From a virus, in the IMG/VR virus record IMGVR_UViG_3300013132_002633, positions 1-64,000 of that record: a DNA stretch of 64,000 nucleotides. One strand, 5' to 3'. Positions 1-64,000 of the stretch are shown here, one piece after another. The notes under the pieces were generated by a model. It searched no databases, was not told the DNA's origin, and saw only the letters and a list, made by a program, of their open reading frames with translations. A program made the translations under genes and the position numbers. How positions within the stretch are numbered: position 1 is the stretch's first letter; each line of letters opens with the position of its first letter.

Positions 1-1
1 A

Positions 2-1647
2 ACGTCAACTATTATAACCAATACGGTTGGTAGTAGAAACAATGCATTTGGTGGAAGTTCATTAAGAAACAATACAACCGACAACAATAATGCTTTTGGT
101 TATTTGGCATTGGCTAGTAATACGACTGGCAATGGAAATAGCGCGTTTGGTCATCAATCTTTATCAAGTAATACTACAGGTAATAGAAACAGTGCATTTG
201 GATATATTGCACTAAACTTTAATGTAAGTGGTATACAAAATTGTGCATTTGGTAATAGAGCATTAAGAAGTAGTGTTGGTGGTACCGCGAACAATGCATT
301 TGGGTATTCTGCTTTGGCTAATAATATCACGGGCAACAGAAACAATGCTTTTGGTTTATTTGCATTGGTAAATTCTATTTCGGGCATAAATAATAATGCA
401 TTTGGCCATTATGCACTTTTAAGTAATATCACAAATAATAATAATGCATTTGGTTATTTCTCATTAAGAAACAATACAGTTGGTATTAGAAATACTGCAT
501 TTGGTCATCAAAGTTTACGTGCTAATACTATAAGTAGCAGTAATAGTGCATTTGGTTATCAATCGCTGGTAACCAACACTGGAAGAAATAACAGTGCTTT
601 TGGTGATAGAACATTGACTGCAAATACCAGTGGTCGATTTAATTCAGCATTTGGATACAGAACATTGACTGCAAATACATTTGGTATATACAATACAGCA
701 TTTGGTGCCAACGCGTTGTTAGCTAATACTACAGGCGACAGTAATACTGCGATTGGATTAAATACGATGTTGAGTAATACAACAGGTATAAGAAATGTAG
801 CCGTTGGAATGCAATCATTGGGTACATTAGTTACAAATAATGGTAATTGTGCATTTGGGTATCGTAGTTTAATAGCATGTTGGGTAGCCAAGCCTCTGCA
901 ATTGGAAATAAAACTCTGTATAATAATTCTACAAGTCCAAACTGTGCGTTTAGTGCATTTTCATTATTTGCCAACACTACAGGTGCTGGAAATTGTTCAT
1001 TTGGATATAGATCACTTCAATCAAATACCACTGGCAATGGCAACAGTGCGTTTGGCCATAGAGCATTGCACAGCAATACCACTGGATTTGCAAATACAGC
1101 ATTTGGAAGTGGTAGTTTAAGTAGTGTTACTACAGGAAATTCTCTTACTGCACTTGGTTCTAATGCGGGTAGAACATTAACCACTGGTACAAATACTACG
1201 GCAATAGGTGCTAATGCACAGGCTAGTGGTACAGGTGCTACAAACGAATTTACATTGGGCAATAACGTTAGCACATTAAGATGTCACGTTAATACAATAA
1301 CTTTAATATCTGATGGTCGTGACAAAACTGATATAAAAGATTTGAATTTAGGATTAAATATAATAGATCAGGTGCGACCTGTAACATTTAGATGGGATAA
1401 ACGTGAATGGTATGAAAATGGCATCAAGGATGGTAGCAGAGCTGATACAAACATCAAGGTTGGATTTATAGCTCAGGAATTATTGCAAATGATGCAGAAT
1501 AATACATGTGAATACCTGGAACTTGTATATAACATTAATCCAGAAAAACTAGAAGCTACTCCATTAAATTTGTTTGTGCCTCTTGTAAAGGCAGTACAGG
1601 AATTACATGCTAAAGTCAAGCTCTTAGAAAATAAAATAAATAAATAA
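2..1647 (+). CDS. Tail fibre/spike with ~14-aa repeats and C-terminal peptidase S74 intramolecular chaperone; 5'-truncated, with a -1 frameshift near 868-880
   Basis: Frame open from position 2 with many N(S/T/N)AFGxxxLxxNTTG repeats; repeats continue in ORF 877..1647, which ends in SDGRDKTDI...RPVTFRW...GFIAQE...LVKAVQEL. Confidence 0.85.
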
Positions 1648-1648
1648 T

Positions 1649-1677
1649 TTGACTTTTAGCTTTATAGAAAGTATAAG
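1649..1677 (+). promoter_or_regulatory. Sigma70-type promoter
   Basis: TTGACT-17 bp-TATAAG in intergenic DNA. Confidence 0.5.
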
Positions 1678-1807
1678 TAAAAGCAAGCGCTTTGTTAAAC
1701 TAAATGTATATGATTGAATATAAATTATAATTAATGCTTATATAATAAGCGCATAAAGCACATGTACTTTTTTTAAAAACAACAGTGAATTTATCTATTT
1801 ATATGTT

Positions 1808-2983
1808 ATGACTGATACGGTATACAAAATATATTTGGATATGGATGGTGTAATATGTGATTGGGAATCACAATTCAAGAAGTATAGTGGTGGTATACCT
1901 GTTTCACAGTATGAAAACCATTATGGCAAAACTAATAGATATTATTTTGTGCGTAAAAGTAGTCCTGATTTTTATTCTACCATGCCTTATATGCCGGATG
2001 CGGAGGTATTGCTGAATTATATTAATAAATTTCCAGTTGAAATACTAAGTCATGCCACTGATGAATATGCTTCTGAAGGTAAACTAGCTTGGTTGCAAAA
2101 TAATAAAATAAACTACAATCCCATATTGGTGAACAATTCCAGCGATAAAGCTAATTTTGCAATGCCAAATACAATATTGATTGATGATAAGCCTGAAAAT
2201 ATAAAGTCATTTATAGATGCTGGCGGTATAGGCATTTTACATAAATCCGCAAATGAAACAATTGCGCAATTACAAAATCTTCAGAAATCATATATCAAGG
2301 AAGAATTATACAGATTATATAATAGCGTTTTAAATCCAAATATTTGGAATTCAGACGATTCTATAAAAGATGATGTGTCAGCCGCATTGATTTCCATAGC
2401 TAAATCCTTTTATAAGGATACGAAATTAAAATCTCCTATAGAGGATATATACTTAATAGGAAGCGCAGCTGCTTATAATTGGACACCTACCAGCGATTTG
2501 GATTTACATATAGTTGTAGATTTTAATAAAATAAATAAAGACAAAGAACTGGTTACTGCATATGCAAATTTATTAAAAACCAAGTGGAACAATGATCATG
2601 ATGTTATAGTAGCAAATCATCCAGTTGAAGTTTATTTACAAGATATTAATCATAAAAGCAATAGTTTAGGAATATATAGTTTAAAAAATAAAACATGGAT
2701 TAAAAAACCTGAGTATAAAGTTCCTAACATTGACAAAGAAACTATTAAAAAGAAATATAAAGAATTGTCGATGATTCTTGATAAAAGCATTAAAAATTCC
2801 GACGGTAAAAAACTTAAAAAATTAATTAAAAAACTATATGATTACAGACAGTCCGGCTTAGATAAAAATGGCGAATTCAGTACTGAAAATATTGTGTTTA
2901 AACTTTTAAGAAACACCGGTCATATAGATAAATTAAAAACAGCAGTTAATATCATAACCGATAAAGATTTAAGCAAATTATAA
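1808..2983 (+). CDS. Fusion: HAD 5'(3')-deoxyribonucleotidase-like domain + Pol-beta-superfamily nucleotidyltransferase
   Basis: N-terminal YLDMDGV and ILIDDKPEN HAD motifs; C-terminal LIGS...SDLDLH...VEVY NTase motifs. Confidence 0.75.
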   Translation: MTDTVYKIYLDMDGVICDWESQFKKYSGGIPVSQYENHYGKTNRYYFVRKSSPDFYSTMPYMPDAEVLLNYINKFPVEILSHATDEYASEGKLAWLQNNKINYNPILVNNSSDKANFAMPNTILIDDKPENIKSFIDAGGIGILHKSANETIAQLQNLQKSYIKEELYRLYNSVLNPNIWNSDDSIKDDVSAALISIAKSFYKDTKLKSPIEDIYLIGSAAAYNWTPTSDLDLHIVVDFNKINKDKELVTAYANLLKTKWNNDHDVIVANHPVEVYLQDINHKSNSLGIYSLKNKTWIKKPEYKVPNIDKETIKKKYKELSMILDKSIKNSDGKKLKKLIKKLYDYRQSGLDKNGEFSTENIVFKLLRNTGHIDKLKTAVNIITDKDLSKL

Positions 2984-3046
2984 AAAACTTAATATAGATT
3001 TTATTTTTTGATATATTTATATCTAGAAACATCATAAGGTAAAAAT

Positions 3047-3538
3047 ATGGCAGAACTACTGAATCCAAACGAAATTTTTAGTACGAATTTTGAACCCAAA
3101 ACCAAAAATAGGTTCATACTTTACGTTGACGGTATTCCGTCGTTTATCATTAAAAAAACTGACCGTCCAAAATTACAACAAAGCGCTAAAGAACTTGACC
3201 ACATCAACATCAGAACCTTCTACAAAGGTAAAAGTATTTGGCAACCGATCTCTATGGAATTGTACGATCCAATAGTTCCAAGTGGCGCACAAGCAGTTAT
3301 GGAGTGGGTGAGACTACACCACGAAAGCGTAACTGGTCGTGATGGTTATCAAGATTTCTACAAAAAAGATCTTACTATAAATGTACTCGGACCTGTAGGT
3401 GATAAAATAGAAGAATGGAGTTTGCGTGGATGTTTCATCACTGATGCAAGTTTTGGTGATATGGATTGGAGCGACGATGGCGCACCGGTTACGATTAGTC
3501 TTACCGTGCAAATGGACTATTGTGTGCTTCAATATTAA
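3047..3538 (+). CDS. Tail tube protein (T4 gp19-like)
   Basis: 163 aa; NRFILY, KGKSIWQPISMELYDP, YKKDLTINVLGPVGDKIEEWSLRGCF, LTVQMDY. Confidence 0.85.
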   Translation: MAELLNPNEIFSTNFEPKTKNRFILYVDGIPSFIIKKTDRPKLQQSAKELDHINIRTFYKGKSIWQPISMELYDPIVPSGAQAVMEWVRLHHESVTGRDGYQDFYKKDLTINVLGPVGDKIEEWSLRGCFITDASFGDMDWSDDGAPVTISLTVQMDYCVLQY

Positions 3539-3597
3539 CATTACATTCTGATTATAGTATTCTGAATACACTATAATCAAAATTAAAAGTTCTCGAC

Positions 3598-3628
3598 ATC
3601 TCTCACTAAAAATAGTGGGAGATTTTTT
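3598..3628 (+). terminator. Rho-independent terminator
   Basis: ATCTCTCACTA-aaaa-TAGTGGGAGAT followed by T run. Confidence 0.75.
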
Positions 3629-3681
3629 ATATTGACATAATATATATCTTGCACAATACTTATTCATGTAACTGTTACATC

Positions 3682-5622
3682 ATGAACAAAGATGAAATAT
3701 TAAATATTATAAACAACCACTGTGATTGTTATACTCAAATTATAAAGTCCAAACATCGTAATTTTTACGATGAAGTGTGCAACCGATATAGTGGAGATAA
3801 GTTTGGTGAAAAGTTGTACCGCTATTTATATAACGACGACGATAAGCTTGGATTGTGTAAAAATTGTGGGGAACGTACAAAATTCAAAAGTGTTATAATT
3901 GGATATACAACATATTGTTGTAAGCGGTGTAGCAACGAACACAATAGAAGCAAAATAATTGAATCTAGAAAATTAAGCACTACAAATAATAAACACAAAT
4001 ATTTTGCAATTAAAAATTGTGTCAACTGCAATAAACAATTTGAATCGTATAAATTTAGAAATCAGAGATATTGCAGTGTAGAATGTAGTGCTGTGTCAAC
4101 GGGTGGTGATATAAACAGAATAGCTAAAATAAAGAATACAAAATTTAAAAAATATGGAGATTCAAATTACGTTAACGTTAATAAAGCTAGAAAAACATGT
4201 TTAAGTCGATATGGTGTGGATAATATATTTAAATTTCGTGAGATAAAAAATTTAATCAAAGAGATTAATTTGCAAAAATATGGGGTCGAACACACATTTC
4301 AATCCGATGAAATAAAAGACAAAATAAAACAAACCAATTTATTTAAATACGGCGTTAATAATCCAAGTAAATCATATGAAGTAAAAGATAAAATAAAGAA
4401 GACTGTCAATGACAAATATGGTGTTGATAATATTTTTAAACATAAAGAGACGATGGAGAAGGTGTATGCTGAAAATATTAAAAAATATGGAAAAAAGATA
4501 CCTGTAAATGCGGATGAATTGAAGTCTTTAATGATCAAAAGGTTGAGAGAAACTTTATATGGAGTTGTGGTGGAAAGGTTAAACATCAAGAGTGAGTGCG
4601 TGCCGTTATTTAATATTGATGAATATATCAACACGGACAAACAAAACAAATATAAATTTCAGTGTAAGAAGTGTAATGACATATTTTTGGATCATATTGA
4701 CGGCGGACATTTACCTAGATGTTTAAAATGTAATCCGTACATTGCTGGATTTAGTTTACACGAAAAAGAAATTGTTGACTATATTAAATCTATAATTAAC
4801 GATGATGTTATTGAAAACAACAGAGAAGTATTGAATGGACTGGAATTGGATGTATATATACCCTCTAAAAATATTGCGATTGAATATGATGGATTATATT
4901 GGCATGGCGAAAAAGGCGGTGGTAAAAACAAACAATATCATCTAAACAAAACAGAATTATGTAAATTGAAAAATATACAATTAATTCATATATTTGAAAA
5001 TGAATGGACACATAACCGTGATGTCGTTAAATCAAAACTAAAACACATATTAAGTCAGAACTGTGAAACGCCTATATATGCTAGAAATTGTGAAATACGT
5101 GAATCGACGGATGTTGATGAATTTTTAAAACAAAATCATATACAAGGAAATTGTCCATCTCAAGTTAAATTAGGCGCCTATAATAACAACAATTTGGTGG
5201 CGGTCATGACATTTGGTAAAAGAAGAGTTGCACTTGGAACTAAATCTACTAATGCAAGTGAATACGAATTGTTACGATTCGCAACGTCACATCGTGTAAC
5301 AGGCATTGCTAGTAAATTATTACAATGTTTTATAAAAAAATATCATCCGACAAAGATTGTTACTTATGCTGACAGAAGATATAGTGTGGGGAATTTATAT
5401 AAAAAAATTGGGTTTGTTGAAGTAGGTGTAACACAGCCAAATTATTGGTATTTTATTGACGGTGGAAACAGATTATGGCACAGATACAACTTCAGAAAGG
5501 ATCAATTATCAAAAAAGATTGCTAGATTTGATGATAAGCTAACTGAGTGGGAAAACATGAAAAACAATGGATATGATAGAATATGGGATTGTGGAAATAT
5601 AAAATACGAATGGAATAAGTAA
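3682..5622 (+). CDS. Free-standing homing-endonuclease-like protein (Zn fingers, KYGVDN repeats, PD-(D/E)XK/Vsr-like nuclease, C-terminal GNAT-like domain)
   Basis: CxxC clusters, repeated (K/R)YGV(D/E)N, ELDVYIP..IAIEYDGLYWH..IFENEW, then NHIQG...YELLRFAT...TYADRRYS.GNLY; ATG 3682 preferred over TTG 3649. Confidence 0.75.
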   Translation: MNKDEILNIINNHCDCYTQIIKSKHRNFYDEVCNRYSGDKFGEKLYRYLYNDDDKLGLCKNCGERTKFKSVIIGYTTYCCKRCSNEHNRSKIIESRKLSTTNNKHKYFAIKNCVNCNKQFESYKFRNQRYCSVECSAVSTGGDINRIAKIKNTKFKKYGDSNYVNVNKARKTCLSRYGVDNIFKFREIKNLIKEINLQKYGVEHTFQSDEIKDKIKQTNLFKYGVNNPSKSYEVKDKIKKTVNDKYGVDNIFKHKETMEKVYAENIKKYGKKIPVNADELKSLMIKRLRETLYGVVVERLNIKSECVPLFNIDEYINTDKQNKYKFQCKKCNDIFLDHIDGGHLPRCLKCNPYIAGFSLHEKEIVDYIKSIINDDVIENNREVLNGLELDVYIPSKNIAIEYDGLYWHGEKGGGKNKQYHLNKTELCKLKNIQLIHIFENEWTHNRDVVKSKLKHILSQNCETPIYARNCEIRESTDVDEFLKQNHIQGNCPSQVKLGAYNNNNLVAVMTFGKRRVALGTKSTNASEYELLRFATSHRVTGIASKLLQCFIKKYHPTKIVTYADRRYSVGNLYKKIGFVEVGVTQPNYWYFIDGGNRLWHRYNFRKDQLSKKIARFDDKLTEWENMKNNGYDRIWDCGNIKYEWNK

Positions 5623-5644
5623 ACTGACGTATATTTATTAACAT

Positions 5645-6556
5645 ATGCAATTAGGCAAAAAAATATTTGTAATTTTCGCAGGAAGATTTCATCCATTTCA
5701 CAAAGGGCACAAGGGTGTATTTGATTATTTAAGTACAAAATACAGCGGTAATGATGTATATATTACAACAACTGATAAAGTTGAATTACCTAAAAGTCCG
5801 TTTACGTTTGATGAAAAGCGTAAAATGATGATGTTAACTGGTGTTCCATTGAACAAAATAATTCAAGTTCGTCAAAATTACAACTTATCGGATATACAGA
5901 GTAAAATTCCGATTGATATTAACCGTGATAGTATCATATTTGCTGTAAGTGAAAAAGATATGGCTGAAGATCCAAGATTCAGCAAATTCACTAAAAAGGA
6001 TGGATCGCCATCTTATTTACAGCCAATTCCTAAGAATTTAACCAAGTTGCAACCAGCTATAACTCACGGATATATTGACACTGTACCAACAACAGATTTT
6101 ACAGTGTTGGGTATGCCGGCTAGAAGTGCAAGTCAGTTGAGATCACAATATGCGACTTTAAATAACCAGCAAAGAAAGTTATTTATCGGAGATTTGTTTG
6201 GAAAGTATGATGATGATGTATATAACATAATGAACAACAAGTTATTGTCTGGTGGTTCTGGTGGTCAACTTACTGAAATGCAAAAGAAAGCATTAAAGAA
6301 ATTGATTGTGAAGGTAATCAGAGAGGATCAGTCGAGAGTGGATGCGGCTCGTAGAAATGCAAATTTAGCATTTAAAAAGCAACGAGAAGAAGAGTTAAGA
6401 TTTTCTAGGGAAAAGTTATCAAATGCGGAGGATAGACTAAAAAGTGCGACTGATGATGAACGAAACAATGCTGAAAAAGAAGTAGAAAATGCTAAAAATG
6501 ATGTAAGAAGTAAAGAGGAATTATATAAAGCTGCTACGTTGCAAGCAAAAACTTAA
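5645..6556 (+). CDS. Cytidylyltransferase-like (HxGH) protein with charged C-terminal coiled coil
   Basis: GRFHPFHKGH motif; SASQLR motif. Confidence 0.7.
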   Translation: MQLGKKIFVIFAGRFHPFHKGHKGVFDYLSTKYSGNDVYITTTDKVELPKSPFTFDEKRKMMMLTGVPLNKIIQVRQNYNLSDIQSKIPIDINRDSIIFAVSEKDMAEDPRFSKFTKKDGSPSYLQPIPKNLTKLQPAITHGYIDTVPTTDFTVLGMPARSASQLRSQYATLNNQQRKLFIGDLFGKYDDDVYNIMNNKLLSGGSGGQLTEMQKKALKKLIVKVIREDQSRVDAARRNANLAFKKQREEELRFSREKLSNAEDRLKSATDDERNNAEKEVENAKNDVRSKEELYKAATLQAKT

Positions 6557-6604
6557 TATAATTAATTAAAATTTTGATTTACATCTATATATTGTTATAA
6601 AGTT

Positions 6605-7411
6605 ATGAACGACGAAATTATAATCACTAAGTCAACAACACAAAAACAAAAAACAACATTTGCTACGGAGATTATTGATCTACCAAGTCAAGGCAAATAC
6701 TATTCAACTGACAATCCCCTATCAAAAGGTCATGTTGAGATGAAACACATGACTGCTAAAGAGGAAGATATTTTAACCAGTCCAAATCTTTTAAAAAAAG
6801 GATTAGCTATTGAAAAATTGCTTGAATCACTTATTGTTGATAAAAATGTTGATGTTAACAAATTGTTGAGCGGTGATAAAAATTCGTTGATTTTTGCTTG
6901 TAGACGATTGGCATATGGTGATAACTACGGTCCTGTAGAAGTTACCTGTACAAAATGTTCAACAAAGTCGCAGGTAAACATAGATTTAGGAAATTTAACT
7001 AATAAAGAAATAGATCCCAGTATATCTTCTACTCCAAACGGAGAATTTGAATATACACTACCAATTAACAAATCTGTAGTTACGTTTAGATTATTAACAT
7101 CCGGCGATGAAAAGATGATTGAAAAAGAAATTCAATCTATGTCTAAAATCAAAAAAGATGTTTCTAGTGAAATTACCAGTAGATTAAAAAATATGGTAAC
7201 GAGTGTAAACGGTGAAACTGATAAAGCTAAGGTTAAAGAATTTATTGATAATATGTTGTCTAGAGATGCCTTTTCTTTGAGACAATATATCAAGTCTGTA
7301 ACTCCTGACATTGACAGTACATTTAATTTTTCTTGTGAATCGTGTGGAAACGAGGAAAGGATCGGTGTGCCAGTAACGGCACAGTTTTTTTGGCCTGACA
7401 GCGGAGTATAA
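6605..7411 (+). CDS. Baseplate hub / tail assembly chaperone (T4 gp26-like)
   Basis: DLPSQG..Y, MTAKEEDIL, two CxxC, C-terminal FFWPD; lies before tape measure. Confidence 0.75.
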   Translation: MNDEIIITKSTTQKQKTTFATEIIDLPSQGKYYSTDNPLSKGHVEMKHMTAKEEDILTSPNLLKKGLAIEKLLESLIVDKNVDVNKLLSGDKNSLIFACRRLAYGDNYGPVEVTCTKCSTKSQVNIDLGNLTNKEIDPSISSTPNGEFEYTLPINKSVVTFRLLTSGDEKMIEKEIQSMSKIKKDVSSEITSRLKNMVTSVNGETDKAKVKEFIDNMLSRDAFSLRQYIKSVTPDIDSTFNFSCESCGNEERIGVPVTAQFFWPDSGV

Positions 7412-7616
7412 GTTAAACATTCAAGAAGTAATATTTGATTTGTGTTATTATGGTGGAGGAGGATTTACACCTGATGTTGTATATTCACTGCCTGTATACC
7501 TAAGAAATTTCTATTATAGAAAATTGGTTGAGGCTAAAACAAAAGAAAACGACGATGTACGAAAGTCTCAAAAATCAAATAAGTCTAACAAAATAGATAG
7601 ACCTAATATAAGATAA
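7392..7616 (+). CDS. Start-less 74-codon frame, probable frameshift extension of the tail assembly chaperone
   Basis: GLTAEYKLNIQEVIFDLCYYGGGGFTPDVVYSLPVYLRNFYYRKLVE...; no ATG; begins right after T7 run 7385-7391. Confidence 0.7.
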   Translation, partial: GLTAEYKLNIQEVIFDLCYYGGGGFTPDVVYSLPVYLRNFYYRKLVEAKTKENDDVRKSQKSNKSNKIDRPNIR

Positions 7617-7653
7617 ACAGATATTTATAATTATAACAATATTATAATTATAT

Positions 7654-10152
7654 ATGGCTGATAGTAAACTCACACCTCAAGATCTTGAATCGTTAAGTGA
7701 ATTTTTACGATTACAAGAAAAGTTAAGAGCTGAAACAAAAGAATATTCTGAGTCTTGGTCAGATGTGCAACGTAAAATTGTAGCTAGCATAAATCCTGTC
7801 ACCAATTTGCAAAAAAAGATAAACAAATTAAGTGAAGAAAGAATAAAAATTGAAGGAAAATTGAAAGATTTAGAACAGTATAAAACGATTATACACGACG
7901 ACGTTTATAAAGAGATACAGAAATCTTATATACAAGAGTTAAAAAATAACACCCAAAAACAAAAATCTTTAGAGAAACAAAACTCAATGCATCTATTGAT
8001 ATATGATACCGTTAAAAAAATGGTAGAATTGTATAATCAATATGATAAACTGTTATCAGATAACGCTAAACTACAAGGTACTAATAAAGATGAAATAGAT
8101 GCACAGTATAGTGCTATACAAAAAATAAATAAATCAACTGATGTAAACAGACTTTCTAATCAAGAAATATTAGCAACTATAACCGAAATAAGAAAAGAAT
8201 ATTCTGCTATTGCCGGAGAAGCTCTCGTAAAAATTGCAGATGGATCCGCGGCAATTGCGAGATCAACTGGATTGAGTGTTACAGAATCTTCTAAATTCTT
8301 TCAAACTATGGCTGAAATTGCTGGCGCCAGTTTACAGTCTCAAAAGAACATGGAAGGTGTTGCTAATCTTGCTGCAAAAGCCGCTGGAGTACCGCTTGGA
8401 GTTGTAATAAAAGATGTAGCAAATGCGAGTGCTAATGTTAGATTGATTTTTAAAGGAAACACCACTGAATTAATAAAACAAGCAGCTGAGTTAAGAAAAA
8501 TTGGAAGTAGTTTGGATTCAGCTGCAAAATCAGCAGAATCATTATTGAATTTTGAATCTTCGGTTGGTGCTGAGTTAAAAGCAAGTGCTTTACTTGGTAA
8601 AAATGTAAATTTCAATGAATCTCGTAGATTGTTTTTCGCCGGTAAAACAGCAGAAGCTGAAAAAGCTTTACAAACTGAATTGCGAAAAGTAGGCGACTTA
8701 GATAAACTAAAATATTTCCAAAAGAAAGCATTGGCTGAACTCACCGGTAAGGATTTTAGTGAGTTGCAAAAAATGGAAACAACCCGAAAGAGTTTGCTTG
8801 AAGCTGAACAAGAATTTCCAGAATTAGCACAACAAAGAAGAGATGCTGAGGCTGAATTTGCAAAATATCAAAAAAGTGCAAGTGAAAAAAGAAAAGAAGA
8901 ATTAGCAACATTGTTGAAAAAACAAGTTGCTGAAACTCAATCTAAACAATTAGAAGAAGCCCGTGCAGAAGCATTAAATAATATTGGTAAGATATTAAAA
9001 CCTGTGGGAGATATAATAACAAAAATACAATTATTGATATTAAGATTTATAGGCGGTATAACGAATTTTAGTGATAATTGGGGAAAAATAACGGTTGCGG
9101 TCGTCGCCGGTGCTATATCAATATACGGTGCATTTAAACTATTAAAATCTGGATTAACCGGATTATTAGAATTTGCTGCTAAAGGATTAGATAAGTTAGG
9201 AGAATCTCTTGGTTCAGGTATAGGAAAAGGATTAAAACAATTAGGTGGTGGTATAAGATCCATGGCAAATTCATTAGACAAGGTTAAACCTGCTCAAATA
9301 GTAAAAATGGCAGTAATACTTGGTATAATAACATTGGCGGTGTTTGGTCTAGCTAAAGCCTTTAGTATGTTAAAAGATGTTAGTGGCGAACAAATGATGG
9401 CATTTACAGCTTCGTTGGTTATATTAGGAGCTACATTATTAATATTTGGAGCCGCTCTAATATTTCCTCCACTTCAACTTGGTTTCATCTTATTTGCTGC
9501 TGGAATGTTAGCAATTGGTTTGGCTGCTATGGAATTTGGGTTCGCTATGAAAATGGCGGGGCCAGCTGTAGAATCTATAGGCGAAACATTAACGTCGTTA
9601 GCTGACACAATAGGTGGAGTAATTGTAAAAGCATTTGACACGATGTTGTCGGTCTTTACGGCACTACCAGAGGTCATTGCTAGTGTAGCAGTTGGATTGG
9701 TTACAATTGCAAATATTGGATTTTTTAAATTGTCCAGAGCCGCGGCCGGTATAGCTGCATTATCACTTTCTATCAAATCGTTAGGTGAAAATCTGGTGAA
9801 TTTACAAGTAGATAGATTTGCTGGTTTAGTATCGCAAGTAATGATGTTAAGTGAATCTGCTGAAGGTCTGGCATTTGCGGTAAATTCGTTAAAAGAACTA
9901 TCTGGAATAGAGTTGCCTAAATTAGACATGGATCTCAATGGATCTGAAAATTTACTTAAAATGTCAGAGTTAAAAGAAAAGCAAACAAATGAGTTGAAAA
10001 CAGGAATGGATGAAGTGGTCAAAAAACTAGATACACTCACATCATTAATGGCTAACGGTGGTATTGCTGTAAATATTGATGGTCAATTGGTATCAAGACA
10101 ACTAGCAACGACGAGATATCGATCTGGAGGATTTGCGCAAGCAACATCTTGA
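7654..10152 (+). CDS. Tape measure protein
   Basis: 832 aa, helical A/L/K-rich, hydrophobic G/A-rich C-terminal segments, position after chaperone. Confidence 0.8.
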   Translation: MADSKLTPQDLESLSEFLRLQEKLRAETKEYSESWSDVQRKIVASINPVTNLQKKINKLSEERIKIEGKLKDLEQYKTIIHDDVYKEIQKSYIQELKNNTQKQKSLEKQNSMHLLIYDTVKKMVELYNQYDKLLSDNAKLQGTNKDEIDAQYSAIQKINKSTDVNRLSNQEILATITEIRKEYSAIAGEALVKIADGSAAIARSTGLSVTESSKFFQTMAEIAGASLQSQKNMEGVANLAAKAAGVPLGVVIKDVANASANVRLIFKGNTTELIKQAAELRKIGSSLDSAAKSAESLLNFESSVGAELKASALLGKNVNFNESRRLFFAGKTAEAEKALQTELRKVGDLDKLKYFQKKALAELTGKDFSELQKMETTRKSLLEAEQEFPELAQQRRDAEAEFAKYQKSASEKRKEELATLLKKQVAETQSKQLEEARAEALNNIGKILKPVGDIITKIQLLILRFIGGITNFSDNWGKITVAVVAGAISIYGAFKLLKSGLTGLLEFAAKGLDKLGESLGSGIGKGLKQLGGGIRSMANSLDKVKPAQIVKMAVILGIITLAVFGLAKAFSMLKDVSGEQMMAFTASLVILGATLLIFGAALIFPPLQLGFILFAAGMLAIGLAAMEFGFAMKMAGPAVESIGETLTSLADTIGGVIVKAFDTMLSVFTALPEVIASVAVGLVTIANIGFFKLSRAAAGIAALSLSIKSLGENLVNLQVDRFAGLVSQVMMLSESAEGLAFAVNSLKELSGIELPKLDMDLNGSENLLKMSELKEKQTNELKTGMDEVVKKLDTLTSLMANGGIAVNIDGQLVSRQLATTRYRSGGFAQATS

Positions 10153-10173
10153 TTTTAATACTATTTATAATTA

Positions 10174-12630
10174 ATGGCAAATAGTAATACATACATTGAA
10201 GGATTAAATCCCGGAGGATCGCAACTTACCACTTTGTCTGATATACAAGGAAGTGGTCTTAAATTGCCAACTCCTACTTCTGATTTTATTGATATTAGAT
10301 CCCCAGGCAAAATAGAACGATTGTTTTCTACTTCTGGTAATTCAAACACTTTATATACAACAAATAAACCGCAGGATTCATATTTAAAAGGTCCAATATC
10401 AACAGGTACAGTCTTCAGAAGTATAGATCAGGGCCAACGCAACAAAATTAATTCATCATTTGAAGCTTCAAGACGTGATGGAGATCGTGTAACCAGATTT
10501 TTAAAAAGTTCCGCTGGTACTAAATTCATATTAAAACAAATTGTATTGCAAGGATTTCAACCTCACGACGAAACTAAAGTATATAATCCTGCGTCACCAA
10601 TTATATCCGCTCTTAGATTAGCTTCATTTGGATTGGTGGATAGACCAACTAGACATTTAGATACAAGCAACATCGTGGGTGGTTTATTAGGCGGCACTGG
10701 ATTAGGTAGTGTTGTGAGAACTGTAGGTGGCTTATTTGGTGGCGGTAACCCCCCAGTACCATCTCCTCCAAGAAGTAGCGTAGCTAGTGAAGCTAGCAGA
10801 GGACTTGGTATATCAACATTTACATCATTTTTGGGTGGTGGTGATAGATCCGATAAAGTAGTGTCACCACTGGCACGACCTGATGTACGTGATTTATTAA
10901 GAGGCCAAACAGCTACAAATGCTTACAATGCTCCTAGATATAGCAAATTGGTAAGTGGTGGCGGTGGATCGTTTTTTGGAAAATTATTAAGCGGTGCTGG
11001 TAGATTTATTCAAAACAATACCGTAGTAGGTGGTATAATTCCTCCAAAACAACCGTGGGCAGCAAATTATCGTGCGGATGAAGAAACTTATGATTTGTAT
11101 TTAAATTCTGGTAAATTGTTCGATCCAACTCAAACAGGAATTGGCGGTGGTGGAATAATGAGCGGCGTATTAAATTCAATTGGATTTGGTAAAAAAGCAA
11201 ATTATTCTCAAGCTGCTAGACAAAGATTTTACAATAAATCTAAAAATGCACCAAATTTTAATAGATCTATTGTAATTTCTAGAAGAAATAGATATGGTTC
11301 GTCGGCAATATCGACTGATGAAACTGCTTATAAATTTATAGATCAAAGTTCTCAAATAACTACCAGAAAAATTAGTGGTGGGGATGACGGTTTAAAATAC
11401 ACAGATCTGATAAATATTAAATATAATGGAAATTTAGAACAAAGCGATCAATTGTTAAACTATAAAACTCTAGTAGACAAACCAACAAATTTTAGTGACA
11501 CATTTAGCGATGTTCAAGATCAAACAGTAAAAAACATTATATCAAATTTAGAAAAACTTGTAACAAATATAAGTGGACAAAAAAATTCTAAATACACTGT
11601 TAATGATAGTAAAGGCAATATATACCCTCAACAATTTGGTAAACTACCAAATCAAAACGTGAAAGTAACTGATGGTATTGGTTTTAATTACTTAACTAAC
11701 ATTAAAAATACAAATGTGCCATCTGAAGATTTAAAATACGAACGTAGGTGGATAAATAATAAAGAACAAACTATATTGGGTAAAAAAATTCAACCAACGA
11801 ACGATGTAGATTATGTTAATAAGTTGGATGTTTTAAGTAACGATCAGTTCGATAATCTGTATGGAACTAAGTCTACCTACGGAGAATATGGCCCAGATAT
11901 TATAAATTTTTACTTTTATGATATAGTAAATCAAAAGTATATACCGTTCAGAGCTACTGTAAAAAATATAACTGACTCAAATACTGCGGAATGGGAATCT
12001 ATTGAATATCTTGGAAGACCGGATAAACAGTATTACTACAAAGGATTCACCAGAGAAGTAAGTTTTGAGTTTGTAGTGAATGCACATAGTATAAAAGAAT
12101 TATTACCCATGTGGACTAGAATAAATTATTTGGTTGGATTAACACGGCCATCTAATTATACATTAGGTGCGGTTGGCGGTTTTATGATATCACCGATGGT
12201 TCAATTAACACTTGGCGATTTTTACAAAAACCACTTTATAGTAATAAAGAGTTGTAACGTTACAATACCAGAAGAAGCAAGTTGGGAAACTATACCCGAA
12301 TCAGTCAGTAAAACCGAAAACTGGTATTACGGACCAAATAAATCTATCGAGTGGGAAAATTCCAAAGGTTTATACGCACAGTTTCCGAGAACAGCAAATA
12401 TAAATATGCAAATGTCTGTTATCGAAAAAGACAGACCAAGAACAGGTAGAGCTATTTGGGGAGACGCTCCTGTGAAAATTGAAAATGGAAATGATGTATA
12501 TGGTACTATAGAAAAAGATGGAACTGTCACTTTGAATTCAAACAATGATTTCTCTACAAATGTACGATATGATGTAGATATAGCGGCATATGTAGATGAG
12601 TTAGCTAAAAAAATTAAACCAAACGAATAA
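10174..12630 (+). CDS. Baseplate / tail-tube initiator protein
   Basis: C-terminal IPFRA...WESIEYLGR...YKGFTREVSFEF...PMVQLTLGD domain; tail context. Confidence 0.6.
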   Translation: MANSNTYIEGLNPGGSQLTTLSDIQGSGLKLPTPTSDFIDIRSPGKIERLFSTSGNSNTLYTTNKPQDSYLKGPISTGTVFRSIDQGQRNKINSSFEASRRDGDRVTRFLKSSAGTKFILKQIVLQGFQPHDETKVYNPASPIISALRLASFGLVDRPTRHLDTSNIVGGLLGGTGLGSVVRTVGGLFGGGNPPVPSPPRSSVASEASRGLGISTFTSFLGGGDRSDKVVSPLARPDVRDLLRGQTATNAYNAPRYSKLVSGGGGSFFGKLLSGAGRFIQNNTVVGGIIPPKQPWAANYRADEETYDLYLNSGKLFDPTQTGIGGGGIMSGVLNSIGFGKKANYSQAARQRFYNKSKNAPNFNRSIVISRRNRYGSSAISTDETAYKFIDQSSQITTRKISGGDDGLKYTDLINIKYNGNLEQSDQLLNYKTLVDKPTNFSDTFSDVQDQTVKNIISNLEKLVTNISGQKNSKYTVNDSKGNIYPQQFGKLPNQNVKVTDGIGFNYLTNIKNTNVPSEDLKYERRWINNKEQTILGKKIQPTNDVDYVNKLDVLSNDQFDNLYGTKSTYGEYGPDIINFYFYDIVNQKYIPFRATVKNITDSNTAEWESIEYLGRPDKQYYYKGFTREVSFEFVVNAHSIKELLPMWTRINYLVGLTRPSNYTLGAVGGFMISPMVQLTLGDFYKNHFIVIKSCNVTIPEEASWETIPESVSKTENWYYGPNKSIEWENSKGLYAQFPRTANINMQMSVIEKDRPRTGRAIWGDAPVKIENGNDVYGTIEKDGTVTLNSNNDFSTNVRYDVDIAAYVDELAKKIKPNE

Positions 12631-12636
12631 AACTCA

Positions 12637-12927
12637 ATGAGGTATCAATTTACACCAACCGAAAAAAGATTTGATGGTAAGAATGTATATAAAACTACAT
12701 ATTATCCAAATATAGAAGAATCAAATGATGATTTTTATATTACGGCTAGCGAAGTCGATTATTTAGATTCTCTTGCAAAAAAATATTATGGCGACGAGTC
12801 ACTGTGGTGGATAATAGCACGTGCTAATAATTTGCCCGGATATAAATTAAGTATTGATACGAATAAACAAATACGTATACCTGGCAATATACAACTTATA
12901 CTACAAAACCTTAAAAATTTAAATTAA
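12637..12927 (+). CDS. LysM-like baseplate wedge protein
   Basis: DYLDSLAKKYYGDESLWWIIARAN...QIRIP. Confidence 0.8.
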   Translation: MRYQFTPTEKRFDGKNVYKTTYYPNIEESNDDFYITASEVDYLDSLAKKYYGDESLWWIIARANNLPGYKLSIDTNKQIRIPGNIQLILQNLKNLN

Positions 12928-12930
12928 AAT

Positions 12931-15900
12931 ATGGCTGATCGGGAAATAGCAACAACTCCATTATGGTGGGAAATTCAAAATGTACCCACGCAAATGATAA
13001 GAGAGTTACGCCGCAGAAAAAACGGAACATCTTTTGGTTTTTCATATCCGAAAGATGTGACGACTATCAATTTTGATAATTCATATTCTTCATACAAAGG
13101 TCCACTTACACCATGGGTTAGAGTTTTTTCAAACAGCACAGGAAAACCCTCTAACGTATTAACTCCGCCATCTGGATATTTAATTAGAAAAAATGATCCG
13201 CTTTTTCAAGGATATGATGGATTTATTTTAAAAGGCGGTGACGGTTTTTACGATGCTTTTGGTTATGATAACAATACCGGACTCAAAGACAACAAAGACA
13301 AAAATGCTACAATTGGATATCAAGCCGATGGGAAGCCACATTATTTGAATGCGAATGTTACACAACTACAATATAGCACTACATCAGATCCAAAATTTCC
13401 ACAGAATAATTCCGTACCCAGAATTTTACCACCTCCGGGAGTAACGTCTGTAAATGTAAAACAGAGTAAGGAATTTTTGACATTTGCAACTATTAAATTC
13501 AAATGTTACAGTCTTGCACAACTTGAATATTTAACGCCATTTTTCTTAAACCCAGGAATAAACTTGTTTGTTGAATTTGGGTGGAATTTGTTTAACCAAA
13601 AATCATTGGTAAATTTGAAAGAGCCAAACGATTGTTGGAAATTAATTTCAAAACCACAAACTGCACTTGATTTATCAAATTTATCAAATGGAAATTATGG
13701 GTGCGTAACCGGAATTATAACCAAATATAAATTCAGCACCAATGACGGTTTTGTTTATGATTGTGATGTTGAAATGACATCGCGACAGGGACTTTATGCT
13801 GGAATGAAAACTGATAACGTTGTTACGACTTCAATAAAATCGGAGCGAGAACAACAAGATGAAAAAGTATATTTAAATCTCAAAAATTTTTGCAAAATAT
13901 ATCTACCGGCTATCAACGATGTAATAAAAAATAAACAAAATTTTTATATATACATCAAGAATAATTTTGAATTGATAGCTGATAAATATAGTAAAAGTAA
14001 TAAAGGAAAAGAAGATGCAAATGCAAACGCCGAGCAAATTAAGGCACCTGTGGCTAGTATTATAAACAACGACACAAACGGCAAAGACGACAACAGATTT
14101 TACGGCGGTAAATCAGAAGACAGAATATTTACAGGACGGCGAATTGATGTTTATGGAAAAGCTAAATCACCAGAGGACGCAGTAAAAGTAAATCAAGTAT
14201 ATGTCCCACCATCGCGTTCGCCCGTCGCCCTCGGTTACCTCGCGGGTGGAGAAATTAAGTATAAGGTAATTGAATATAAATTAAATGACAACAAAAAACA
14301 AATTTCATTTTTTGATCAACATGATTTTGATGCAAAAGATAATAATGATGAAGTTTGGCTACAATTGGATTTCGTATTTGAAATGTTTAATTTATTTATG
14401 TCAAATGGATTAGAGAGATTCAAAGTTGATATTAGTGATATTGTTATTAATGCACATCCCAATTTAATGCCATTAAATAAAGATTTATTGATTCCAAATC
14501 CGGTAAGTCCTAAAATAAATAAGGGTAGAAATAAAGGAATAAATCTTCAAGGTAAGCCAACTGGTTATTTAAAAAATGAGGCGAGTATAGTAGGAAAAAA
14601 TAAATATTTAAACTTAAAAGCTGATATAGATATAAACAGTAACAAAATACAACGTGTATTAGAAAAACAAAAAAATAATGAGACTTTGACTGACGAAGAC
14701 GGTTATATACTATCTTCTTTTGTAACCAAAAATAAATTCAAAACTCAGCTCTATGAAAGAGATAATATAGATACGATCATTAATTATTTATACTATGACA
14801 GTAAACAAACTGGTGAACAAACCGGTCGTAACGAATTTGGATCTGCTGCATTTCCATTTTATAAAGAAAAAACTGTTGGTAATACTAAGTATAAACCTTA
14901 TTACTATGGTTATTTTAAAAATCTGTTAATAAGTAAAACTAAGTTGATAGAAATTGTTACACAATCAAAAACTAATAATTATAAAGACGTAATAAAAAGT
15001 TTATTGAATTTTATAAACAACTCGGTAGATGATTTTTGGAAATTAGATATAGTGGAAAGAACTGATGGCCAAGGTTTATCAATTGTAGATAAAAATGGAG
15101 TGGGTAAGTTGAATGAAATATATATGTTTGATATTGCTAGCACCAACAATGTTATACGATCTATAAATTTTGATGTTAATACCAGCAATGAACAAGCTAT
15201 AAATGTTTTGTTTGGAGGACCTGTTGATAAAAATACAACACAACAACTTAAAGATGATATTAAAAATACAAATACGACATCTCAATATGAGTCAGTTTAT
15301 TCCAGGTTAACGAACGAGCCTTTATTGAAATTCGTAGATCGTATGGATAAATTTGAACTGCAAAACTTTTTGGCAAATCAAAGTGCATCAATAAATACGA
15401 CAGTTGCGCCTGGTACTCCTGACGGATTAGTAGATGAAAACAATGATATAGCACATTTGCAAACATATGGACCTAACCAAGACGTGTTAACAATGCAGGT
15501 TAAATTTATTGATGAAAAACCATCAACACCCAATACAAATACGCCATTCCTCCAATCCATAGTGGATCAAGTATATCTGTATATTAAAAATATACAAGAT
15601 GCCGAAGACAATTTAAATATAAAATTTTTGAACTGGCCAGAATCGATGAAAGGAATGTTGCGTGCAATATTGACAGATGGTGATATAGATAATAACGTTA
15701 AATACAGTGGTGTGGCTGACAATTTTCAACTTACAATAGTATTTGACGGGTTGTTTGGATTTAGAAATTTACAATGTTTTGCAATTTCCAATTTACCAAA
15801 GCCATATGTTCCTGGAAATGTAATATTTCAAATATTGGAAGCTGAACATAACATTGAATCTGGTAAATGGACAACAACGGTTACAGCGTTGGTGAGATCT

Positions 15901-15936
15901 GTTGGTGGCAATAATTATGATTATATAACTGTATGA
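12931..15936 (+). CDS. Large baseplate hub-like structural protein
   Basis: 1001 aa; PPPGVTSV, EFGWN, FQILEAEHNIESGKWTTTV; follows LysM gene. Confidence 0.55.
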   Translation: MADREIATTPLWWEIQNVPTQMIRELRRRKNGTSFGFSYPKDVTTINFDNSYSSYKGPLTPWVRVFSNSTGKPSNVLTPPSGYLIRKNDPLFQGYDGFILKGGDGFYDAFGYDNNTGLKDNKDKNATIGYQADGKPHYLNANVTQLQYSTTSDPKFPQNNSVPRILPPPGVTSVNVKQSKEFLTFATIKFKCYSLAQLEYLTPFFLNPGINLFVEFGWNLFNQKSLVNLKEPNDCWKLISKPQTALDLSNLSNGNYGCVTGIITKYKFSTNDGFVYDCDVEMTSRQGLYAGMKTDNVVTTSIKSEREQQDEKVYLNLKNFCKIYLPAINDVIKNKQNFYIYIKNNFELIADKYSKSNKGKEDANANAEQIKAPVASIINNDTNGKDDNRFYGGKSEDRIFTGRRIDVYGKAKSPEDAVKVNQVYVPPSRSPVALGYLAGGEIKYKVIEYKLNDNKKQISFFDQHDFDAKDNNDEVWLQLDFVFEMFNLFMSNGLERFKVDISDIVINAHPNLMPLNKDLLIPNPVSPKINKGRNKGINLQGKPTGYLKNEASIVGKNKYLNLKADIDINSNKIQRVLEKQKNNETLTDEDGYILSSFVTKNKFKTQLYERDNIDTIINYLYYDSKQTGEQTGRNEFGSAAFPFYKEKTVGNTKYKPYYYGYFKNLLISKTKLIEIVTQSKTNNYKDVIKSLLNFINNSVDDFWKLDIVERTDGQGLSIVDKNGVGKLNEIYMFDIASTNNVIRSINFDVNTSNEQAINVLFGGPVDKNTTQQLKDDIKNTNTTSQYESVYSRLTNEPLLKFVDRMDKFELQNFLANQSASINTTVAPGTPDGLVDENNDIAHLQTYGPNQDVLTMQVKFIDEKPSTPNTNTPFLQSIVDQVYLYIKNIQDAEDNLNIKFLNWPESMKGMLRAILTDGDIDNNVKYSGVADNFQLTIVFDGLFGFRNLQCFAISNLPKPYVPGNVIFQILEAEHNIESGKWTTTVTALVRSVGGNNYDYITV

Positions 15937-16316
15937 TAAACGACACTCCATCTTCATTAAGAAATATTATATCTGGATTTAACTATTATACTCCATCTGT
16001 ATATAAACCACATCCAGTCAAAAAAGATTATGACTTTGGGTATATAGACAGATACTTTGTTGCTAAAATAAATCAATCTGAATTAATGATGGAAACTAGT
16101 ATTAGAGATTACAATTCAACGGATGCAAGCTTGTATAAAAAAGCTACAATAAAGTGGAAAATATCTGGACCGGAATTCAATTTATATAAAGATAGAATAT
16201 TACAAACAGTTGGTGTTGTGGAATATAATAATAGAAGAATATCAGATGTTATTAAAATTTTTCCCGGTGCAAGTGTTATATTAAATAATCCAAAACAATA
16301 TTGGCGTGGCTTTTAA
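15933..16316 (+). CDS. Hypothetical protein
   Basis: 127-aa ORF, ATGA overlap with upstream gene. Confidence 0.65.
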   Translation: MINDTPSSLRNIISGFNYYTPSVYKPHPVKKDYDFGYIDRYFVAKINQSELMMETSIRDYNSTDASLYKKATIKWKISGPEFNLYKDRILQTVGVVEYNNRRISDVIKIFPGASVILNNPKQYWRGF

Positions 16317-16345
16317 TTGACAATTAACGTACACGGTGATAGTTT
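16317..16345 (+). promoter_or_regulatory. Sigma70-type promoter
   Basis: TTGACA-17 bp-TAGTTT. Confidence 0.55.
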
Positions 16346-16351
16346 AATAGA

Positions 16352-17641
16352 GTGATATTAAGTGATAAAATATATTTAAAGTTTATAACAAAAAATAAAA
16401 ATAAACACGCAAAGTGTGATGATATTATCGCTGCATTTATTTATAATTTTGAAGATAAATCCAAGTATTACATAAATTTTAGCCACACTGATGTTGTGAC
16501 TGATATGTCTTTTAATGAATTTAAAGACATGTTGAATAATTTGAACAATGTTTGTGTTTATGTAAATAACAAAAAGCGATATAGATATTGGTTAAGCTGT
16601 AATTTAATAGATATTAATTTATTTGAGTTTATCAAAAATAATTCACTGATTGAGTGGTGTGATGATGTAACTGAAAATTATATGTCTATATCATTTGGTA
16701 ATGTTAATGATTATAATTTGATAATTCCATATGTAATACATCAACGAATTTTTGATACAGAAGTAAAACAAATTGAAAGTTTACACAAAGAAAAAACGGA
16801 TACATATTGTTTTAAGTTCTTTAATAACATTGTAACCGATGCGCTATTTGAGGTAGAAAAAAATGGTATAGCGATTGATAAAAATATATTTTGCAAATAT
16901 TTTACTGCTAAAACATCCGACAACTATGTTTATACTGATTATCATATTTATAATCCAACTGGCAGACCGAGTAATTGTTTTGATGGAATAAATTATGCAG
17001 CTCTAAAAAAAGATGATGGTTCACGATCAAGTTTTATTTCTAGATATGATGGTGGATATTTGTTGATGGTTGACTTTACTGGGTTTCATCCATATATTGT
17101 TTCAAATTTAATAGGTTATAAGGTACCTGAAAATGAAACAATATACGAACATCTGGCAAAGATGTATTATGAAATTGAAAATGTGACTGTTGATATTATT
17201 ACCAAAAGTAAAAAGTTAACTATGGTAAATTTATATGGTCAAATCAAAGAACAATATCTGAACATTGAGTTTTTTCGAAAAACTGAAGAACTCAAAGAAA
17301 AGTACTGGGTTTCTTTTTTGGAAAAGGGATATGTTACAACTCCAATTTATAAACGTAAAATAACCAATAAGCATGTATCGGATGCTAATAAAAACAAATT
17401 ATTTGCATATGTTATACAAGCTGCGGAAACTGAATATGGAATGGATAGATTAAATGCTTGTATTAAATATTCATATAATAAACAAATTGTACCGATATTA
17501 TATAACTATGATGCTATATTATTTGACGTTGGTAATGTAAAAGATGAAGAAATTGCCGACTTGGTAAACATAATTAAAAATAAAAAATTTAAGGTAAAAG
17601 TTTATAAAGGTAATAATTACAACGATTTAATTCAGATGTAA
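16352..17641 (+). CDS. Compact, divergent family-A DNA polymerase-like protein
   Basis: TGRPSN; RSSFI; motif A MVDFTGFHP; motif B KKLTMVNLYG; IQAAET; motif C LYNYDAILFD. Confidence 0.7.
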   Translation: MILSDKIYLKFITKNKNKHAKCDDIIAAFIYNFEDKSKYYINFSHTDVVTDMSFNEFKDMLNNLNNVCVYVNNKKRYRYWLSCNLIDINLFEFIKNNSLIEWCDDVTENYMSISFGNVNDYNLIIPYVIHQRIFDTEVKQIESLHKEKTDTYCFKFFNNIVTDALFEVEKNGIAIDKNIFCKYFTAKTSDNYVYTDYHIYNPTGRPSNCFDGINYAALKKDDGSRSSFISRYDGGYLLMVDFTGFHPYIVSNLIGYKVPENETIYEHLAKMYYEIENVTVDIITKSKKLTMVNLYGQIKEQYLNIEFFRKTEELKEKYWVSFLEKGYVTTPIYKRKITNKHVSDANKNKLFAYVIQAAETEYGMDRLNACIKYSYNKQIVPILYNYDAILFDVGNVKDEEIADLVNIIKNKKFKVKVYKGNNYNDLIQM

Positions 17642-17668
17642 ATATATTTATATATAAATTACATTTGA

Positions 17669-20035
17669 ATGAACTTTAAATCTGTATTAAATGATGTATG
17701 TTGTGACTCTAGAATCAAGAGCGGAATTTTAGATCTCAAAAACCCAGATCACGTATTTGTTTTGCAAGAATATCTGGAAAAGGTAGGCATTTCAATTGAT
17801 GAAATTGTCAATAAAACTGCTTCATTATTTGAAGCGGGTAGATTTCCAGAACGACAGGCATATAACAAAGATGGTATTTTAGTAACTTTTCCTAATAAAG
17901 AGTATCGTACCCGTGCTATAAATAAAGGTACTCATTTTGCAGAAAATCCTAAAAAATCACAGAGTAACATTTTTACAACTCAACCTGTAGGTGACGCATC
18001 GAATTCACAGAATAAATCTAATGACATTCAATCTGTCGATAGTGAATTAGAAAAAAGTGCTGATACGAGTGTAGATATAGAAAGAGAGAGAACTCCGAAA
18101 GAACGTGTAATCGATGCGAATGATGTTGATTATATTTTAACAGGAGAAAGTCCATTGGTTAATTACAGTGTAGACGAAGCAAAAAGATTTGGATTTTACA
18201 ATAAAGGATTAATTTGGTATGATGGCGACGGCAATTTAATCGGTGAACAGATATACGACGAGGTAAATAAAAAACCATTGATTAGGTTAAAAAAAGAAGC
18301 ATCTTTGGCACAAATAACCACGAAGGCTTTAAAGAAAATTGACATTTTGGATACGGAATTTGCAGAAATTCTACAAATATTAAAAACTGGATCCGTTTCT
18401 GGTAAAGACGATACGTTCAAGACTGATATATACGAAACTTTACCATTGTTGGTATTATACAACATAGAACTGTCAAACGCTACAAGTTTAGGTGGAGATT
18501 CAATAAAAAGAGCTGTTGATTTTATATCAAGAGTGGGAAATTTAAAGTCTAAATTAGAGGCTATTACTGATCAAGTTAAACGAAAGGAAAATCTTAATAT
18601 TTATGAATTGGTTGTAAACAGTTTATACGAGATCGGCGGAAAAAATGGTGTTTCTTTAAAAGATATTCTAACCAATAATCCATCTGATTTTATACATAAA
18701 TCAATTGACGAGTTTTATAAAATCGCAAAAAATTACGATGAAAAGTTCAATGGTAGTGAAAAAGGAAAGAAAAACACCGCCGATATTATAATAATATATG
18801 GTGGTACTAAAAACGATGTGTATGATGCGTTGAATTCTGGAAACATAGAAGATGTTACAAATGAATCGGTTGTTAAAATTAAAAATAAAAATATTTATTT
18901 TGCATTGGTGAGTTTGAAAGCAATGTCTGGAAGAGTCGGACGTGTATTCACTCAGCTTAGAAATTATTTAGATGTTGATTTAGAAATACAACCGTCATCT
19001 GAATATCAAAAAACATTAAAAGAAACTCGCCTGATACATGAGAGTTATTTTAACACGGTTAAAAATACATTTAATAATTTTATTGATAAATACAAAGAAA
19101 TATCTGATGTTGTAAAAGTAAAATATCGTGATTTGATAGATAATTTTTCTAAACTGACTGGTGGATTTATCGATAAAATACGAAACGATTTATTTACAAA
19201 ATTAAATCAAGAAACCTCTGTAATAGAAAAAAATTCATTTAAAGAATTTAAAAAGTTGGAAGATTCTATAAAAAATGAGATTGGTAATTTAAATGAAAAA
19301 AGCAACACTTCGTGCGGATCGGATTCGGTTGAATTAACAACATCTCTTAGAAAAAATCTGTCGGATTATCAAAAACTATTATCTGCTACAAATACAGATT
19401 CAGTATTAATTGAAAAATTAATAACAAATTCAAAAAATCCAACGGTAACAAAATATTTTAAATTTGAGATTGACACTGCCAATCTTGATAAGATTAAAAA
19501 TATAAAAAATGATATTAAATCATTATCAAAACGACTAGCAGATTCAGATATTAATTGTATTTCCAGAGAAGAATTATCTCCTGTATTGATGTATAGAAGT
19601 AATATACTAGCATTACAGTATATTGATTTAATAATGAATCGTATATTGCAGTACGTAAACTTATCGGATCCGGACAAAATTCAAAGTGAATTTTTAAAGC
19701 TAGCATCTGTTTTATCTACAGAGGCTATATTTGGAGGAAATGTAAGTTTGCCACTAATAAAATATACAGGCAATAAACTTGAAAGATTGGGTTATAAAAA
19801 TCAATACAAAATTAAAGTTCCCGATAAAATACCAGATTTAAAACTTGGAAAACTATCAGTCAAACTAGAACCTGATTTAAATGCTTATATGATTATAAAT
19901 CTTTATTTATTTTATGGCATTGAAACAAACGACGATGAAGTTACTCCTACATATGTTTTATACGAAATGAGAACTGAGAGTGGTAGTAGTTTTACATTTA
20001 AAGTTGAGGGAAATAAATTCGTAAATAAAATTTAA
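17669..20035 (+). CDS. Hypothetical protein (possible virion protein)
   Basis: 788-aa ORF preceded by TATTTATA motif. Confidence 0.6.
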   Translation: MNFKSVLNDVCCDSRIKSGILDLKNPDHVFVLQEYLEKVGISIDEIVNKTASLFEAGRFPERQAYNKDGILVTFPNKEYRTRAINKGTHFAENPKKSQSNIFTTQPVGDASNSQNKSNDIQSVDSELEKSADTSVDIERERTPKERVIDANDVDYILTGESPLVNYSVDEAKRFGFYNKGLIWYDGDGNLIGEQIYDEVNKKPLIRLKKEASLAQITTKALKKIDILDTEFAEILQILKTGSVSGKDDTFKTDIYETLPLLVLYNIELSNATSLGGDSIKRAVDFISRVGNLKSKLEAITDQVKRKENLNIYELVVNSLYEIGGKNGVSLKDILTNNPSDFIHKSIDEFYKIAKNYDEKFNGSEKGKKNTADIIIIYGGTKNDVYDALNSGNIEDVTNESVVKIKNKNIYFALVSLKAMSGRVGRVFTQLRNYLDVDLEIQPSSEYQKTLKETRLIHESYFNTVKNTFNNFIDKYKEISDVVKVKYRDLIDNFSKLTGGFIDKIRNDLFTKLNQETSVIEKNSFKEFKKLEDSIKNEIGNLNEKSNTSCGSDSVELTTSLRKNLSDYQKLLSATNTDSVLIEKLITNSKNPTVTKYFKFEIDTANLDKIKNIKNDIKSLSKRLADSDINCISREELSPVLMYRSNILALQYIDLIMNRILQYVNLSDPDKIQSEFLKLASVLSTEAIFGGNVSLPLIKYTGNKLERLGYKNQYKIKVPDKIPDLKLGKLSVKLEPDLNAYMIINLYLFYGIETNDDEVTPTYVLYEMRTESGSSFTFKVEGNKFVNKI

Positions 20036-20036
20036 T

Positions 20037-20432
20037 ATGATAGCTCAAAAACAATTACTATGTACATTTGCTAATAATTTAAATTATCAAACGTTGATAA
20101 CTGAAATAACAAATCAATACAATTTAACCGACCATAAGATTTTTATATTTGTAAATGAAAAAAATTTAAGAGAATTGTTTTTGACATTTAACGTAATTAA
20201 AAACGATCATATCAAAAAGTATAAAGGTACTATAAGTATTCATCGTAAAAAACAAACAAATACGCTTTATACGTTGAATGCTATGAACAAACTGATAGCC
20301 GATGAAAATGCGGGTGTTTTTGATAAAAATTTCCAATTAAACTGGAACTTGTATGCAGATTCGTTGATACTAACGAATGATGTGGGGGTTAAAATCGTGC
20401 CATTAAAATTATTTTCAATCGTTCCAACTTAA
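20037..20432 (+). CDS. Hypothetical protein
   Basis: 131 aa; QLLCTF, HRKKQTNTLYTLNAMN. Confidence 0.65.
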   Translation: MIAQKQLLCTFANNLNYQTLITEITNQYNLTDHKIFIFVNEKNLRELFLTFNVIKNDHIKKYKGTISIHRKKQTNTLYTLNAMNKLIADENAGVFDKNFQLNWNLYADSLILTNDVGVKIVPLKLFSIVPT

Positions 20433-20448
20433 TATATATTCAGTACAC

Positions 20449-20477
20449 TTGACTTCGTTTTATATATGGTATAAAGT
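20449..20477 (+). promoter_or_regulatory. Sigma70-type promoter of SSB gene
   Basis: TTGACT-17 bp-TAAAGT. Confidence 0.6.
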
Positions 20478-20561
20478 GATATCAAGTTAGTTATATTTCT
20501 TAACTTGGGTAAGTTAAGTACTTAACTAATTAACAAATAAACAATTAACTATTAAATAATT

Positions 20562-21395
20562 ATGGCATTAGATATTAGCAAGCTAAAGAGCCGTTTGAAC
20601 TCTCTTTCAAACACAAATCAAAAATCCAACCTTATCTGGAAGCCCAAGCCTGGCAAACAGGTAGTTCGTATTGTTCCTTATAAGTTTGTACCTGAAAACC
20701 CTTTTATTGAACTCAAGTTTCATTATAACTTGAACGGTAAGAGTTATCTATCTCCTGATAGTTTTGGTCGCCCCGATCCTATCGTTGAGTTTAGTAACCG
20801 TCTAAAAAAGACTGGTGATAAAGAAGACTGGAAGACTGGTCGTAAAATGGAGCCAAAGATGCGAACGTTCGCTCCCGTAATTGTACGTGGAGAAGAACAT
20901 GAAGGAGTAAAGTTTTGGGGTTTTGGTAAACAAGTTTATCAGGAACTATTGTCTATAATCAGTGATCCTGATTTTGGTGATATTACTGACTTAACTAGTG
21001 GGCGTGATATAGTTGTAGAGTTTAAAACGGGTGATGAATCTGGTAAGACATACCCAGAAACAAACATTCGTGTAAAACCAAATGTTAGTGTTGCAGTTGA
21101 TCCTAAAAATTCTCAATTGATTGATTCTCTTAAAAACCAAATTAATATTTTGGATTTGTTCCCAGAGTTGACATATGACGAATTGGAGGACGTTATGGAT
21201 AAGTGGTTGAATCCTGAAGTTTCAACAGAAACTACAGACGACACTTCTGTATCAACTTCAACTGATGACGATGATGTGCCGATTACATCAAATGTAAAAC
21301 CGGTTGACGTATCTCCATCGGCTAATAAAGCAAAAACCAATGTTCCCGCAAAAGACAATGTTGAACAAGCATTCGATGACTTGTTTAATTCTTAA
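20562..21395 (+). CDS. ssDNA-binding protein (T4 gp32-like)
   Basis: WKPKPGKQVVRIVP, GVKFWGFGKQVY, DITDLTSGRD; acidic tail AFDDLFNS. Confidence 0.85.
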   Translation: MALDISKLKSRLNSLSNTNQKSNLIWKPKPGKQVVRIVPYKFVPENPFIELKFHYNLNGKSYLSPDSFGRPDPIVEFSNRLKKTGDKEDWKTGRKMEPKMRTFAPVIVRGEEHEGVKFWGFGKQVYQELLSIISDPDFGDITDLTSGRDIVVEFKTGDESGKTYPETNIRVKPNVSVAVDPKNSQLIDSLKNQINILDLFPELTYDELEDVMDKWLNPEVSTETTDDTSVSTSTDDDDVPITSNVKPVDVSPSANKAKTNVPAKDNVEQAFDDLFNS

Positions 21396-21405
21396 ACAAT
21401 AAAAT

Positions 21406-21439
21406 AAAGCCGGTGGAGTTTTTATACCCCACCGGCTTT
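21406..21439 (+). terminator. Terminator-like hairpin between SSB and UvsX genes
   Basis: AAAGCCGGTGG ... CCACCGGCTTT. Confidence 0.7.
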
Positions 21440-21454
21440 CTAGTTATATACACT

Positions 21455-21748
21455 ATGGCAAAAAAATCTACAGTTTCAAAAGAATCTACACAACGAGATG
21501 AATTAATTGAGTTGTTGGCAAGTGAGCTTAATAAAGCAAATAAAGAAGGTGGCAAGATTGCATACTTTTTAGATGAACAAGAAAATCCAGCAGAAATTAG
21601 TGATTGGATTAGCACAGGATCATCTATATTGGATTTAGCAATCAGTAACCGTCCGCACGGTGGTCTTCCAGTTGGCAAGATGGTTGAATTCAACGGATTG
21701 GAAGGATGCGTAACCGAAGACACTATAATAAAAGTTATTATTGAATAA
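21455..21748 (+). CDS. uvsX: UvsX/RecA part 1: N-extein (84 aa) + 13-aa N-intein
   Basis: WISTGSSILDLAIS...GGLPVGKMVEFNGLEG then CVTEDTIIKVIIE-stop. Confidence 0.85.
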   Translation: MAKKSTVSKESTQRDELIELLASELNKANKEGGKIAYFLDEQENPAEISDWISTGSSILDLAISNRPHGGLPVGKMVEFNGLEGCVTEDTIIKVIIE

Positions 21749-22203
21749 AAATCTCCAATCCAACTATTAAAAGAAAAAAATCTGATGATAGATTTAGAAA
21801 ATTTGGAAAAATTAAAAAGAAATTTATGAATAGAATAGTAAAAGAAATAAAAGTTGGTGATGTTTTATCTCTCTTAGCAGAAGGTAAAAATATTAAAGTA
21901 TTGACTCGTAACAACGAGTATGTAAACATTACAAATTATGTAGATAAAGGATTATTAGATACATTTAAAGTTACATTAGATAATGGATTTACAATAAAGG
22001 TCTCTAGAGAACATAAATTTTTTACAAATGTTGGTTGGGTAGAACAGAGAAATTTAATTAAAGAAAATCACAAAATCTTTTGTGAAGATGGTGAATATCG
22101 TACAATACAAGATATAGAATATATTGGAAAACACAAAATTGTAGATATCACCGTTGATTCAGATGATCATTCGTATTTTGGAAATGGTATGCTTAATCAT
22201 AAT
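21707..22203 (+). mobile_element. Split intein UvsX-1 in Walker A (IntN 21707-21745, 13 aa; IntC 21826-22203, 126 aa)
   Basis: Cys1; block B VSREHKF; block F IVDITV; end YFGNGMLNHN|T; splicing restores GLEGTGKS. Confidence 0.8.
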
Positions 22204-22689
22204 ACAGGAAAATCATTGGTATCTGCACATGTTGTTGCTGATACTCAAAGAAAAGGTGGAGTTGCAGTTGTCATTGATACTGAAAACGCAGCTGCTCCTG
22301 AGTTCTGGAAAAGTTTGGGTGTAGATCTATCTAAGTTACTGTATGTTCAATGTGAAACCGTTGAAGATATTTTTGCTCAGATGGAAAAGATGATCGCAAT
22401 TGTTCGTAAGAGCAACAAAGATCGCATTCTTACAATCATTGTTGATTCTGTAGCAGCAGCATCAACTAAGGCAGAACTAGAAAGTGATCATGGTAAAGAT
22501 GGTTATGCAACTGGTAAGAGTATTATTATCAGCAAGGCGATGCGTAAGATTACTACCATGATTGGTCGTCAAAAGGTTCTTACTGTGTTTACCAATCAAC
22601 TTCGTCAAAATATAAATGCTATGGCATTTGGTGATAAATATTGTGTTGATCCGTATACAACAAAAATAAAAATTAGATATAAAATTTAA
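21826..22689 (+). CDS. uvsX: UvsX/RecA part 2: C-intein 1 + middle extein (146 aa) + 15-aa N-intein 2
   Basis: HN|TGKS, IDTENA, IIVDSVAA, FTNQLR, AFGDKY|CVDPYTTKIKIRYKI-stop. Confidence 0.9.
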   Translation: MNRIVKEIKVGDVLSLLAEGKNIKVLTRNNEYVNITNYVDKGLLDTFKVTLDNGFTIKVSREHKFFTNVGWVEQRNLIKENHKIFCEDGEYRTIQDIEYIGKHKIVDITVDSDDHSYFGNGMLNHNTGKSLVSAHVVADTQRKGGVAVVIDTENAAAPEFWKSLGVDLSKLLYVQCETVEDIFAQMEKMIAIVRKSNKDRILTIIVDSVAAASTKAELESDHGKDGYATGKSIIISKAMRKITTMIGRQKVLTVFTNQLRQNINAMAFGDKYCVDPYTTKIKIRYKI

Positions 22690-22697
22690 TTTTTCCT

Positions 22698-22741
22698 CCT
22701 CCTACTATACACTTATACTTAAATAAGTCCTTAGTAGGAGG
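22698..22741 (+). promoter_or_regulatory. RBS-sequestering hairpin upstream of endonuclease gene
   Basis: CCTCCTACTA/TAGTAGGAGG 10-bp stem plus inner ACTTAT/ATAAGT; AGGAGG ends 4 nt before ATG 22746. Confidence 0.8.
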
Positions 22742-22745
22742 TAAT

Positions 22746-23783
22746 ATGATTTTACTAGAATATTTAGATATAAATTTAACGTGGAAGAAAAATAAACCAA
22801 TTTTTAAATTTATAATTAAAACGGAAAAAAGAAAAACTAAAGAATTTCCTCTTAAATGTATTGTAAATAACAAAAGAATATCTAAAACAGGCAAAGAATA
22901 TTATATACATTATTTGGGAGAAATTGGAGAAGAAGTATATAACGAGAGAAAAAAGTTATATAGCATGTACAGTCTTATACCATTTTATATTAAAACGTAT
23001 AATAAAGATGTTGAGAAATTGAACGAATATCTTAAAATATTGAAAAGTAATAATGTGAACGGCATTAAAAAATTTTATTTGTCCGAAAAGGGAGCTGAAG
23101 CTAGAAAAATACAATCGGAATGGGGAATTAAACATTCAATGGAAATCTCATCTAGAAATAGAAAATTATGGAAAGAAGATGAGTATGTTAACAAAGTCAA
23201 ATCAAATCAAGATTATTCTTATGAAAATCATGGGAAGAAAATTTCCGATTTCTATAAAAATCAAAAAAATAAAGATTTCATAAAAAGTGTCATGAACTCC
23301 CCGAAGAGAATCGAAAAAATATCGTTATCATCTAAAAAAATGTGGGAACATGCAAAATCATTTAATAAAGAGATGTATTATAGAATGATAAATTCGCAAA
23401 AACATAAAAATTTTGAATTAAATGGATATAAACTTAATAATATCGAATATTTGGTAGGTAGTATATTAAACAATTTTTCTATAAATTGGGAATACGAAAA
23501 AATTTTTCAGTTTAAAACAACTTGTTATTTGCCCGATTTTTATGTAAGATCTAAAAATCTAATCATAGAATGTTATGGTGATTATTGGCACGCCAATCCT
23601 AAATATTTAAACGAAAACGATTTTACACATAAAAATAGATCTGTGAAAGATGTATGGGCATACGACTCTAGAAAAAAAGAAATTTTTGAAAACAATGAAT
23701 TTTCTTACTTATTTTTCTGGGAAAATGATATTCTAAATAACATAGATGGTATAAAAAAAACAATATATGAATACACAAGATAA
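22746..23783 (+). CDS. Vsr-like (DUF559-type) homing endonuclease
   Basis: PDFY...IIECYGDYWHANP...FFWENDI; between intein halves. Confidence 0.8.
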   Translation: MILLEYLDINLTWKKNKPIFKFIIKTEKRKTKEFPLKCIVNNKRISKTGKEYYIHYLGEIGEEVYNERKKLYSMYSLIPFYIKTYNKDVEKLNEYLKILKSNNVNGIKKFYLSEKGAEARKIQSEWGIKHSMEISSRNRKLWKEDEYVNKVKSNQDYSYENHGKKISDFYKNQKNKDFIKSVMNSPKRIEKISLSSKKMWEHAKSFNKEMYYRMINSQKHKNFELNGYKLNNIEYLVGSILNNFSINWEYEKIFQFKTTCYLPDFYVRSKNLIIECYGDYWHANPKYLNENDFTHKNRSVKDVWAYDSRKKEIFENNEFSYLFFWENDILNNIDGIKKTIYEYTR

Positions 23784-24609
23784 ATACATAGAAGAAGAAT
23801 TAACAATTGCCGAGTTTGCGGAAAGATTTTTAGGAATGAATAATTATTCATCTGAAAACGTTGAAGAAATAGATATATCGGATATGGATATAGAAATATA
23901 TGGTCGAGATTTAAAGTCCTCACAGGATTGCTATAATAAAATTAATAAATTTATAATCAAAACTCCATCGGAATATCATTACAGTGATGGTATACTGAAA
24001 GGCACAGATTTACATCGAATTATTGAAGATGGAGTTGAAATTCACTTGAAAGATCACAACGATTTCAAAAGGGTTAATGAACCAATAAAAGTTGTAGATT
24101 TCGATATTGAAAATACACACAATTATTATGCCAATGGTCGATTAAATCATAATACCGTAAGCGGTGGCAAGGCTTTGGCTTATCACTGTAGTGTTCGTGT
24201 TCGTTTGAACAACACTGGTAAGTTGAAAAAGGCAGAAGAAGTTATTGGCAACGAGTGTAAAGCAGTTGTTATCAAAAACAGAATGGGTCCGCCACAACGT
24301 CAAGCTAACTTTGAAATCTACTTTGACAGCGGTATTGCTGACTATAGTAGTTGGATCAAAGTATTGAAGGAGAATAACATTATCAAACAAGGTGGTGCGT
24401 ATTACTCTTACAGAAAAGAAGACGGTAGTGAATGGAAGTTCCAATCCAAAGACTTTGTATCTACCATGCAATCTGACAAGGTTTTAAAAGAAGAATTATA
24501 TCTTAAGATCTGTGATGCGGTTGTTATGAAATACAAAGATCCTAACAGTCAAATCGTTGAGGATGCTACTGTTGATACTGATGAAGAAACTGCTGGAAAC
24601 GACGAATAA
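23767..24609 (+). CDS. uvsX: UvsX/RecA part 3: C-intein 2 + C-extein (151 aa)
   Basis: HN|TVSGGKALAYHCSVRVRL...VIKNRMGPP...IKQGGAYY. Confidence 0.9.
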   Translation: MNTQDKYIEEELTIAEFAERFLGMNNYSSENVEEIDISDMDIEIYGRDLKSSQDCYNKINKFIIKTPSEYHYSDGILKGTDLHRIIEDGVEIHLKDHNDFKRVNEPIKVVDFDIENTHNYYANGRLNHNTVSGGKALAYHCSVRVRLNNTGKLKKAEEVIGNECKAVVIKNRMGPPQRQANFEIYFDSGIADYSSWIKVLKENNIIKQGGAYYSYRKEDGSEWKFQSKDFVSTMQSDKVLKEELYLKICDAVVMKYKDPNSQIVEDATVDTDEETAGNDE

Positions 24610-25682
24610 TGAATGAGTTAACACCAATCGAACGAAAGAAATTGTTCTCAATGTTCGAGAATATAGAAAGAGATTCCGTCATAACAGGACTTAAAAAATC
24701 GCTAAATAGTGATGTTCTGTTGGTTGACGGATTGTAGTTAAATACCTATATTCGTAGTTTCATGGCGATACCATCTTTAAATGACGATGGACTTCACACG
24801 GGTGGTATCGCCGGTTTTCTTAAAAGTGTAGGATACGCAATAAAATTATTGAGTCCTACCAGAGTTATAATTGTATTTGACGGAAAAGGTGGGTCTCAAA
24901 AAAGAAGAAAGATTTATCCAGACTACAAAAATGGACGTAGAACTGATATTAAATTAAACAGATCATATGATGATCTATCAAATTCGGTTATTGAAAAAGC
25001 CAATTTCAAAAAAGAATTGATACGTACTGTAAATTACCTCGACGTGTTGCCTGTTACTGTAATGGCTATTGATAATATCGAAGCAGATGATACGATTGCA
25101 TATCTAGCTAAACAAACATTCAAAGACAGTAAGGTTACAATTATGTCTACGGACAAAGATTTTTTACAGTTAGCGAGTGATCAAATAAATATTTGGAGTC
25201 CTGTAAAGAAAAAAATATTTGGTTGTAAAGAAATTATTGATGAATATGGAATAACATGTAAAAACTTCATATTTTACAGAATAATGGAAGGAGACGTAAG
25301 CGATAATATTACAGGTTTGGATGGCGTGGGATTAAAACGTGTTACACAAGCATTTCCTTTTTTGGGTGAAGATCCACAGGCGTGTTTACAACAAATATAT
25401 AATTATAGTGAAAATAATCGTAGCAGATATAAGATTTACGAGCGAGTATTAGACAATAAATTATTATTGGAACGTAATTATGAACTCATGCAATTACATA
25501 ATACACAAATTCAATCCTTTACTCAATTGAGAATTGAAGAGATTATAAATAAACCAGTTCCAAAAATTGATAAAATGAGTTTTAGTAAACTGATTACAGA
25601 AGATAAAATGTGGTCAAATATACCTAATTACATGTACTGGTTAAATGAGTGTTTTGGAAAATTAAATTCATTTGTTGAATAA
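24609..25682 (+). CDS. 5'-3' exonuclease / flap endonuclease (T4 RNase H-like) with in-frame TAG at 24735-24737
   Basis: ATG 24609 (TAATG overlap) in frame: VLLVDGL*LNTYIRSF; later VFDG, YKNGR, EADD, STDKDFLQL, GDVSDNITG. Confidence 0.85.
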
Positions 25683-25793
25683 TCAACAACTTCACATAAA
25701 ACTATAAGTTACAAATTGTAAAATGTTTACAACACACGTTGTATAGATTAGAATGCATAGACTATAGACTGAGTAGATAAAATAATATAAAAT

Positions 25794-26612
25794 ATGACTG
25801 AAAAAATTATAATAGATTCACTTCGTAAGTATGGATTGGACTTTCAAATAAAGTGCATAACGTGTCTGTTATCAGATCGTAGCTTTATGGAGAGAATTCA
25901 AGATATTGTTGAGGCTGAATTTTTTGAAAGTGATGCACAAAAATGGATTCTTAAAGAAAGTGTAAAATATTTTAATGAATATAAAGATCTTCCAACACTA
26001 ACTGTATTCAAGGTTAAAGTAGATACTGTTGAAAACGAGGTTCTTAAAAAATCTATTATAGATAGCCTAAAATTGGTTTATCAAAAGTTAAATGATAACG
26101 ATTTGAAATTTGTTAAAGAACAATTTTTGGAATTTTGTAAGAACCAAAAATTAAAGAATGCTATATTTGAAAGTGCTGATTTATTGGAAACAGGTCAATA
26201 TGACAAAATAAAGATGGTGGTTGATACCGCCATGAAAGCTGGTATGGAAAGAAATATTGGTCATGAATACGATGTAGAAATCGAAAAGCGTATGAGTATC
26301 ATGGCTCGTAACACAATAAAAACCAACTGGACTGAAATCGATACTATCATGGACGGTGGTCTTGGGCCAGGTGAACTTGGAATTGTTGTTGCGCCAGCAG
26401 GAATTGGCAAATGTATTGGTCCAAATACCGAAATTGAGATCGAATATCACGAATTTGGTATTGAAACATTATCAAGTTGCGGAAAATCATTTATAATGTG
26501 GATTAATCCGTTTGAAAAATATAAAATAGACGATGTTGAATTACTAGGTTGGCAAGTTGAAAATGTTTTTTATGAAATTGAAAAAATAAAACAAGAAAAA
26601 ACTAAAAATTAA
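25794..26612 (+). CDS. dnaB: gp41/DnaB helicase part 1: N-extein (206 aa) + 66-aa N-intein
   Basis: GGLGPGELGIVVAPAGIGK|CIGPNTEIEIEY. Confidence 0.88.
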   Translation: MTEKIIIDSLRKYGLDFQIKCITCLLSDRSFMERIQDIVEAEFFESDAQKWILKESVKYFNEYKDLPTLTVFKVKVDTVENEVLKKSIIDSLKLVYQKLNDNDLKFVKEQFLEFCKNQKLKNAIFESADLLETGQYDKIKMVVDTAMKAGMERNIGHEYDVEIEKRMSIMARNTIKTNWTEIDTIMDGGLGPGELGIVVAPAGIGKCIGPNTEIEIEYHEFGIETLSSCGKSFIMWINPFEKYKIDDVELLGWQVENVFYEIEKIKQEKTKN

Positions 26613-27798
26613 CGTTGACCGGCATCGGTAAGTATTTATAATAAATTTCATTTTTATGACATATGAGATCTATTTATTGACATGAGTATTAAAAAAGAAT
26701 TTTCAATATATCGATACCAATACTGGATGCAGAAATATGGTTTGACCGAAACCGACGCTAAAAATAAAGTCACATCAATTCAAAGAGAAAATGCGTTAAA
26801 ATCATCAAAGAAGTTCACGCCAGATCGATCTTATTTAAAAAAAGAATATTGGATTAAAAAGAAAGGATATACTGAGTCAGATGCTGTCAAAAAAATATCT
26901 GAGATTCAATCGGAGTATTCAAAAAAATCCAGTAGATTCACAGGCAAAATTAGAACAATTGAGAGCAAAATTAAAATTTCAAACTCATTAAAATCTAAAA
27001 TTGCCAAGATAGGCGGTGGCAATTGGGCAAAGCATTTTGGTCAATTTAATGGCAACTCTAAAATTGAAAAAGAATTTTATTTTTATATAAAAAATAATAT
27101 AAACACAAACGTTCAGGCAAATGTTCCTATATCAAATTATATAGTTGATGTTTTACATGAAACAAAAATAGTAGAATTTTATGGCGATTTTTGGCACGCA
27201 AATCCTAAATTTTATGAATGTGATGACCTTATAAAATCGTTTAGTATCAATAAAACTGCAAATGAAATATGGATCAGTGATAATCGTAGAATTGACATAT
27301 TACAAAAAATGGGGTATGATGTATTGATAATCTGGGAAAATGATTGGAAAAAAAACAAACAAGAGTGTATAGAAAAAATAAAAAAACATTATGAAATTAT
27401 TAATTAAAAATGTCCGTGAAAATATTAAAATAAAAGATTTATTTGATAGATTAAAAATTAAAGATGAAGAAAATGCGATGGAACAGTTAAAATTTCCATT
27501 AAAAGTAAATACACCATTTGGTTATAAAAAAATTGTGACAGCGTTTCGTACTGAAAAACAAAAAACAATAACTTCTTATTTTGGTAACAATAAAACATTA
27601 AAGACTTCTGGAAAACATAGATTAAAAGTAAACGGGAGTTGGAAATTCGTAGATGAAATAAACTCTGGAGAGCTAGTAGAAACTGAAGTTGGTACCACAA
27701 AATTAGTATCAAAAAAAGAAGGTCGAGACGAGATATTATATGATATATCGGTTGATGAAGTGCATTGTTATTATAGCAATGGCATTCTTTCCCATAAT
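26412..27798 (+). mobile_element. Split intein helicase-1 at Walker A (IntN 26412-26609; IntC 27391-27798, 136 aa)
   Basis: Cys1; TSGKHRL; LYDISV; YYSNGILSHN|S; splicing restores GIGKSW. Confidence 0.88.
26682..27407 (+). CDS. Vsr-like homing endonuclease
   Basis: VD...IVEFYGDFWHANP...IIWENDW. Confidence 0.8.
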   Translation: MSIKKEFSIYRYQYWMQKYGLTETDAKNKVTSIQRENALKSSKKFTPDRSYLKKEYWIKKKGYTESDAVKKISEIQSEYSKKSSRFTGKIRTIESKIKISNSLKSKIAKIGGGNWAKHFGQFNGNSKIEKEFYFYIKNNINTNVQANVPISNYIVDVLHETKIVEFYGDFWHANPKFYECDDLIKSFSINKTANEIWISDNRRIDILQKMGYDVLIIWENDWKKNKQECIEKIKKHYEIIN

Positions 27799-28503
27799 TC
27801 ATGGGTACTTGCCAAGTTGGGAGCTGAAGCAATGAAACAAGGTAAAAATGTTCTTCACTTCACACTAGAATTAAATGAAAACTATGTTGGATTACGATAT
27901 GATAGTTGTTTTACTGGAATTGATTTCCAAAATATCAGAAACAACATTGACATTGTAAAACAAAAGATTTCAGAAGTGCCTGGTAAACTTGTTATCAAGT
28001 ATTTTCCATTGAAGACGGTATCAGCTCATAGCTTAAAATCTCATACTGAAAGATTGGCTGTATTGGGTACAAAAATTGACATGATCGTTGTAGATTATGC
28101 AGATATTCTTCGTCCAGTACACAGTGATCGTAATAGCAACAGTTATAGTGAGGCTGGTGGTATTTACGAAGAGCTAAGAAGTATCGCGGGTGAACTTCAA
28201 ATTCCAATTTGGAGTGCAAGTCAAGCGAATAGGTGTCATTTGGTTGATGATCAAGTACTTACAAATCGAGGAACGATTAGACTAGGAGATTTGACTATTA
28301 ACGATTTGGTTTTGACTCACAAAGGACTTAAAAAAGTAACAAAAATTTTTCCAACCGAAACGCAGCCTGTTTATAAAATTAAATTAAGATCTGGTAAAGA
28401 GATTAATATATCTGCAAATCATAGAGTTCCAACCGCCGACGGCAGATTAAAATCATTAGAAACTGGGTTGTCTGTAGGCGACAAGTTATTTACAAAAAAA
28501 TAA
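27391..28503 (+). CDS. dnaB: Helicase part 2: C-intein 1 + middle extein (145 aa) + 89-aa N-intein 2
   Basis: HN|SWVL, HFTLEL, IVVDYADIL, WSASQANR|CHLVDDQV...SANHRV. Confidence 0.9.
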   Translation: MKLLIKNVRENIKIKDLFDRLKIKDEENAMEQLKFPLKVNTPFGYKKIVTAFRTEKQKTITSYFGNNKTLKTSGKHRLKVNGSWKFVDEINSGELVETEVGTTKLVSKKEGRDEILYDISVDEVHCYYSNGILSHNSWVLAKLGAEAMKQGKNVLHFTLELNENYVGLRYDSCFTGIDFQNIRNNIDIVKQKISEVPGKLVIKYFPLKTVSAHSLKSHTERLAVLGTKIDMIVVDYADILRPVHSDRNSNSYSEAGGIYEELRSIAGELQIPIWSASQANRCHLVDDQVLTNRGTIRLGDLTINDLVLTHKGLKKVTKIFPTETQPVYKIKLRSGKEINISANHRVPTADGRLKSLETGLSVGDKLFTKK

Positions 28504-29885
28504 TATTTTGTGATGCAGACCATATATTTAATATTATATGATTAACACTAAATTTAGAGATATTGTTCATTTAATGAACCAGAAGCCGTTCCGTGATTTT
28601 AAAAATGATTTAAGCGAATGCGTAATCAGTAACTTAAAAAAGGTCATATTAGAGTTTGATAAAAAATATATCTTGAATAACAAGAAAGAAGTCATACAGA
28701 ACATGATTAGATATAATGTTGATGGTGATTGGGTAGAGAGATTAAAAAATGGTGATAAATATAAAAAAGACGGATTTTCCATGGAAGCATTGATTGTGAA
28801 ATATGGCGAATCTGTTGCAAAGTTAATATCAGATGAAAGAAACGATAAAGTTGCGATTACCAAGGATAAATATATACGAAACCATAGTGAACATGAATGG
28901 GAAGAATTATGTAAAAAAAAGAGAAGTAATTTAGGACTTGATGGTTATATTAAAAAATATGGACATGAAGAAGGTTTAAAAAAATGGAACAATTACTTAA
29001 AAAAATGGAAAATTGGCATTGAAAAGAAAAAAGCTGATGGTTGGAAAAATGGTTTAACGATTGAGGAATATCAAACTAGATATGGAATAAAAGAAGGATA
29101 TGAACGTTGGAGAAAAAGAATAAATAGTAGAAAATATACTCTTTCTTTAGAAGGATATATTAATAAACACGGTGGTGAGTTGGGAAAAAAGTTGTGGGGT
29201 GAATATTGTAAATCAAATAATAAAACGTCGTTGGAGTCTTTTATCAAAAGATACGGTGAGAAGTTTGGAAAAGAAAAGTACGTTTTGATGCTAGAAAAGA
29301 TCTTTTGTTATTTAAAAAACCGAAGGTGTTATAGCATAATTTCCCAAGAATTATTTAAAAATGTAGCAGATAAATTGGAAAATAAAAATGATATAAAATA
29401 TGCAATACAAAATGGAGAGCAATATTTTTTTATTAATGAAAATTTTTGTAAAGGTATGTTTGTCGATTTTAAATATGGAAACATAATTATAGAATTTTAT
29501 GGAGATTTTTGGCATGCTAATCCATCTAAATACAAAGAAAACGATATAGTAAAACTTCCTAATAACAATAAATTGGCTAATAAAGTTTGGAGTGAAGATA
29601 AAGAAAAAATTGATTGGTTGGTAAAACGAGGATACAATGTAATGATTGTATGGGAAAGTGATTATTTGAAAAATAAAAATGAAGTGGTACAGAGTTGTTT
29701 AAATTTCATAAAACAGAACTATAAATAATATGACAGAAAAAATTACAAAAGAACACGATTTAAATCCTAATGAGTTTGAGTTAGATGAAATAGTCAACAT
29801 AGAGTGTATAGGTGATCATGAAACGGTTGACATTACTGTGGATGACACGCATATGTTTTTTGCAAATGGTGTATATACACACAAT
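28234..29885 (+). mobile_element. Split intein helicase-2, canonical split (IntN 28234-28500, 89 aa; IntC 29730-29885, 52 aa)
   Basis: Cys1, block B ISANHR; TVDITV; FFANGVYTHN|S. Confidence 0.9.
28538..29728 (+). CDS. Vsr-like homing endonuclease with N-terminal (K/R)YG-E-G repeats
   Basis: Repeated YIxKYGxEEGxKKW; VDF...IIEFYGDFWHANP...VWESD. Confidence 0.8.
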   Translation: MINTKFRDIVHLMNQKPFRDFKNDLSECVISNLKKVILEFDKKYILNNKKEVIQNMIRYNVDGDWVERLKNGDKYKKDGFSMEALIVKYGESVAKLISDERNDKVAITKDKYIRNHSEHEWEELCKKKRSNLGLDGYIKKYGHEEGLKKWNNYLKKWKIGIEKKKADGWKNGLTIEEYQTRYGIKEGYERWRKRINSRKYTLSLEGYINKHGGELGKKLWGEYCKSNNKTSLESFIKRYGEKFGKEKYVLMLEKIFCYLKNRRCYSIISQELFKNVADKLENKNDIKYAIQNGEQYFFINENFCKGMFVDFKYGNIIIEFYGDFWHANPSKYKENDIVKLPNNNKLANKVWSEDKEKIDWLVKRGYNVMIVWESDYLKNKNEVVQSCLNFIKQNYK

Positions 29886-30215
29886 TCAGCAGCAGACGAA
29901 GACATTGTTATGGCACATCACGCTGCCGACAGTTATCGTAAAATCATGACTGCCGATTTCGTAATGAGTGTGTCTCGCAAGACAAACGATAAAGTAAGTA
30001 ATACAGCACGATTCCACATTATTAAAAATCGTTTCGGACCAGATGGTTTGACATTCCCAAGCAAAATGAATGCTGGCTGTGGTCAGATTGAGATTTATGG
30101 TGAAAACAGTCGTGAAGGTCTGGCTGTGTTGAATGAAATGATGGACGGTGAGAACAATGTGAAAAAAGTCTTAAAAAATAAATGGAACGCACATAATGCT
30201 AATGACGATGAATAA
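29730..30215 (+). CDS. dnaB: Helicase part 3: C-intein 2 + C-extein (109 aa)
   Basis: HN|SAADED...ADSYRKIMTADFV...IIKNRFG. Confidence 0.9.
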   Translation: MTEKITKEHDLNPNEFELDEIVNIECIGDHETVDITVDDTHMFFANGVYTHNSAADEDIVMAHHAADSYRKIMTADFVMSVSRKTNDKVSNTARFHIIKNRFGPDGLTFPSKMNAGCGQIEIYGENSREGLAVLNEMMDGENNVKKVLKNKWNAHNANDDE

Positions 30216-30330
30216 TTCATAGTTAAATTTATTTAATTAAATAAAAATTTATGCATAAATTAATAAAAAATTATTGAACATAAGAGAACTAAATTTGATA
30301 GTTATTTTCTACCTAAAGAAAGATTATAAT

Positions 30331-32304
30331 ATGAGTGAAATTTTATCTAAAGAGTTTATTAAAAAATACGCAAAAAAACAACCGAATTGGGGATTCAACG
30401 GTTTAGGATATATTGTTTATAAAAGAACATATGCTAGACTAAAGGAAGATGGTAACACCGAAGAATGGCATGAAACAGTTGAAAGATGTATAAATGGCGC
30501 TCAGAAAATTGGAGCTAGATACACTAAAGATGAAGCAGAACGACTTTTTGATTATGTTTTTAATTTGAAATGTAATTTTGCAGGAAGAATGCTTTGGCAA
30601 CTAGGCACCAGTACGGTTGATAGATTTGGTGCTAATTCTTTGCTAAACTGTTGGTTTACAAGTATTAGAGAACCCAAAGCATTTTTGTTTCTTTTTGAAA
30701 ATCTAATGTTGGGTGGAGGTGTTGGATATAGCATCCGACGAGAAGATGTACATGAACTTCCTAGAATCAAAAAGGACGTTGTAGTAACGCATCTGCCAAC
30801 TAAAGATGCGGACTTTATTGTGCCTGACACTAGAGAAGGATGGGTAAATTTATTGTCAAATGTGTTAGATGCGTTTTATAAAACCGGTAAGTCTTTCACA
30901 TACAGTACAATTCTTATACGTGGTGCTGGAGAAAAAATAAATGGATTTGGTGGTAAAGCAAGTGGTCCCACCATCTTAGTAGACGGAATTGAAAAGATTA
31001 CAAAAATTTTCCAAAGTCGTGAATCAAAAAAACTAAGAAGTATCGATGTACTCGACATTTGTAATATTATTGGTAGTATCGTAGTTGCTGGAAATGTAAG
31101 AAGATCCGCTGAAATAGCGTTGGGTGATCCTGATGACGTTTTATATCTCAGAGCAAAAAATTGGAGCAGTGGTAACATACCAAATTGGCGTGCAATGAGT
31201 AACAACACTCTATACGTCGATGATTACAGTCATCTTATGGACGAGTTTTGGTCAAATGGATATGAGATAAATAACGAAACGGGATTTGCTAATGGAGAAC
31301 CTTATGGATTTTTCAATCTACCTCTCAGCCAAAAATATGGTAGATTAAAAGATGGTCCTCTTAAAGATTGTAATTTATATCCAACCGATGTTGACAATGT
31401 TATTGGTACAAATCCGTGCGGTGAGATAAGTTTAAGTGATTATGAATGTTGTAATTTAAGTGAATTATATTTAAATAATATAACATCGCAGGAAGAATTA
31501 AATGATTGTGCAAAATTGTTGTATAAAACACAAAAAGCAATTGCAGCACTTCCGTTTATTCACGATGAAACAAATAAAATTGTTCATAAAAACATGAGAC
31601 TTGGGTTGGGTGTCACTGGTATTTGTCAATCACTCGATAAGCTACCATGGTTGGATACATGTTATGTTGAACTTCGTAAGTTTGATAAATATTGGAGTAA
31701 AGAACGAGGGTGGTCTGAAAGTATTAAATTGACCACTATCAAACCATCAGGAACTTTAAGTTTATTAGGAGGTGCAACTCCCGGCGTACATCCGGCATAT
31801 AGTAAATACTATATGAGAACTGTCAGAATGAGTAGCGGCGATAAGTTAGTTCAAATCTGCAAAGATTTAGGATATCATACTGAATTTTTATTGAATTTTG
31901 ATGGCACCGAAAACCGTGATACAGTTGTTGTTTATTTTCCATGTGAAACTCCCGAAGGAGCAATACTAGCTGATGATATGAGTGTTAAAAAACAACTAGA
32001 CGTGGTAATGGAACTTCAGAAAATTTGGAGTGACAATGCCGTTAGTGTCACTGCTTATTATGACCCTCAAGAATTAAATATTCTGAAAGAATGGTTGACT
32101 GAAAATTATAAAAATAACATAAAGAGTGTTAGCTTTTTATTGAGACAAAAACACGGATTTAAACAGGCTCCGTATCAAGAAATTGATAAAGAATCATATT
32201 TAAAGGCAAAAGATAAAGTTAAACCTTTAACTAACCTAAATATTAACGGAGGTGATTTGTTACAAGGCATTGAATGTGAAGGTGGTGCTTGTCCGATTCG
32301 TTAA
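30331..32304 (+). CDS. nrdJ: Class II (adenosylcobalamin-dependent) ribonucleotide reductase
   Basis: YKRTYAR, LLNCWF, GNVRRSA, TNPCGE, TTIKPSGT, C-terminal CEGGACPIR; no NrdB nearby. Confidence 0.88.
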   Translation: MSEILSKEFIKKYAKKQPNWGFNGLGYIVYKRTYARLKEDGNTEEWHETVERCINGAQKIGARYTKDEAERLFDYVFNLKCNFAGRMLWQLGTSTVDRFGANSLLNCWFTSIREPKAFLFLFENLMLGGGVGYSIRREDVHELPRIKKDVVVTHLPTKDADFIVPDTREGWVNLLSNVLDAFYKTGKSFTYSTILIRGAGEKINGFGGKASGPTILVDGIEKITKIFQSRESKKLRSIDVLDICNIIGSIVVAGNVRRSAEIALGDPDDVLYLRAKNWSSGNIPNWRAMSNNTLYVDDYSHLMDEFWSNGYEINNETGFANGEPYGFFNLPLSQKYGRLKDGPLKDCNLYPTDVDNVIGTNPCGEISLSDYECCNLSELYLNNITSQEELNDCAKLLYKTQKAIAALPFIHDETNKIVHKNMRLGLGVTGICQSLDKLPWLDTCYVELRKFDKYWSKERGWSESIKLTTIKPSGTLSLLGGATPGVHPAYSKYYMRTVRMSSGDKLVQICKDLGYHTEFLLNFDGTENRDTVVVYFPCETPEGAILADDMSVKKQLDVVMELQKIWSDNAVSVTAYYDPQELNILKEWLTENYKNNIKSVSFLLRQKHGFKQAPYQEIDKESYLKAKDKVKPLTNLNINGGDLLQGIECEGGACPIR

Positions 32305-32327
32305 AAAAATTAATAAAGTTTAAAAAT

Positions 32328-32356
32328 AAAAACCATCGACAACGATGGTTTTTTTT
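32328..32356 (+). terminator. Rho-independent terminator
   Basis: AAAAACCATCG-acaa-CGATGGTTTTTTTT. Confidence 0.8.
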
Positions 32357-32375
32357 ATATTTATAAGGACATAAT

Positions 32376-32930
32376 ATGGAAGATTTATTAAAATACGCTG
32401 AAATAATTGTAAAAGCTGGAACAGCTTTGGGTTTATTAGGAGGGCTTGGATTGTGGTTGTATAAATTGAATAAAAATGTTGATGAAATTTTATCCGAAGT
32501 AAAACCGAATGGAGGTAAATCATTGAAAGATACTGTAACTGCGATCAGAAATCAGGTAGATAAAGATTCAAATAGTATCAATACTATATGTTCCAGGCAA
32601 AGATGGATTTTGGATAATAGACCCGAACCAATATTTGAGTGTAATTCAAGCGGAAGTTGTACGTGGGTAAATGAAAAGTACTGTCAATTACTACAACATG
32701 ATATAGAATATTTTAAAAATAACGGGTGGAAAAATGGTATTCATTTGGACGATAGAGAAAGAGTAGAAAATGAATGGGAAAAAGCGATAAAAGATCGTAG
32801 AAGTAGCATATCAGAATTCAGATTGATAAATCGTACTGGAAACGTGATTTTTGTTAAATCCACTGCAATTAGAAATGATGACCTCGGTTATATAGGACAT
32901 ATAGAAGTTTTAGATACGGAAAATAAGTAA
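32376..32930 (+). CDS. Single-TM protein with C-terminal PAS domain
   Basis: N-terminal TM helix, PNGGKSLKD, then PIFECNSSGSCTWVNEKY...GWKNGIHLDDRERV...EFRL...GYIG. Confidence 0.7.
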   Translation: MEDLLKYAEIIVKAGTALGLLGGLGLWLYKLNKNVDEILSEVKPNGGKSLKDTVTAIRNQVDKDSNSINTICSRQRWILDNRPEPIFECNSSGSCTWVNEKYCQLLQHDIEYFKNNGWKNGIHLDDRERVENEWEKAIKDRRSSISEFRLINRTGNVIFVKSTAIRNDDLGYIGHIEVLDTENK

Positions 32931-32969
32931 TATTTATTAATTCTTCGTACTATTTATAAGATATAATAT

Positions 32970-33599
32970 ATGAATCCTTCTAAAGAATTAGTAAAGCAAA
33001 TTGTTAGAGAAACACTTGAACAAACTTATACGAAAGTCAAAGAGTCATGGGCAAACATGATGGAAGATCTTTCAAAAGAAATTAAAAAACCAGTGGTGCA
33101 GGATGATAAAGGAAATTATAATGTTTGTGATTGTGAACCATATCATATCAGCTTACGACCAATTGTACACGATATATTTGACATACAAGCATTTAAAGAT
33201 GGCACTGACCGAACAAAAAAGTTGTATGTACGATATGAAGATGCCAAAAAATTTGTTAAACAGTATTTAACTTCAAAAGAAGAAAATTACGTAGACACCG
33301 CATACAGTCGCAATGTAGAAAACAGTAAGGATAAAGAAGGTGGAAAAAAAGGTGATAAGCTAACTGATGAAAGTATGGTTGATCCAGAAAAAAATAATAA
33401 ACCATCCAAGCAAATCAAAGCTGAACCAATGAATAAAGAAATTGATGATCCAACGCAACCAATGCGAAAAGTAGAAAAGTTTGAAAGACAAGTGGATCAT
33501 AAGAGCAAGAAACCTGATTATAAACCCCCCCAATTGCCAAAGAATTTGCAGAAATTGGTTGTTAAATATACTAAAAGTGGTAAAACCAAGAAAAAATAA
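32970..33599 (+). CDS. Hypothetical charged protein
   Basis: 209-aa ORF after TATTTATA. Confidence 0.65.
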   Translation: MNPSKELVKQIVRETLEQTYTKVKESWANMMEDLSKEIKKPVVQDDKGNYNVCDCEPYHISLRPIVHDIFDIQAFKDGTDRTKKLYVRYEDAKKFVKQYLTSKEENYVDTAYSRNVENSKDKEGGKKGDKLTDESMVDPEKNNKPSKQIKAEPMNKEIDDPTQPMRKVEKFERQVDHKSKKPDYKPPQLPKNLQKLVVKYTKSGKTKKK

Positions 33600-33628
33600 T
33601 TGACACGTTAAAAATAATGTGTTATTAT
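33600..33628 (+). promoter_or_regulatory. Sigma70-type promoter
   Basis: TTGACA-17 bp-TATTAT with TG extension. Confidence 0.7.
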
Positions 33629-33652
33629 CACTCTGTTAAAAAAAGATAAATT

Positions 33653-34012
33653 ATGAAAACTTTATTGAGTTTGACACTCGTTGGACTAGTTTTTACCTCA
33701 ACTTCATTGAAAACATTCGCAGGTGATCGTGAATGGGCTACCGTTGGAAAAGTATTAACTGGAGTAGCAGCTGTACATGTGATTGATAGAATTGTAAATC
33801 CGCCACAACCTGTAGTTGTTTATCATCAACCTGTAATAGTACAACATCCTACGACTGTAATTGTGCCGCAACCTGTTGTTATTCAACCTACACCAGTTGT
33901 TTACGTTTCATCTCCGATTTATTATCAAACAGCGCCGGTTGTAATGTATGGTCCGATATGTCCACCACATTATTATTATAGAACATATCGACCGATTCAT
34001 CATTTTCATTAA
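33653..34012 (+). CDS. Secreted Pro/Val-rich protein
   Basis: Signal peptide ending TFA; QPVVV repeats. Confidence 0.7.
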   Translation: MKTLLSLTLVGLVFTSTSLKTFAGDREWATVGKVLTGVAAVHVIDRIVNPPQPVVVYHQPVIVQHPTTVIVPQPVVIQPTPVVYVSSPIYYQTAPVVMYGPICPPHYYYRTYRPIHHFH

Positions 34013-34032
34013 TTTTTAATTAAAAAATCCAC

Positions 34033-34060
34033 ACCGTCAGAGAAATCTGACGGTTTTTTT
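34033..34060 (+). terminator. Rho-independent terminator
   Basis: ACCGTCAGA-GAAA-TCTGACGGT + T run. Confidence 0.85.
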
Positions 34061-34070
34061 ATTTTGAGGA

Positions 34071-34098
34071 TTGACATTGTAAAAAATCGTAGTAAGAT
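34071..34098 (+). promoter_or_regulatory. Sigma70-type promoter
   Basis: TTGACA-16 bp-TAAGAT. Confidence 0.6.
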
Positions 34099-34116
34099 GA
34101 TATCACAATATAAATT

Positions 34117-35088
34117 ATGAAAAACAACAAGTCTACGGTTAATCTCACTGTTTCGTCATCCGACATCAAGAAGATTCTAGAAACATCTAGTACTCTTCGT
34201 CCGTCAACTTTGATTATGGATGATCTAAAGTGGAAATATATGGTTCGATCCACACTACGTGGTAAGAATATTCTGCTTCTTGGTCCTACTGGATGTGGTA
34301 AAACTCTTGCAGCGCAAACTGTTGCAAAAGTTCTTGGTAAAGAAGCTTCATTTTTCTATTTTAACTTGGGAGCAACTCAAGATGCACGATCTTCGCTAAT
34401 TGGCAATACACATTTTGATAAGAATACTGGTACTCTATTTAAGGAATCTAGTTTTGTTAAGGCTATTCGTACTCCAAATGCAATCGTACTTCTTGATGAA
34501 ATTAGTCGCGCACATCATGACGGTGTAAATATTCTCATGACTGTTCTGGACGATTTGCAACGTTATCTTCGATTGGATGAAAAAGATGATAATGAAGTTG
34601 TAAAGGTTGCTGACGGTGTTACTTTTATTGCTACAGCGAACGTTGGCAATGAATATACGGCTACCCGTGTCATGGATCGTGCTCTACTTAGTCGATTTCC
34701 AGTAAAAATTGAAATGAGTCCTCTTGATGTAGATAACGAATACAATCTCCTAAAATCCCGATTTAACATCAATGATGATAATCAACTACATACGTTGAAA
34801 TCGATTTGTGAAATCTCTGATCATACTCGTAAACAGATAAAGCAGGAAGATAGTAAATTGACTAATTTTATTCCTACTCGTACCACGGTTGAAATTGCTG
34901 AACTTATTGTTGACGGTTTTAATCTTGTGGAAATTGCAGAAACTACCATTTATCCCAACTTTAGTGAAGATGGCGGCGTAGACAGTGAACGCACTTACAT
35001 CAAACAGTTGGTACAAAAGTATGTAAAGGTTGAGGCTAAGGAAAGCCTATTCAACGATCCGTTGAAGAGTGATCAACCTCCTTTTTAA
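34117..35088 (+). CDS. MoxR/CbbQ-type AAA+ ATPase
   Basis: GPTGCGKT, LLDEISR, ATAN.G.EY, DRALLSRF. Confidence 0.88.
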   Translation: MKNNKSTVNLTVSSSDIKKILETSSTLRPSTLIMDDLKWKYMVRSTLRGKNILLLGPTGCGKTLAAQTVAKVLGKEASFFYFNLGATQDARSSLIGNTHFDKNTGTLFKESSFVKAIRTPNAIVLLDEISRAHHDGVNILMTVLDDLQRYLRLDEKDDNEVVKVADGVTFIATANVGNEYTATRVMDRALLSRFPVKIEMSPLDVDNEYNLLKSRFNINDDNQLHTLKSICEISDHTRKQIKQEDSKLTNFIPTRTTVEIAELIVDGFNLVEIAETTIYPNFSEDGGVDSERTYIKQLVQKYVKVEAKESLFNDPLKSDQPPF

Positions 35089-35107
35089 TAATTAACCAAA
35101 ATATAAA

Positions 35108-37267
35108 ATGAGCAATCATAGTGATTTCTGGATGACAGAATACGATGATTGGGATTTTATTGAAGATCCCACATTGTCGGAAAATGTTGTCGGCGTAGAT
35201 GATTCTGTTGATGACGGTGAAGACGAAAATGTTCTTCAGTCTGAACGTACTCGTAAACTAATTCGTCTATCGTCTGCACGCCGAGCTGTAGCAAATTATG
35301 TTGCTATTCTCACCAATAAAAATGTGCCTGTAATGTTTAATGACAGTAATGTAAATTGTACTGATGGTACTGTTGTGTATTTGAGTAGCGATATTACCAA
35401 AAAGAATAATTTTGATGTTGCTGTTGGACTAGCCTTACATGAGGGTAGTCACATTAAGTATAGTGATTTTGAACTGTTTAAGACGGTTTGGATGAAGGTA
35501 CCTCGTAGTATCTACAACTATACGGAAAAACTAAATATCAGTAAGGACACGGTTGGTACTGTGTGTAAAGATATCTACAACTATGTTGAGGATCGGTACA
35601 TTGATTATACTGTACATGAAAATGCTCCTGGATATCGTGGATATTATGATGCGTTGTACGACGCTTATTTTAACTCCAAGGTAATTACAGACGCATTGCA
35701 GAGTGATCTCTACAAGACACCTAGTGTAGAGTCATACATGTTTCGTATTATTAATCTAACCAATTCAAATACAAATCTACGGGTTTTGCCAGGTCTATAT
35801 GATATCGCAAAGATTCTAGATTTGAGTAATATTAAGCGTCTAGAAAAACCTTCTGATAGGCTTGAGGTAGCATTTATGATTGCTGAAATTGTATTCAAAA
35901 ATGTAACCGAGGCTGATGATCTACTTAAGACCAAGACTTCATCTGGTGAATCGGGTGAGGAAGGTTCTGATAGCGGTGACCCAAAAAATCAAGCTGGTCA
36001 AGATGGTGAGTCTGAATCTGTTGGTATTACTGTTGAACAAAATTCAAATAACACCGGTCAGTCAAATAGTGTAAATTCATCTTCAAATTCATCTAACTTG
36101 GATGATATTCTTGGAGGTACTGAATCTACGGTGAAGACTACCCAAAGCGATCAAATTATTGATAACATTGGTGAAGATAAAAAAGTCAGCAAAACCAAGC
36201 TATCAAAGATCAAGAAGGCTTTTGAAAAGCAAAAAGATTTCTTGAAGGGAACCATTAAAAAGAAGAAGGTTACCAAGAAAGAAAAAGATCTTCTGGATAT
36301 TCTTGAAAAGAGCAAGGTTGAGATCGTAGATGTTGCTCAAGATTATGCTAAAAATTACGGATTAATTGGCGGCGTTGAATGTGTAGTTGTAAAGAACATG
36401 ACTAAGGAACTTTTAATGTCGAATGAATGTCCAATGTATATTGGGGAGAACAATCCAGGTACATACAATCGTCATCTTGCGAATGTAAACGCTGGTATTA
36501 TTATGGGTACCAAGCTGGGTCGTCGTCTACAAATTCGTAACGAAGTTAATACACATAAGTTCTCACGTCGTTATACAGGAAAGCTAGACAAACGATTGAT
36601 TCACGAACTTGGATTTAGCGATGAAAATATTTTCTATACAACTCTTACTGAGAAGTATAAAAAGATTAATTTTCACATTAGTGTGGATGCTAGTTCAAGT
36701 ATGCATGGAAATAAGTGGGACAAGGCAATTCGTCTATGTGTTGCTCTCGCTAAGGCCGCATCTATGTTAGATAATGTAAATCTTACTATTAGTTTTAGAA
36801 CAACTACTGGTAAAAATCCATATATCTTGGTTGGATATGATTCTAAGGTAGATAAGTTCAGCAAAATTCGTAATCTATTTCCATATCTAACTGCAGCTGC
36901 GGTAACTCCAGAAGGATTGTGTTTCGAGGCTATCATGAATCATCTACCAAATTGTTCGGATGATACAAATAGTTATTTTATAAATCTAAGCGATGGTGAA
37001 CCATTCTTTTCATATAACATTGGAACAAACATTGTGAATTATTCGGGGCCATCTGCTGCGGCTCATACACAAAAACAAGTAAATAAAATTCGTAATGCTG
37101 GATACAATGTAATTAGTTATTTTATTGCAGATGGTTACACTAATCCTGCCAGCAGAGATTTATTTAGTAAGATGTATGGCAATGATTCTAATTTCATCAA
37201 TGTGGACAACATTGTACAAATTGCCGGTACTCTTAATAAAAAGATGATGGAATCACTTGACACTTAA
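35108..37267 (+). CDS. MoxR partner: HExxH metallopeptidase-like domain + vWA domain
   Basis: LHEGSH, NYVEDRYI, acidic linker, MIDAS VDASSSM, TPEG, LSDGEP. Confidence 0.8.
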   Translation: MSNHSDFWMTEYDDWDFIEDPTLSENVVGVDDSVDDGEDENVLQSERTRKLIRLSSARRAVANYVAILTNKNVPVMFNDSNVNCTDGTVVYLSSDITKKNNFDVAVGLALHEGSHIKYSDFELFKTVWMKVPRSIYNYTEKLNISKDTVGTVCKDIYNYVEDRYIDYTVHENAPGYRGYYDALYDAYFNSKVITDALQSDLYKTPSVESYMFRIINLTNSNTNLRVLPGLYDIAKILDLSNIKRLEKPSDRLEVAFMIAEIVFKNVTEADDLLKTKTSSGESGEEGSDSGDPKNQAGQDGESESVGITVEQNSNNTGQSNSVNSSSNSSNLDDILGGTESTVKTTQSDQIIDNIGEDKKVSKTKLSKIKKAFEKQKDFLKGTIKKKKVTKKEKDLLDILEKSKVEIVDVAQDYAKNYGLIGGVECVVVKNMTKELLMSNECPMYIGENNPGTYNRHLANVNAGIIMGTKLGRRLQIRNEVNTHKFSRRYTGKLDKRLIHELGFSDENIFYTTLTEKYKKINFHISVDASSSMHGNKWDKAIRLCVALAKAASMLDNVNLTISFRTTTGKNPYILVGYDSKVDKFSKIRNLFPYLTAAAVTPEGLCFEAIMNHLPNCSDDTNSYFINLSDGEPFFSYNIGTNIVNYSGPSAAAHTQKQVNKIRNAGYNVISYFIADGYTNPASRDLFSKMYGNDSNFINVDNIVQIAGTLNKKMMESLDT

Positions 37268-37285
37268 TTATAAATGTGTTATAAT
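37257..37285 (+). promoter_or_regulatory. Consensus sigma70 promoter
   Basis: TTGACA-17 bp-TATAAT with TG extension. Confidence 0.85.
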
Positions 37286-37337
37286 AACTTAGAAGAATAG
37301 TTTTTAAAAAAATAAACAATAATAAGGAGAAATAAAT

Positions 37338-37718
37338 ATGAAAAAGACGGATCGTAAAAACAAAACAAATCTAACTGTAAAGTGGCCTAAAAACATCTTT
37401 ACAATCAAAGAACTGAATGCTGCAAATCCTGAGTTTGTAGAAATTACACTTCGTGTTCGACTTAAGAAGGCAATCGAATCGGGTGAAGTAAACGAAATGG
37501 GTGTTCTACACAATGGTAAGGGGCGTCCAACTATTATGTTTGTGTGTGGTAATCCAACAGCAAACCATATTGAAGAAGCTAAATCCAGAGAAGTACTTCT
37601 AAAGGAAGGATTGACTGTTAGCGTGGCTAAAATTGATTCAACCAATTCAACTACGAATAACAATGAAAATACAGTTATTGTGGTTAACGTTGATACTGAA
37701 AAAACTGCAACCGTTTAA
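37338..37718 (+). CDS. Putative winged-helix DNA-binding protein
   Basis: FTIKEL...ITLRVRLKKAIESGEV...GKGRP; AGGAG RBS. Confidence 0.55.
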   Translation: MKKTDRKNKTNLTVKWPKNIFTIKELNAANPEFVEITLRVRLKKAIESGEVNEMGVLHNGKGRPTIMFVCGNPTANHIEEAKSREVLLKEGLTVSVAKIDSTNSTTNNNENTVIVVNVDTEKTATV

Positions 37719-37749
37719 TTTATAACAAAATATATAAATTATATGTAAT

Positions 37750-37780
37750 GCCGTACATTTAAAAGGTGTACGGCGTTTCT
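37750..37780 (+). terminator. Terminator-like hairpin
   Basis: GCCGTACATTT-aaa-AGGTGTACGGC + GTTTCT. Confidence 0.65.
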
Positions 37781-37796
37781 ATTTATATAATATTAT

Positions 37797-38024
37797 ATGG
37801 CAACTAAAAACAAAATACTGTTATATTTGGATAAAAAAGGAAAACATTTTATTGTATACGATGAAAAAGATTTACTGGAATTAAAAATTCCTGTAGAATA
37901 TGTAGACAACGGTACTAACAAGTACATAGATACCATGAAAGAAAAGTGGGAAATACAAAAAGTTAATTCTTCAAAAAATAAATTGACTTTGGAATTTAAA
38001 TTGATCAATAGAAAGACGGAATAA
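37797..38024 (+). CDS. Hypothetical protein
   Basis: 75-aa ORF after TATTTATA. Confidence 0.55.
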   Translation: MATKNKILLYLDKKGKHFIVYDEKDLLELKIPVEYVDNGTNKYIDTMKEKWEIQKVNSSKNKLTLEFKLINRKTE

Positions 38025-38025
38025 A

Positions 38026-39210
38026 ATGGATATTTTACAAGAGTTTTTTGGCATAGAATCATTTGATTTTGAAACTAATAAAAAAAGGTTGGTGGATAAT
38101 TTAAATAAATTAAAGGCTATGTCGGTTGAAGAACAAACTTTTTACAAAAAATGGCAAGAAATACAATTATACTCAGATTGTTCATCTAAGGCTAATATTG
38201 TAAAAGCTAAGATATGGACACCAACTGATTTTGAAGACGAATCTTTAACAGTATCGGAAATTGTACAATGCAATCCAACATTGGTACACGTTGATAATAA
38301 AATGCTAAATGATGATTGGACTATGTTACGTGTATTTGGTCATACAATGAGTTTTGATCAAACTCCAGGCAGATTTTTAAAATTTTTGGTCACCGATGGT
38401 AATGTGGATAATCCACGATATATTGGAGTAATAAGTGTTTCTAGCGATGTTATTGCTATAAATGATCGTGACACATATATTGGATGGTCAACTGATAATA
38501 AGATAAAAGATAAAAAGTTGGCTCATAGTGCAATTGGTAGTTGTATAATGAGTACACAACCAATTGGATATAACTTTCTAGGAGGTAAATTGGTTGCTGC
38601 GATGATTACTACATCTACGGTAAGAAATATATGGAAGTCTCTATATAATCAAACTCTTGTGGGAATGACTACGACATCATTGTATGGTAGTTATAGTATG
38701 TATAATAGCTTAAAATGGTGGCACAAGTGTGGATCTAGTGCTGGTAAGATTGCAATTAAACCAGATGAAGATATTTATAAAATTTGGCACGAATGGGTAA
38801 AAGAAAATTGTAGTGAAAAATATGACAATGCTATGACGCAAAAAGAGGGTGTTTCTGGGCCTGTAACAGGAGCCAAATCCAGAGTCATATCAATGATTTT
38901 CAATAAGTGTGGAATTAAACAAAGTGCATATCAACATGGATACGAACGAGGTGTATATTACAGTTGTTTTTATGAAAACACCAAAGAGTATCTTCAAAAT
39001 AAGATCAATGATGAGCAGTTGAAGATGAAAGAACTATTTAAAAATGATACCAAGGGTGTAACTGATTGGTGGAAGCCAAAGGCTATAGAAAGATATAAAA
39101 AATTAAAGTCAGAGGGCAATTTAAAAACAACCGTTCATTTTTATAATAAAATGATTGGTATGTCTTATGAAGAAGCTAAGGAAAATTTCTTTAAAGAAGT
39201 TGGACGATAG
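38026..39210 (+). CDS. DUF4338/DruA-like protein
   Basis: PGRFLKFLV, RDTYIGW, QPIGYNFLGGKLVA, TTTSLYG, SMYN. Confidence 0.65.
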   Translation: MDILQEFFGIESFDFETNKKRLVDNLNKLKAMSVEEQTFYKKWQEIQLYSDCSSKANIVKAKIWTPTDFEDESLTVSEIVQCNPTLVHVDNKMLNDDWTMLRVFGHTMSFDQTPGRFLKFLVTDGNVDNPRYIGVISVSSDVIAINDRDTYIGWSTDNKIKDKKLAHSAIGSCIMSTQPIGYNFLGGKLVAAMITTSTVRNIWKSLYNQTLVGMTTTSLYGSYSMYNSLKWWHKCGSSAGKIAIKPDEDIYKIWHEWVKENCSEKYDNAMTQKEGVSGPVTGAKSRVISMIFNKCGIKQSAYQHGYERGVYYSCFYENTKEYLQNKINDEQLKMKELFKNDTKGVTDWWKPKAIERYKKLKSEGNLKTTVHFYNKMIGMSYEEAKENFFKEVGR

Positions 39211-39212
39211 TC

Positions 39213-39241
39213 TTGATTTATTGTAAAGTTTGTGTTATCAT
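39213..39241 (+). promoter_or_regulatory. Sigma70-type promoter
   Basis: TTGATT-17 bp-TATCAT with TG extension. Confidence 0.55.
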
Positions 39242-39247
39242 AGATTT

Positions 39248-40159
39248 ATGAAAAAATCACTTTGTTGTATTTCTCTAAAACTGCAAGAATCTGGTGTTAA
39301 GGCTAATACCATGACTAAAACTCGTTTTCTTCTGTTGGAAAGAAACGACGCGGTAAATATTGTTTCAAAACGAACACTTAATAATGTTACTGTAACAAAA
39401 AAAATATTGTCGTATTGTGCTGGAAAAAACTGGAATTATCGTATTTCCAGCGATTTGTTTCCACTAGCAACGCTTCCTGAAGCAAAATTGTCATTTGACA
39501 TTCTGCCAGATAAAAATTCTATATACAACGAATTTAAAACTGCATCGGATATTATCAAACAGAACAATATTCGGTGTAGTACACATCCAGATCAATTTGT
39601 TGTGCCAGCTAGCGGAAATAGTTCGGTTGTAGAAAAATCTATAATTGAATTGAAGTCACATGCGACTGTAATGGATTTGTTTGGTTTGCCACAATCTTAT
39701 GAGGCTCCTATCAACATTCATATGAACTGTTATAAAGGTAATCTAAAAGACATCGCATTGCGTTTTATTGATGTGTATAAAGCATTACCACATAATGTGA
39801 GGTCTAGACTGGTACTTGAGAACGAAGATAAAGGTAATAGCTGGAATGTTGAACAGTTACATGAGTATATTTACATGAACACCGGAATTCCGATTACACA
39901 TGATAATTTACACTATCGTTGTAATCCGGGCAAATTATCTGCTAAAGAAGCAACTAAACTAGCATGTTCTACTTGGGGCAAGTATCGACCACTATTTCAT
40001 TTTAGTGATAACGATGTTACAAACAGTAATCCACGTGCTCATGCGGATTATGTTTCTAGCATTCCAACTGAATATGCAAATTTAGATGTAGACTTTGAAT
40101 TTGAGTTCAAGGCTAAAGATTATGCTTTAGAAAAAGCTGAAAAAGACTTTGGAATATAA
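39248..40159 (+). CDS. uvsE: UV-damage endonuclease
   Basis: YRISSDLFP, STHPDQF, NIH, LENED, HDNLH, FHFS, AHAD, EFKAKD. Confidence 0.88.
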   Translation: MKKSLCCISLKLQESGVKANTMTKTRFLLLERNDAVNIVSKRTLNNVTVTKKILSYCAGKNWNYRISSDLFPLATLPEAKLSFDILPDKNSIYNEFKTASDIIKQNNIRCSTHPDQFVVPASGNSSVVEKSIIELKSHATVMDLFGLPQSYEAPINIHMNCYKGNLKDIALRFIDVYKALPHNVRSRLVLENEDKGNSWNVEQLHEYIYMNTGIPITHDNLHYRCNPGKLSAKEATKLACSTWGKYRPLFHFSDNDVTNSNPRAHADYVSSIPTEYANLDVDFEFEFKAKDYALEKAEKDFGI

Positions 40160-40172
40160 TTAATCAAACTTG

Positions 40173-40201
40173 TTGACTGACTCAAGTGTATGTGTTAATA
40201 T
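40173..40201 (+). promoter_or_regulatory. Sigma70-type promoter
   Basis: TTGACT-17 bp-TAATAT with TG extension. Confidence 0.65.
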
Positions 40202-40254
40202 TAATTTAAGTTAGCGAACAACTAACGAAACAAAAAAATAAAAGGAAAATAAAT

Positions 40255-40458
40255 ATGTATACTCGTACAAATACTCGTAACAAGACTAACTTCGTAGGCC
40301 ATAATTCAACTGGCGTTGAGCTTTATCTCTCTACTCCTCTTGCTGGAGCTAAGAAGGCCGCACGTTTGACTCTACGAACTGGCGAAGCTCGTATTGATTT
40401 GAATGGTCGTCAAATCAAAGCGCTTCGTGACGTGCTAGCCACTGGATACAAGGCTTAA
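40255..40458 (+). CDS. Small basic hypothetical protein
   Basis: 67 aa, own promoter and AAGGA RBS. Confidence 0.65.
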   Translation: MYTRTNTRNKTNFVGHNSTGVELYLSTPLAGAKKAARLTLRTGEARIDLNGRQIKALRDVLATGYKA

Positions 40459-40468
40459 TTGTTATCGA

Positions 40469-40726
40469 ATGAACGAAACTCATAATATGGGTTTGATGTG
40501 GTTGATACTAATAATATCAACCACATTTTCTTTTGTATCAATATTTTTATTCATACGTTTATTAAAAAAGACGGATGATAATTTTATATCGATATCGGAT
40601 AATATTGTTTTACTGAACGAAAAACTAACATCTGTTTTAAAAGAAGTTGAATTGTTAAAACGTAACTATAGAATCATTAATAATGAAGTCAAAGAAAAAA
40701 GACATTCCGATAAAAACAAAAATTAG
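40469..40726 (+). CDS. Small membrane protein with coiled coil
   Basis: N-terminal TM helix. Confidence 0.55.
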   Translation: MNETHNMGLMWLILIISTTFSFVSIFLFIRLLKKTDDNFISISDNIVLLNEKLTSVLKEVELLKRNYRIINNEVKEKRHSDKNKN

Positions 40727-41159
40727 AGGACTTTTTGATCATATAAATCATATACGTGAAATTAAAGATCAAAATTATTATATAAGCTTGTCCGATGAAG
40801 AACGTAAATCGTTTAACAAGTATATGATAATACGAATATTAAGTATGGATGTTAATTTGATTGAAGAAATGTCGATACTATCAAAATACTTTCAAGTTAT
40901 TCCAGATGAACAGTTTTATAAAGTATTAATTGATATTGTACCGAAAGGTAGAAAATTCTGTAAATACATAAAAAAGAGTACTGAGAATGTAAATAAAACA
41001 ATATTGGATTGTATATGTAATAAATTTAAAGTGGGTGAAAAAGATGGTATTGATTATTACAATATACTTATTACGACTGAATCTGGTATTAAAGAATTAG
41101 TAACCTTGATTCAAGATTTTGGTTATAGCGAAAAAGAAGTGGAAAAATTATTCGAATAA
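40683..41159 (+). CDS. Putative clamp-loader small subunit (T4 gp62-like)
   Basis: LFDHINHI...FNKYMIIRILSM...PKGRKFCKYIKK. Confidence 0.5.
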   Translation: MKSKKKDIPIKTKIRGLFDHINHIREIKDQNYYISLSDEERKSFNKYMIIRILSMDVNLIEEMSILSKYFQVIPDEQFYKVLIDIVPKGRKFCKYIKKSTENVNKTILDCICNKFKVGEKDGIDYYNILITTESGIKELVTLIQDFGYSEKEVEKLFE

Positions 41160-41161
41160 AT

Positions 41162-41809
41162 ATGAAACAACTTATAGGAATATCCGGATTAGCTAGAAGT
41201 GGAAAAGATTTGTTTACAAGTGTAGCTCAATCAATACTTAAAGAAAATAAAATAACAAGTGAAAAATATGCTTTGGCATATGAATTAAAGAGTGATCTTA
41301 AAGATTTGATCAAATCTAAAACTGGAATAGACGTATTTACAGAAAATGCGGAAGAAAAAAACATCATACGTCCGATGTTAGTTGCATATGGAGACGTAAT
41401 GAGAAAAATAAGTGGTGGAACATATTGGACAAATAAGATTGAACAACGAATTGGCAAAAGTGAATCGGATGTGATTTTTATCACAGATATACGTTACGAT
41501 GTATATCCAAATGACGAATGTACGTGGTTAAAGTATAAACAATGTGGTAAATTAATTCATATTACCAAATTTAAAATGTCACCTGCTCCGTCTAAACGTA
41601 GAATTTCAACCTCAAAACCTGTTAAAATTTACAATGCTGCTCCAAATGAACATGAGTTGTTTAATAATCCAAAAGTAAAAAGTAAAGCGGATTACGCATT
41701 TGAATGGGAAGATTATTCCGATATGATTGGTGATCTAAAGTTAGAAGACCACCCATACATCAGAGATAAAGTTAAAATTGCATTAAAGAATATCAATGTA
41801 TTATCTTAA
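41162..41809 (+). CDS. Deoxynucleoside monophosphate kinase-like protein
   Basis: GISGLARSGKD, RPMLVAYG, ITDIRY. Confidence 0.7.
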   Translation: MKQLIGISGLARSGKDLFTSVAQSILKENKITSEKYALAYELKSDLKDLIKSKTGIDVFTENAEEKNIIRPMLVAYGDVMRKISGGTYWTNKIEQRIGKSESDVIFITDIRYDVYPNDECTWLKYKQCGKLIHITKFKMSPAPSKRRISTSKPVKIYNAAPNEHELFNNPKVKSKADYAFEWEDYSDMIGDLKLEDHPYIRDKVKIALKNINVLS

Positions 41810-42082
41810 CTTTATACGTTTTATTTCGTGACTGCCGTTGTGTGAAAAAATGATTTCACTGTCGGTGGTTTTTGTTTTTAAATAATCTATTAAGTTACCA
41901 ACTGTAGAATTTACTAAATCTATGTAAATTTTATTACATTCTTCTGATTTTTGTGATTTTCTAGATCGTTGACAGTTACAAATGATGTTTAATTGTTTTA
42001 CACAATTTTGTAATCTGTCAACCATAGGAACTGTATCTTTTCCTATAAACCCTAAAAATGCTTGATAACTTCCTATATTCAT
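41801..42082 (-). CDS. Hypothetical protein
   Basis: 93 aa, ATGA coupled to upstream gene. Confidence 0.55.
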   Translation of the reverse strand: MNIGSYQAFLGFIGKDTVPMVDRLQNCVKQLNIICNCQRSRKSQKSEECNKIYIDLVNSTVGNLIDYLKTKTTDSEIIFSHNGSHEIKRIKLR

Positions 42083-42456
42083 AGTAGCTTTTTAATAGAT
42101 AAATATATTAAAAGACTTGATATGTAATTAACCGGTATTAATAATAAAGATAAAATGATCGGATTATTTAATGAAATAGTTAATATAACCAATCCTGTTA
42201 AAGTTGTCCAAAAACACAAACATATTGGACAACTTAATAATTTAGTTAAATATCCAGGATATTGTTCATATAAAAAATTGGGATAGTTTGACATAACATC
42301 AACTTCCAGTTTGTATTTATGATACTCGTTTATTTTCAACAAACTTCTGGTTTTGGTTAGGTTTGCTATGGTTTGTATTATATCACTTTCAAACCAAACT
42401 ACTAGTATGAATGATACAAAACATATCAAGGGAATATTAAAATCAGTTAAGTTCAT
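42079..42456 (-). CDS. Membrane protein with CPxC motif (DUF1360-like)
   Basis: LLSCPICLCFW with TM helices. Confidence 0.55.
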   Translation of the reverse strand: MNLTDFNIPLICFVSFILVVWFESDIIQTIANLTKTRSLLKINEYHKYKLEVDVMSNYPNFLYEQYPGYLTKLLSCPICLCFWTTLTGLVILTISLNNPIILSLLLIPVNYISSLLIYLSIKKLL

Positions 42457-42459
42457 AGT

Positions 42460-43668
42460 TTAAATTAGTTTTTGTATATACCACTCATTTTTAATATCAA
42501 TCAAAGATTTACTATAATCTGTTAAGTCTCTTATTTTAAATTTGAACATATCAAATTCAGATTGACCAACTTGACCACTATCTTCTAAAATTAATTGTAG
42601 ATTGTTGAAAAATTCAAATGCTTGATTAGTCAAACGAGTTCCATCAAATTCAATTATAATGTCATTCGATTTAATATCGTCATATCGTTTCAATTTTCTT
42701 TTTAAATCGAATTTTGTATTTTTCTGTTCCACATTTATATATTGGTCATATGGAACATCTGTATATATGGTATCACACCATGGCTCCAACAAAGCTAGTT
42801 TATAAGAATCACAATTTTTAACTACAAATCCCACATCATATCGTTTAGGAACAATCGGTTTCATTGTATCGTTATGTTTAACAAAATGACCCCACTTACG
42901 AATGAAGTTTCTGGCACTCTTGACATTTTGATTTTGCCACTCTTCACTATCTTTTCCGATACTGGTAATGGTTGGATTAAATCTACTACCTCTACAGGTC
43001 AAATGATATACACAAGCTTCCCATAACTGAATAAACTTGTATCCTTTCAACAAAAATCTATTGAATATGTCACTATCTTCCTTGGACGTTGGAGCAAACA
43101 AAAGATCATGACCACCAATACTCAAGAAGTCTTCTTTATAAATTGCCCATGGTGCAAACACCCCTTCTGTAGTTTTATCTCTACGTGACATTTTTGAATC
43201 AATGAACCATTTATCAAATGCTTCCTTTTTGAAAGTTTCTGGTTCTAATCCAAAGTCTTGTACTATTTTCTCTGGTCCGCCTGGGTGCAAGGGTGGTTCT
43301 ATTCTGGTTAAACAAACAACCGATTGTGGTTTTAAATGTTTTTCAATTAGAAGATCTGCATTTTTTGAAATATACATGTCTGCGTGGTAAATCATCACAA
43401 CGTCATATGTAGCTACATCTTGTACCAGAGTATTATACAACTCTGTCATACCTTTTCTAGCTGGTCCTTCGTTTCTGATTGCTTTAAAGTGTGGATCAAC
43501 TTTAATCATTTCTTGACACCAACTCCACGTACCATCGTCGCTTGCATCATCTGCAACGCATATTTCATGTTCTTTATGGCTTAGATTATTTCTAAGTGCG
43601 TCATAACACCACTTTAAATATTTTAGATTGTTTCGACTCGGTAAAATAAAACTTATATTAAGACTCAT
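42460..43668 (-). CDS. Glycosyltransferase family 2
   Basis: ISFILPSRNN, ADDASDDGT, HADM, GGHD, EDSD. Confidence 0.85.
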   Translation of the reverse strand: MSLNISFILPSRNNLKYLKWCYDALRNNLSHKEHEICVADDASDDGTWSWCQEMIKVDPHFKAIRNEGPARKGMTELYNTLVQDVATYDVVMIYHADMYISKNADLLIEKHLKPQSVVCLTRIEPPLHPGGPEKIVQDFGLEPETFKKEAFDKWFIDSKMSRRDKTTEGVFAPWAIYKEDFLSIGGHDLLFAPTSKEDSDIFNRFLLKGYKFIQLWEACVYHLTCRGSRFNPTITSIGKDSEEWQNQNVKSARNFIRKWGHFVKHNDTMKPIVPKRYDVGFVVKNCDSYKLALLEPWCDTIYTDVPYDQYINVEQKNTKFDLKRKLKRYDDIKSNDIIIEFDGTRLTNQAFEFFNNLQLILEDSGQVGQSEFDMFKFKIRDLTDYSKSLIDIKNEWYIQKLI

Positions 43669-43702
43669 ACTTTATATGTATTTTTTTTAATTGTAAAACG
43701 TA

Positions 43703-44440
43703 TTATTTTCTGTATCTTACGAGTGTACAATGGGAATCTTCATACTTTTGATCATAACTTGGTGTATAATACATAAATGGAAATGAAACTTTGTCACGAA
43801 GATTAATTTGTTTTAAATGGTGTGGTATTATAAAGTGACTGGAGATATCTCTATACATTTGTACATTTTTTACGTATTCATCCAAACGATCATATATTGT
43901 AGCTATTTTATTAATGTTCTCCGAATTGCTAGCTATAAATCTGTCACCTAGTTCTTGTGAGTTAATCGATCCATATAATGATCCACGAAATATACATTGG
44001 TCTAAATTAACAACGTTGGGATTTAATTGACTTAAATTTAATGATTTAAGCCAATACATGTCGAGTCTGGTTAATATAGTTAAATCGTAAGGACCGTTTT
44101 CAGATTCATATTGATTTTTAAGTTCTACAACTTTTTTAACGGCGTACCATCTACTATAATGTGATTGAAATCTTCCATTCTCACTCTTAGATGAAATGTT
44201 AAATTTAATCTGTTCTTGTGTTAATATTTTTTTGGGATTGTATTGATGCTTATATTCGATGTCTAAATGCGTATCCCATGAAAATATAAACGTATCAATG
44301 GTATCATTTTCGTTATATTTAATATTTTTATTAAATTGCGTAGACGCTAGTTTTAATACTTGATCGCTACCATCTGTTTTATCTCCAGCTTTTCCAGTTA
44401 AACCACCAATACATCCCGACATGCAGTATGCAATTTTCAT
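43703..44440 (-). CDS. Putative glycosyltransferase-like protein (paralog of 48219..48965)
   Basis: KIAYCMSG, FIFSWD, SHYSRWY, YDLTILTRLD. Confidence 0.55.
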   Translation of the reverse strand: MKIAYCMSGCIGGLTGKAGDKTDGSDQVLKLASTQFNKNIKYNENDTIDTFIFSWDTHLDIEYKHQYNPKKILTQEQIKFNISSKSENGRFQSHYSRWYAVKKVVELKNQYESENGPYDLTILTRLDMYWLKSLNLSQLNPNVVNLDQCIFRGSLYGSINSQELGDRFIASNSENINKIATIYDRLDEYVKNVQMYRDISSHFIIPHHLKQINLRDKVSFPFMYYTPSYDQKYEDSHCTLVRYRK

Positions 44441-44442
44441 AA

Positions 44443-44805
44443 TTAAATATTTGTTTTACCCACACCTTCATTTCTAATTAAATTTACAGAAAAGGCAGTC
44501 AATGTTCCTTCTGGTTTAATATCGTTTATTACTACTCTTGGCCCTCTGCCAACTCCCATAATTAACTGATCGTAAAAAATACCAGCTTCACGTAATTGAT
44601 TTTCGGTTACTTTTCTATTACTCTCTCTTCTTCCCGTGGTTAATATAATTGTATATCCTTTTTTATTCCATTCTAATAGTTTATCTATTGTACCATCCAA
44701 AACATTCATTTTATGTGATGGTAATGATGTTAAATGAGGATTTTTATGTTCTACAAGTGTTCCGTCAATGTCTAAAAATAATGTTTTTGGTAAATCTTCG
44801 TTCAT
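44443..44805 (-). CDS. Small HAD phosphatase
   Basis: FLDIDGT, TTGR, IND. Confidence 0.75.
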   Translation of the reverse strand: MNEDLPKTLFLDIDGTLVEHKNPHLTSLPSHKMNVLDGTIDKLLEWNKKGYTIILTTGRRESNRKVTENQLREAGIFYDQLIMGVGRGPRVVINDIKPEGTLTAFSVNLIRNEGVGKTNI

Positions 44806-45761
44806 TTTAATACTCCTTTAATTTTGGATTTCATTATAGATTTAATTTCAACTGACAAATCTGGTAATTTGTTTTTAATTTCTGATATAAAAATTGGGTT
44901 TTCTAATACATAATGACCACAGATGAGAATTAATTTCTCTTTATCAGTTATATCAAAATTATTATTTATCCATTTTTTCCATTGATTACTATCATAACAT
45001 AAATCGTAGAATCTAGTCAATAAACTTTTATCATACTTTTTGATAGATTCGATATAATGATTGGATTCATAGTACCCAAATTCCGGTGCTATATTTATTG
45101 CATCTAATCCGTTTTCAAACTTACTTCGTATTAGATCGTTATCCATATAATCGCCATTATGTTCTTTGGATAGGCATTTATATTTTGACACTATTCCACA
45201 AAAATGTTTTAATTTTGTTTTGTCATATATTCCTGTATTCTTATTCTCTTTTAGAGAAGTACCACTTTGTATTACAATATATTTAATTGGATAATGTTTA
45301 AGTTTTTGTATAAGATATTCGACCTCCTTCACATCAAACTCTCTGATACTTTGTTCTGTGGCAATTTCAAATTGTCCTTTGTAATTATTTGCAATGCATA
45401 GTTCAATCAAATCTTTAGTTTTTTGTAAACCCGCTTCCAGATCAGAGTATTGTTTCCACGGATCTATATGTAACAGATCGTAATATTTACAATCGTCAAT
45501 AAAAGATATAATTCCATCATCTATTTTCTTTCCCTGTGATGGACCTCCATGATCTCTTTGTAAGATTACATTATTTGTTTTTGAGTGTACATATTGATTC
45601 AATTGTTGGGATGTAAATTCAACATAGCCACCATCATAATCAATTTGTCTACGACTAGGTATTAATCCGAGCGGTACATTATATTCATTCGTATACTCAA
45701 TTGTTGCGTCGATTGTATTACGACTGACACATCCTATATAAAGTTTACATTGATTAATCAT
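44802..45761 (-). CDS. GatZ/KbaZ-like TIM-barrel sugar-phosphate epimerase/aldolase
   Basis: SRRQID..GGY, RDHGGP, LHIDP, KEHNGDY, AINIAPEFG. Confidence 0.65.
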   Translation of the reverse strand: MINQCKLYIGCVSRNTIDATIEYTNEYNVPLGLIPSRRQIDYDGGYVEFTSQQLNQYVHSKTNNVILQRDHGGPSQGKKIDDGIISFIDDCKYYDLLHIDPWKQYSDLEAGLQKTKDLIELCIANNYKGQFEIATEQSIREFDVKEVEYLIQKLKHYPIKYIVIQSGTSLKENKNTGIYDKTKLKHFCGIVSKYKCLSKEHNGDYMDNDLIRSKFENGLDAINIAPEFGYYESNHYIESIKKYDKSLLTRFYDLCYDSNQWKKWINNNFDITDKEKLILICGHYVLENPIFISEIKNKLPDLSVEIKSIMKSKIKGVLK

Positions 45762-47355
45762 TCAGTATTTTGTTTAGGTTTAAAAGACCGAAGTAATACA
45801 AGAAATAATTAAACGGATTGTGATGTAATGGAGACATATTAATCCATATTAATGATTTAATTATATTAATTTTTTTTATGTCATATTCATTATCGACCAC
45901 AAATTGTGTAAACATTTTTTCAAATTCAACATGTGTAGATTTTCTTAAAATGTCCAGTTCGATATGTTTGACACCATTTAATTCAAATTCTTTATAACTA
46001 TATAGATTTTTTGATATTAAATTGTGGTTCAATGTTAATGAATGTGAAAGTTTACCTAAATCATAGTAAACGTCCCCACCATCAATATCTCCACAAAAAT
46101 CTTGCCTCCAATCTATAAATTTAATATCTTTTTCCGGTGTGATAATTAAATTATCTAATACACAATCTCCATGAAAGTAGTATTTTTTATTTGTTGTAAT
46201 TAAATCAACAGGAATTTTATTTAGGAGATCAGAAAGTTTTGGTATATGTAAACCATTTATTATTACTTCCTGATCTTTAATTTTGTTTGTTGTTAAAAAC
46301 TGATTAGCACGTTCTTTTGTTTTATCAAAGTAAAATTTTCTGGTTTTTTCAACAAATGATGTATCGTTATCAATAACAGTCCAATAATTATGTAAATTGT
46401 TTAATAAAGTTTTGAATTCGTTTGTGTCAATAATATAAGAAGTTTCCTTACCTTCAATATATTTATACTTATAAAAATTTTCACTATAATCTAATAATTT
46501 TGGACCGAATGATTTTAGGTGTTTCAATCTATTCACTCTATTGGTTACCATTTTTTTATTATGAAAAAACTTCACAACGGATCCGTTTAGTATAAAAATT
46601 GATTCATCGTCTTTATCAAGTATATGAAATTTATCAAAAATATGTTCTCTTGCATGGTTTAATGAAGAAATATTGCCAATATCTAACCAAGACTTATCTG
46701 TAATAAATAATGGTTCAAATCTATGACCGAGTTCTATCATTTTATTTATCACATGACAATCCGACAACGATTGGTCTTCTACAAAATTATTCAATAAATC
46801 TTCTGTAATACTCCAGAATAAATCATAATCTTTTATTTTTGATATACCAACGTGTGCGTGTGTATTTTCATTACTTCCTTTTTCATCAATACACATGATA
46901 CGAGGTAATCCATTTACTATTTTATGCGTTCTATAGTGTTCACTATGAGTAGTGTGTGAAGATATACACCAATTTACATCTTCATTTGGGACAAATATAG
47001 GTGGACTAGATAAAATAGTATCACACGCATGAAATATGAATGGTTTTTGTAAATTATTTTTCGCACAATACATTGAATAAAGAAGACTAGAACCTTTACC
47101 TTCAAATTTATCTACGTCGCAAAATGTAAAAGATTTTTCTGGATATGTTAATTTAAGATATTGTTTAACATGATCTCCATAATATCCAGTTGTGATCACA
47201 AACTCGGTATCGTCTGGATATGATTCTATTATATATGAAATAGCTGGTTTTCTACCAACACGCACCAAGCTTTTATTTGTATACTTGGTTAAATTTCCGA
47301 GCCTATTTCCTGTACCACTAGTTGTTATTAATACGGTCTTTTTATTTACGTCCAT
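45754..47355 (-). CDS. Sugar nucleotidyltransferase fused to APH/choline-kinase-like domain
   Basis: SGTGNRL..LT...NKSLV, HACD, WLDIGN; FHGDCVLDN, FIDWR, YYDLGKL. Confidence 0.8.
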   Translation of the reverse strand: MDVNKKTVLITTSGTGNRLGNLTKYTNKSLVRVGRKPAISYIIESYPDDTEFVITTGYYGDHVKQYLKLTYPEKSFTFCDVDKFEGKGSSLLYSMYCAKNNLQKPFIFHACDTILSSPPIFVPNEDVNWCISSHTTHSEHYRTHKIVNGLPRIMCIDEKGSNENTHAHVGISKIKDYDLFWSITEDLLNNFVEDQSLSDCHVINKMIELGHRFEPLFITDKSWLDIGNISSLNHAREHIFDKFHILDKDDESIFILNGSVVKFFHNKKMVTNRVNRLKHLKSFGPKLLDYSENFYKYKYIEGKETSYIIDTNEFKTLLNNLHNYWTVIDNDTSFVEKTRKFYFDKTKERANQFLTTNKIKDQEVIINGLHIPKLSDLLNKIPVDLITTNKKYYFHGDCVLDNLIITPEKDIKFIDWRQDFCGDIDGGDVYYDLGKLSHSLTLNHNLISKNLYSYKEFELNGVKHIELDILRKSTHVEFEKMFTQFVVDNEYDIKKINIIKSLIWINMSPLHHNPFNYFLYYFGLLNLNKILND

Positions 47356-47686
47356 ATTTATCCTCCAATCTTACAATATCATCTTCTCCAAAATATTCTC
47401 CGGTTTGAACTTCAATAAATTCTAAGTCTGTATCTCCTGTATTTTTAAATTGGTGTTTACTTAACTTTGGTATAAAGATTACATCACCTTCTTTTAGTAC
47501 ACGATCTACATCATCTAACTTAAGTGTGCCTGTACCTTTTGTGACAATCCAATATTCATTTCTTTTAAAATGATATTGATAACTCGGCGCTTGTCCAACG
47601 TTTATGGTTATTTTCTTGACCTTACATTTTTCATCGTCAAGTAAAACTATATAATTTCCCCAAGGTCTATTTTCTTTTATATTCAT
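47342..47686 (-). CDS. Cupin, mannose-6-phosphate isomerase type II C-terminal-like
   Basis: RPWG, SYQYH..RNEYW, IEVQTGEYFGEDDIVRLED. Confidence 0.85.
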   Translation of the reverse strand: MNIKENRPWGNYIVLLDDEKCKVKKITINVGQAPSYQYHFKRNEYWIVTKGTGTLKLDDVDRVLKEGDVIFIPKLSKHQFKNTGDTDLEFIEVQTGEYFGEDDIVRLEDKYGRK

Positions 47687-48222
47687 ACAATTTTAATAAT
47701 TCTTCGTTCATCTTCAATTTGTACCAAGATTTCATATTTAATATTTAAATCTTTAGACCATTCAAAGAATGCTTTTTGTTCGTGTTGTCTGTTTTCTATA
47801 ATATCGTGGTGATTATAATACCATTCATCAAATACTAATATTGTAGATGGTAAGATAAAGTCTTTTAGTCCATACAATACATCTATTGTTGAACTATATA
47901 AATCGCAATCGATATGTAATAATGATATTGGTTTAGCTATCTTTAGATATTCCGGTATTGTATCTTTAAACCACCCTTTGTAAAATGTAACGTTTTCTAC
48001 CTTTGGTATTGAACCATTTGTAGTCATTGCTCCAACTTTATGATGTGTTCCTGTCCAATCTTCCGGTAAACCAATAAAAGAATCGAATCCAAAAACTTGA
48101 TAATCAACAGGTACAGATCTTCTAATTTGAGCGATAGTTCCGCCGAAATGGACGCCAAATTCTAAGATGTGTTTGTGATCTTTATTAATTAAATTTATTG
48201 CTGTGTTTAATGTTTTATTCAT
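47683..48222 (-). CDS. TylF/MycF-like methyltransferase
   Basis: LEFGV..G, GFDSF.GLP, KGWFKDT, LHIDCDLY, VFDEW. Confidence 0.8.
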   Translation of the reverse strand: MNKTLNTAINLINKDHKHILEFGVHFGGTIAQIRRSVPVDYQVFGFDSFIGLPEDWTGTHHKVGAMTTNGSIPKVENVTFYKGWFKDTIPEYLKIAKPISLLHIDCDLYSSTIDVLYGLKDFILPSTILVFDEWYYNHHDIIENRQHEQKAFFEWSKDLNIKYEILVQIEDERRIIKIV

Positions 48223-48965
48223 TTTAATAATCTATAATAATCTCTTACAAGAGTAAATGATGCTTTTTCTTTTTCTGAAAATCCATCGCCCCACCAAGTA
48301 TATGGAAATTTAATCAAACTGGTTAAATCTTTCTTTTTTAAATGCCATGGTATACAAAAATGACTGGAAATTTCACGATATTGTGGACATTGACCCGGAC
48401 GAGTATATTCTTCTAATTTATCATACAACTCGGATATATAATTAATATTATCATCGTTTGAACATATGAGTCTATCTCCTACGTGAATATTAGTAGAAAA
48501 CTTTCCACCATTAGCATAACATTGATCAAAATTAATATAATTATTATCAATCAAACTCATATCAATATTTTTTAACCAATATAAATCATGTCTTGCTAAT
48601 ACTACCAAGTCATATTTGACATTGTTTTCTTTACAATAATTGTTCTTTACATCTATAACTCTTTTAGTGCTATACCATCTACTATAATGAGATTGAGATC
48701 TAAGATTATTTGTTAAATGTTTTGGTATATTAAAAATCATCTGGGAATCCGAGACTAATACTTTTGGCGAGTAATATTTTTCAAAACTATCGGTTAATTC
48801 TGGATTCCAACTATGAATAAAAAAATCAAATTTATCATTATTCAATACGTGTTTACGAAATGAATTGTTGGAGTATTCTAATACTACATCAGATCCGTTT
48901 GTTTTTTCACCGGCTTTTTTAGTTAATCCCGCAACATTTCCATAAAAACAATAAGCAATTTTCAT
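48219..48965 (-). CDS. Putative glycosyltransferase-like protein (paralog of 43703..44440)
   Basis: KIAYCFYG, FIHSWN, SHYSRWY, YDLVVLARHD. Confidence 0.55.
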   Translation of the reverse strand: MKIAYCFYGNVAGLTKKAGEKTNGSDVVLEYSNNSFRKHVLNNDKFDFFIHSWNPELTDSFEKYYSPKVLVSDSQMIFNIPKHLTNNLRSQSHYSRWYSTKRVIDVKNNYCKENNVKYDLVVLARHDLYWLKNIDMSLIDNNYINFDQCYANGGKFSTNIHVGDRLICSNDDNINYISELYDKLEEYTRPGQCPQYREISSHFCIPWHLKKKDLTSLIKFPYTWWGDGFSEKEKASFTLVRDYYRLLK

Positions 48966-49021
48966 AAATTAACGAACTTAGTATCAGTATTTTATAACTA
49001 TCTTTAACTAAAAAGTTAAGT

Positions 49022-49843
49022 TTATTTTAAAACATCATTATAATTCTTTTCCCATAAGTCTGGAAAAGGAGCCTTTTTACAATTCATATTGTCTGACGAA
49101 TTAAATTTAACAATGTCATTTGAACATAAAATTAAATTTTTATTAAAGAATGCCGCACTTATACTAAAAGTGCTACCGGCTACGATTAACATATCGGCGT
49201 GAACCAATGCATTATAGTCATTTATAAAATTAAAACCATCCGAATTATGTATTGTCAAATTTTCATTTTTTATATGAGATAAACCAGAATCGCCCCAACA
49301 AAAAATATGAATTTTTGAAGCTGGATATTTGACAAACAACGTCTCTAACATTTTTTCATAAAAACCAGAATCTATCCATCGATGTTTATCATTCACATTA
49401 GTATCTTGGCCACGACGCATATGTATGCATATATTGTGATAATCCTGAAAAAAATCAGGTTTAGGCATCGGCCAAGAATCTTGCAACTTTCTGTGATGAT
49501 CGTTCAAAAAACTTTCTTGTGTGACACAGGCATAAGGCAATTGTATTTGTATGCAAGATTCTAATTTATTTCTTAAAGATATGTGTTTTACATTTAAATT
49601 AGTCATTATTTTGTTCAACAAAACATTCGAGTCAATCGTTCTCTCTCTCAAAGTTCCTACATTTTTTAAAGTAATTGGCGACAGATTGGAATAATAATAT
49701 TTTTTATTAACATGCATTGTAGCCAGATATCCAATAATAGTGGCATACATTTGTGATCCAAAACCATCTTTACCCCGATTTATGGTGATTGATGCGTAAT
49801 TATTTACTATTTTTTTAAACGATTCAAAGTCATTGATAAACAT
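49022..49843 (-). CDS. Fucosyltransferase-like protein (GT11/GT23-type)
   Basis: DGFGSQ, IHMRRG.D, STFS. Confidence 0.65.
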   Translation of the reverse strand: MFINDFESFKKIVNNYASITINRGKDGFGSQMYATIIGYLATMHVNKKYYYSNLSPITLKNVGTLRERTIDSNVLLNKIMTNLNVKHISLRNKLESCIQIQLPYACVTQESFLNDHHRKLQDSWPMPKPDFFQDYHNICIHMRRGQDTNVNDKHRWIDSGFYEKMLETLFVKYPASKIHIFCWGDSGLSHIKNENLTIHNSDGFNFINDYNALVHADMLIVAGSTFSISAAFFNKNLILCSNDIVKFNSSDNMNCKKAPFPDLWEKNYNDVLK

Positions 49844-49890
49844 ATAACAAGTTTTTAAAAATTTGTGTCTATATATATATTTTTATAGTT

Positions 49891-50730
49891 ATGGAAAATA
49901 TTATTTTACCTGTTTTATTTGCGGGTTTTGGTAACAAATTAGGATCATTATTTAGCGGTCTGGTTTTATCAAGAAGATTAAATAAGAAACTTTTAATATT
50001 AAATGTAAATAGTAATGTCGGAAATTTAGATTTAAATTCAATTTTTGAGTTTAATTATCCGATTAAAAACTTTACATCTTTTAAAGAAATTGATGATATA
50101 ATTGACCTATCATTTCCGATTTTTACAACAAAGTCATTTGATTTTAGAAGAAAATGTATACCATACGAATCGTTTGATATTCGCAAATCACCAGATAGTT
50201 TTTTATATTTGTGTCACAAAGCAATGGATATGTCTCCAAATAATTTGAACATATTTTTAAATACGTTTAAAATAAAGTCCGACGTTAAATCTAAAATTAA
50301 TGAATTTGCAAATGCACATGGTTTAAATAAAAATGTATATGGTTTACACATACGAGCTTCTGATTTTCCAGAACGAAACAATAATATTGAACGTGCTAGG
50401 AAGTTTATAGAGTTAAATCAAAATAAAAAAATTTTGATATGTACAGATGAAAAACAAGTAGAAGAAGATCTATCTATCTACAAAAATGTAATATTTAGAC
50501 AAAAAAACTCGTATACCGAAAAATTAAACCCGAATATTAATTGGAATGTTAAATACTTTGATCAAAAATACAATAGTACAAATTATAATTCTTTAAGAGA
50601 TAATCAGTGTAGTGTAGACGCATTTATAGATATGATATTACTTTCTAAAACAAATCTATCTGGTAATGTCAATAACGGAAGTACATTTTATAAATGGTGC
50701 GAACATTTTTCAAACGTCAATATTAATTGA
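49891..50730 (+). CDS. Fucosyltransferase-like protein (NodZ/GT23- or GT11-type), inverted within cluster
   Basis: GFGNKL, GLHIRASD, ICTD, DMILLS, STF. Confidence 0.7.
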   Translation: MENIILPVLFAGFGNKLGSLFSGLVLSRRLNKKLLILNVNSNVGNLDLNSIFEFNYPIKNFTSFKEIDDIIDLSFPIFTTKSFDFRRKCIPYESFDIRKSPDSFLYLCHKAMDMSPNNLNIFLNTFKIKSDVKSKINEFANAHGLNKNVYGLHIRASDFPERNNNIERARKFIELNQNKKILICTDEKQVEEDLSIYKNVIFRQKNSYTEKLNPNINWNVKYFDQKYNSTNYNSLRDNQCSVDAFIDMILLSKTNLSGNVNNGSTFYKWCEHFSNVNIN

Positions 50731-51496
50731 ATAATTTATTATAAGTTTTTTCCATCCAATGGTGAACATTGCCTCCATATCCGGAACTATCTGGAATTCC
50801 ATTAAAATGATATACCCATCCGAATTTTGTAAATGGTAAATCATCATATAATCCTTCGGTCAGATGTAATCCCATCATGTTAAATTCGTATGGTAATATA
50901 TTTACATCAATATTTCTCATTTGTAATAAGAAATTCATTGGGGTTTGATCTGTACCAAGTTTAATTGTAGATTCCAAACCATATATCTTCTCTCGGTTTT
51001 CCAAATAAAATTGTTTTAAATAATCTAAATGTTCTCTATGTGATTCATTAAATATTTGAAAACCACCATTTATATATTTCCAGATGTCTAACTTATAATC
51101 ATTAAACAGATATTTACTATAACATTCGGTACTACGAATTACCCATTCATATACAACACCATCGTGTACCCCCGTATATTTGTTGTTGGTCATTTCAAAG
51201 AAATTTGGACAATTTGGATGTACAATCGTATCTGCATCAACGATTAACACTTGATTGTATTTGATATCACTTTGTTCTAATAAATCCAATGCATAATAAC
51301 GTTGCCATGCTAAACTGGTAATGTTGGTATCCATCAAAGGCTGGTCCAATACAACCACTTGACAATCGTGTTGTTTAGCAAAATGTTTCCAACTATTTAT
51401 GCTATATTCATAGATTTTATTGATTAGAGGCGTACTACGAAGTTTCTTTTCTTTATTTGAAGAAACAACGGCTGGTATTAATATAATATTTTTCAT
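50723..51496 (-). CDS. GT-A glycosyltransferase (GT8/GT34-like)
   Basis: IVDADT, YINGGF, DQT.MN, HFNG. Confidence 0.75.
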   Translation of the reverse strand: MKNIILIPAVVSSNKEKKLRSTPLINKIYEYSINSWKHFAKQHDCQVVVLDQPLMDTNITSLAWQRYYALDLLEQSDIKYNQVLIVDADTIVHPNCPNFFEMTNNKYTGVHDGVVYEWVIRSTECYSKYLFNDYKLDIWKYINGGFQIFNESHREHLDYLKQFYLENREKIYGLESTIKLGTDQTPMNFLLQMRNIDVNILPYEFNMMGLHLTEGLYDDLPFTKFGWVYHFNGIPDSSGYGGNVHHWMEKTYNKLFN

Positions 51497-52254
51497 TTGT
51501 ATTGTTGTTTTATGTTACTCCAGACTTCGTTGATTAGATTATTTCTATCTACAATTGGTATACCCGTAAAGTGACAAATGTAACCATATTTAAATAAGAA
51601 CGTTGTTTTATCATCCAATTTATCATTATGCCACAACATTCCCTTTTTCACCATACCCACCGTATTCCAACAATAAGGTAGTGTTTTTCTTTTTACACCT
51701 TCTTTAACCAAGAACAAATTTAAAATTGTTTGTTCTTTGCCAACGCCGGGAATACTCCAGTTATCCATAGTTTCCTTGTTATCCAAATAAAACTTCTTCA
51801 ATTTGTCAAACAAAGGTTTATGAGATTTATGAAAGAACAATACACCACCATTGATATATTGAGATAATGTCATCGGTACAGCAGACAATTCCGTAAATGA
51901 TGATCTAAAAGCCTTAAGACTCTTGTCTATCCACTGAATTGACACGTTATCTAATACTCCGCAGAATTCATCATCATATAAATCAAAAATATTAGGAGCA
52001 TCCCATTTGACCATAGTGTCAAAGTCAACCACACCAATCTTTTCGTAGTTGTCTCCAACATAATCAAAAACAAACTCTTTGTGCCAAACACTATATTTTA
52101 CGTCCGGTCGTTTGCTTCTAACTACATAAAAGTCAATATTATGCTTATCACAATAATATTGCCAACTATTGATAGTATGTTCAAAATAAGTCTTATGAGA
52201 ATGTTTTGATAATTCATCCTCAATAGCTACCATCATTATACAATTCTTAGCCAT
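51493..52254 (-). CDS. GT-A glycosyltransferase (GT8/GT34-like), paralog of neighbour
   Basis: VVDFDT, YINGGV, EQTILN, HFTG. Confidence 0.75.
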   Translation of the reverse strand: MAKNCIMMVAIEDELSKHSHKTYFEHTINSWQYYCDKHNIDFYVVRSKRPDVKYSVWHKEFVFDYVGDNYEKIGVVDFDTMVKWDAPNIFDLYDDEFCGVLDNVSIQWIDKSLKAFRSSFTELSAVPMTLSQYINGGVLFFHKSHKPLFDKLKKFYLDNKETMDNWSIPGVGKEQTILNLFLVKEGVKRKTLPYCWNTVGMVKKGMLWHNDKLDDKTTFLFKYGYICHFTGIPIVDRNNLINEVWSNIKQQYK

Positions 52255-53053
52255 TGCGTTTTACCATTTGTTCGTTACTTGATAATACTGTCTTTAGAAT
52301 AGAAAGATCTACGCCGATCTTGTCACCATATCCAACCACAGCCTTTGTATCTTTTGGTAAACACTTGCCACCAAATCCACGTTCGTTGGCAAATACGGCT
52401 GTATGAGACTTATTGGTTCTTGGATCCAACAACCATAGATCACGTACTTCACTCCAATGTGTACCACTCTTTTCACACAAATCGTATAGTTCATTTACAA
52501 ATGCAACCTTCATTGCAAAGTACGTGTTTTCTACATATTTGGTAATTTCCGCACTGATACTATCTGTAACTCTATAGGTTTTGCTTGGACCTGTAATAGG
52601 CATATAAATATCTACCAATCGATGGCCAACCGATTTATTGTCAGCACCAAAGATGAAGAATGGAGTTTGTTTAACATCGGTAGTAAAACCTTGTGGAGTC
52701 CAATACTTTGATTCTCCAGCAAATTCTGGACTGAATACGATGTTTTTATTATACTTCTCAATCAATTTACGAGTGGTACCAATTTCAATGGTTGACTTGA
52801 TAAGAATAATAGGATTGGTCATCCATGATACAGATTCTTCCACAATGCTTGTGTCGCAACTACCATCAGTATTTGATGGTGTTGGTACGCAAACCACACC
52901 CAATTCACATTGGTTAATTTCCTCTTTCGATACTGAGTTAGGATATAGTGGATCACGAATTACCACTTCATAATGATCTTTGAAGAATGCATGAAATGCT
53001 TTACCTACATAACCATAACCAACGATACCGATTTTAATTTTTGATTTGATCAT
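52247..53053 (-). CDS. UDP-glucose/GDP-mannose dehydrogenase family (short form)
   Basis: GYGYVG, CVPTP, KST, SPEF, KYVEN, GFGGKCLPKD. Confidence 0.85.
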   Translation of the reverse strand: MIKSKIKIGIVGYGYVGKAFHAFFKDHYEVVIRDPLYPNSVSKEEINQCELGVVCVPTPSNTDGSCDTSIVEESVSWMTNPIILIKSTIEIGTTRKLIEKYNKNIVFSPEFAGESKYWTPQGFTTDVKQTPFFIFGADNKSVGHRLVDIYMPITGPSKTYRVTDSISAEITKYVENTYFAMKVAFVNELYDLCEKSGTHWSEVRDLWLLDPRTNKSHTAVFANERGFGGKCLPKDTKAVVGYGDKIGVDLSILKTVLSSNEQMVKRNG

Positions 53054-53981
53054 AGATTTTATTAAAGTTTTCCAACCATTTTTGCTCTGTATAATATATT
53101 TGATATAATTCTCTAGATTGTTCTGAACACAAATTATAAAAAGAAATGTCTGTTTTAAGTTTATTTGCTAGTTTTTTCGATTGTTCAATATCACCAATAT
53201 CCACTGATAACTCTGGATGTAATATTTGTTGTGTATCTAATCCTTTATATCCTATACATGGTATACCCAAATAAGCGCAGTTTAGTGCGAATGTACCAGC
53301 TGCATGTGTACGCATCAAATGTATACCCACATTAAAATTGGCAAGGGCTTTAATCCATTCGTTCCACATCATATATGGTAAATGATGTAGATTTGGAAAT
53401 TGGTCTTCATTTTCTATCTTTCTACCCATACTTGGAATAAAGATAGGTTTATAAAATGTTTGTGCTACAAAGTAACTATCGACTCCACCATACCAACTAC
53501 AGAAATTACCTCCTATAATAGGCATACCATTGTTATCTCTATCTACATCTTTGATAGTATCTTCGATCATTAATGATTGTAGATTATATGTTGGTTTATT
53601 GAATATGCCTTTAAAGTATGGAATATCACTCTTGTTGTGAGTCAACAAGAAGTCCATCTCGCTTAGAAAATTTATATAATTAACTTGATCAACGTATTTG
53701 TAATCTTGATAATACCAAGCTGGTCCTTCCTGCATGGTTGTTATCTTCTTACCCCGAGATTTTATACTTTCTAACAATATGTTTGTATCGACCAATTCTA
53801 ATTTCTTGGGTAATATAACAATTATCAAATCATAGTTCTCTTTGGTTGATTGTAACCAATCTTGAAAGCTGTAATGGTCTGCATTTAATGCGATCTGCCA
53901 TGCAAATTCAGTACGGCAGTTGGGGAAACTTCTATGTACTTTATCACGATGGCCATTTTGACTGATAAAACAAATGTTCAT
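53034..53981 (-). CDS. GT-B glycosyltransferase-like protein
   Basis: GTFALNCAYLGIPCIG; start MNICF (ATGA overlap). Confidence 0.6.
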   Translation of the reverse strand: MNICFISQNGHRDKVHRSFPNCRTEFAWQIALNADHYSFQDWLQSTKENYDLIIVILPKKLELVDTNILLESIKSRGKKITTMQEGPAWYYQDYKYVDQVNYINFLSEMDFLLTHNKSDIPYFKGIFNKPTYNLQSLMIEDTIKDVDRDNNGMPIIGGNFCSWYGGVDSYFVAQTFYKPIFIPSMGRKIENEDQFPNLHHLPYMMWNEWIKALANFNVGIHLMRTHAAGTFALNCAYLGIPCIGYKGLDTQQILHPELSVDIGDIEQSKKLANKLKTDISFYNLCSEQSRELYQIYYTEQKWLENFNKIYDQIKN

Positions 53982-54544
53982 ACTTCTACGCAAATCACTC
54001 CTTCCCAATCATATAGTTTTCTGGTGAAAGACTCTTCATCACTATAACCAATCTTTTTTATTGGTTTTATAACATTACGATCAAATAGATCATTAATTGA
54101 GTTAATAATTTCTGGATATGCACCCACATCGTCAAAGATGAAGTACTTCTTACCGTCTGATTTCAACTTTAGGGCGTTATATACATCCATTTGGATGGCA
54201 TCGTAGGTGTGGAGAGCATCCACCATAATTACATCGGCAGTATCAACAGGAAGACCATCTTTGTATACGTCTTGGCCAAAGAACTTTACGTTGGTTCTGC
54301 CATTACGTTTACAGAATTCATCCGCTTTATCAAATTCCTTTTCGTTGATACCATAGACTTGTTTAAATAAGAAACTTAGAATAAATGTGGTATAACCCAA
54401 GTTTGATCCAATTTCCAATCCAACTTTGTTCTTAAACTCTGGTTTATCAAAAAATTCAAAAACATCACGCTTGAACTTCTTTGAAGTGGTTGTTTTGTGT
54501 TCAAATTTATCTGGTACAAGATTTAGTATTTCATCTATTGTCAT
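53978..54544 (-). CDS. Class I SAM methyltransferase
   Basis: LEIGSNLG, VDALHTY, IFDD. Confidence 0.75.
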   Translation of the reverse strand: MTIDEILNLVPDKFEHKTTTSKKFKRDVFEFFDKPEFKNKVGLEIGSNLGYTTFILSFLFKQVYGINEKEFDKADEFCKRNGRTNVKFFGQDVYKDGLPVDTADVIMVDALHTYDAIQMDVYNALKLKSDGKKYFIFDDVGAYPEIINSINDLFDRNVIKPIKKIGYSDEESFTRKLYDWEGVICVEV

Positions 54545-55548
54545 AATTTGCCGAGTACGTCTTTAAATGTATAAAATTTGTTTTGAGAGTTTAATATATT
54601 GTGTAGATTAAACTTTGAGTGTTGATCCAATATTTGTGACCACTTACCCTTCTTATCACCACAGAATCCTCTGGGGTTATCTTCATTTAGTATATATAAA
54701 CGTTTATTTGGATGTCTTCTAGCATGAACTTTGAGTATATTCTTCACAACAAATTGAATAAATTTATCTCCCATGATTTGTTTGGATATAACTCCAATAC
54801 TAGAATCATCTCCATATAGTAATAAACTATGTGGTAGATTTACACCAGACTTAACCAGATCCGATGATAATACTAAACAACTACCATCAATCTTTGGTTG
54901 AGACAAAGCTCTTATATCAAATTCCGTAGTTTTTGCATTTATACTATTCATTTCTTCTATGGAAAGACTAGATTTTGCATAGTTCTTGTTGTCTACTTGA
55001 TCTGGTGTATCAACGAACTTAATGTTTTCATAATCAACGTGTTCTGTAACCTTCCATGTATCATCCCACATCTTACGATCCGCAAAACTTAATATGTATT
55101 TGTGTATGTTGGCATTTTGACCATATTGAGCAACACTTTCGATTACATTAAAAGCTTCTTTTGGAAAGAAACTATCGGTTTCACCCCACATGACATAATC
55201 TACTTTGGTACAATAGTTGTAATTCAAATCTCTTCTGTAGTCTGCTACATTATAAATGTCTTCGTTATCTGTCTTTAATTTGATTACGATGTTATCTTTA
55301 GGTACATTGATATCATATAACATTTGTATACCCTCGTAAAATTTATCATACAATCTGTGAATTTCAATTTTACTAGTGTCAATTTTTTCAAAGTATTGAG
55401 ATGTATTAAAACAAAAATGAAGATATATGTTTTCTTTGTTAGAAACGGGTTCGATTAGATTAATCAATCCACCAATAAATTCTTTGTAAATTTCTATCTC
55501 ATAGAACATTACATGTGTGCCTATAACATATGTTTTTGATAGTTTCAT
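54541..55548 (-). CDS. GT-A-like hypothetical protein
   Basis: MWGETDS, GDDS; cluster context. Confidence 0.45.
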   Translation of the reverse strand: MKLSKTYVIGTHVMFYEIEIYKEFIGGLINLIEPVSNKENIYLHFCFNTSQYFEKIDTSKIEIHRLYDKFYEGIQMLYDINVPKDNIVIKLKTDNEDIYNVADYRRDLNYNYCTKVDYVMWGETDSFFPKEAFNVIESVAQYGQNANIHKYILSFADRKMWDDTWKVTEHVDYENIKFVDTPDQVDNKNYAKSSLSIEEMNSINAKTTEFDIRALSQPKIDGSCLVLSSDLVKSGVNLPHSLLLYGDDSSIGVISKQIMGDKFIQFVVKNILKVHARRHPNKRLYILNEDNPRGFCGDKKGKWSQILDQHSKFNLHNILNSQNKFYTFKDVLGKL

Positions 55549-56543
55549 TCTAGAATATTTTTGATTACATGGTTTACAATATAGTTGTCAGACGATTTAT
55601 GGAAAAATACTTCTCGTTGATGATTTAATAAATCCAACATATAATTGTAGTTCGATAATGCAAAATCTACAACTTCTTTTATATTTGAATAATCGGATTC
55701 ACAATCCATGCTCATACCACCACCATAAACAAATGGGGTACTTTTAACGCAATCAATATTTGGTTTTATAATAGGTGTACCTGTAACTAAACACTCTACT
55801 TCTCTGATATTGACTTCACCATAACCAAATGGAGATATACACAATTTGCTATTGTATAACACTTGCATATATTTTTCTTTATCAATCTTACCAGTTTTTT
55901 CTGTGGTGATTAAGTTAACTTTTAATTTATTAACTTCTTCAAATAGTTTTCTACGAGGACCATTATAGTGTTCGTCTACTCTAATACCATGTTCATAGTT
56001 TTCACCACATAATCCTACCATGACTGCAACGTCATATTGTTTATTATTACTGGGAGTTGGTAATGGTAATTTGTTTCCAAATGTATTCAACCAGTTGGTA
56101 CCACTATGAACCAATTTATCATTCAAAAGACTAACATCAGATATATCAATATTATAACCATCTACACTTTCACCCCAGAACCAACGACCATTAGGATAAC
56201 GTTTGGTATATAATGAATAATCTTTTAATACTACGTTTTTTGCTAGTCTATAACCAGGTACATTTTTGAATACGTCCCATACACCCATTAATGATGATGA
56301 ATCCTGTCCATCAAACAAAATATATGGTGCGTCTAAATTTTCAAGAAATTTGGTACCTTTATCAATTGATTCGTTTAAACTTACTTTTTTATCAACAACG
56401 GATGCTTGACCAACCCAATAGATATCTGGGTTAGTATTGACAAATTCAATACCATACTCATTAAATGTTTTTAATGCGCCTAGATATGGTCTAAATGTGG
56501 TTTCATTGCGATGCTTATTTAATTCTAATATTTGAATTTTCAT
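55545..56543 (-). CDS. GT-B glycosyltransferase-like protein
   Basis: SKLCISPFGYGE...REVECLVTGTPIIKP. Confidence 0.6.
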   Translation of the reverse strand: MKIQILELNKHRNETTFRPYLGALKTFNEYGIEFVNTNPDIYWVGQASVVDKKVSLNESIDKGTKFLENLDAPYILFDGQDSSSLMGVWDVFKNVPGYRLAKNVVLKDYSLYTKRYPNGRWFWGESVDGYNIDISDVSLLNDKLVHSGTNWLNTFGNKLPLPTPSNNKQYDVAVMVGLCGENYEHGIRVDEHYNGPRRKLFEEVNKLKVNLITTEKTGKIDKEKYMQVLYNSKLCISPFGYGEVNIREVECLVTGTPIIKPNIDCVKSTPFVYGGGMSMDCESDYSNIKEVVDFALSNYNYMLDLLNHQREVFFHKSSDNYIVNHVIKNILE

Positions 56544-57211
56544 CGTTTTTCAATTAACACTTGCCATTCTTTAATAAACATATTGTATTTACCCTCATAA
56601 CATTTCAGAAATGCGTCAATACCATATCTACAATTACCCCAACCATAGTCATCGAATAACAACAAACCACCACTTTTTAACAATTCAAAACTAATACATG
56701 ATTCGTACATTACATAATCTGGATCATGACAACCATCTAAATAAATGAAATCAAATTTATTTTTTGGTTGATCCCCGACAAACTTTGATCCTAAAGTTCC
56801 ACCATATAATTTGCGAAAAAACTCTTTTGAATCGGTCACATAAAACTCACATTTGTTCTTATCTATATAGGGCTGTAGGTTTTGTGTTAAAGTTAACGAT
56901 AACGATTCTCCAAAATCAAATGATAGACTACCTTTTTTATAACTGCGTACATCTTCAATATCGACCGTAATGATCTTGGAATTTGGTTGGGTTAGAACAT
57001 TTTCTAACATCCACACCGAGGATCTACCATGTCCAGTACCAATTTCTAAAAACAATAAATTTTCTTGATCTAAAAATCTTGTGAAGTATGAACTCCATAC
57101 GGGAATATTTAATGTGAAATCATCTTTTGGACTAAAGAAATGATCTGGATAAGTATAATAGTTGTGTTTTACGTAATCTCCGTATTTAGCCCGTAGTTCT
57201 TTATTAGTCAT
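56540..57211 (-). CDS. Class I SAM methyltransferase (Methyltransf_24-like)
   Basis: LEIGTGHGRS, FDFIYLDGCH, GGLLLFDDY. Confidence 0.8.
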   Translation of the reverse strand: MTNKELRAKYGDYVKHNYYTYPDHFFSPKDDFTLNIPVWSSYFTRFLDQENLLFLEIGTGHGRSSVWMLENVLTQPNSKIITVDIEDVRSYKKGSLSFDFGESLSLTLTQNLQPYIDKNKCEFYVTDSKEFFRKLYGGTLGSKFVGDQPKNKFDFIYLDGCHDPDYVMYESCISFELLKSGGLLLFDDYGWGNCRYGIDAFLKCYEGKYNMFIKEWQVLIEKR

Positions 57212-57212
57212 A

Positions 57213-57860
57213 TTATTTAACGTTGTAACCTCTATTTTCGTCTTCTGTAAATAGTTTATTGTAATTTACATTTGTCTGCCTCTGTTTTTCGATAGTTTTT
57301 TCATGAATGATTGCATAATCTTTTTGTGGAGGTACAAATGTATAACTCTTAAATCCTTCCACTTTTTCATGTAATCTTCGTTGATATCTAATATGAGAAG
57401 CGTTCAAAAAAATTCTGGACTGGAAATCTGGGTAGTTTATCATTCCATCATATAAATTCCACCCCCATGTCAAAATATCACTGTCAGTTACACCGTGAAA
57501 ATAATTCAAACGAGGTAACCATATAACTTCATTATTACTATTTTGTTCTAAAATGAGATCTATATTTTCGATTAAAAGATCGCTTGGATATTCATCGGCA
57601 TCAAGTTGAAATATCCAACTGCCTTTGCATAATTCTATGCCATAATTTTTATGTGCGCCATAGTTTTTCTCTAATTTATGTTGATGAAACACTACGTACT
57701 CTTTATATTTTTGTATAATCTCTAGAGTAGTTTGATTATCTGAATAATCATCAAGAAGAATAATTTCATGGTTATCCTTTTTATTTTGTATCAGCTTAGA
57801 CAATAGCTTATCTAAGCTGGTTGTTTCATTGTGACACGTAACTAGATATGACAAAAACAT
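57213..57860 (-). CDS. Glycosyltransferase family 2
   Basis: LDDYSD, WIFQLDADE, YPDFQSR, LHE. Confidence 0.85.
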   Translation of the reverse strand: MFLSYLVTCHNETTSLDKLLSKLIQNKKDNHEIILLDDYSDNQTTLEIIQKYKEYVVFHQHKLEKNYGAHKNYGIELCKGSWIFQLDADEYPSDLLIENIDLILEQNSNNEVIWLPRLNYFHGVTDSDILTWGWNLYDGMINYPDFQSRIFLNASHIRYQRRLHEKVEGFKSYTFVPPQKDYAIIHEKTIEKQRQTNVNYNKLFTEDENRGYNVK

Positions 57861-57861
57861 G

Positions 57862-59202
57862 TTAAACAATCTTTAGTTTTGGTAATACAATCTTGTTTTC
57901 GTTGGAAGACTGTGGATCAATAGCTTTTAGCTTTGGCAAAACAAATTGATTTTCTACTGCAAATTGAGGTACATACTTATCAAGTATACTCCAAAATAAT
58001 TTATCCATTTCTTTTAAGTTGAATTTAGATTCATTTTCTTGTCTTAATAACTCAGCATTTTTTGTAAATTTATCACTATTTCTAGCAAAATAAATTTGCT
58101 TGAACTTATCTTCAGCAAGTGCATAAGAAACTTTGAACCATTTACTTTCTGGTAGAATCCATTGATTTGCAGATTTTTTGTCAACCTGAGTTAAATTGCC
58201 GGGTAATAAATTAGCGTATCGTGGATTTAAATAGTCCAAATGACCACTCCAATTTGATGCCAATAATGGTTTGCCGCTTAAAGTTGATAATAACATCGGA
58301 TGTCCAAATCCCTCTCCATGTGTAAATGAAACATGTGATATTATTTTTTCATGGTTTAATAATGAGTTCATTTCAACATCATTTAATTCGCCATGTAAAA
58401 CATATACATTCGGACAGTTTTCACCAACACCTTTTCGTATTTTAGAGACTTTATCCAAAATATCATATCTGTCTACAACTGAATAGTTTGCACCACTTGT
58501 TTTTAATATTAAACAAGGTCGATCATTTATGGGATTGTTTTTGAATGTATTGCAAAAAGTTTTTACTAAATTTCCAATGTCTTTTCTATCGTTATACAAT
58601 CCTCCGTGCGTCCATTGACCAACGAATAAGAAAGCGCTTTTTTCTGATATTTTAGATAAAACATTGTTAACACTTTCAACGATTTCGGATGTCTTTTTGT
58701 ATGTATTTGTATCTGCTCCCCAAAAACATACTTCAATTGGTTTTTCAACTTGCACAGGAACTTGTTGACCATTTTCCAACTGTCTAGCCATCTTCGTTTC
58801 TAGGAATATTTTTTTAACATGGTTCGACAATCCAATTGTCAAATTCATCTTATTGATTCCTTCAATCCAACTACCAGGACAAATAGTAGTTTCAATTCCT
58901 GCGGTCATACCTATATTGTATTTACCCACCGGTTGAAATTCTTCTGGTATTGTTAACTGAATAAATAAATCGGGTTGCTTATTCAGAGGACCCTGGAGGA
59001 ATTTGGTTGATAATATTTTATCTTCTGGATCGGTTAAATCTTCAATAAATCGTTTGCTAGGACAATTTCCCCAACGAGTTGGTGCAATCTTAACATCAAA
59101 TTTATTATATCGAATTATAGATTTAGCTATTGTTGTAGCCCAGTCTCCATATCCACTTCGGTTAAACACTGGTCCTGAAATTAAACATGTTGGTTTATTC
59201 AT
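57862..59202 (-). CDS. Glycosyltransferase family 4-like
   Basis: RSGYG, FLFVG, RKDI, HGEGFGHP, WSGHLDY. Confidence 0.8.
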   Translation of the reverse strand: MNKPTCLISGPVFNRSGYGDWATTIAKSIIRYNKFDVKIAPTRWGNCPSKRFIEDLTDPEDKILSTKFLQGPLNKQPDLFIQLTIPEEFQPVGKYNIGMTAGIETTICPGSWIEGINKMNLTIGLSNHVKKIFLETKMARQLENGQQVPVQVEKPIEVCFWGADTNTYKKTSEIVESVNNVLSKISEKSAFLFVGQWTHGGLYNDRKDIGNLVKTFCNTFKNNPINDRPCLILKTSGANYSVVDRYDILDKVSKIRKGVGENCPNVYVLHGELNDVEMNSLLNHEKIISHVSFTHGEGFGHPMLLSTLSGKPLLASNWSGHLDYLNPRYANLLPGNLTQVDKKSANQWILPESKWFKVSYALAEDKFKQIYFARNSDKFTKNAELLRQENESKFNLKEMDKLFWSILDKYVPQFAVENQFVLPKLKAIDPQSSNENKIVLPKLKIV

Positions 59203-59203
59203 A

Positions 59204-59899
59204 TTATTGATTAAATTGTTGTGAGTCTCTTTCTTTAACTAATTGAGTGTATTTTTTATTTGGCGTTGGTACACCTCCCACTTTATTGTATAACAATTCC
59301 ATGGTAGACATTTGTTTTGCAGCGATTTCAGCTGTATCGGACTTTTTAACATCTGTACTACCAAATCCACCCTCGCCTCTGCTTGTAGAATCCAATTCAT
59401 TTACCAAAATAAATTCGATATTTTCTACCTTTGTTGCCTTGAGTTGACAAATTTTATCTCCATTTTTATAAATTTTGCCAACATTTGGATTTCCAACAAT
59501 GACAGTTTCTCCAGCAAAATCTAAATCTTCTGGTTGCCACTGGTATTTAAAACGAAGTAGCACTTCACCCCGATAATCTGCATCAACCAATCCAACACAA
59601 TTAGCTAATATTAGATTGTATTTACTAACGCTACTACGAGGAAATGCTAGTATATCATAATCAATCATTTCAACACTTATACCATTCCAAGATTTTTTTT
59701 CTTTTTGAACTGCTAATTTTAGATTGGTTTTATACTGGATATAATCAATACGACGATAACCTCCATTTTCTACTTTTTCACCGATAATTTCTGGTTCACT
59801 CGTAGCAACAACATCATATCCGGTAGCACGTTCAGTACCTTTTTGGGGTAAATTACTTACATCATCGTAAGTCTCATTTTTCAAAACTTGAATTTTCAT
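59204..59899 (-). CDS. dut: Trimeric dUTPase
   Basis: ATGYD, PRSS, GLVDADYRGE, GDKICQL, RGEGGFGST. Confidence 0.9.
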   Translation of the reverse strand: MKIQVLKNETYDDVSNLPQKGTERATGYDVVATSEPEIIGEKVENGGYRRIDYIQYKTNLKLAVQKEKKSWNGISVEMIDYDILAFPRSSVSKYNLILANCVGLVDADYRGEVLLRFKYQWQPEDLDFAGETVIVGNPNVGKIYKNGDKICQLKATKVENIEFILVNELDSTSRGEGGFGSTDVKKSDTAEIAAKQMSTMELLYNKVGGVPTPNKKYTQLVKERDSQQFNQ

Positions 59900-60864
59900 G
59901 TTAATTCACTTTTAATTTTTTCAATATCAACTTTATATAATTCAAACCCAAGTTTTCCTTGTGGTAGATTTTTAATATCATACCCAGTTTCAGTATATAT
60001 GTCAAATGACTTTGATGGTATAAAATTGTCCAGTGTGTAATCCATAGCTTTTATAAATTGATTACACATGTTTATGGAGTTTATACCACCCTCATTCATT
60101 GCCCATCGTCTACCTTCCAATCCACATGATTCACGTTTCTCATTGCCTATCAAATACCAATACATAATAGCATCGGCTATGTCTGTATAATTTGATAGGT
60201 CATCCATGATATATGGAGTTGGAGGACTACCTTGTAGATTTTGAACTTTGGTCCAAACAGGTTTTGCCCAAATGCCATGTTTTTTATATCTGCCAGTAAC
60301 ATTTGTTCCAAACTCCAAATCAAATTCTATAGACGATCCATCATCTTTTGTTAAACCAATTTGGTCTTGTAAACCGCCTGTTACAGTTGATATAACAGGA
60401 GTTCCACACATGATGCTTTCCGCAATACTCAATCCAAATCCTTCATTTGAACTTATGTTAGCTGTAACATCTGCTAAATTGTAAAATGCAACCATTTCTT
60501 CTGGCGTTCTACGAGATTCATCAATTACAATTTTGTATTCAGGACACACTGCTTGCACAGTTGCGGGTAAGTCTGTTCCAGCTTCACATACTTTATCGGT
60601 ATGCATTATCAATGCACATTTTTTAGCTTCTTCTGGAGTTAATGAACTACAAAATGACTTAAATGCCATTATCAAATTTGCTGGATGTTTACGGTGTGCA
60701 TTTCTACTATTAAATGCTACTACGAACTCATATTCATCGTTTCCTAAATACTCTTTACGTAATTTATTAACTAATGAATCATTTTTAGAAATTGGTTTAA
60801 ACTCGTTACTATTAATGCCATGTGGCACATAATGTAAAAGCACTTTGTTAGATTTTATAGGCAT
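59896..60864 (-). CDS. GT4-like glycosyltransferase, C-terminal part
   Basis: YVPHGI, SRNAHRK, NEGFGLSIAES, TGGLQDQ. Confidence 0.8.
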   Translation of the reverse strand: MPIKSNKVLLHYVPHGINSNEFKPISKNDSLVNKLRKEYLGNDEYEFVVAFNSRNAHRKHPANLIMAFKSFCSSLTPEEAKKCALIMHTDKVCEAGTDLPATVQAVCPEYKIVIDESRRTPEEMVAFYNLADVTANISSNEGFGLSIAESIMCGTPVISTVTGGLQDQIGLTKDDGSSIEFDLEFGTNVTGRYKKHGIWAKPVWTKVQNLQGSPPTPYIMDDLSNYTDIADAIMYWYLIGNEKRESCGLEGRRWAMNEGGINSINMCNQFIKAMDYTLDNFIPSKSFDIYTETGYDIKNLPQGKLGFELYKVDIEKIKSELT

Positions 60865-60869
60865 AAAAT

Positions 60870-61424
60870 TTAAATTTTAATAATATTTCCATTTTGATCC
60901 AAGTCACCTTCAACTGTAGTACAATTTTCAGGACCCATTACCCATTTATTAATATTGTAAGTTTGTTTACTTATTGAAAACAAAGCATCACAACTTTGAT
61001 AAAATGGTTTATTCCACATTGGATACGGTAAATCGTCCCATATTGTTAAATATGTTAAAGGAATTTTACTTCGTATTTGATTTTCAATAGCATATAACCA
61101 CCCCCAAAAACGTGGATCAGTAAAATGTAGAATTGCATCTGGTTTTTCCAAAGCTATAATTTGAAATAACATTTCTTCATCTCCGTATCCATTAGCAGGA
61201 TATAGTTTCAAATAGTTATCTTTTCGTCCATTTAATTGATCACATGCTTCCTTCATATCAATGATCTTACCTTTTTCAGGATGATCAATTGCACCCGCTA
61301 TCTGTACCCAATCATAGTGATGAAGAGTACCTAATACAAGTTCACGACTCATTGTAGCAATACCCGAATGCATCCTCAGGTCATCAGCTAATAATAAAAT
61401 TTTTTTCTTTTTATTAATATTCAT
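60870..61424 (-). CDS. GT4-like glycosyltransferase, N-terminal part
   Basis: ILLLADD...SGIA, KPDAILHFTDP, IWDDLP, SISKQT. Confidence 0.75.
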   Translation of the reverse strand: MNINKKKKILLLADDLRMHSGIATMSRELVLGTLHHYDWVQIAGAIDHPEKGKIIDMKEACDQLNGRKDNYLKLYPANGYGDEEMLFQIIALEKPDAILHFTDPRFWGWLYAIENQIRSKIPLTYLTIWDDLPYPMWNKPFYQSCDALFSISKQTYNINKWVMGPENCTTVEGDLDQNGNIIKI

Positions 61425-61446
61425 ATTTTTAATAAATTACTTTTCT

Positions 61447-61668
61447 TTATTGGTTTAATCCTTTATTTGATAAAGAAAATGGAGTGTTGTGACTCAGTTT
61501 TTGACTGATACTTTCGCTGATTTCGGTTTGAAAATTTATGTCGTTTAAATATTTTTCAAGACATTTGTTTACAAAATCTTGAAGAGATATCTTTCCACGA
61601 ACATTTTCTTCTTTAAATTGATTGTACAATTCCAGATTTAATTTTACTGTGGTTACAACTTGATCCAT
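61447..61668 (-). CDS. Ribbon-helix-helix-like small DNA-binding protein
   Basis: TTVKLNLELYNQFK...ISLQDFVNKCLEKYL. Confidence 0.6.
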   Translation of the reverse strand: MDQVVTTVKLNLELYNQFKEENVRGKISLQDFVNKCLEKYLNDINFQTEISESISQKLSHNTPFSLSNKGLNQ

Positions 61669-61680
61669 AACGTATATGAA

Positions 61681-61709
61681 TATATATATATGTACATATG
61701 TACATATGT
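61681..61709. repeat. Overlapping palindromes (ATATGTAC 8-bp period), candidate operator
   Basis: ACATATGTACATATGT perfect palindrome at 61694-61709, ATATGTACATAT at 61688-61699, (TA)5. Confidence 0.55.
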
Positions 61710-61725
61710 TTATTATAATTTTATA

Positions 61726-62607
61726 TCAAACTTTATCTGCTTTGGCATCGCACGTTTTTTTATAATGTGTACAATATTTACAATTTTTCTTTCTATCTCC
61801 TGGAATTTTTGGATATGAGTTGTCAGTATTGTATGAACCATCTGATTTAAATCCGTGATCTAAGAACTGAATAAAATTGTTTATAGACTCTTTTATTACT
61901 GAAGAAGAACTAGCGGGTTTAAATATCTGTATACGACTTTGTGGAAATGACACACCTTCCAGAAGTTTTCTTTTAACTATAAAGAATTCTACGTCAATCG
62001 CATTTAATGGTACATTAAACTTTTTGCTATAAACGCTTTTGTACAAATGAAGTTGAGAATATTTGCTTTCATCTTCTTTTTGATATTTGTTCCAACCTTG
62101 CGTTGATGTTTTAAAGTCGATAATGCGATATCGTTCTACATTTTTTTCTTTAAGTACTAAATCTATAAATCCAACGAAATCAATATTATTTTTGATTGGA
62201 ATTTCCAATGGAATTTCTATACCTATCAGTTCATAATCTCCGTGAGGAAAGTATTTAATTCTATTAGACGATTTGAGAAAAACATCTATAATATCATGCC
62301 CATCAAAAATAAAATCGGTATATTCTTCTTCGGAGTACTCCTTTACCTTCAATACTTCTTCCGCAAATTTATCTTGAAATAGTTTTTTAACATCCAGTGA
62401 TTCAGCAGAATTTACACTGTCATTGTACAAAACTGTCAAATACGTTTGAAATGCATGATGAATTGCTGTTCCAAATGTTGTATTCAAACTGTCGTCACGC
62501 TCACGAAGGCCATCAATATAGTCTAGTTTCCATTTATGTGGACATTTTAAAAATGTAGCATATTGACTAAAACTGACACGTTTCTTTTTATTTTCTTGTA
62601 ATTCCAT
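61726..62607 (-). CDS. PD-(D/E)XK RecB/Cas4-like exonuclease
   Basis: SFSQ...CP, FGTAIH, GFIDLV, IIDFKT, QLHLY, CKYC...C. Confidence 0.8.
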   Translation of the reverse strand: MELQENKKKRVSFSQYATFLKCPHKWKLDYIDGLRERDDSLNTTFGTAIHHAFQTYLTVLYNDSVNSAESLDVKKLFQDKFAEEVLKVKEYSEEEYTDFIFDGHDIIDVFLKSSNRIKYFPHGDYELIGIEIPLEIPIKNNIDFVGFIDLVLKEKNVERYRIIDFKTSTQGWNKYQKEDESKYSQLHLYKSVYSKKFNVPLNAIDVEFFIVKRKLLEGVSFPQSRIQIFKPASSSSVIKESINNFIQFLDHGFKSDGSYNTDNSYPKIPGDRKKNCKYCTHYKKTCDAKADKV

Positions 62608-62613
62608 TCTTTA

Positions 62614-62641
62614 ATGTTAAACTGTATTTGACAAAAGTCAA
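62614..62641 (-). promoter_or_regulatory. Sigma70-type promoter for leftward genes
   Basis: TTGACT-16 bp-TAACAT on minus strand. Confidence 0.45.
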
Positions 62642-62665
62642 ATCATAACAACTATATATTAACAT

Positions 62666-63409
62666 ATGATAAAAATACTAAATTTACTGACTATCTTGAG
62701 TTCGTTAACATTACAAGCCGACAATTTGTTTTTATACGATAAAACGAATAAAGTTGAAATATCTGATATACGAGATAATAAATTAAATGCATTTACAACT
62801 ACAATTGGTAAAACATATTCACTTAAAAACAGTTTAAGTGTTATAACCGATACAAATTCTGAATGTTTGTATGTGGTACCACATCAAATAGTCATGCTTC
62901 AGAGAGAAATTACATCGGTATATTTCAGTGGAGACAATATACAATATCATAACGATTTTACATTACCATCTGTTGTAAAAATAAAAGAATCATTATTTAA
63001 TATTTCATCAAATGGAGAACTTTACGTATCAAGTAAAAACACCAATCAAAACGTAATTGGTACAAGTATGGTAAACATTTCTTTTGGTAAAGCGGATTTA
63101 TTTATTAAATCTGGCGAAAAATATACTCAAGTATTTGTAAACGAGGGTGTTGTAACAGTGTTGGATAATAAATCCAGTAAAAAGAAAAAAGAACTTAAAG
63201 CTGGAGATTATTTGGTGGTTACTCCTCAAATCGTATTAAATCCAAAAGACAGTAGTTTAAAAAGCTTGGGTAACAGTTTTAGTATAAAAGAAACTGAAGA
63301 TGATGAGATTCAAGCACATAAGAAAACGTTTGATAATTTGCAAAATGTTTTGTACAATACATTGTTTGTTAATTATGAAACAAATATATTTGGAATTAAA
63401 TTAAAATGA
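62666..63409 (+). CDS. Exported beta-rich protein, FecR-like
   Basis: Signal peptide; TQVFVNEGVVTV...ELKAGD. Confidence 0.5.
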   Translation: MIKILNLLTILSSLTLQADNLFLYDKTNKVEISDIRDNKLNAFTTTIGKTYSLKNSLSVITDTNSECLYVVPHQIVMLQREITSVYFSGDNIQYHNDFTLPSVVKIKESLFNISSNGELYVSSKNTNQNVIGTSMVNISFGKADLFIKSGEKYTQVFVNEGVVTVLDNKSSKKKKELKAGDYLVVTPQIVLNPKDSSLKSLGNSFSIKETEDDEIQAHKKTFDNLQNVLYNTLFVNYETNIFGIKLK

Positions 63410-63635
63410 GACTAGATCAACTTACTTCACTTACTGATGACGAACTATCTATGCTTTGGGGATGTGTCAACTTGGTTAACCAAAGATAATAAACGCTTAT
63501 ACACTTGATCCAGAATTATTTGTAACTATTAAGCATTCACGATTGATGGATCGACTCATGTATTGTAAGCCAAAAATAAAACAAGAACATCAATTAATTT
63601 TTGATGGACTTTTAAATAAATTGAAGATAACATAA
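63406..63635 (+). pseudogene. ~76-aa hypothetical gene with 1-nt frameshift near 63480
   Basis: MRLDQLTSLTDDELSMLWGCVNLVN then KIINAYTLDPELF...KLKIT-stop in the -1 frame; ATG-to-TAA span 230 nt. Confidence 0.55.
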
Positions 63636-63639
63636 CAGA

Positions 63640-64000
63640 ATGTATCAGAATATATTTGTTTCTCGAAAAGAAAATACGGTTTACTTGTGGGACGATATTA
63701 AAGGAATGATTAAATTCCCATATCGTCCGTATGCCTATCGAAAATCTCAACGTGGCATGTATAAAAGTATTTACGGCGATACCTTGGAAAAAATTTATAA
63801 ATTCTCACCAAGAGATCCTAGTTTATTTGAAAGTGATGTACATCCTGAAACAAGAATTCTGATTGATGGTTACGAAGACAGTGATGAACCATCTATTGGA
63901 CATCGTGTTCTTTATTTGGATATTGAAGTTAGTACTGAAGGCGGTTTTCCAAACATGGAAACTGCCGATAAAGAAATTACAGCTATCGCAATCTATGATA
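63640..64000 (+). CDS. Family-B DNA polymerase, N-terminal/3'-5' exonuclease part (3'-truncated; absent from ORF track)
   Basis: MYQNIFV...VYLWDD...FESDVHPETRILID...VLYLDIEVSTEGGFPN...EITAIAIYD (ExoI DIE motif). Confidence 0.8.
   Translation, partial: MYQNIFVSRKENTVYLWDDIKGMIKFPYRPYAYRKSQRGMYKSIYGDTLEKIYKFSPRDPSLFESDVHPETRILIDGYEDSDEPSIGHRVLYLDIEVSTEGGFPNMETADKEITAIAIYD

Follow-up and report, generated by a model that had tools for sequence, protein, structure and literature searches.

Known split inteins with short N-terminal pieces

In 2023 the N-terminal intein piece (IntN) of PolB16 OarG, with 15 aa, was described as the shortest one characterised (PMC10189870), and an IntN of 15 aa was called record-short in 2026 (PMC13014065). 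PolB16 OarG is a natural atypical split of the S1 type, like both inteins of the locus described here. However, it is cysteine-less (Ser1/Ser+1), has PolB as its host gene and has a C-terminal piece (IntC) of 168 aa, and its fold compares with that of our intein 2 at a TM of just 0.50. The AceL-TerL and GOS-TerL inteins (Thiel 2014; Bachmann 2015, as cited in PMC13014065) share the short IntN and an origin in metagenomic phage genes, but according to that citing paper their break follows the first helix (S2 site) and leaves an IntN of 25–37 aa.

VidaL (Burton et al. 2020 PNAS and Neugebauer et al. 2017 Biol Chem, as cited in PMC13014065) is split at the S1 site, after beta-strand 2 (PMC13014065). 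Judged by its sequence, intein 1 of our locus is a distant homologue of this already exploited split intein and belongs to the same family. The VidaL construct (6vgv/6vgw) ends in ...SHA-SGK, a Walker-A-type C-extein like those in our locus (HN/TGKS; the slash marks the splice junction) and in its relatives (HN/SGKS). Both inteins are Cys-dependent, and the alignment places the VidaL split in the same loop as that of intein 1, or within a few residues. The IntC1 profile matched VidaL (PDB 6vgv) at E 5e-11, with VidaL residues 23–145 corresponding to profile positions 2–126; the pairwise phmmer comparison was too weak to list VidaL at E<=1. The two differ in IntN length (16 aa in VidaL, 13 aa in intein 1) and in the +1 residue (Ser and Thr, respectively), and intein 1, unlike VidaL, would act beside a second S1-split intein on one protein. 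The VidaL fold also resembles that of intein 2 (TM 0.63).

The gene layout is that of the fractured genes reported from environmental T4-like phages by Dassa, London, Stoddard, Schueler-Furman and Pietrokovski in 2009 (PMC2677866), in which the N-part with its IntN is followed on the same strand by a short non-coding stretch, then by a free-standing endonuclease gene of the GIY-YIG or Vsr-like type, and finally by the IntC with the C-part. In those genes a hairpin lies over the ribosome-binding site of the endonuclease, as at 22698–22741 here, and the gp41-7 locus has no endonuclease, like our intein 1. Intein 2 shows this layout with a DUF559/Vsr-like ORF, and intein 1 shows it with a remnant only, the full gene being present in relatives. 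In contrast to our S1 splits, the inteins of PMC2677866 have their break at the canonical site and an IntN of about 100 aa, judged from the canonical fragment sizes in PMC13014065; UvsX is merely a neighbouring gene there, whereas here uvsX itself carries two breaks on one protein. The initial annotation of this DNA had stated that fractured genes with split inteins and atypically split inteins with N-halves of about 15–16 aa occur in T4-like environmental phages. Compared with these systems, the present locus is new in its 13-aa N-piece and in having one protein with two S1-split inteins whose charge patterns are opposite.

The uvsX gene is encoded in three pieces

The analysed stretch of DNA from an uncultured lake phage, called the window below, is 64,000 nt long, and the features of the locus are collected in Table 1. 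Three ORFs on the same strand cover the Pfam RecA profile consecutively, and none of them contains a frameshift or an internal stop. Part 1 (21455–21748) ends in GLEG/CVTEDTIIKVIIE and a stop codon. Part 2 (21826–22689) begins with a 126-aa IntC that leads to HN/TGKS, and it ends in GDKY/CVDPYTTKIKIRYKI and a stop codon. Part 3 (23767–24609) consists of a 129-aa IntC, leading to HN/TVSGG, and the remainder of the recombinase.

Table 1. Features of the three-piece uvsX locus (positions in the window)
Feature	Position	Strand	Evidence
N-extein of UvsX/RecA, 84 aa, ends NGLEG in Walker A loop	21455..21706	+	Pfam RecA 3-64; PHROG UvsX-like recombinase 1-83
IntN1, 13 aa, CVTEDTIIKVIIE, and TAA stop	21707..21748	+	13-aa tail in 44 related protein clusters
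77-nt gap, putative deletion scar of lost homing endonuclease gene	21749..21825	+	remnant matches C-terminus of relatives' enzyme
Mini-ORF MIDLENLEKLKRNL and stop, putative C-terminal remnant of the endonuclease	21785-21829	+	TGA overlaps IntC1 ATG
IntC1, 126 aa, block B SREH, block F/G ...VDITVDSDDHSYFGNGMLNHN, then +1 Thr	21826..22203	+	Pfam Intein_splicing and PT-HINT matches
Middle extein, 146 aa, TGKS... to ...FGDKY	22204..22641	+	Pfam RecA profile 62-196
IntN2, 15 aa, CVDPYTTKIKIRYKI, and TAA stop	22642..22689	+	conserved residues in 18 middle pieces
RNA hairpin burying Shine-Dalgarno AGGAGG, endonuclease 5' UTR	22698..22741	+	-21 kcal/mol, z -3.85
Free-standing Vsr-like (DUF559) homing endonuclease gene, 345 aa	22746..23783	+	Pfam DUF559 E 4e-5; phrog_22677
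IntC2, 129 aa, block B TDLH, block F/G VVDFDIENTHNYYANGRLNHN, then +1 Thr	23767..24153	+	invariant catalytic residues
C-extein, 151 aa, TVSGGKALAYH... then stop	24154..24609	+	Pfam RecA profile 198-261; RecA structures E 1e-24

The breaks lie at conserved host sites, in the Walker A loop for intein 1 and in the L2 region for intein 2; the N-extein of part 1 could be aligned with E. coli RecA as far as GPES. Excision of both inteins in silico leaves 84 + 146 + 151 = 381 aa, which align with an uninterrupted 381-aa homologue (P0112) at 93% identity and with 0 gaps. The Walker A junction NGLEG/TGKSL is the same in both proteins, and at the L2 junction the sole difference is at position +1 (T in the window, V in the intein-free protein). 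The initial annotation had proposed that RecA motifs are spread over three ORFs and that removal of the inteins gives a 381-aa RecA with intact Walker A and L2; the first proposal is upheld by the ORF and junction sequences together with the consecutive Pfam coverage, and the second by the gapless alignment. Its account of this locus left unnamed the 345-aa endonuclease ORF (22746–23783) that lies in the second break.

No terminator-like site was found between the three uvsX ORFs, and matches to sigma-70-like promoters were not commoner than in shuffled sequences. A blastn search of cultured phages found no close relative; its only two matches, both weak, lay in the exteins, the better one being to Microcystis phage Mel-JY01 (68%).

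Both insertions have the features of S1-split class 1 inteins

By their Cys1, T/SxxH motif, terminal HN, +1 Thr/Ser and precise insertion at a host site, both insertions appear to be genuine class 1 inteins. Alignments and models together indicate that both are S1-type atypical splits, broken after the second beta-strand, with true stop codons ending the IntN.

In intein 1, Cys1 of IntN1 is invariant in 44 part-1 sequences. H63, H125 and N126 of IntC1 are invariant; block G reads ...GMLNHN/T, and the +1 residue is always Thr or Ser. IntC1 gave sequence matches to solved inteins with E values from 1e-8 (gp41-1 intein) to 1e-14. The halves in the window sum to 139 aa, and contiguous alleles of intein 1 in relatives have 134–146 aa. 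The modal N-tail among related protein clusters is 13 aa (at least 44 clusters), followed by 14 aa in 10; a stop after residue 13 or 14 is thus found in at least 54 clusters, the most distant of which share about 50% extein identity, and TAA, TGA and TAG are all used. In agreement with the literature, IntN1 is shorter than the characterised natural N-pieces (15 aa; PMC10189870, PMC13014065). A piece of 13 aa might require a co-translational context or bind with low affinity. A full-text literature search for the IntN sequence motifs and for 'UvsX-2' and 'T4Lh' returned no match; inteins named 'VidaL UvsX-2' and 'T4Lh-1' are reportedly found in Neugebauer et al.

In intein 2, Cys1 of IntN2 is invariant in 18 middle-piece sequences (C273, with P276, T279 and K280 also invariant and V274 and D275 nearly so). 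H83, D111, H128, N129 and T130 of the IntC2 region are invariant, and block G reads ...GRLNHN/T. Many loci have intein 2 tails of 15–20 aa, with all three stop codons in use. The halves sum to 144 aa, and contiguous alleles in relatives have 132–165 aa. A sequence search of the PDB with IntC2 gave marginal matches only. A longer split of intein 2, with an IntN of 32–41 aa, was observed in other contigs and is absent from this window.

The charge patterns of the two pairs are opposite: IntN1 has a net charge of -2 vs +3 over the first 30 residues of IntC1, and IntN2 has +3 vs -10 over the first 50 residues of IntC2.

The intein 2 break is filled by the endonuclease gene, whose 3' end overlaps the start of IntC2; orthologous endonuclease ORFs fill the same break in relatives. 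For the hairpin upstream of this gene, none of 200 shuffled sequences folded as well. A TATTTATA-like motif, flanked by similar inverted repeats, was seen in the UTRs of relatives.

Structure models of the intein halves

A complex of IntC1 (residues 1–140) with part 1 (residues 60–97) was modelled with a score of 0.76; among 3 controls, the highest score was 0.02. Of 80 solved complexes, 58 attain the mark used for this score, as do 2 of 110 mismatched pairs. At least 71% of the contacts agreed between runs, with a partner pLDDT of at least 54. The modelled interface brings part 1 residues 83–97 against IntC1 residues 3–11, 21–26, 57–63 (block B) and 124–127 (block G/+1). With author-built alignments and a fold that has many solved relatives, such a score reports likeness more than binding, and part of the reason that the IntN1–IntC1 complex passes may be its resemblance to solved inteins.

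A contiguous allele of intein 2 was modelled at pLDDT 93 and pTM 0.86, with strands E13–18 and E21–26 on either side of the turn that holds the 15-aa boundary. The PDB matches listed for this model were inteins and a few closely related HINT domains (TM up to 0.74). The IntC2 region of the window itself was modelled at pLDDT 68–89; Foldseek with the whole part 3 model gave RecA matches only because the extein dominates.

The predicted association of IntN1 with IntC1 would also serve as a dimerisation module, and NrdA fragments joined by the interaction domains of a mobile element are described in PMC3045599. Assembly of the UvsX pieces through their intein halves alone, without ligation, is nevertheless very improbable. 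With some 140 aa of intein at each break, the interruptions of the Walker A loop (GLEG/TGKS) and of L2 would probably block ATP and DNA binding, and the strict conservation of Cys1, terminal HN and +1 Thr/Ser would not be expected unless the splicing chemistry is in use.

The split arrangement is conserved in relatives

The middle piece IntC1-extein-IntN2 is encoded in at least 18 clusters, both breaks occur together in three viral contigs, and the three-piece layout is kept across lineages that differ by 40–50% in protein sequence. At both sites, relatives have a contiguous mini-intein, a split intein with a homing endonuclease gene, or a split intein without one. The split three-piece arrangement is, from the sequences compared, common in environmental phages, and the term unusual in the initial annotation therefore stands for the length of IntN1, which is below that of characterised pieces, but not for rarity.

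The dN/dS values were 0.05–0.13 for IntC2 and 0.03–0.06 for IntN2, close to those of the exteins, and 0.16–0.21 for the endonuclease; the value of 0.26–0.53 for IntC1 is rough because dS was saturated in the intein 1 comparisons. These ratios indicate that both inteins evolve under purifying selection.

A decaying pseudogene, with inteins that have stopped splicing and with recombination left to the host or to a different gene, is therefore highly unlikely: dN/dS is well under 1 in exteins, IntN, IntC and endonuclease, every catalytic residue is intact, and no piece is disrupted, in addition to the distant lineages that keep the layout. Two observations would suit such decay. The phage contig represents about 25% of a genome, and a second intact uvsX copy may sit elsewhere in it; and a loose contig end at 22641 from the same lake samples reads VVSGGKALAY, which indicates that intein-free uvsX alleles are present there.

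The intein 1 gap retains the end of an endonuclease gene

In many relatives, a 1.1–1.3 kb endonuclease gene lies inside the intein 1 gap. These endonucleases end in ...NLEKLKRNI, then I, K or V and the stop, and overlap the start of IntC1 by 4 nt. The 77-nt gap of the window still encodes the final 14 codons of the lost endonuclease, and the same remnant is kept in other short-gap alleles. From this match, the gap is read as the scar of a deleted homing endonuclease gene. In relatives, the frame of IntC1 is offset by 0, 1 or 2 from that of IntN1.

The initial annotation had allowed that reads might show intein 1 to be contiguous. Logan contigs from three lake-metagenome runs, one of which may be the source sample, covered 21423–22368, 21622–22368 and 21648–22008 with 0 differences, and thus have no indel in the gap. 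Contig joints at 22517>24274 and 22620>23576 were left unused, their sides being shorter than 30 nt or made up of replaced sequence.

A contiguous intein 1, with the stop at 21746 bypassed by a -1 frameshift or created by a sequencing error in an A-run (giving CVTEDTIIKVIIE, about 27 extra residues and then MNRIVKE...), could draw on the position of the stop within GAA TAA AAA and on an IntC1 frame open upstream to 21745 (153 open codons vs a 126-aa IntC), but this open stretch is due to the endonuclease remnant in another frame and to A-rich sequence, the upstream frame closes within a few codons in relatives, true contiguous alleles have a linker of 1–8 residues and not 27, and, with the conserved stop, the indel-free contigs and the relatives' frame offsets and endonuclease genes, this reading is largely refuted and hardly credible.

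A model for the origin of the three-piece recombinase

The explanation that we consider very probable, from sequence comparison and modelling, is that uvsX was invaded at two sites by mini-inteins, that each was split by an endonuclease gene, and that the three pieces are trans-spliced to a 381-aa recombinase. Class 1 mini-inteins would have entered two conserved sites, that of intein 1 being equivalent to GPES/SGKT in the Walker A loop of E. coli RecA. A free-standing homing endonuclease gene would then have inserted after the second beta-strand (S1 site) of each, cutting it in two. At intein 1 this gene would later have been deleted down to the 77 nt encoding its last 14 residues, and intein 2, at GDKY/TVSGG, would have kept its Vsr-like gene with the ribosome-binding site buried in a hairpin. 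After translation, each IntC fold would be completed by its own IntN hairpin, an acidic one for IntC1 and a basic one for the very acidic IntC2. The pieces would then be ligated into the 381-aa recombinase in two rounds of trans-splicing (Cys1 thioester, attack by +1 Thr, Asn cyclisation). The data above show the anatomy of the locus, its conservation, the selection on it, the intein fold, a predicted contact of IntN1 with IntC1 and the evolutionary series; from them we infer co-expression of the pieces, their actual splicing and the orthogonality of the inteins. The chances appear evenly balanced that the 13-residue IntN1 is fully functional, is the shortest natural N-intein and is orthogonal to the oppositely charged 15-residue IntN2.

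Short natural N-inteins are wanted as synthetic tags for semisynthesis, and the published natural minimum is 15–16 aa (PMC10189870, PMC13014065). A conserved and widespread 13-aa IntN offers dozens of natural variants with matching IntC partners as a panel for testing, and the second pair of this protein, with a 15-aa IntN of different charge, is also a test candidate. If IntN1 and IntN2 are functional and orthogonal, the locus would be a natural one-pot ligation of three fragments by two peptide-sized tags that can be chemically synthesised.

The finding leaves knowledge of how inteins work unchanged. Within the family, contiguous inteins, split inteins with an endonuclease, remnants of several sizes and clean splits are all found together at two sites in a single gene. 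This series is a record of how an intein becomes atypically split through a free-standing homing endonuclease gene, and it shows that the split outlasts the loss of the endonuclease.

Three ORFs encode one UvsX/RecA recombinase

The initial annotation placed RecA motifs on three ORFs, with junctions at GLEG/TGKS and GDKY/TVSGG, and the ORF list, the sequence and the order of the Pfam matches all agree with it. Parts 1, 2 and 3 cover RecA profile positions 3–64, 62–196 and 198–261 in that order, and PHROGs labels each of them a UvsX-like recombinase. Script-based removal of the two inserts in silico left 84 + 146 + 151 = 381 aa, the length and the Walker A motif that had been claimed, and this product aligned end to end with P0112, an uninterrupted 381-aa homologue, at 93% identity with no gaps. 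The Walker A sequence NGLEGTGKSL is identical in the two proteins; the second junction reads GDKY-T-VSGG in the window product versus GDKY-V-VSGG in P0112. The exteins were closer to bacterial RecA (E about 1e-24) than to T4 UvsX (E 4e-5). The three ORFs are predicted to be joined by trans-splicing.

The source IMG/VR record is 76.5 kb long and estimated to be 25% complete, and uvsX is accompanied by a gp32-like gene, an RNase H/FEN gene and a DnaB/gp41-type helicase. The inverted repeat between the gp32-like gene and uvsX had a terminator-like score on the minus strand only. The adjoining helicase is also in three pieces, broken by two endonuclease ORFs, so that, with the uvsX breaks counted in, four split inteins lie within 9 kb of each other. 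Of the helicase IntC segments, the first weakly matched VidaL and gp41-1 (E 0.004). Six ORFs of 429–1001 aa had no Pfam match at E ≤ 0.001.

Coordinates of uvsX and other features in the window
Feature	Coordinates	Strand	Content
ORF without Pfam match	7654–10152
ORF without Pfam match	10174–12630
ORF without Pfam match	12931–15936
ORF without Pfam match	16352–17641
ORF without Pfam match	17669–20035
Inverted repeat	21406–21439		strong, 14 bp; AAAGCCGGTGG...CCACCGGCTTT
uvsX part 1	21455–21748	same as parts 2 and 3	97 aa from ATG; GLEG, then CVTEDTIIKVIIE and TAA
uvsX part 2	21826–22689	same	287 aa: 126 aa to HN, TGKS...GDKY, then CVDPYTTKIKIRYKI and TAA
uvsX part 3	23767–24609	same	280 aa: 129 aa to HN, then TVSGGK...
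FEN/RNase H region	24609–25682		short ORF 24609–24737, TAG between, FEN/RNase H ORF 24762–25682
Helicase	25794–30215		pieces 25794–26612, 27391–28503, 29730–30215
DUF559/phrog_22677 endonuclease ORFs	26682–27407; 28538–29728
Helicase HINT matches	27406–27798; 28324–28491; 29730–29885
Class II (B12-dependent) ribonucleotide reductase	30274–32304
ORF without Pfam match	35108–37267

Identity of the two inteins

Besides RecA, part 2 gave Intein_splicing and PT-HINT matches in Pfam. IntC1, the C-terminal half of intein 1 at the Walker A loop, on its own matched solved inteins (gp41-1, E 1e-8; Spl DnaX; DnaE), and a profile of 26 IntC1 sequences matched solved inteins more strongly. IntC1 carries block B SREH, a block F/G ending in VDITVDSDDHSYFGNGMLNHN and a +1 Thr, and its H63, H125 and N126 are invariant among relatives.

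Intein 2, in the L2 region, is divergent in sequence: blocks F and G alone are recognisable, and it went undetected when IntC2 was compared with Pfam. Cys1, TDLH (H83), D111, H128, N129 and T130 are nevertheless invariant in its relatives. The fold predicted for L148, a contiguous intein 2 allele, had a pLDDT of 93 and a pTM of 0.86, and the PDB matches listed for it were inteins together with a small number of close HINT-domain relatives (BIL domains), among them Aes123 PolB1, NrdJ-1, TFIIB, RadA and VidaL (TM 0.63); none of the solved structures is close to intein 2 (identity of 18% or less). Comparison of intein 1 with intein 2 by hhalign gave a probability of 98%, with 26% identity across 88 C-terminal columns, and the N-terminal, IntN-binding parts did not align. 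The two inteins are homologous at the profile level only.

Split positions after 13 and 15 residues

Among part 1 homologues, 44 clusters have a tail of 13 aa after the Cys and 10 have one of 14 aa; this count left out about nine further clusters with Gln or His at −1, outside the search pattern; clusters with such tails reach down to about 50% extein identity. In the fetched viral loci, IntN1 ends in TAA (14), TGA (7) or TAG (3), and IntN2 in TAA (20), TGA (11) or TAG (2). Because all three stop codons are used among the loci, the IntN stops are true terminations, with no recoded codon. The recurrent tail length and the stop codon usage uphold the earlier assignment of 13- and 15-aa N-halves to separate polypeptides. 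Together, IntN1 and IntC1 make 139 aa and IntN2 and IntC2 make 144 aa, inside the ranges of the contiguous alleles (134–146 and 132–165 aa).

The alternative of the initial annotation, a contiguous intein 1 read through a shift at GAA TAA AAA, was rejected on four grounds: the frame offset from IntN1 to IntC1 differs among relatives (0, 1 or 2), most of them have a closed frame upstream of IntC1, a whole gene occupies the gap in many, and true contiguous alleles (134–146 aa) have a linker of a few residues, whereas the window would need 27. We also looked for reads showing a contiguous intein 1, which had been named as evidence against a split. Logan contigs of three lake-water metagenome runs, which come from three studies and may include the source sample, cover 21423–22368, 21622–22368 and 21648–22008; they had no differences and no indel from the IntN1 stop through the gap to the start of IntC1.

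Allele series and the 77-nt gap

About 75 loci were retrieved from IMG/VR by scanning with the alignment of the middle piece. Intein 1 is contiguous in nine of them; elsewhere it is split, either by a gap with a 360–449-aa ORF inside or by one of 9–502 nt holding no ORF or short ORFs only. In the most compact split allele among the loci scanned, L116, the IntC1 ATG follows 9 nt after the stop of IntN1 and is in frame with it (L116:4974–4988, TAATTATAGAGGATG). Intein 2 is found contiguous, split at 15–20 aa with Vsr/DUF559 ORFs of 282–365 aa, as an ORF-less split with a 28-aa IntN (L128, L129), and, in a few contigs, split deeper at 32–41 aa. Alignment of contiguous and split alleles placed the intein 2 break in a loop whose length in the contiguous alleles ranges from 0 to about 35 residues, and the 32–41-aa break is a second natural split point of the family. 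In the later-split alleles L092, L096, L130, L162 and L167, the segment ...D(E/D)NS(E/P)FY.EYH.KL... is conserved.

The intein 1 gap ORFs (noted at L088, L093, L104, L107, L109, L120, L146 and L151) are PD-(D/E)XK nucleases that weakly match Phage_endo_I and TnsA-like proteins; some of them carry an HTH domain at the N-terminus. They have no relationship to the Vsr-like enzymes found in the breaks of intein 2 and of the helicase. In the 5′ UTRs of these nuclease genes, inverted repeats flank a TATTTATA-like motif. The nucleases end in ...IIDxxNLEKLKRNI(I/K/V), and their stop shares 4 nt with the IntC1 ATG. The 77-nt gap of the window holds a mini-ORF, MIDLENLEKLKRNL, with a TGA that likewise overlaps the ATG of IntC1, and longer or shorter remnants of the nuclease C-terminus also occur in the short-gap alleles L087, L089, L092 and L095. 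By the likeness of the mini-ORF to the nuclease C-terminus, together with these remnants, the gap is the deletion scar of an endonuclease gene; intein 1 is still split after loss of the splitting element.

Probable homing of the intein 2 cassette

When 22642–24153 was compared with the related locus L009 (5520–7031), the cassette of intein 2 and its endonuclease showed less divergence than the exteins on either side: there were no differences in IntN2, and dS was 0.36 for the endonuclease and 0.49 for IntC2 versus 0.89 and 1.88 for the two exteins, a pattern to be expected from homing between diverged uvsX genes. In three lake-metagenome runs (X1–X3), a contig tracks the window up to 22641, where the Tyr codon preceding Cys1 ends, and continues as GTGGTAAGTGGTGGTAAG... 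/ GTGGTAAGTGGTGGTAAGGCA (VVSGGKA). This intein-free uvsX allele has Val in place of the +1 Thr of the intein-bearing allele, and is presumed to be the homing target.

Expression, pairing and selection

The endonuclease gene lies on the strand of the three pieces, and no terminator-like sites were found between them, which is weak evidence on their expression. The strong Shine-Dalgarno sequence of the endonuclease is sequestered in a hairpin of at least 10 bp (−21 kcal/mol, z −3.85), the same device as in fractured genes (Dassa et al. 2009, PMC2677866).

IntC1 with 14 extein residues was modelled against the C-terminal 38 residues of part 1. The complex scored 0.76 and the best of three controls 0.02; among the 80 solved complexes of the benchmark 58 attained this mark, as did 2 of its 110 mismatched pairs. 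Contact agreement between runs was at least 71% and partner pLDDT at least 54. The interface comprised part 1 residues 83–97, that is, the 13-aa IntN and the two preceding residues, and IntC1 residues 3–11, 21–26 (strand pairing), 57–63 (block B) and 124–127 (HN, +1). Because many inteins are solved, passing the mark speaks for likeness to solved inteins rather than for binding itself. The middle piece starts with IntC1 and finishes with IntN2. IntN1 has a net charge of −2 versus +3 over the N-terminal 30 aa of IntC1, and IntN2 +3 versus −10 over 50 aa of IntC2; this opposite polarity may keep the middle piece from cyclising or mispairing. The dN/dS values were 0.05–0.13 (IntC2), 0.03–0.06 (IntN2), 0.16–0.21 (endonuclease), 0.04–0.12 (exteins), 0.26–0.53 (IntC1) and 0.04–0.21 (IntN1), dS being saturated for the last two, and show purifying selection on all parts.

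Comparison with known systems

The profile of IntC1 matched VidaL (6vgv) with an E of 5e-11, VidaL residues 23–145 aligning with profile positions 2–126, and the VidaL construct ends in ...GIVSHA-SGK, a RecA-type Walker A C-extein. By these likenesses intein 1 belongs, as a distant relative, to the VidaL family; insertion site and split loop are apparently the same, and the N-piece has 13 rather than 16 aa. The two are far apart in sequence, as the window IntC1 searched alone did not reach VidaL at E ≤ 1. A "VidaL UvsX-2" intein was reportedly named by Neugebauer et al. in 2017, and it may be the L2-site family of intein 2.

The fractured genes of Dassa et al. (PMC2677866) share the layout of the window's uvsX but are broken at the canonical site, whereas uvsX here is broken at the N-terminal S1 loop, after beta-strand 2. 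Natural S1-split inteins include VidaL, with a 16-aa IntN, and PolB16 OarG, whose 15-aa IntN was "the shortest characterized" in 2023 (PMC10189870) and "record-short" in 2026 (PMC13014065); the 13 aa of IntN1, singled out by the initial annotation, are below this minimum. Its claim of two atypical pairs on one protein stands, but their rarity does not: there are 6,637 middle-piece homologues in the databases, many among the matches listed starting with IntC1, both intein ends lie on the middle piece in at least 18 clusters, and both breaks are present in three viral loci. The arrangement is common.

Four points go beyond the published accounts consulted: a conserved natural 13-aa IntN, shorter than the minimum in print; a single protein with two S1-split inteins whose charge polarities are opposed; a full set of alleles at each of the two sites, from contiguous through endonuclease-bearing and remnant-bearing to clean split; and the identification of the 77-nt gap as an endonuclease scar. 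The finding is useful and tidy, and would not surprise an intein specialist.

Follow-up and report, generated by a model that had tools for sequence, protein, structure and literature searches.

A stop codon between matched leucine codons recurs in the catalytic motif of a phage 5'-3' exonuclease gene and may be hopped by ribosomes

Results

The window analyzed in this study is a stretch of 64,000 nt of lake phage DNA from IMG/VR virus record IMGVR_UViG_3300013132_002633. A 5'-3' exonuclease gene spans 24,609-25,682 on the plus strand, and its ATG overlaps the stop codon of the upstream recA-like gene as TAATG. At 24,729-24,743 the sequence reads GGA TTG TAG TTA AAT in the frame of ATG 24,609, and the translation around the in-frame stop is VDG-TTG-TAG-TTA-NTYIRSF. 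A sequence-only reading of this DNA had reported that the frame from ATG 24,609, VLLVDG-TTG-TAG-TTA-NTYIRSF, stays in frame with the rest of the gene. This was confirmed, as the Pfam family PF02739 matched the read-through translation across the stop (residues 36-214, model positions 2-164 of 164, E = 7.4e-29). PF01367, the C-terminal helix-3-turn-helix of the SAM fold, scored 20 bits (E = 0.00095), under its 40-bit cutoff, and is a precomputed match in many close homologs.

All parts of the gene lie on the plus strand. The 5' part (24,609-24,734) consists of 42 codons from the ATG to a Leu codon and contains the LLVDG strand with the catalytic Asp. Its last codon, TTG at 24,732-24,734, is the proposed take-off codon. 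The stop TAG follows at 24,735-24,737, where it would stand in the A site at take-off, and the proposed landing codon TTA lies at 24,738-24,740. TTG and TTA belong to one decoding box, that of tRNA-Leu(UAA). The remainder of the exonuclease (24,741-25,682) has 313 codons from Asn (NTYIRSF...) and the stop codon.

Among the 120 best database homologs listed, 85 have a length of 355 aa. Uninterrupted homologs aligned as LLVDG--LNTYIRSF (VDG-L-NTYIRSF, the reading of more than 100 homologs), and therefore the window has exactly two extra codons, as had been claimed. An unbroken homolog was aligned with residues 13-29 of the Taq polymerase 5'-nuclease (VLLVDGHHLAYRTF) through the VLLVDG motif without gaps. 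This places the Asp before the stop at the first active-site carboxylate (metal-binding) position and indicates that the spacing after the Asp is conserved. The N, I, and R of LNTYIRSF were invariant in all relatives examined.

A downstream ATG at 24,762-24,764 (plus strand) is the start chosen by gene callers for a 306-aa product and could serve as an alternative restart site. Products of 314 aa and 306 aa are given by gene callers at broken loci, and among the database matches listed at least 10 proteins of 306-307 aa start at a Met past the stop. Restart at ATG 24,762 had been expected to lose the catalytic Asp. This holds, since the Asp lies upstream of the stop, and LNTYIRSF is lost as well. 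No ribosome-binding site is visible in the sequence before this ATG.

The site was read in 81 loci, 80 from IMG/VR and the window's own. The frame was intact in 51 loci, which read GGN YTN AAY. Three broken forms made up the rest. TTG TAG TTA, the in-frame +6 insert of the window, was present in 4 of the 81 loci, and another in-frame +6 form with different codons, CTC TAA CTT, in one. The most frequent form was a +5 insert reading TTG TAG TG (25/81), which leaves the downstream part out of frame. The CTC/CTT pair was found in L058 and L185. In both +6 forms the stop sits between Leu codons of one decoding box, and in the +5 form the landing triplet GUG would pair with the Leu anticodon at two of three positions. 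The sequence-only reading had pointed to related phages as the place where matched codon-stop-codon arrangements might be conserved, and the search found both the recurrence of TTG TAG TTA and the second matched pair.

An unbiased scan of IMG/VR, open to all inserts of 1-30 nt that separate GACGG from the NTYIRxFM codons, returned 40 contigs broken at the same site, with the three insert forms and no others. A scan of JGI metagenomes for inserts of at least 6 nt added two TTG TAG TTA contigs and one independent CTC TAA CTT contig; no insert of 6 nt or longer beyond the two known +6 forms was found there. The stop was TAG or TAA in all 43 broken contigs (40 IMG/VR and 3 JGI). The 42-codon 5' part was intact in 28/28 distinct broken alleles, none of which had a second lesion, and the 313-codon 3' part was intact in all broken alleles except those cut by a contig end. 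It had been argued earlier that an in-frame 6-nt insertion is not a typical indel error and that the rest of the gene shows no decay. One outcome named there as refuting the hop, complete absence of the insert from homologs, did not occur. An assembly error is ruled out by 43 contigs that carry this insert or a variant of it at one site, and the break is both real and recurrent.

No cultured phage with a broken allele was found, and the closest cultured relatives were unbroken. Bacillus phage SPO1 (L187, 109,058-109,990) was considered as a cultured broken case because a tblastn match spanned two annotated genes. It was rejected, since the upstream gp32.8 is unrelated and the exonuclease is whole with a normal start (MHMLIDGNN). 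Nothing in the window's other pairs of neighboring same-frame ORFs pointed to additional stop-hops.

A hairpin in the mRNA is predicted at 24,675-24,731 (plus strand). Its outer and middle helix pairs 24,675-24,690 with 24,714-24,731 and its inner stem pairs 24,698-24,703 with 24,708-24,713. The last paired base of the 3' arm directly precedes the take-off codon. The fold in the window had a free energy of -23.7 kcal/mol (z = -5.06), and none of 200 shuffled sequences was as stable. Eight broken alleles were analyzed with RNAalifold and pair counts. The 15-bp main helix was 100% paired in all eight and in all three forms, with compensatory or wobble changes at three pairs (UA/UG/GC, GU/AU/GC, and CG/AU/GU). 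Pairing was 96% in the hairpin compared with 30-54% when the partners were slid, and the covariation score was 0.221 compared with 0.127 for shuffles (0/500 reached it). This covariation rests on few events, given three independent forms in all and +5 alleles that hardly differ from one another.

Unbroken alleles (n = 30) could form only 7-14 of the 21 pairs, and the same fold had near-zero to positive energies in them (-3.2 to +24.8 kcal/mol). In the IMG/VR scan no exonuclease allele carried the outer arms at the same spacing beside an unbroken site. The hairpin and the insert are thus strictly associated. The unbroken allele of L033 (2,755-2,990) has a 5' end like that of the +5 form and near-site sequence like that of unbroken alleles, and its hairpin is degenerate (14/21 pairs, -4.4 kcal/mol). 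L033 is either a recombinant or a revertant.

In a tree of the 5' parts, all broken alleles together with unbroken L033 formed one clade with support of 1.0. The tree of the 3' parts was incongruent with it, with broken alleles scattered among unbroken ones on at least six backbones. A protein tree built for the subclade of the window had 306-aa and 355-aa alleles interspersed, down to identical 3' parts. From these trees, the presence or absence of the broken 5' segment is a shallow polymorphism spread over many backbones. Unbroken alleles share the mosaic 3' parts, and conservation of a 3' part is therefore no evidence of function after insertion.

The 5' part is informative in this respect. 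Between the forms its dS was about 1 and its omega 0.1-0.3. Codons 1-22, all outside the hairpin, had a pS of 0.44-0.83 compared with a pN of 0.09-0.26 (Fisher p = 0.0003-0.04, including the comparison of the window with L003). Within the +5 form the 5' parts were nearly identical (dS 0.04-0.2), and the exonuclease gene of this phage group is otherwise strongly constrained (omega about 0.05). The substitution patterns indicate that the 5' parts of the broken clade are under protein-level purifying selection as a coding unit. For the 42-aa peptide by itself, a single beta strand carrying the catalytic Asp, no role outside the enzyme is obvious. The 5' part, the insert, and the hairpin are co-inherited as a unit.

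Loci L044 (+5) and L041 (unbroken) were 100% identical in recA and again from about 135 nt beyond the site. Between these stretches lay a 963-nt insert, a 5' part of 54-66% identity, and then a gradient of 86, 92, and 96%. Similar patterns were seen in the pairs L029/L019, L031/L026, and L003/L002. The insert in L044 encodes a 310-aa Vsr-like PD-(D/E)xK nuclease (L044:1930-2862) with matches to PF18741 and to the homing-endonuclease families phrog_559 and phrog_3339. Its ORF and the beginning of the exonuclease 5' part share 14 nt in different frames (L044:2849-2862). The gene for this 310-aa endonuclease adjoins the exonuclease gene in 15 of the 25 +5 loci. These results indicate that the +5 form often moves with the Vsr-like endonuclease gene as a mobile cassette.

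In the other 10 of the 25 +5 loci, a spacer of 91-98 nt with a terminator-like inverted repeat is found in place of the endonuclease. We considered that it might be a deletion remnant and rejected this, because it is a separate spacer present also in unbroken L033. Comparison of the spacers L029:2755-2848 and L011:1976-2069 showed a 14-bp inverted repeat (TTTTCCACACAGTC...) whose loop is inverted between the two loci.

No endonuclease gene lies beside the exonuclease in the window, where recA abuts it, or in the CTC/CTT form. The window has two Vsr-like endonuclease ORFs, at 22,746-23,783 and 26,682-27,407, which are 24-25% identical to the cassette enzyme and lie inside split recA and helicase genes in a "fractured gene" layout. 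The recA/UvsX-like gene (21,455-24,609) and the DnaB-like helicase gene (25,794-30,215) are each split into several ORFs. Their pieces have intein-like ends, for example ...THNYYANGRLNHN before the RecA C-part and GIGK|C at the helicase P-loop.

Discussion

In this study, we found a stop-containing insert that recurs at one site in the catalytic motif of an exonuclease gene. We lean towards the reading that the six bases TAG TTA (equivalently TTG TAG) form a short coding gap that ribosomes hop, restoring DGLN. At take-off, peptidyl-tRNA-Leu would sit on UUG in the P site with UAG in the A site. The tRNA would unpair, the mRNA would shift by six bases, and the tRNA would re-pair on UUA, so that decoding resumes at AAU. 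The product would be the canonical ...VDGLNTYIR... enzyme, with a junction ...SDVLLVDGLNTYIR carrying a single Leu. In the CTC TAA CTT form an analogous hop would lead from CUC over the stop to CUU, and in the +5 form the landing would be on GUG.

A tRNA-Leu hop is the sole single mechanism that would yield the canonical protein in all three forms. A hop from UUG to UUA giving DGLN had been proposed from the window, and it remains the best fit to the comparative data; full codon matching does not extend to the +5 form, in which GUG matches at only two of three positions. The proposal that the element limits nuclease output found no support. The data point instead to a mobile allele linked to a homing endonuclease, though no endonuclease gene adjoins the exonuclease of the window.

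The hairpin may contribute to the hop. With UUG in the P site the helix would have about 8-15 bp left to gain, and hence its re-zipping behind the ribosome could draw the mRNA forward in the way suggested for the 5' stem-loop of T4 gene 60. For that element, a 5' stem-loop forming as the mRNA exits the ribosome was proposed to start forward movement (bioRxiv 10.1101/2024.12.09.627546). The insert may also shield the allele from cleavage by the endonuclease. We regard as evenly balanced the fuller proposal of a natural, selected hop of +6 or +5 nt guided or driven by a hairpin zipping closed as far as the take-off codon, the insert perhaps being a minimal one that protects against the endonuclease and leaves the protein unchanged. 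As synthetic stop-hops without stimulators are low-level (bioRxiv 10.1101/2024.12.09.627546), the yield here could be small.

The broken allele could instead be a selfish null, in which the insert inactivates the exonuclease and is kept by endonuclease resistance or drive while a host 5' nuclease supplies the activity. Several observations agree with this. The +5 form is out of frame and very young, no other form was seen with an endonuclease gene next to it, and in L044 it has recently invaded a genome otherwise identical to that of L041. The interspersion of broken and unbroken alleles, down to identical 3' parts, means that intact 3' parts could come from unbroken ancestors. However, a null allele does not account for protein-level purifying selection on the 5' parts over a dS of about 1, for a hairpin maintained by compensatory changes, or for an extra codon that remains a matched Leu in two codon families. 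In addition, 0/28 distinct alleles have a second lesion, and the gene is otherwise held at an omega of about 0.05 in this phage group. We consider this explanation unlikely.

We judge it improbable, too, that the enzyme is made in two pieces. Translation would stop and restart at the GTG of TAGTG or at ATG 24,762, and the 42-aa peptide would associate non-covalently with the large fragment. In TAGTG, stop and start overlap in the classic manner and a weak GGA lies five bases upstream, the 314-aa and 306-aa products are those predicted by gene callers, and RecA and the helicase of the same phage are already in pieces. Nevertheless, a start codon is missing from the junction in the window and in the CTC TAA CTT form. 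Restart at ATG 24,762 would drop LNTYIRSF with its invariant N, I, and R, and would do so without a visible ribosome-binding site. The matched Leu codons and the hairpin would be left unexplained.

Read-through or suppression of the stop, giving DGLxLN with two added residues, is very unlikely. It would suit the window, where the insert is in frame, and TAG ends just one of 51 long plus-strand ORFs in the 76.5-kb record (41 end in TAA and 9 in TGA; GC 30.9%). However, the most frequent form is not in frame and a further one has TAA as its stop, and these two forms exclude amber suppression and read-through as a general answer. An amber suppressor tRNA had been suggested as something to look for, and no tRNA gene was found in the 76.5-kb record, which is about 25% of the genome. 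No other pair of long ORFs in that record is split by TAG. The two extra residues would also alter the spacing at a place where this family aligns with Taq polymerase without gaps.

Removal of the insert at the RNA level by hairpin-guided processing or editing, or a sequencing or assembly artefact, is hardly credible: a strong predicted hairpin does end at the site, but excision of 5-6 nt from bacterial or phage mRNA has no known mechanism, and an artefact is excluded by 43 contigs with three sequence forms from many metagenome samples, as judged by sample identifiers. A -1 frameshift in the +5 form was also considered and rejected, as the only open stretch, C GGA UUG, lacks a slippery heptamer and two foreign residues would end up in the product.

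Among natural bacterial cases of translational bypassing, essentially only T4 gene 60 has been studied well. A ribosomal hop in the exonuclease gene would resemble gene 60 and its MobA endonuclease in several respects. In both, a coding gap lies within an essential replication enzyme (PMC5009743; bioRxiv 10.1101/2022.08.31.505936). Gene 60 elements have a stop after take-off, and both codons are read by one tRNA (bioRxiv 10.1101/2022.08.31.505936). Likewise, the stop here follows the take-off codon directly and is mostly UAG, and the codons for take-off and landing are either the same or served by a single tRNA (here TTG/TTA and CTC/CTT, with a 2/3 match for GTG in the +5 form). An mRNA structure lies on the take-off codon's 5' side in both, here a predicted 15-bp helix with an inner stem in broken alleles only. 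A free-standing homing endonuclease gene is associated with the gap, its ORF running out of frame into the start of the downstream ORF (by 14 nt in L044 and by 8-32 nt in MobA elements), and versions without the endonuclease persist. The endonuclease of a gene 60 element can itself be VSR-type or lost (bioRxiv 10.1101/2022.08.31.505936).

The two systems also differ. The gap is 5-6 nt here and 50 nt in T4 gene 60 (20 nt in the shortest reported clade); so short a gap leaves no room for a stem-loop at the A site or take-off codon within it, unlike in gene 60. The interrupted enzyme is a flap endonuclease rather than a topoisomerase, with no sequence homology between them. The hairpin reaches the base before the take-off codon, whereas that of gene 60 ends 9 nt upstream. 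In contrast to MobA, the endonuclease is Vsr-like, and the window's own allele lacks an adjacent endonuclease gene.

The other systems that we compared share single features with the exonuclease site. Synthetic stop-hops in E. coli used matched codons around a stop (Weiss et al. 1987, reviewed in PMC5009743), and there as here the hop product differs from the read-through product by two residues. They were engineered, had low efficiency, and lacked stimulators, whereas the exonuclease site is a natural allele family with a conserved hairpin. Natural in-frame stop-hops were not known in the 2016 review (PMC5009743), our literature search found no later report, and none of a natural stop-hop in an exonuclease gene. 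In the byps of Magnusiomyces capitatus mitochondria, short blocks in coding genes are skipped and the codon match is sometimes imperfect, as in the +5 form (PMC5009743). Byps differ in being mitochondrial, with relaxed decoding, an unused A-site codon, and sites that number in the dozens per genome, and neither a hairpin nor a link to an endonuclease has been described for them.

The descent of the +5 form resembles intronless homing by the seg and mob genes of T4 in its presence or absence in otherwise identical genomes and in the graded co-conversion of flanking markers. In seg/mob homing, resistance of the donor site usually arises by silent substitutions. The candidate immunity change at the exonuclease site is instead a stop-containing insert in a catalytic motif.

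The best reading of these comparisons is that the element may be a miniature counterpart of gene 60/MobA in operation, one that matches the laboratory stop-hop design. If so, such recoding would be a general, portable device rather than a one-off, and would be tied to the conflict of homing endonucleases with the sites that they target. A cassette of about 70 nt, with a hairpin and codon-stop-codon in three natural variants, would offer a simple natural system for tRNA unpairing and mRNA sliding. Gene finders would be expected to mis-annotate such genes as truncated or split.

A basic KK/KR motif is encoded at 24,636-24,641 of the window (codons 10-11), about 31 residues before the take-off codon. 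This distance is near that quoted for the KKYK motif of gene 60, but the motif is present in unbroken alleles as well.

Follow-up and report, generated by a model that had tools for sequence, protein, structure and literature searches.

The window analysed here is a 64,000-nucleotide stretch of DNA from a large uncultured phage (positions 1 to 64,000 of IMG/VR record IMGVR_UViG_3300013132_002633), and the record from which it comes is a metagenomic one of 76.5 kb, about 25% complete by CheckV. Five open reading frames, all on the + strand, occupy positions 25794-30215. ORF1 (25794-26612, +; 272 aa) runs to GIGK and then continues into a 66-aa tail that has Cys as its first residue. ORF2 (26682-27407, +; 241 aa) is an endonuclease gene, HE1. 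ORF3 (27391-28503, +; 370 aa) begins with 136 aa that end in SHN, continues from SWVL through SQANR, and closes with a second Cys-first tail of 89 aa. ORF4 (28538-29728, +; 396 aa) is the second endonuclease gene, HE2, and in ORF5 (29730-30215, +; 161 aa) 52 aa ending in THN precede SAAD. The order is helicase piece 1 with IntN1, HE1, IntC1 with piece 2 and IntN2, HE2, and IntC2 with piece 3, so that the middle polypeptide has an IntC-extein-IntN topology. This layout agrees exactly with a preliminary description made from the sequence. A blastn search of the locus DNA against GenBank phages gave zero matches.

Three exteins of a replicative helicase

The N-extein (25794..26411, +; 206 aa) ends in the first half of the Walker A motif (APAGIGK), the middle extein (27799..28233, +; 145 aa) extends from SWVL, which begins with the Walker A Ser, through SQANR, and the C-extein (29886..30212, +; 109 aa) begins with SAADEDIV. 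On the PHROG 19 profile they occupy the consecutive positions 161-366, 367-507 and 511-612, and together they cover positions 161-612 contiguously. The middle extein matches Pfam DnaB_C (PF03796) with 40.7 bits against a cut-off of 27, and it maps to residues 203-358 of a 475-aa chain named 'DnaB-like replicative helicase' (8dtp), which we take to be T4 gp41. The DnaB_C ATPase domain, the Walker A motif and an N-terminal domain, which define the SF4 replicative helicases of the DnaB/gp41 type, were all found. The Walker A motif APAGIGKS (GIGK/S, with the junction marked by a slash) is re-formed only once pieces 1 and 2 are joined, and SQANR/S is restored on joining pieces 2 and 3. The recomputed sum of the exteins, 206+145+109, gives the 460 aa previously stated for the spliced product.

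The preliminary description had made its reading depend on contiguous alignment of the spliced sequence with intein-free helicases of the gp41/DnaB kind, and such an alignment was obtained across both junctions. The tblastn alignments of the N-extein to uninterrupted phage helicases stop exactly at residue 206. The three exteins abut without a gap in the uninterrupted helicases of cultured phages (Microcystis phage Mel-JY01, LR756508, Flavobacterium phage immuto), and also in 62 uninterrupted IMG/VR alleles, with an identity of up to 94-97%. Such agreement with uninterrupted homologues, exact to the residue on either side of each junction, is far beyond chance.

Intein 2 at the SQANR site

The intein that interrupts SQANR is canonically split, as had been described, with halves of 89 and 52 aa and all catalytic residues kept. 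IntN2 (28234..28500, +; 89 aa), in which block A reads CHLVDD and block B reads SANH, is a canonical N-half whose alignment to the gp41-1 intein structure 6QAZ covers residues 9-90 (whole-query E = 1.9e-11). IntC2 (29730..29885, +; 52 aa) is likewise canonical, a C-half that contains blocks F and G (THN) and has Ser after it at position +1; it aligns to residues 90-128 of 6QAZ and to residues 104-142 of the NpuDnaB intein. The class 1 intein residues are all present (C1, SANH, VDITVDDTH and THN/S). The net charges of the halves are complementary within each pair (IntN1 -6 and IntC1 +6; IntN2 +7 and IntC2 -11), whereas both halves that lie on the middle piece carry a similar charge (+6 and +7).

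Intein 1 at the P-loop and its mini-domain

The insertion point of intein 1 is the Walker A motif or P-loop, GK/S. IntC1 (27391..27798, +; 136 aa) comprises a strand before helix alpha-1 and blocks B (TSGKH), F (YDISV..VHCYY) and G (SHN), with Ser at +1; together with C1 of IntN1, these supply all class 1 intein residues. Its profile aligns to residues 6-128 of the gp41-1 intein, to residues 24-141 of VidaL and to the CatC fragment, and 43 of its columns are invariant across 12 alleles. IntN1, which has 66 aa in the window and 63-74 aa in 11 other alleles, is composed of two parts. The first is the block-A strand (26412..26453, +), Cys1 plus about 13 further residues (CIGPNTEIEIEYHE), in which C1, G3, N5, T6, I8, Y12 and E14 are invariant in the 12 alleles. 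The second is a mini-domain of about 50 aa (26454..26609, +) with four short strands and a helix and with the motifs LWINPF and GWQ; it is conserved, and its dN/dS of about 0.2-0.3 indicates purifying selection. In an AF2 model of IntN1 alone (pLDDT 90.8), strands were predicted at E15-20, E26-31, E36-39 and E42-45 and a helix at H46-65. In this model the block-A strand is coil; in a contiguous homologue modelled with AF2, the same region forms a long strand (E7-20).

Contiguous versions of intein 1 are P0002, P0013, P0019 and P0009, and the evidence for a HINT fold is taken from the model of one such relative rather than from the window's own paired halves. For the P0002 intein (L084:3616-4227), AF2 gave a model with a pLDDT of 92.7 and the horseshoe shape of the HINT fold. 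VIA-align superposed 123-143 of its 204 residues on many inteins with Z of about 19-20 and rmsd of 1.5-2.2, and its best Foldseek match was VidaL (6vgv). The VidaL inteins probably originate in a T4-like helicase and in UvsX. The split of the window maps to the only low-confidence loop of the P0002 model, residues 63-70, which precedes strand E71-81 and helix alpha-1. In the contiguous relatives the mini-domain is placed at the tip of the first beta-hairpin, and the split falls after this insert. By the model, IntC1 is predicted to carry nearly the whole HINT fold, and IntN1 to add only the first strand plus the mini-domain. The label 'atypical' given to this intein in the preliminary description stands as regards the position of the split and is refined as regards IntN1, which is not a short peptide but a block-A strand followed by the mini-domain.

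Searches with the mini-domain gave only chance-level matches in a PDB profile search (E >= 0.26), none at E <= 0.001 with Foldseek against the PDB, a best Z of 3.2 with VIA-align against 48,161 chains, and scores of <= 0.85, at chance level, in the ESM Atlas. No fold is therefore assigned to the mini-domain, although the missing PDB and fold matches do not prove that its fold is new. The repeat proteins P0012 and P0015-P0017 were rejected as IntN1 profile matches, since their scores were summed from many weak stretches and were taken for repeat-driven noise (P0012 and P0017 inspected).

Endonuclease genes

HE1 (26682..27407, +; 241 aa) and HE2 (28538..29728, +; 396 aa) are predicted to be free-standing homing endonuclease genes of the Vsr-like (EDxHD) type. 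HE1 matches Pfam DUF559 with 23.1 bits against a cut-off of 20.6, MTES_1575 also matches, and its PHROG is 22677 (E = 1.6e-20). It aligns to E. coli Vsr (1vsr) across the FWH core with E = 0.04. HE2 belongs to the same PHROG (E = 3.9e-32) and has 75 of 213 aligned residues in common with HE1; its Pfam matches to MTES_1575 and DUF559 are weak, the latter with 14 bits being under the 20.6-bit cut-off. The core E-F-Y-G-D-F-W-H is found in all three endonucleases of the window. The spacers before HE1 and HE2 measure 69 and 34 nt, respectively. The 3' end of HE1 overlaps the start of IntC1 by 17 nt, and the stop codon of HE2 lies 1 nt before the ATG of IntC2. Just past the ORF1 stop and upstream of HE1 there is a sigma-70-like promoter match (26615..26642, +; TTGACC-16-TATAAT, 11/12). 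Relatives do not conserve this exact match, and shuffled sequences have as many promoter-like sites as the region or more, so it was given little weight.

Proposed double trans-splicing and the alternatives

From these features we consider it very probable that two inteins, each broken by a homing endonuclease gene, leave the 460-aa helicase to be made from three polypeptides that are joined by double trans-splicing. Inteins would have invaded a gp41/DnaB-like helicase gene at two conserved ATPase motifs, Walker A GK/S and SQxNR/S, and a free-standing Vsr-like (EDxHD-type) homing endonuclease gene would in turn have interrupted each intein gene. With two inteins broken in this way, the helicase would therefore be translated as N-extein-IntN1, IntC1-middle-IntN2 and IntC2-C-extein. 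The cognate halves would then associate and undergo two independent class-1 trans-splicing reactions (Cys1, S-x-x-H, terminal HN and +1 Ser), and the product would be a 460-aa helicase subunit, then able to form the hexamer. The endonucleases most likely spread each cassette through the cutting of intein-less alleles. We infer the trans-splicing itself, the cutting by the endonucleases and the essentiality of the helicase; together they would mean, as proposed in the preliminary description, that an essential hexamer depends on double trans-splicing of each of its subunits.

An improbable alternative, although the one that survives best, is a non-covalent assembly of the three pieces in which the intein halves serve purely as docking clasps, without formation of a peptide bond. 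The endonuclease-split NrdA of Aeromonas phage Aeh1 works in this manner (Crona et al. 2011, PMC3045599), and its nrdA-a/mobE/nrdA-b locus ('genes in pieces') is similar to the present one in that a free-standing homing endonuclease gene interrupts an essential phage gene of nucleotide or DNA metabolism, whose product is reassembled from the parts. However, the Aeh1 halves assemble without inteins or a peptide bond, whereas complete catalytic intein halves flank each break here. Every catalytic intein residue is present and invariant in 12 alleles, including Cys1, S-x-x-H, the block F Asp/His, the terminal His-Asn and the +1 Ser. Moreover, it is the Walker A loop and the SQxNR motif themselves that the two breaks interrupt, and an intein left unspliced there would be likely to disrupt the ATPase site.

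Still less probable is that the helicase gene is a pseudogene decaying after two endonuclease insertions, with host DnaB or another phage helicase used instead. As selfish elements, homing endonuclease genes can do damage to genes, and a second helicase could lie outside a record that is only about 25% complete, but in a 100%-complete 297-kb relative, where the helicase is fractured too, the fractured gene is the single DnaB_C match, as it is on the 76.5-kb record. The reading frames are all intact and pN/pS is 0.27-0.44 on all pieces, with synonymous sites saturated; purifying selection was found on the exteins, on IntC1 and on both parts of IntN1. The layout also recurs where the exteins are only 58-67% identical to those of the window, which again argues against decay.

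The related helicase genes exist without an intein, with either one or with both, and their endonuclease genes are intact, decayed or lost. Across the related contigs some sites are empty, others hold a contiguous intein or one that an endonuclease gene has broken, and still others have only decayed remnants of the endonuclease or a split intein free of an endonuclease gene; this range of states supports the gene-breaking model of split-intein origin. L004 and L009, two contigs that are independent and diverged, show the three-piece layout again. That the arrangement is an artefact of assembly or a chimera, as the metagenomic source of the record might suggest, is extremely improbable, since L004, from a different sample, repeats the same nine-element order, more than a dozen other contigs carry single-site versions, and all junctions are in frame with matched intein motifs. 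Joining at the RNA or translational level, through a group I intron with an endonuclease gene or ribosomal bypassing, is just as hard to credit: EDxHD endonucleases do reside in group I introns too, e.g., I-Bth0305I (PMC3239194), but the endonuclease flanks here are protein-coding intein halves under purifying selection, and no group I/II intron or other Rfam family was detected in 20000-31000 at E <= 1, which leaves the RNA splicing named in the preliminary description as a possible refutation unsupported.

Comparison with known split and fractured systems

The fractured-gene kind has been known since 2009 and no concept is overturned by the locus; the doubling of this layout in one gene and the split of intein 1 with its extra mini-domain are new. 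As described by Dassa et al. (2009, PMC2677866), fractured genes are two-piece loci, only DnaE-1 having part of an additional intein, with a spacer of 27-51 nt before an endonuclease ORF of the GIY-YIG or Vsr-like type. Both sites of the helicase resemble this arrangement, with an N-part plus IntN followed by a stop, an IntC plus C-part on the same strand, a short spacer, a Vsr-like endonuclease and an IntC ORF that overlaps or abuts the endonuclease end. They differ in that the HE1 spacer is slightly above the reported range and in that the arrangement occurs twice in one gene, which gives three polypeptides and the IntC-extein-IntN middle piece. With 66/136 aa, intein 1 also falls outside the fragment sizes reported, which are 88-105 aa (IntN) and 33-54 aa (IntC).

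Intein 2 has the same insertion point as gp41-8, whose junction is LNR/SAY (supplement of Pinto et al. 2020) and here is ANR/SAA, with Ser-Ala from +1; the fragment sizes and the pattern of a positive N-half and a negative C-half are also the same. The primer-derived ends of gp41-8 (CLSLDTM..., ...NGILTHN/SA) are nearer to L019 and L004 (CLSLQTV and CFSLQTV) than to the window (CHLVDDQ). Naturally occurring atypically split inteins have a short IntN of about 15-35 aa, and an S1 split position has been described (PMC13014065). Their IntN has 16 aa in VidaL, 15 aa in PolB16 OarG and 25 aa in AceL-TerL; GOS-TerL is also atypically split. Intein 1 is like these in that IntC1 contains blocks B, F and G together with almost all of the HINT fold, the splicing part of IntN1 is the block-A strand with Cys1, and the break precedes helix alpha-1 as in the S1-type split. 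In contrast to them, its IntN of 63-74 aa across alleles exceeds the short-IntN range, since it has a conserved mini-domain predicted to fold alone, with the break after this insert. Cellular DnaB inteins occur at sites b (P-loop) and a/c (motif H4), and two inteins in one replicative helicase are found in Actinobacteria and Cyanobacteria (Novikova et al. 2016, PMC4760082). The phage gene shares the P-loop intein and the presence of two inteins together, but the cellular ones are contiguous and cis-splicing whereas both are split here, and the second site is SQxNR/S and not H4.

Split inteins of phage fractured genes (gp41-1, gp41-8, NrdJ-1 and VidaL) are standard tools in protein engineering. 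The locus would offer a natural three-piece ligation with one protein and two mutually compatible split inteins, and the IntC-extein-IntN topology of its middle piece is what engineers build by hand. Intein 1 further provides a new split architecture, a short splicing strand plus a mini-domain, of which contiguous and split alleles can be compared side by side. It is conceivable, though rather doubtful, that the mini-domain is a docking or recognition module that gives the P-loop intein high affinity and partner specificity among four split inteins that would be made together in the cell. If so, it would be a natural orthogonality device, and natural split inteins would have a third architectural class, intermediate between the canonical and short-IntN ones. 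The three-piece helicase would then be a natural counterpart of engineered tandem trans-splicing, in which an atypically split intein is likewise combined with a canonically split one (PMC11185735).

The count of four split-intein pairs within 9 kb, given previously, was borne out by the UvsX gene (21413-24609), which is likewise split into three ORFs. Its IntN pieces are 13 and 15 aa long, and in 70 relatives the three UvsX exteins follow one another without a gap. Three of the four split inteins of the window are broken near the same N-terminal position.

Three-piece organization of the replicative helicase

The three-piece helicase with two split inteins is a real feature. As the preliminary description stated, five closely packed ORFs were found on the + strand at 25794-30215 in the ORF listing of the window. 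ORF1 (25794-26612, 272 aa) encodes the N-terminal part of a DnaB/gp41-like helicase up to APAGIGK, followed by a 66-aa tail starting with Cys (IntN1). ORF2 (26682-27407, 241 aa) encodes a nuclease (HE1). ORF3 (27391-28503, 370 aa) comprises 136 aa up to SNGILSHN (IntC1), the middle helicase piece from SWVLAKLG to SASQANR, and an 89-aa tail starting with Cys (IntN2). A second nuclease (HE2) is encoded by ORF4 (28538-29728, 396 aa), and ORF5 (29730-30215, 161 aa) includes 52 aa up to GVYTHN (IntC2) and then runs from SAADEDIV to its stop. The 3' end of HE1 overlaps the start of IntC1 by 17 nt, and the HE2 stop is 1 nt upstream of the IntC2 ATG. Exteins of 206, 145, and 109 aa, computed by script, add up to the 460-aa product that had been proposed. 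The source record is a linear IMG/VR virus of 76.5 kb with a CheckV completeness of ~25%; GC is ~30%. No clear Shine-Dalgarno-like sequences precede the start codons of ORFs in 21400-30300, where the leaders are A/T-rich. The hosts of the nearest cultured relatives are Flavobacterium and Microcystis.

When each extein was compared separately with GenBank phages by tblastn, all three matched the same genes at adjoining coordinates. In Microcystis phage Mel-JY01, the N-extein, middle, and C-extein matched 56840-57436, 57437-57868, and 57869-58111, and in the uncultured phage LR756508 they matched 247533-248132, 248133-248573, and 248583-248840 (query residues 4-89 for the last). Joined exteins aligned by MAFFT with the helicases of both phages and of Flavobacterium phage immuto were gap-free at both junctions, and joining restored the Walker A (GxGKS) and SQxxRS motifs. 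Furthermore, the pieces occupy consecutive positions 161-366, 367-507, and 511-612 of the PHROG 19 "DnaB-like replicative helicase" profile, so the contiguity with intein-free gp41/DnaB expected of a spliced product was borne out. The middle extein is above the Pfam DnaB_C cut-off. It also aligns with 8dtp and relatives, a chain of 475 aa labelled "DnaB-like replicative helicase", over residues 203-358; we take this chain to be T4 gp41. The rival reading considered beforehand was that RNA splicing joins the halves; no Rfam family, including group I/II introns, matched in 20000-31000 at E <= 1.

One canonical and one atypical split intein

IntN2 (89 aa) and IntC2 (52 aa) align to residues 9-90 and 90-128, respectively, of the gp41-1 split intein crystal structure 6QAZ. 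Cys1, SANH, block F, THN, and the +1 Ser are all present. Its insertion point, ANR|SAA, coincides with that of gp41-8, whose junction is given as LNR|SAY in the supplement of Pinto et al. (2020). Net charges are +7 for IntN2 and -11 for IntC2, a pattern shared with gp41-1 and gp41-8, in which the N-half is positive and the C-half negative (Dassa et al., 2009, PMC2677866). Intein 2 belongs to the canonical split inteins, a type already known.

Intein 1 interrupts the P-loop (GIGK|S), a motif that cellular DnaB inteins also use, as their site b (Novikova et al., 2016, PMC4760082). The IntC1 profile, built from 12 alleles, aligns to gp41-1 intein residues 6-128, to VidaL 24-141, and to the C fragment of Cat, an engineered atypical intein; thus IntC1 lacks only the first strand and includes block B (TSGKH), block F, and SHN. 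In all 12 alleles IntN1 is 63-74 aa long and conserved throughout, which rules out a short peptide. Its invariant residues are C1, G3, N5, T6, I8, Y12, E14, G16, I17, G24, W30, P33, G46, and W47. Residues 17-58 are under purifying selection (median dN/dS 0.29, pN/pS 0.44, with synonymous sites saturated) resembling that on the exteins. The IntN1 profile matched only 20 of 1.84 billion representative proteins, several of them N-pieces terminating soon after a GWQ motif. Four others (P0002, P0013, P0019, and P0009), helicases of 633-669 aa, have contiguous versions of intein 1, in which no stop separates the IntN1-like from the IntC1-like segment. P0009 (633 aa) has the contiguous P-loop intein together with a terminal IntN2-like half after SQANR, and is a two-piece gene combining a cis-splicing with a split intein.

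For P0002, the contiguous intein (204 aa, L084:3616-4227) was modelled using an alignment that combined split with contiguous alleles (pLDDT 92.7, pTM 0.86). Its best Foldseek match was VidaL (6vgv), and many inteins aligned by VIA-align over 123-143 of 204 residues with Z of 19-20; it is predicted to be a HINT domain with ~60 extra residues. In the model, a long first strand (7-20) is followed by three short strands and a helix (26-62), by the loop 63-70, which is the only low-confidence block (pLDDT 65), and by strand 71-81 leading into helix alpha-1. The break in the window falls in this loop, because in the sequence register the last residue of IntN1 corresponds to about residue 66 and the first of IntC1 to about residue 69. 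Modelled alone (pLDDT 90.8), the window's IntN1 is unstructured at residues 1-14 and forms four strands and a helix at 15-65; no sequence or fold match to this mini-domain was found in the PDB. The split position is equivalent to S1, the N-terminal split site of VidaL and PolB16 (PMC13014065), and in this family the first hairpin bears an insert at its tip, with the break after the insert. The description of one canonical and one atypical split holds. However, the fragments of intein 1 lie outside the ranges of canonical fractured-gene inteins (IntN 88-105 aa, IntC 33-54 aa; PMC2677866), and its IntN of 63-74 aa is also outside the 15-35 aa of atypical inteins (PMC13014065).

Probable trans-splicing and its possible importance

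Two independent trans-splicing reactions are the most likely mechanism, by which three polypeptides would become one 460-aa helicase subunit. Net charges are complementary within each intein pair. Both halves on the middle piece are positive (IntC1 +6, IntN2 +7) and have different split positions, so self-association and cyclisation should be disfavoured. The fractured gene is the only DnaB_C match on the 76.5-kb record, and the same holds for a 297-kb relative that is 100% complete, so it is plausible that the helicase of this incomplete (~25%) genome depends on splicing. Systems of this kind are already known as fractured genes (Dassa et al., 2009, PMC2677866). Within partial literature coverage, no description was found of a single gene broken at two sites into three pieces joined by trans-splicing, of an IntN of intermediate architecture that carries a conserved mini-domain, or of contiguous and split alleles of one intein side by side; with that coverage, a prior description is possible, e.g., for the gp41-9 or native VidaL loci.

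Split inteins in the upstream UvsX gene

The UvsX/RecA-like gene upstream (21413-24609) consists of three ORFs with two N-terminally split inteins, whose IntN pieces are 13 aa (CVTEDTIIKVIIE) and 15 aa (CVDPYTTKIKIRYKI). In the first intein, a 77-nt spacer contains no endonuclease gene, and the second contains a gene for a 345-aa Vsr-like endonuclease. The exteins measure 98, 146, and 151 aa, counted from the GTG start, and directly adjoin one another in 70 related contigs. Four split inteins thus lie within 8.2 kb (21707-29885), consistent with the earlier estimate of four pairs within 9 kb. Their IntC halves are at most ~35% identical over aligned cores, with the exception of UvsX IntC1 and helicase IntC2 (22/48 identical). 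The FEN/5'-3' exonuclease gene at 24609-25682 shows a 42-aa ORF, a stop, and then a 306-aa ORF (PHROG 107).

Endonuclease genes and related loci

HE1, HE2, and the uvsX endonuclease belong to one PHROG (22677), share ~31-35% identity, and all have the E-x-x-G-D-x-W-H core, over which HE1, also above the Pfam DUF559 cut-off, aligns to E. coli Vsr. By sequence they are members of the Vsr-like family whose prediction first came from fractured genes (Dassa et al., 2009, PMC2677866) and renamed EDxHD once I-Bth0305I was characterised (PMC3239194). A near-consensus sigma-70-type match directly after the ORF1 stop is not conserved in related loci. A looser A/T-rich motif, TTTTTATG followed after ~20-25 nt by a TATTTAT-like sequence and then ATG, occurs upstream of HE1-type genes in the window (26650-26681) and in the equivalent leaders of L004, L006, L007, L011, L012, and L013; it is a candidate cassette-borne expression signal.

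An IMG/VR search with ORF3 gave 291 related stretches; 80 loci were retained from these, and the nine parts of the window's locus were placed on them by tblastn. As the query includes intein sequence, the sample is biased and the locus counts per state are not frequencies. The helicase is uninterrupted in 62 loci, with extein boundaries adjoining to the base; in two of them (L021/L022) the exteins are 94-97% identical to those of the window. Only the site-1 intein, split and with an HE1-like gene, was found in 12 loci, and one further locus (L005) has it split without an endonuclease gene. Single loci have only the site-2 intein, where the contig ends (L019), the window's full nine-element order (L004), or both inteins split without intact endonuclease genes (L009). 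Remnants still recognisable in the L009 spacers (L009:5867-6003 and L009:7123-7370), e.g., GYKTLVGWEWEWHND and VIIEFDGSY*H with its in-frame stop, capture the loss of the endonuclease gene after the intein had been split. The 53-nt spacer of L005 (L005:5951-6003) matches the start of the 5' leader in the endonuclease-bearing allele L011 (L011:5204-5294) and its IntC1-proximal end, which suggests that the endonuclease gene was cleanly deleted. The closest relatives of the window by extein have no inteins, and the closest relatives of intein 1 (L005 and L011, 83-86% identical) reside in helicases with an N-extein identity of only 65-80%. Such incongruence, together with the patchy distribution, fits mobile elements.

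Directly downstream of the helicase locus, a class II ribonucleotide reductase gene (NrdJ-like, PHROG 367; 30274-32304) is uninterrupted, yet fractured-gene inteins are known to target NrdJ. Elsewhere in the window, a 657-aa ORF (3649-5622) has full-length matches to PHROG 3339 ("homing endonuclease") and to PHROG 559 ("HNH endonuclease") and is possibly another mobile nuclease of this record.
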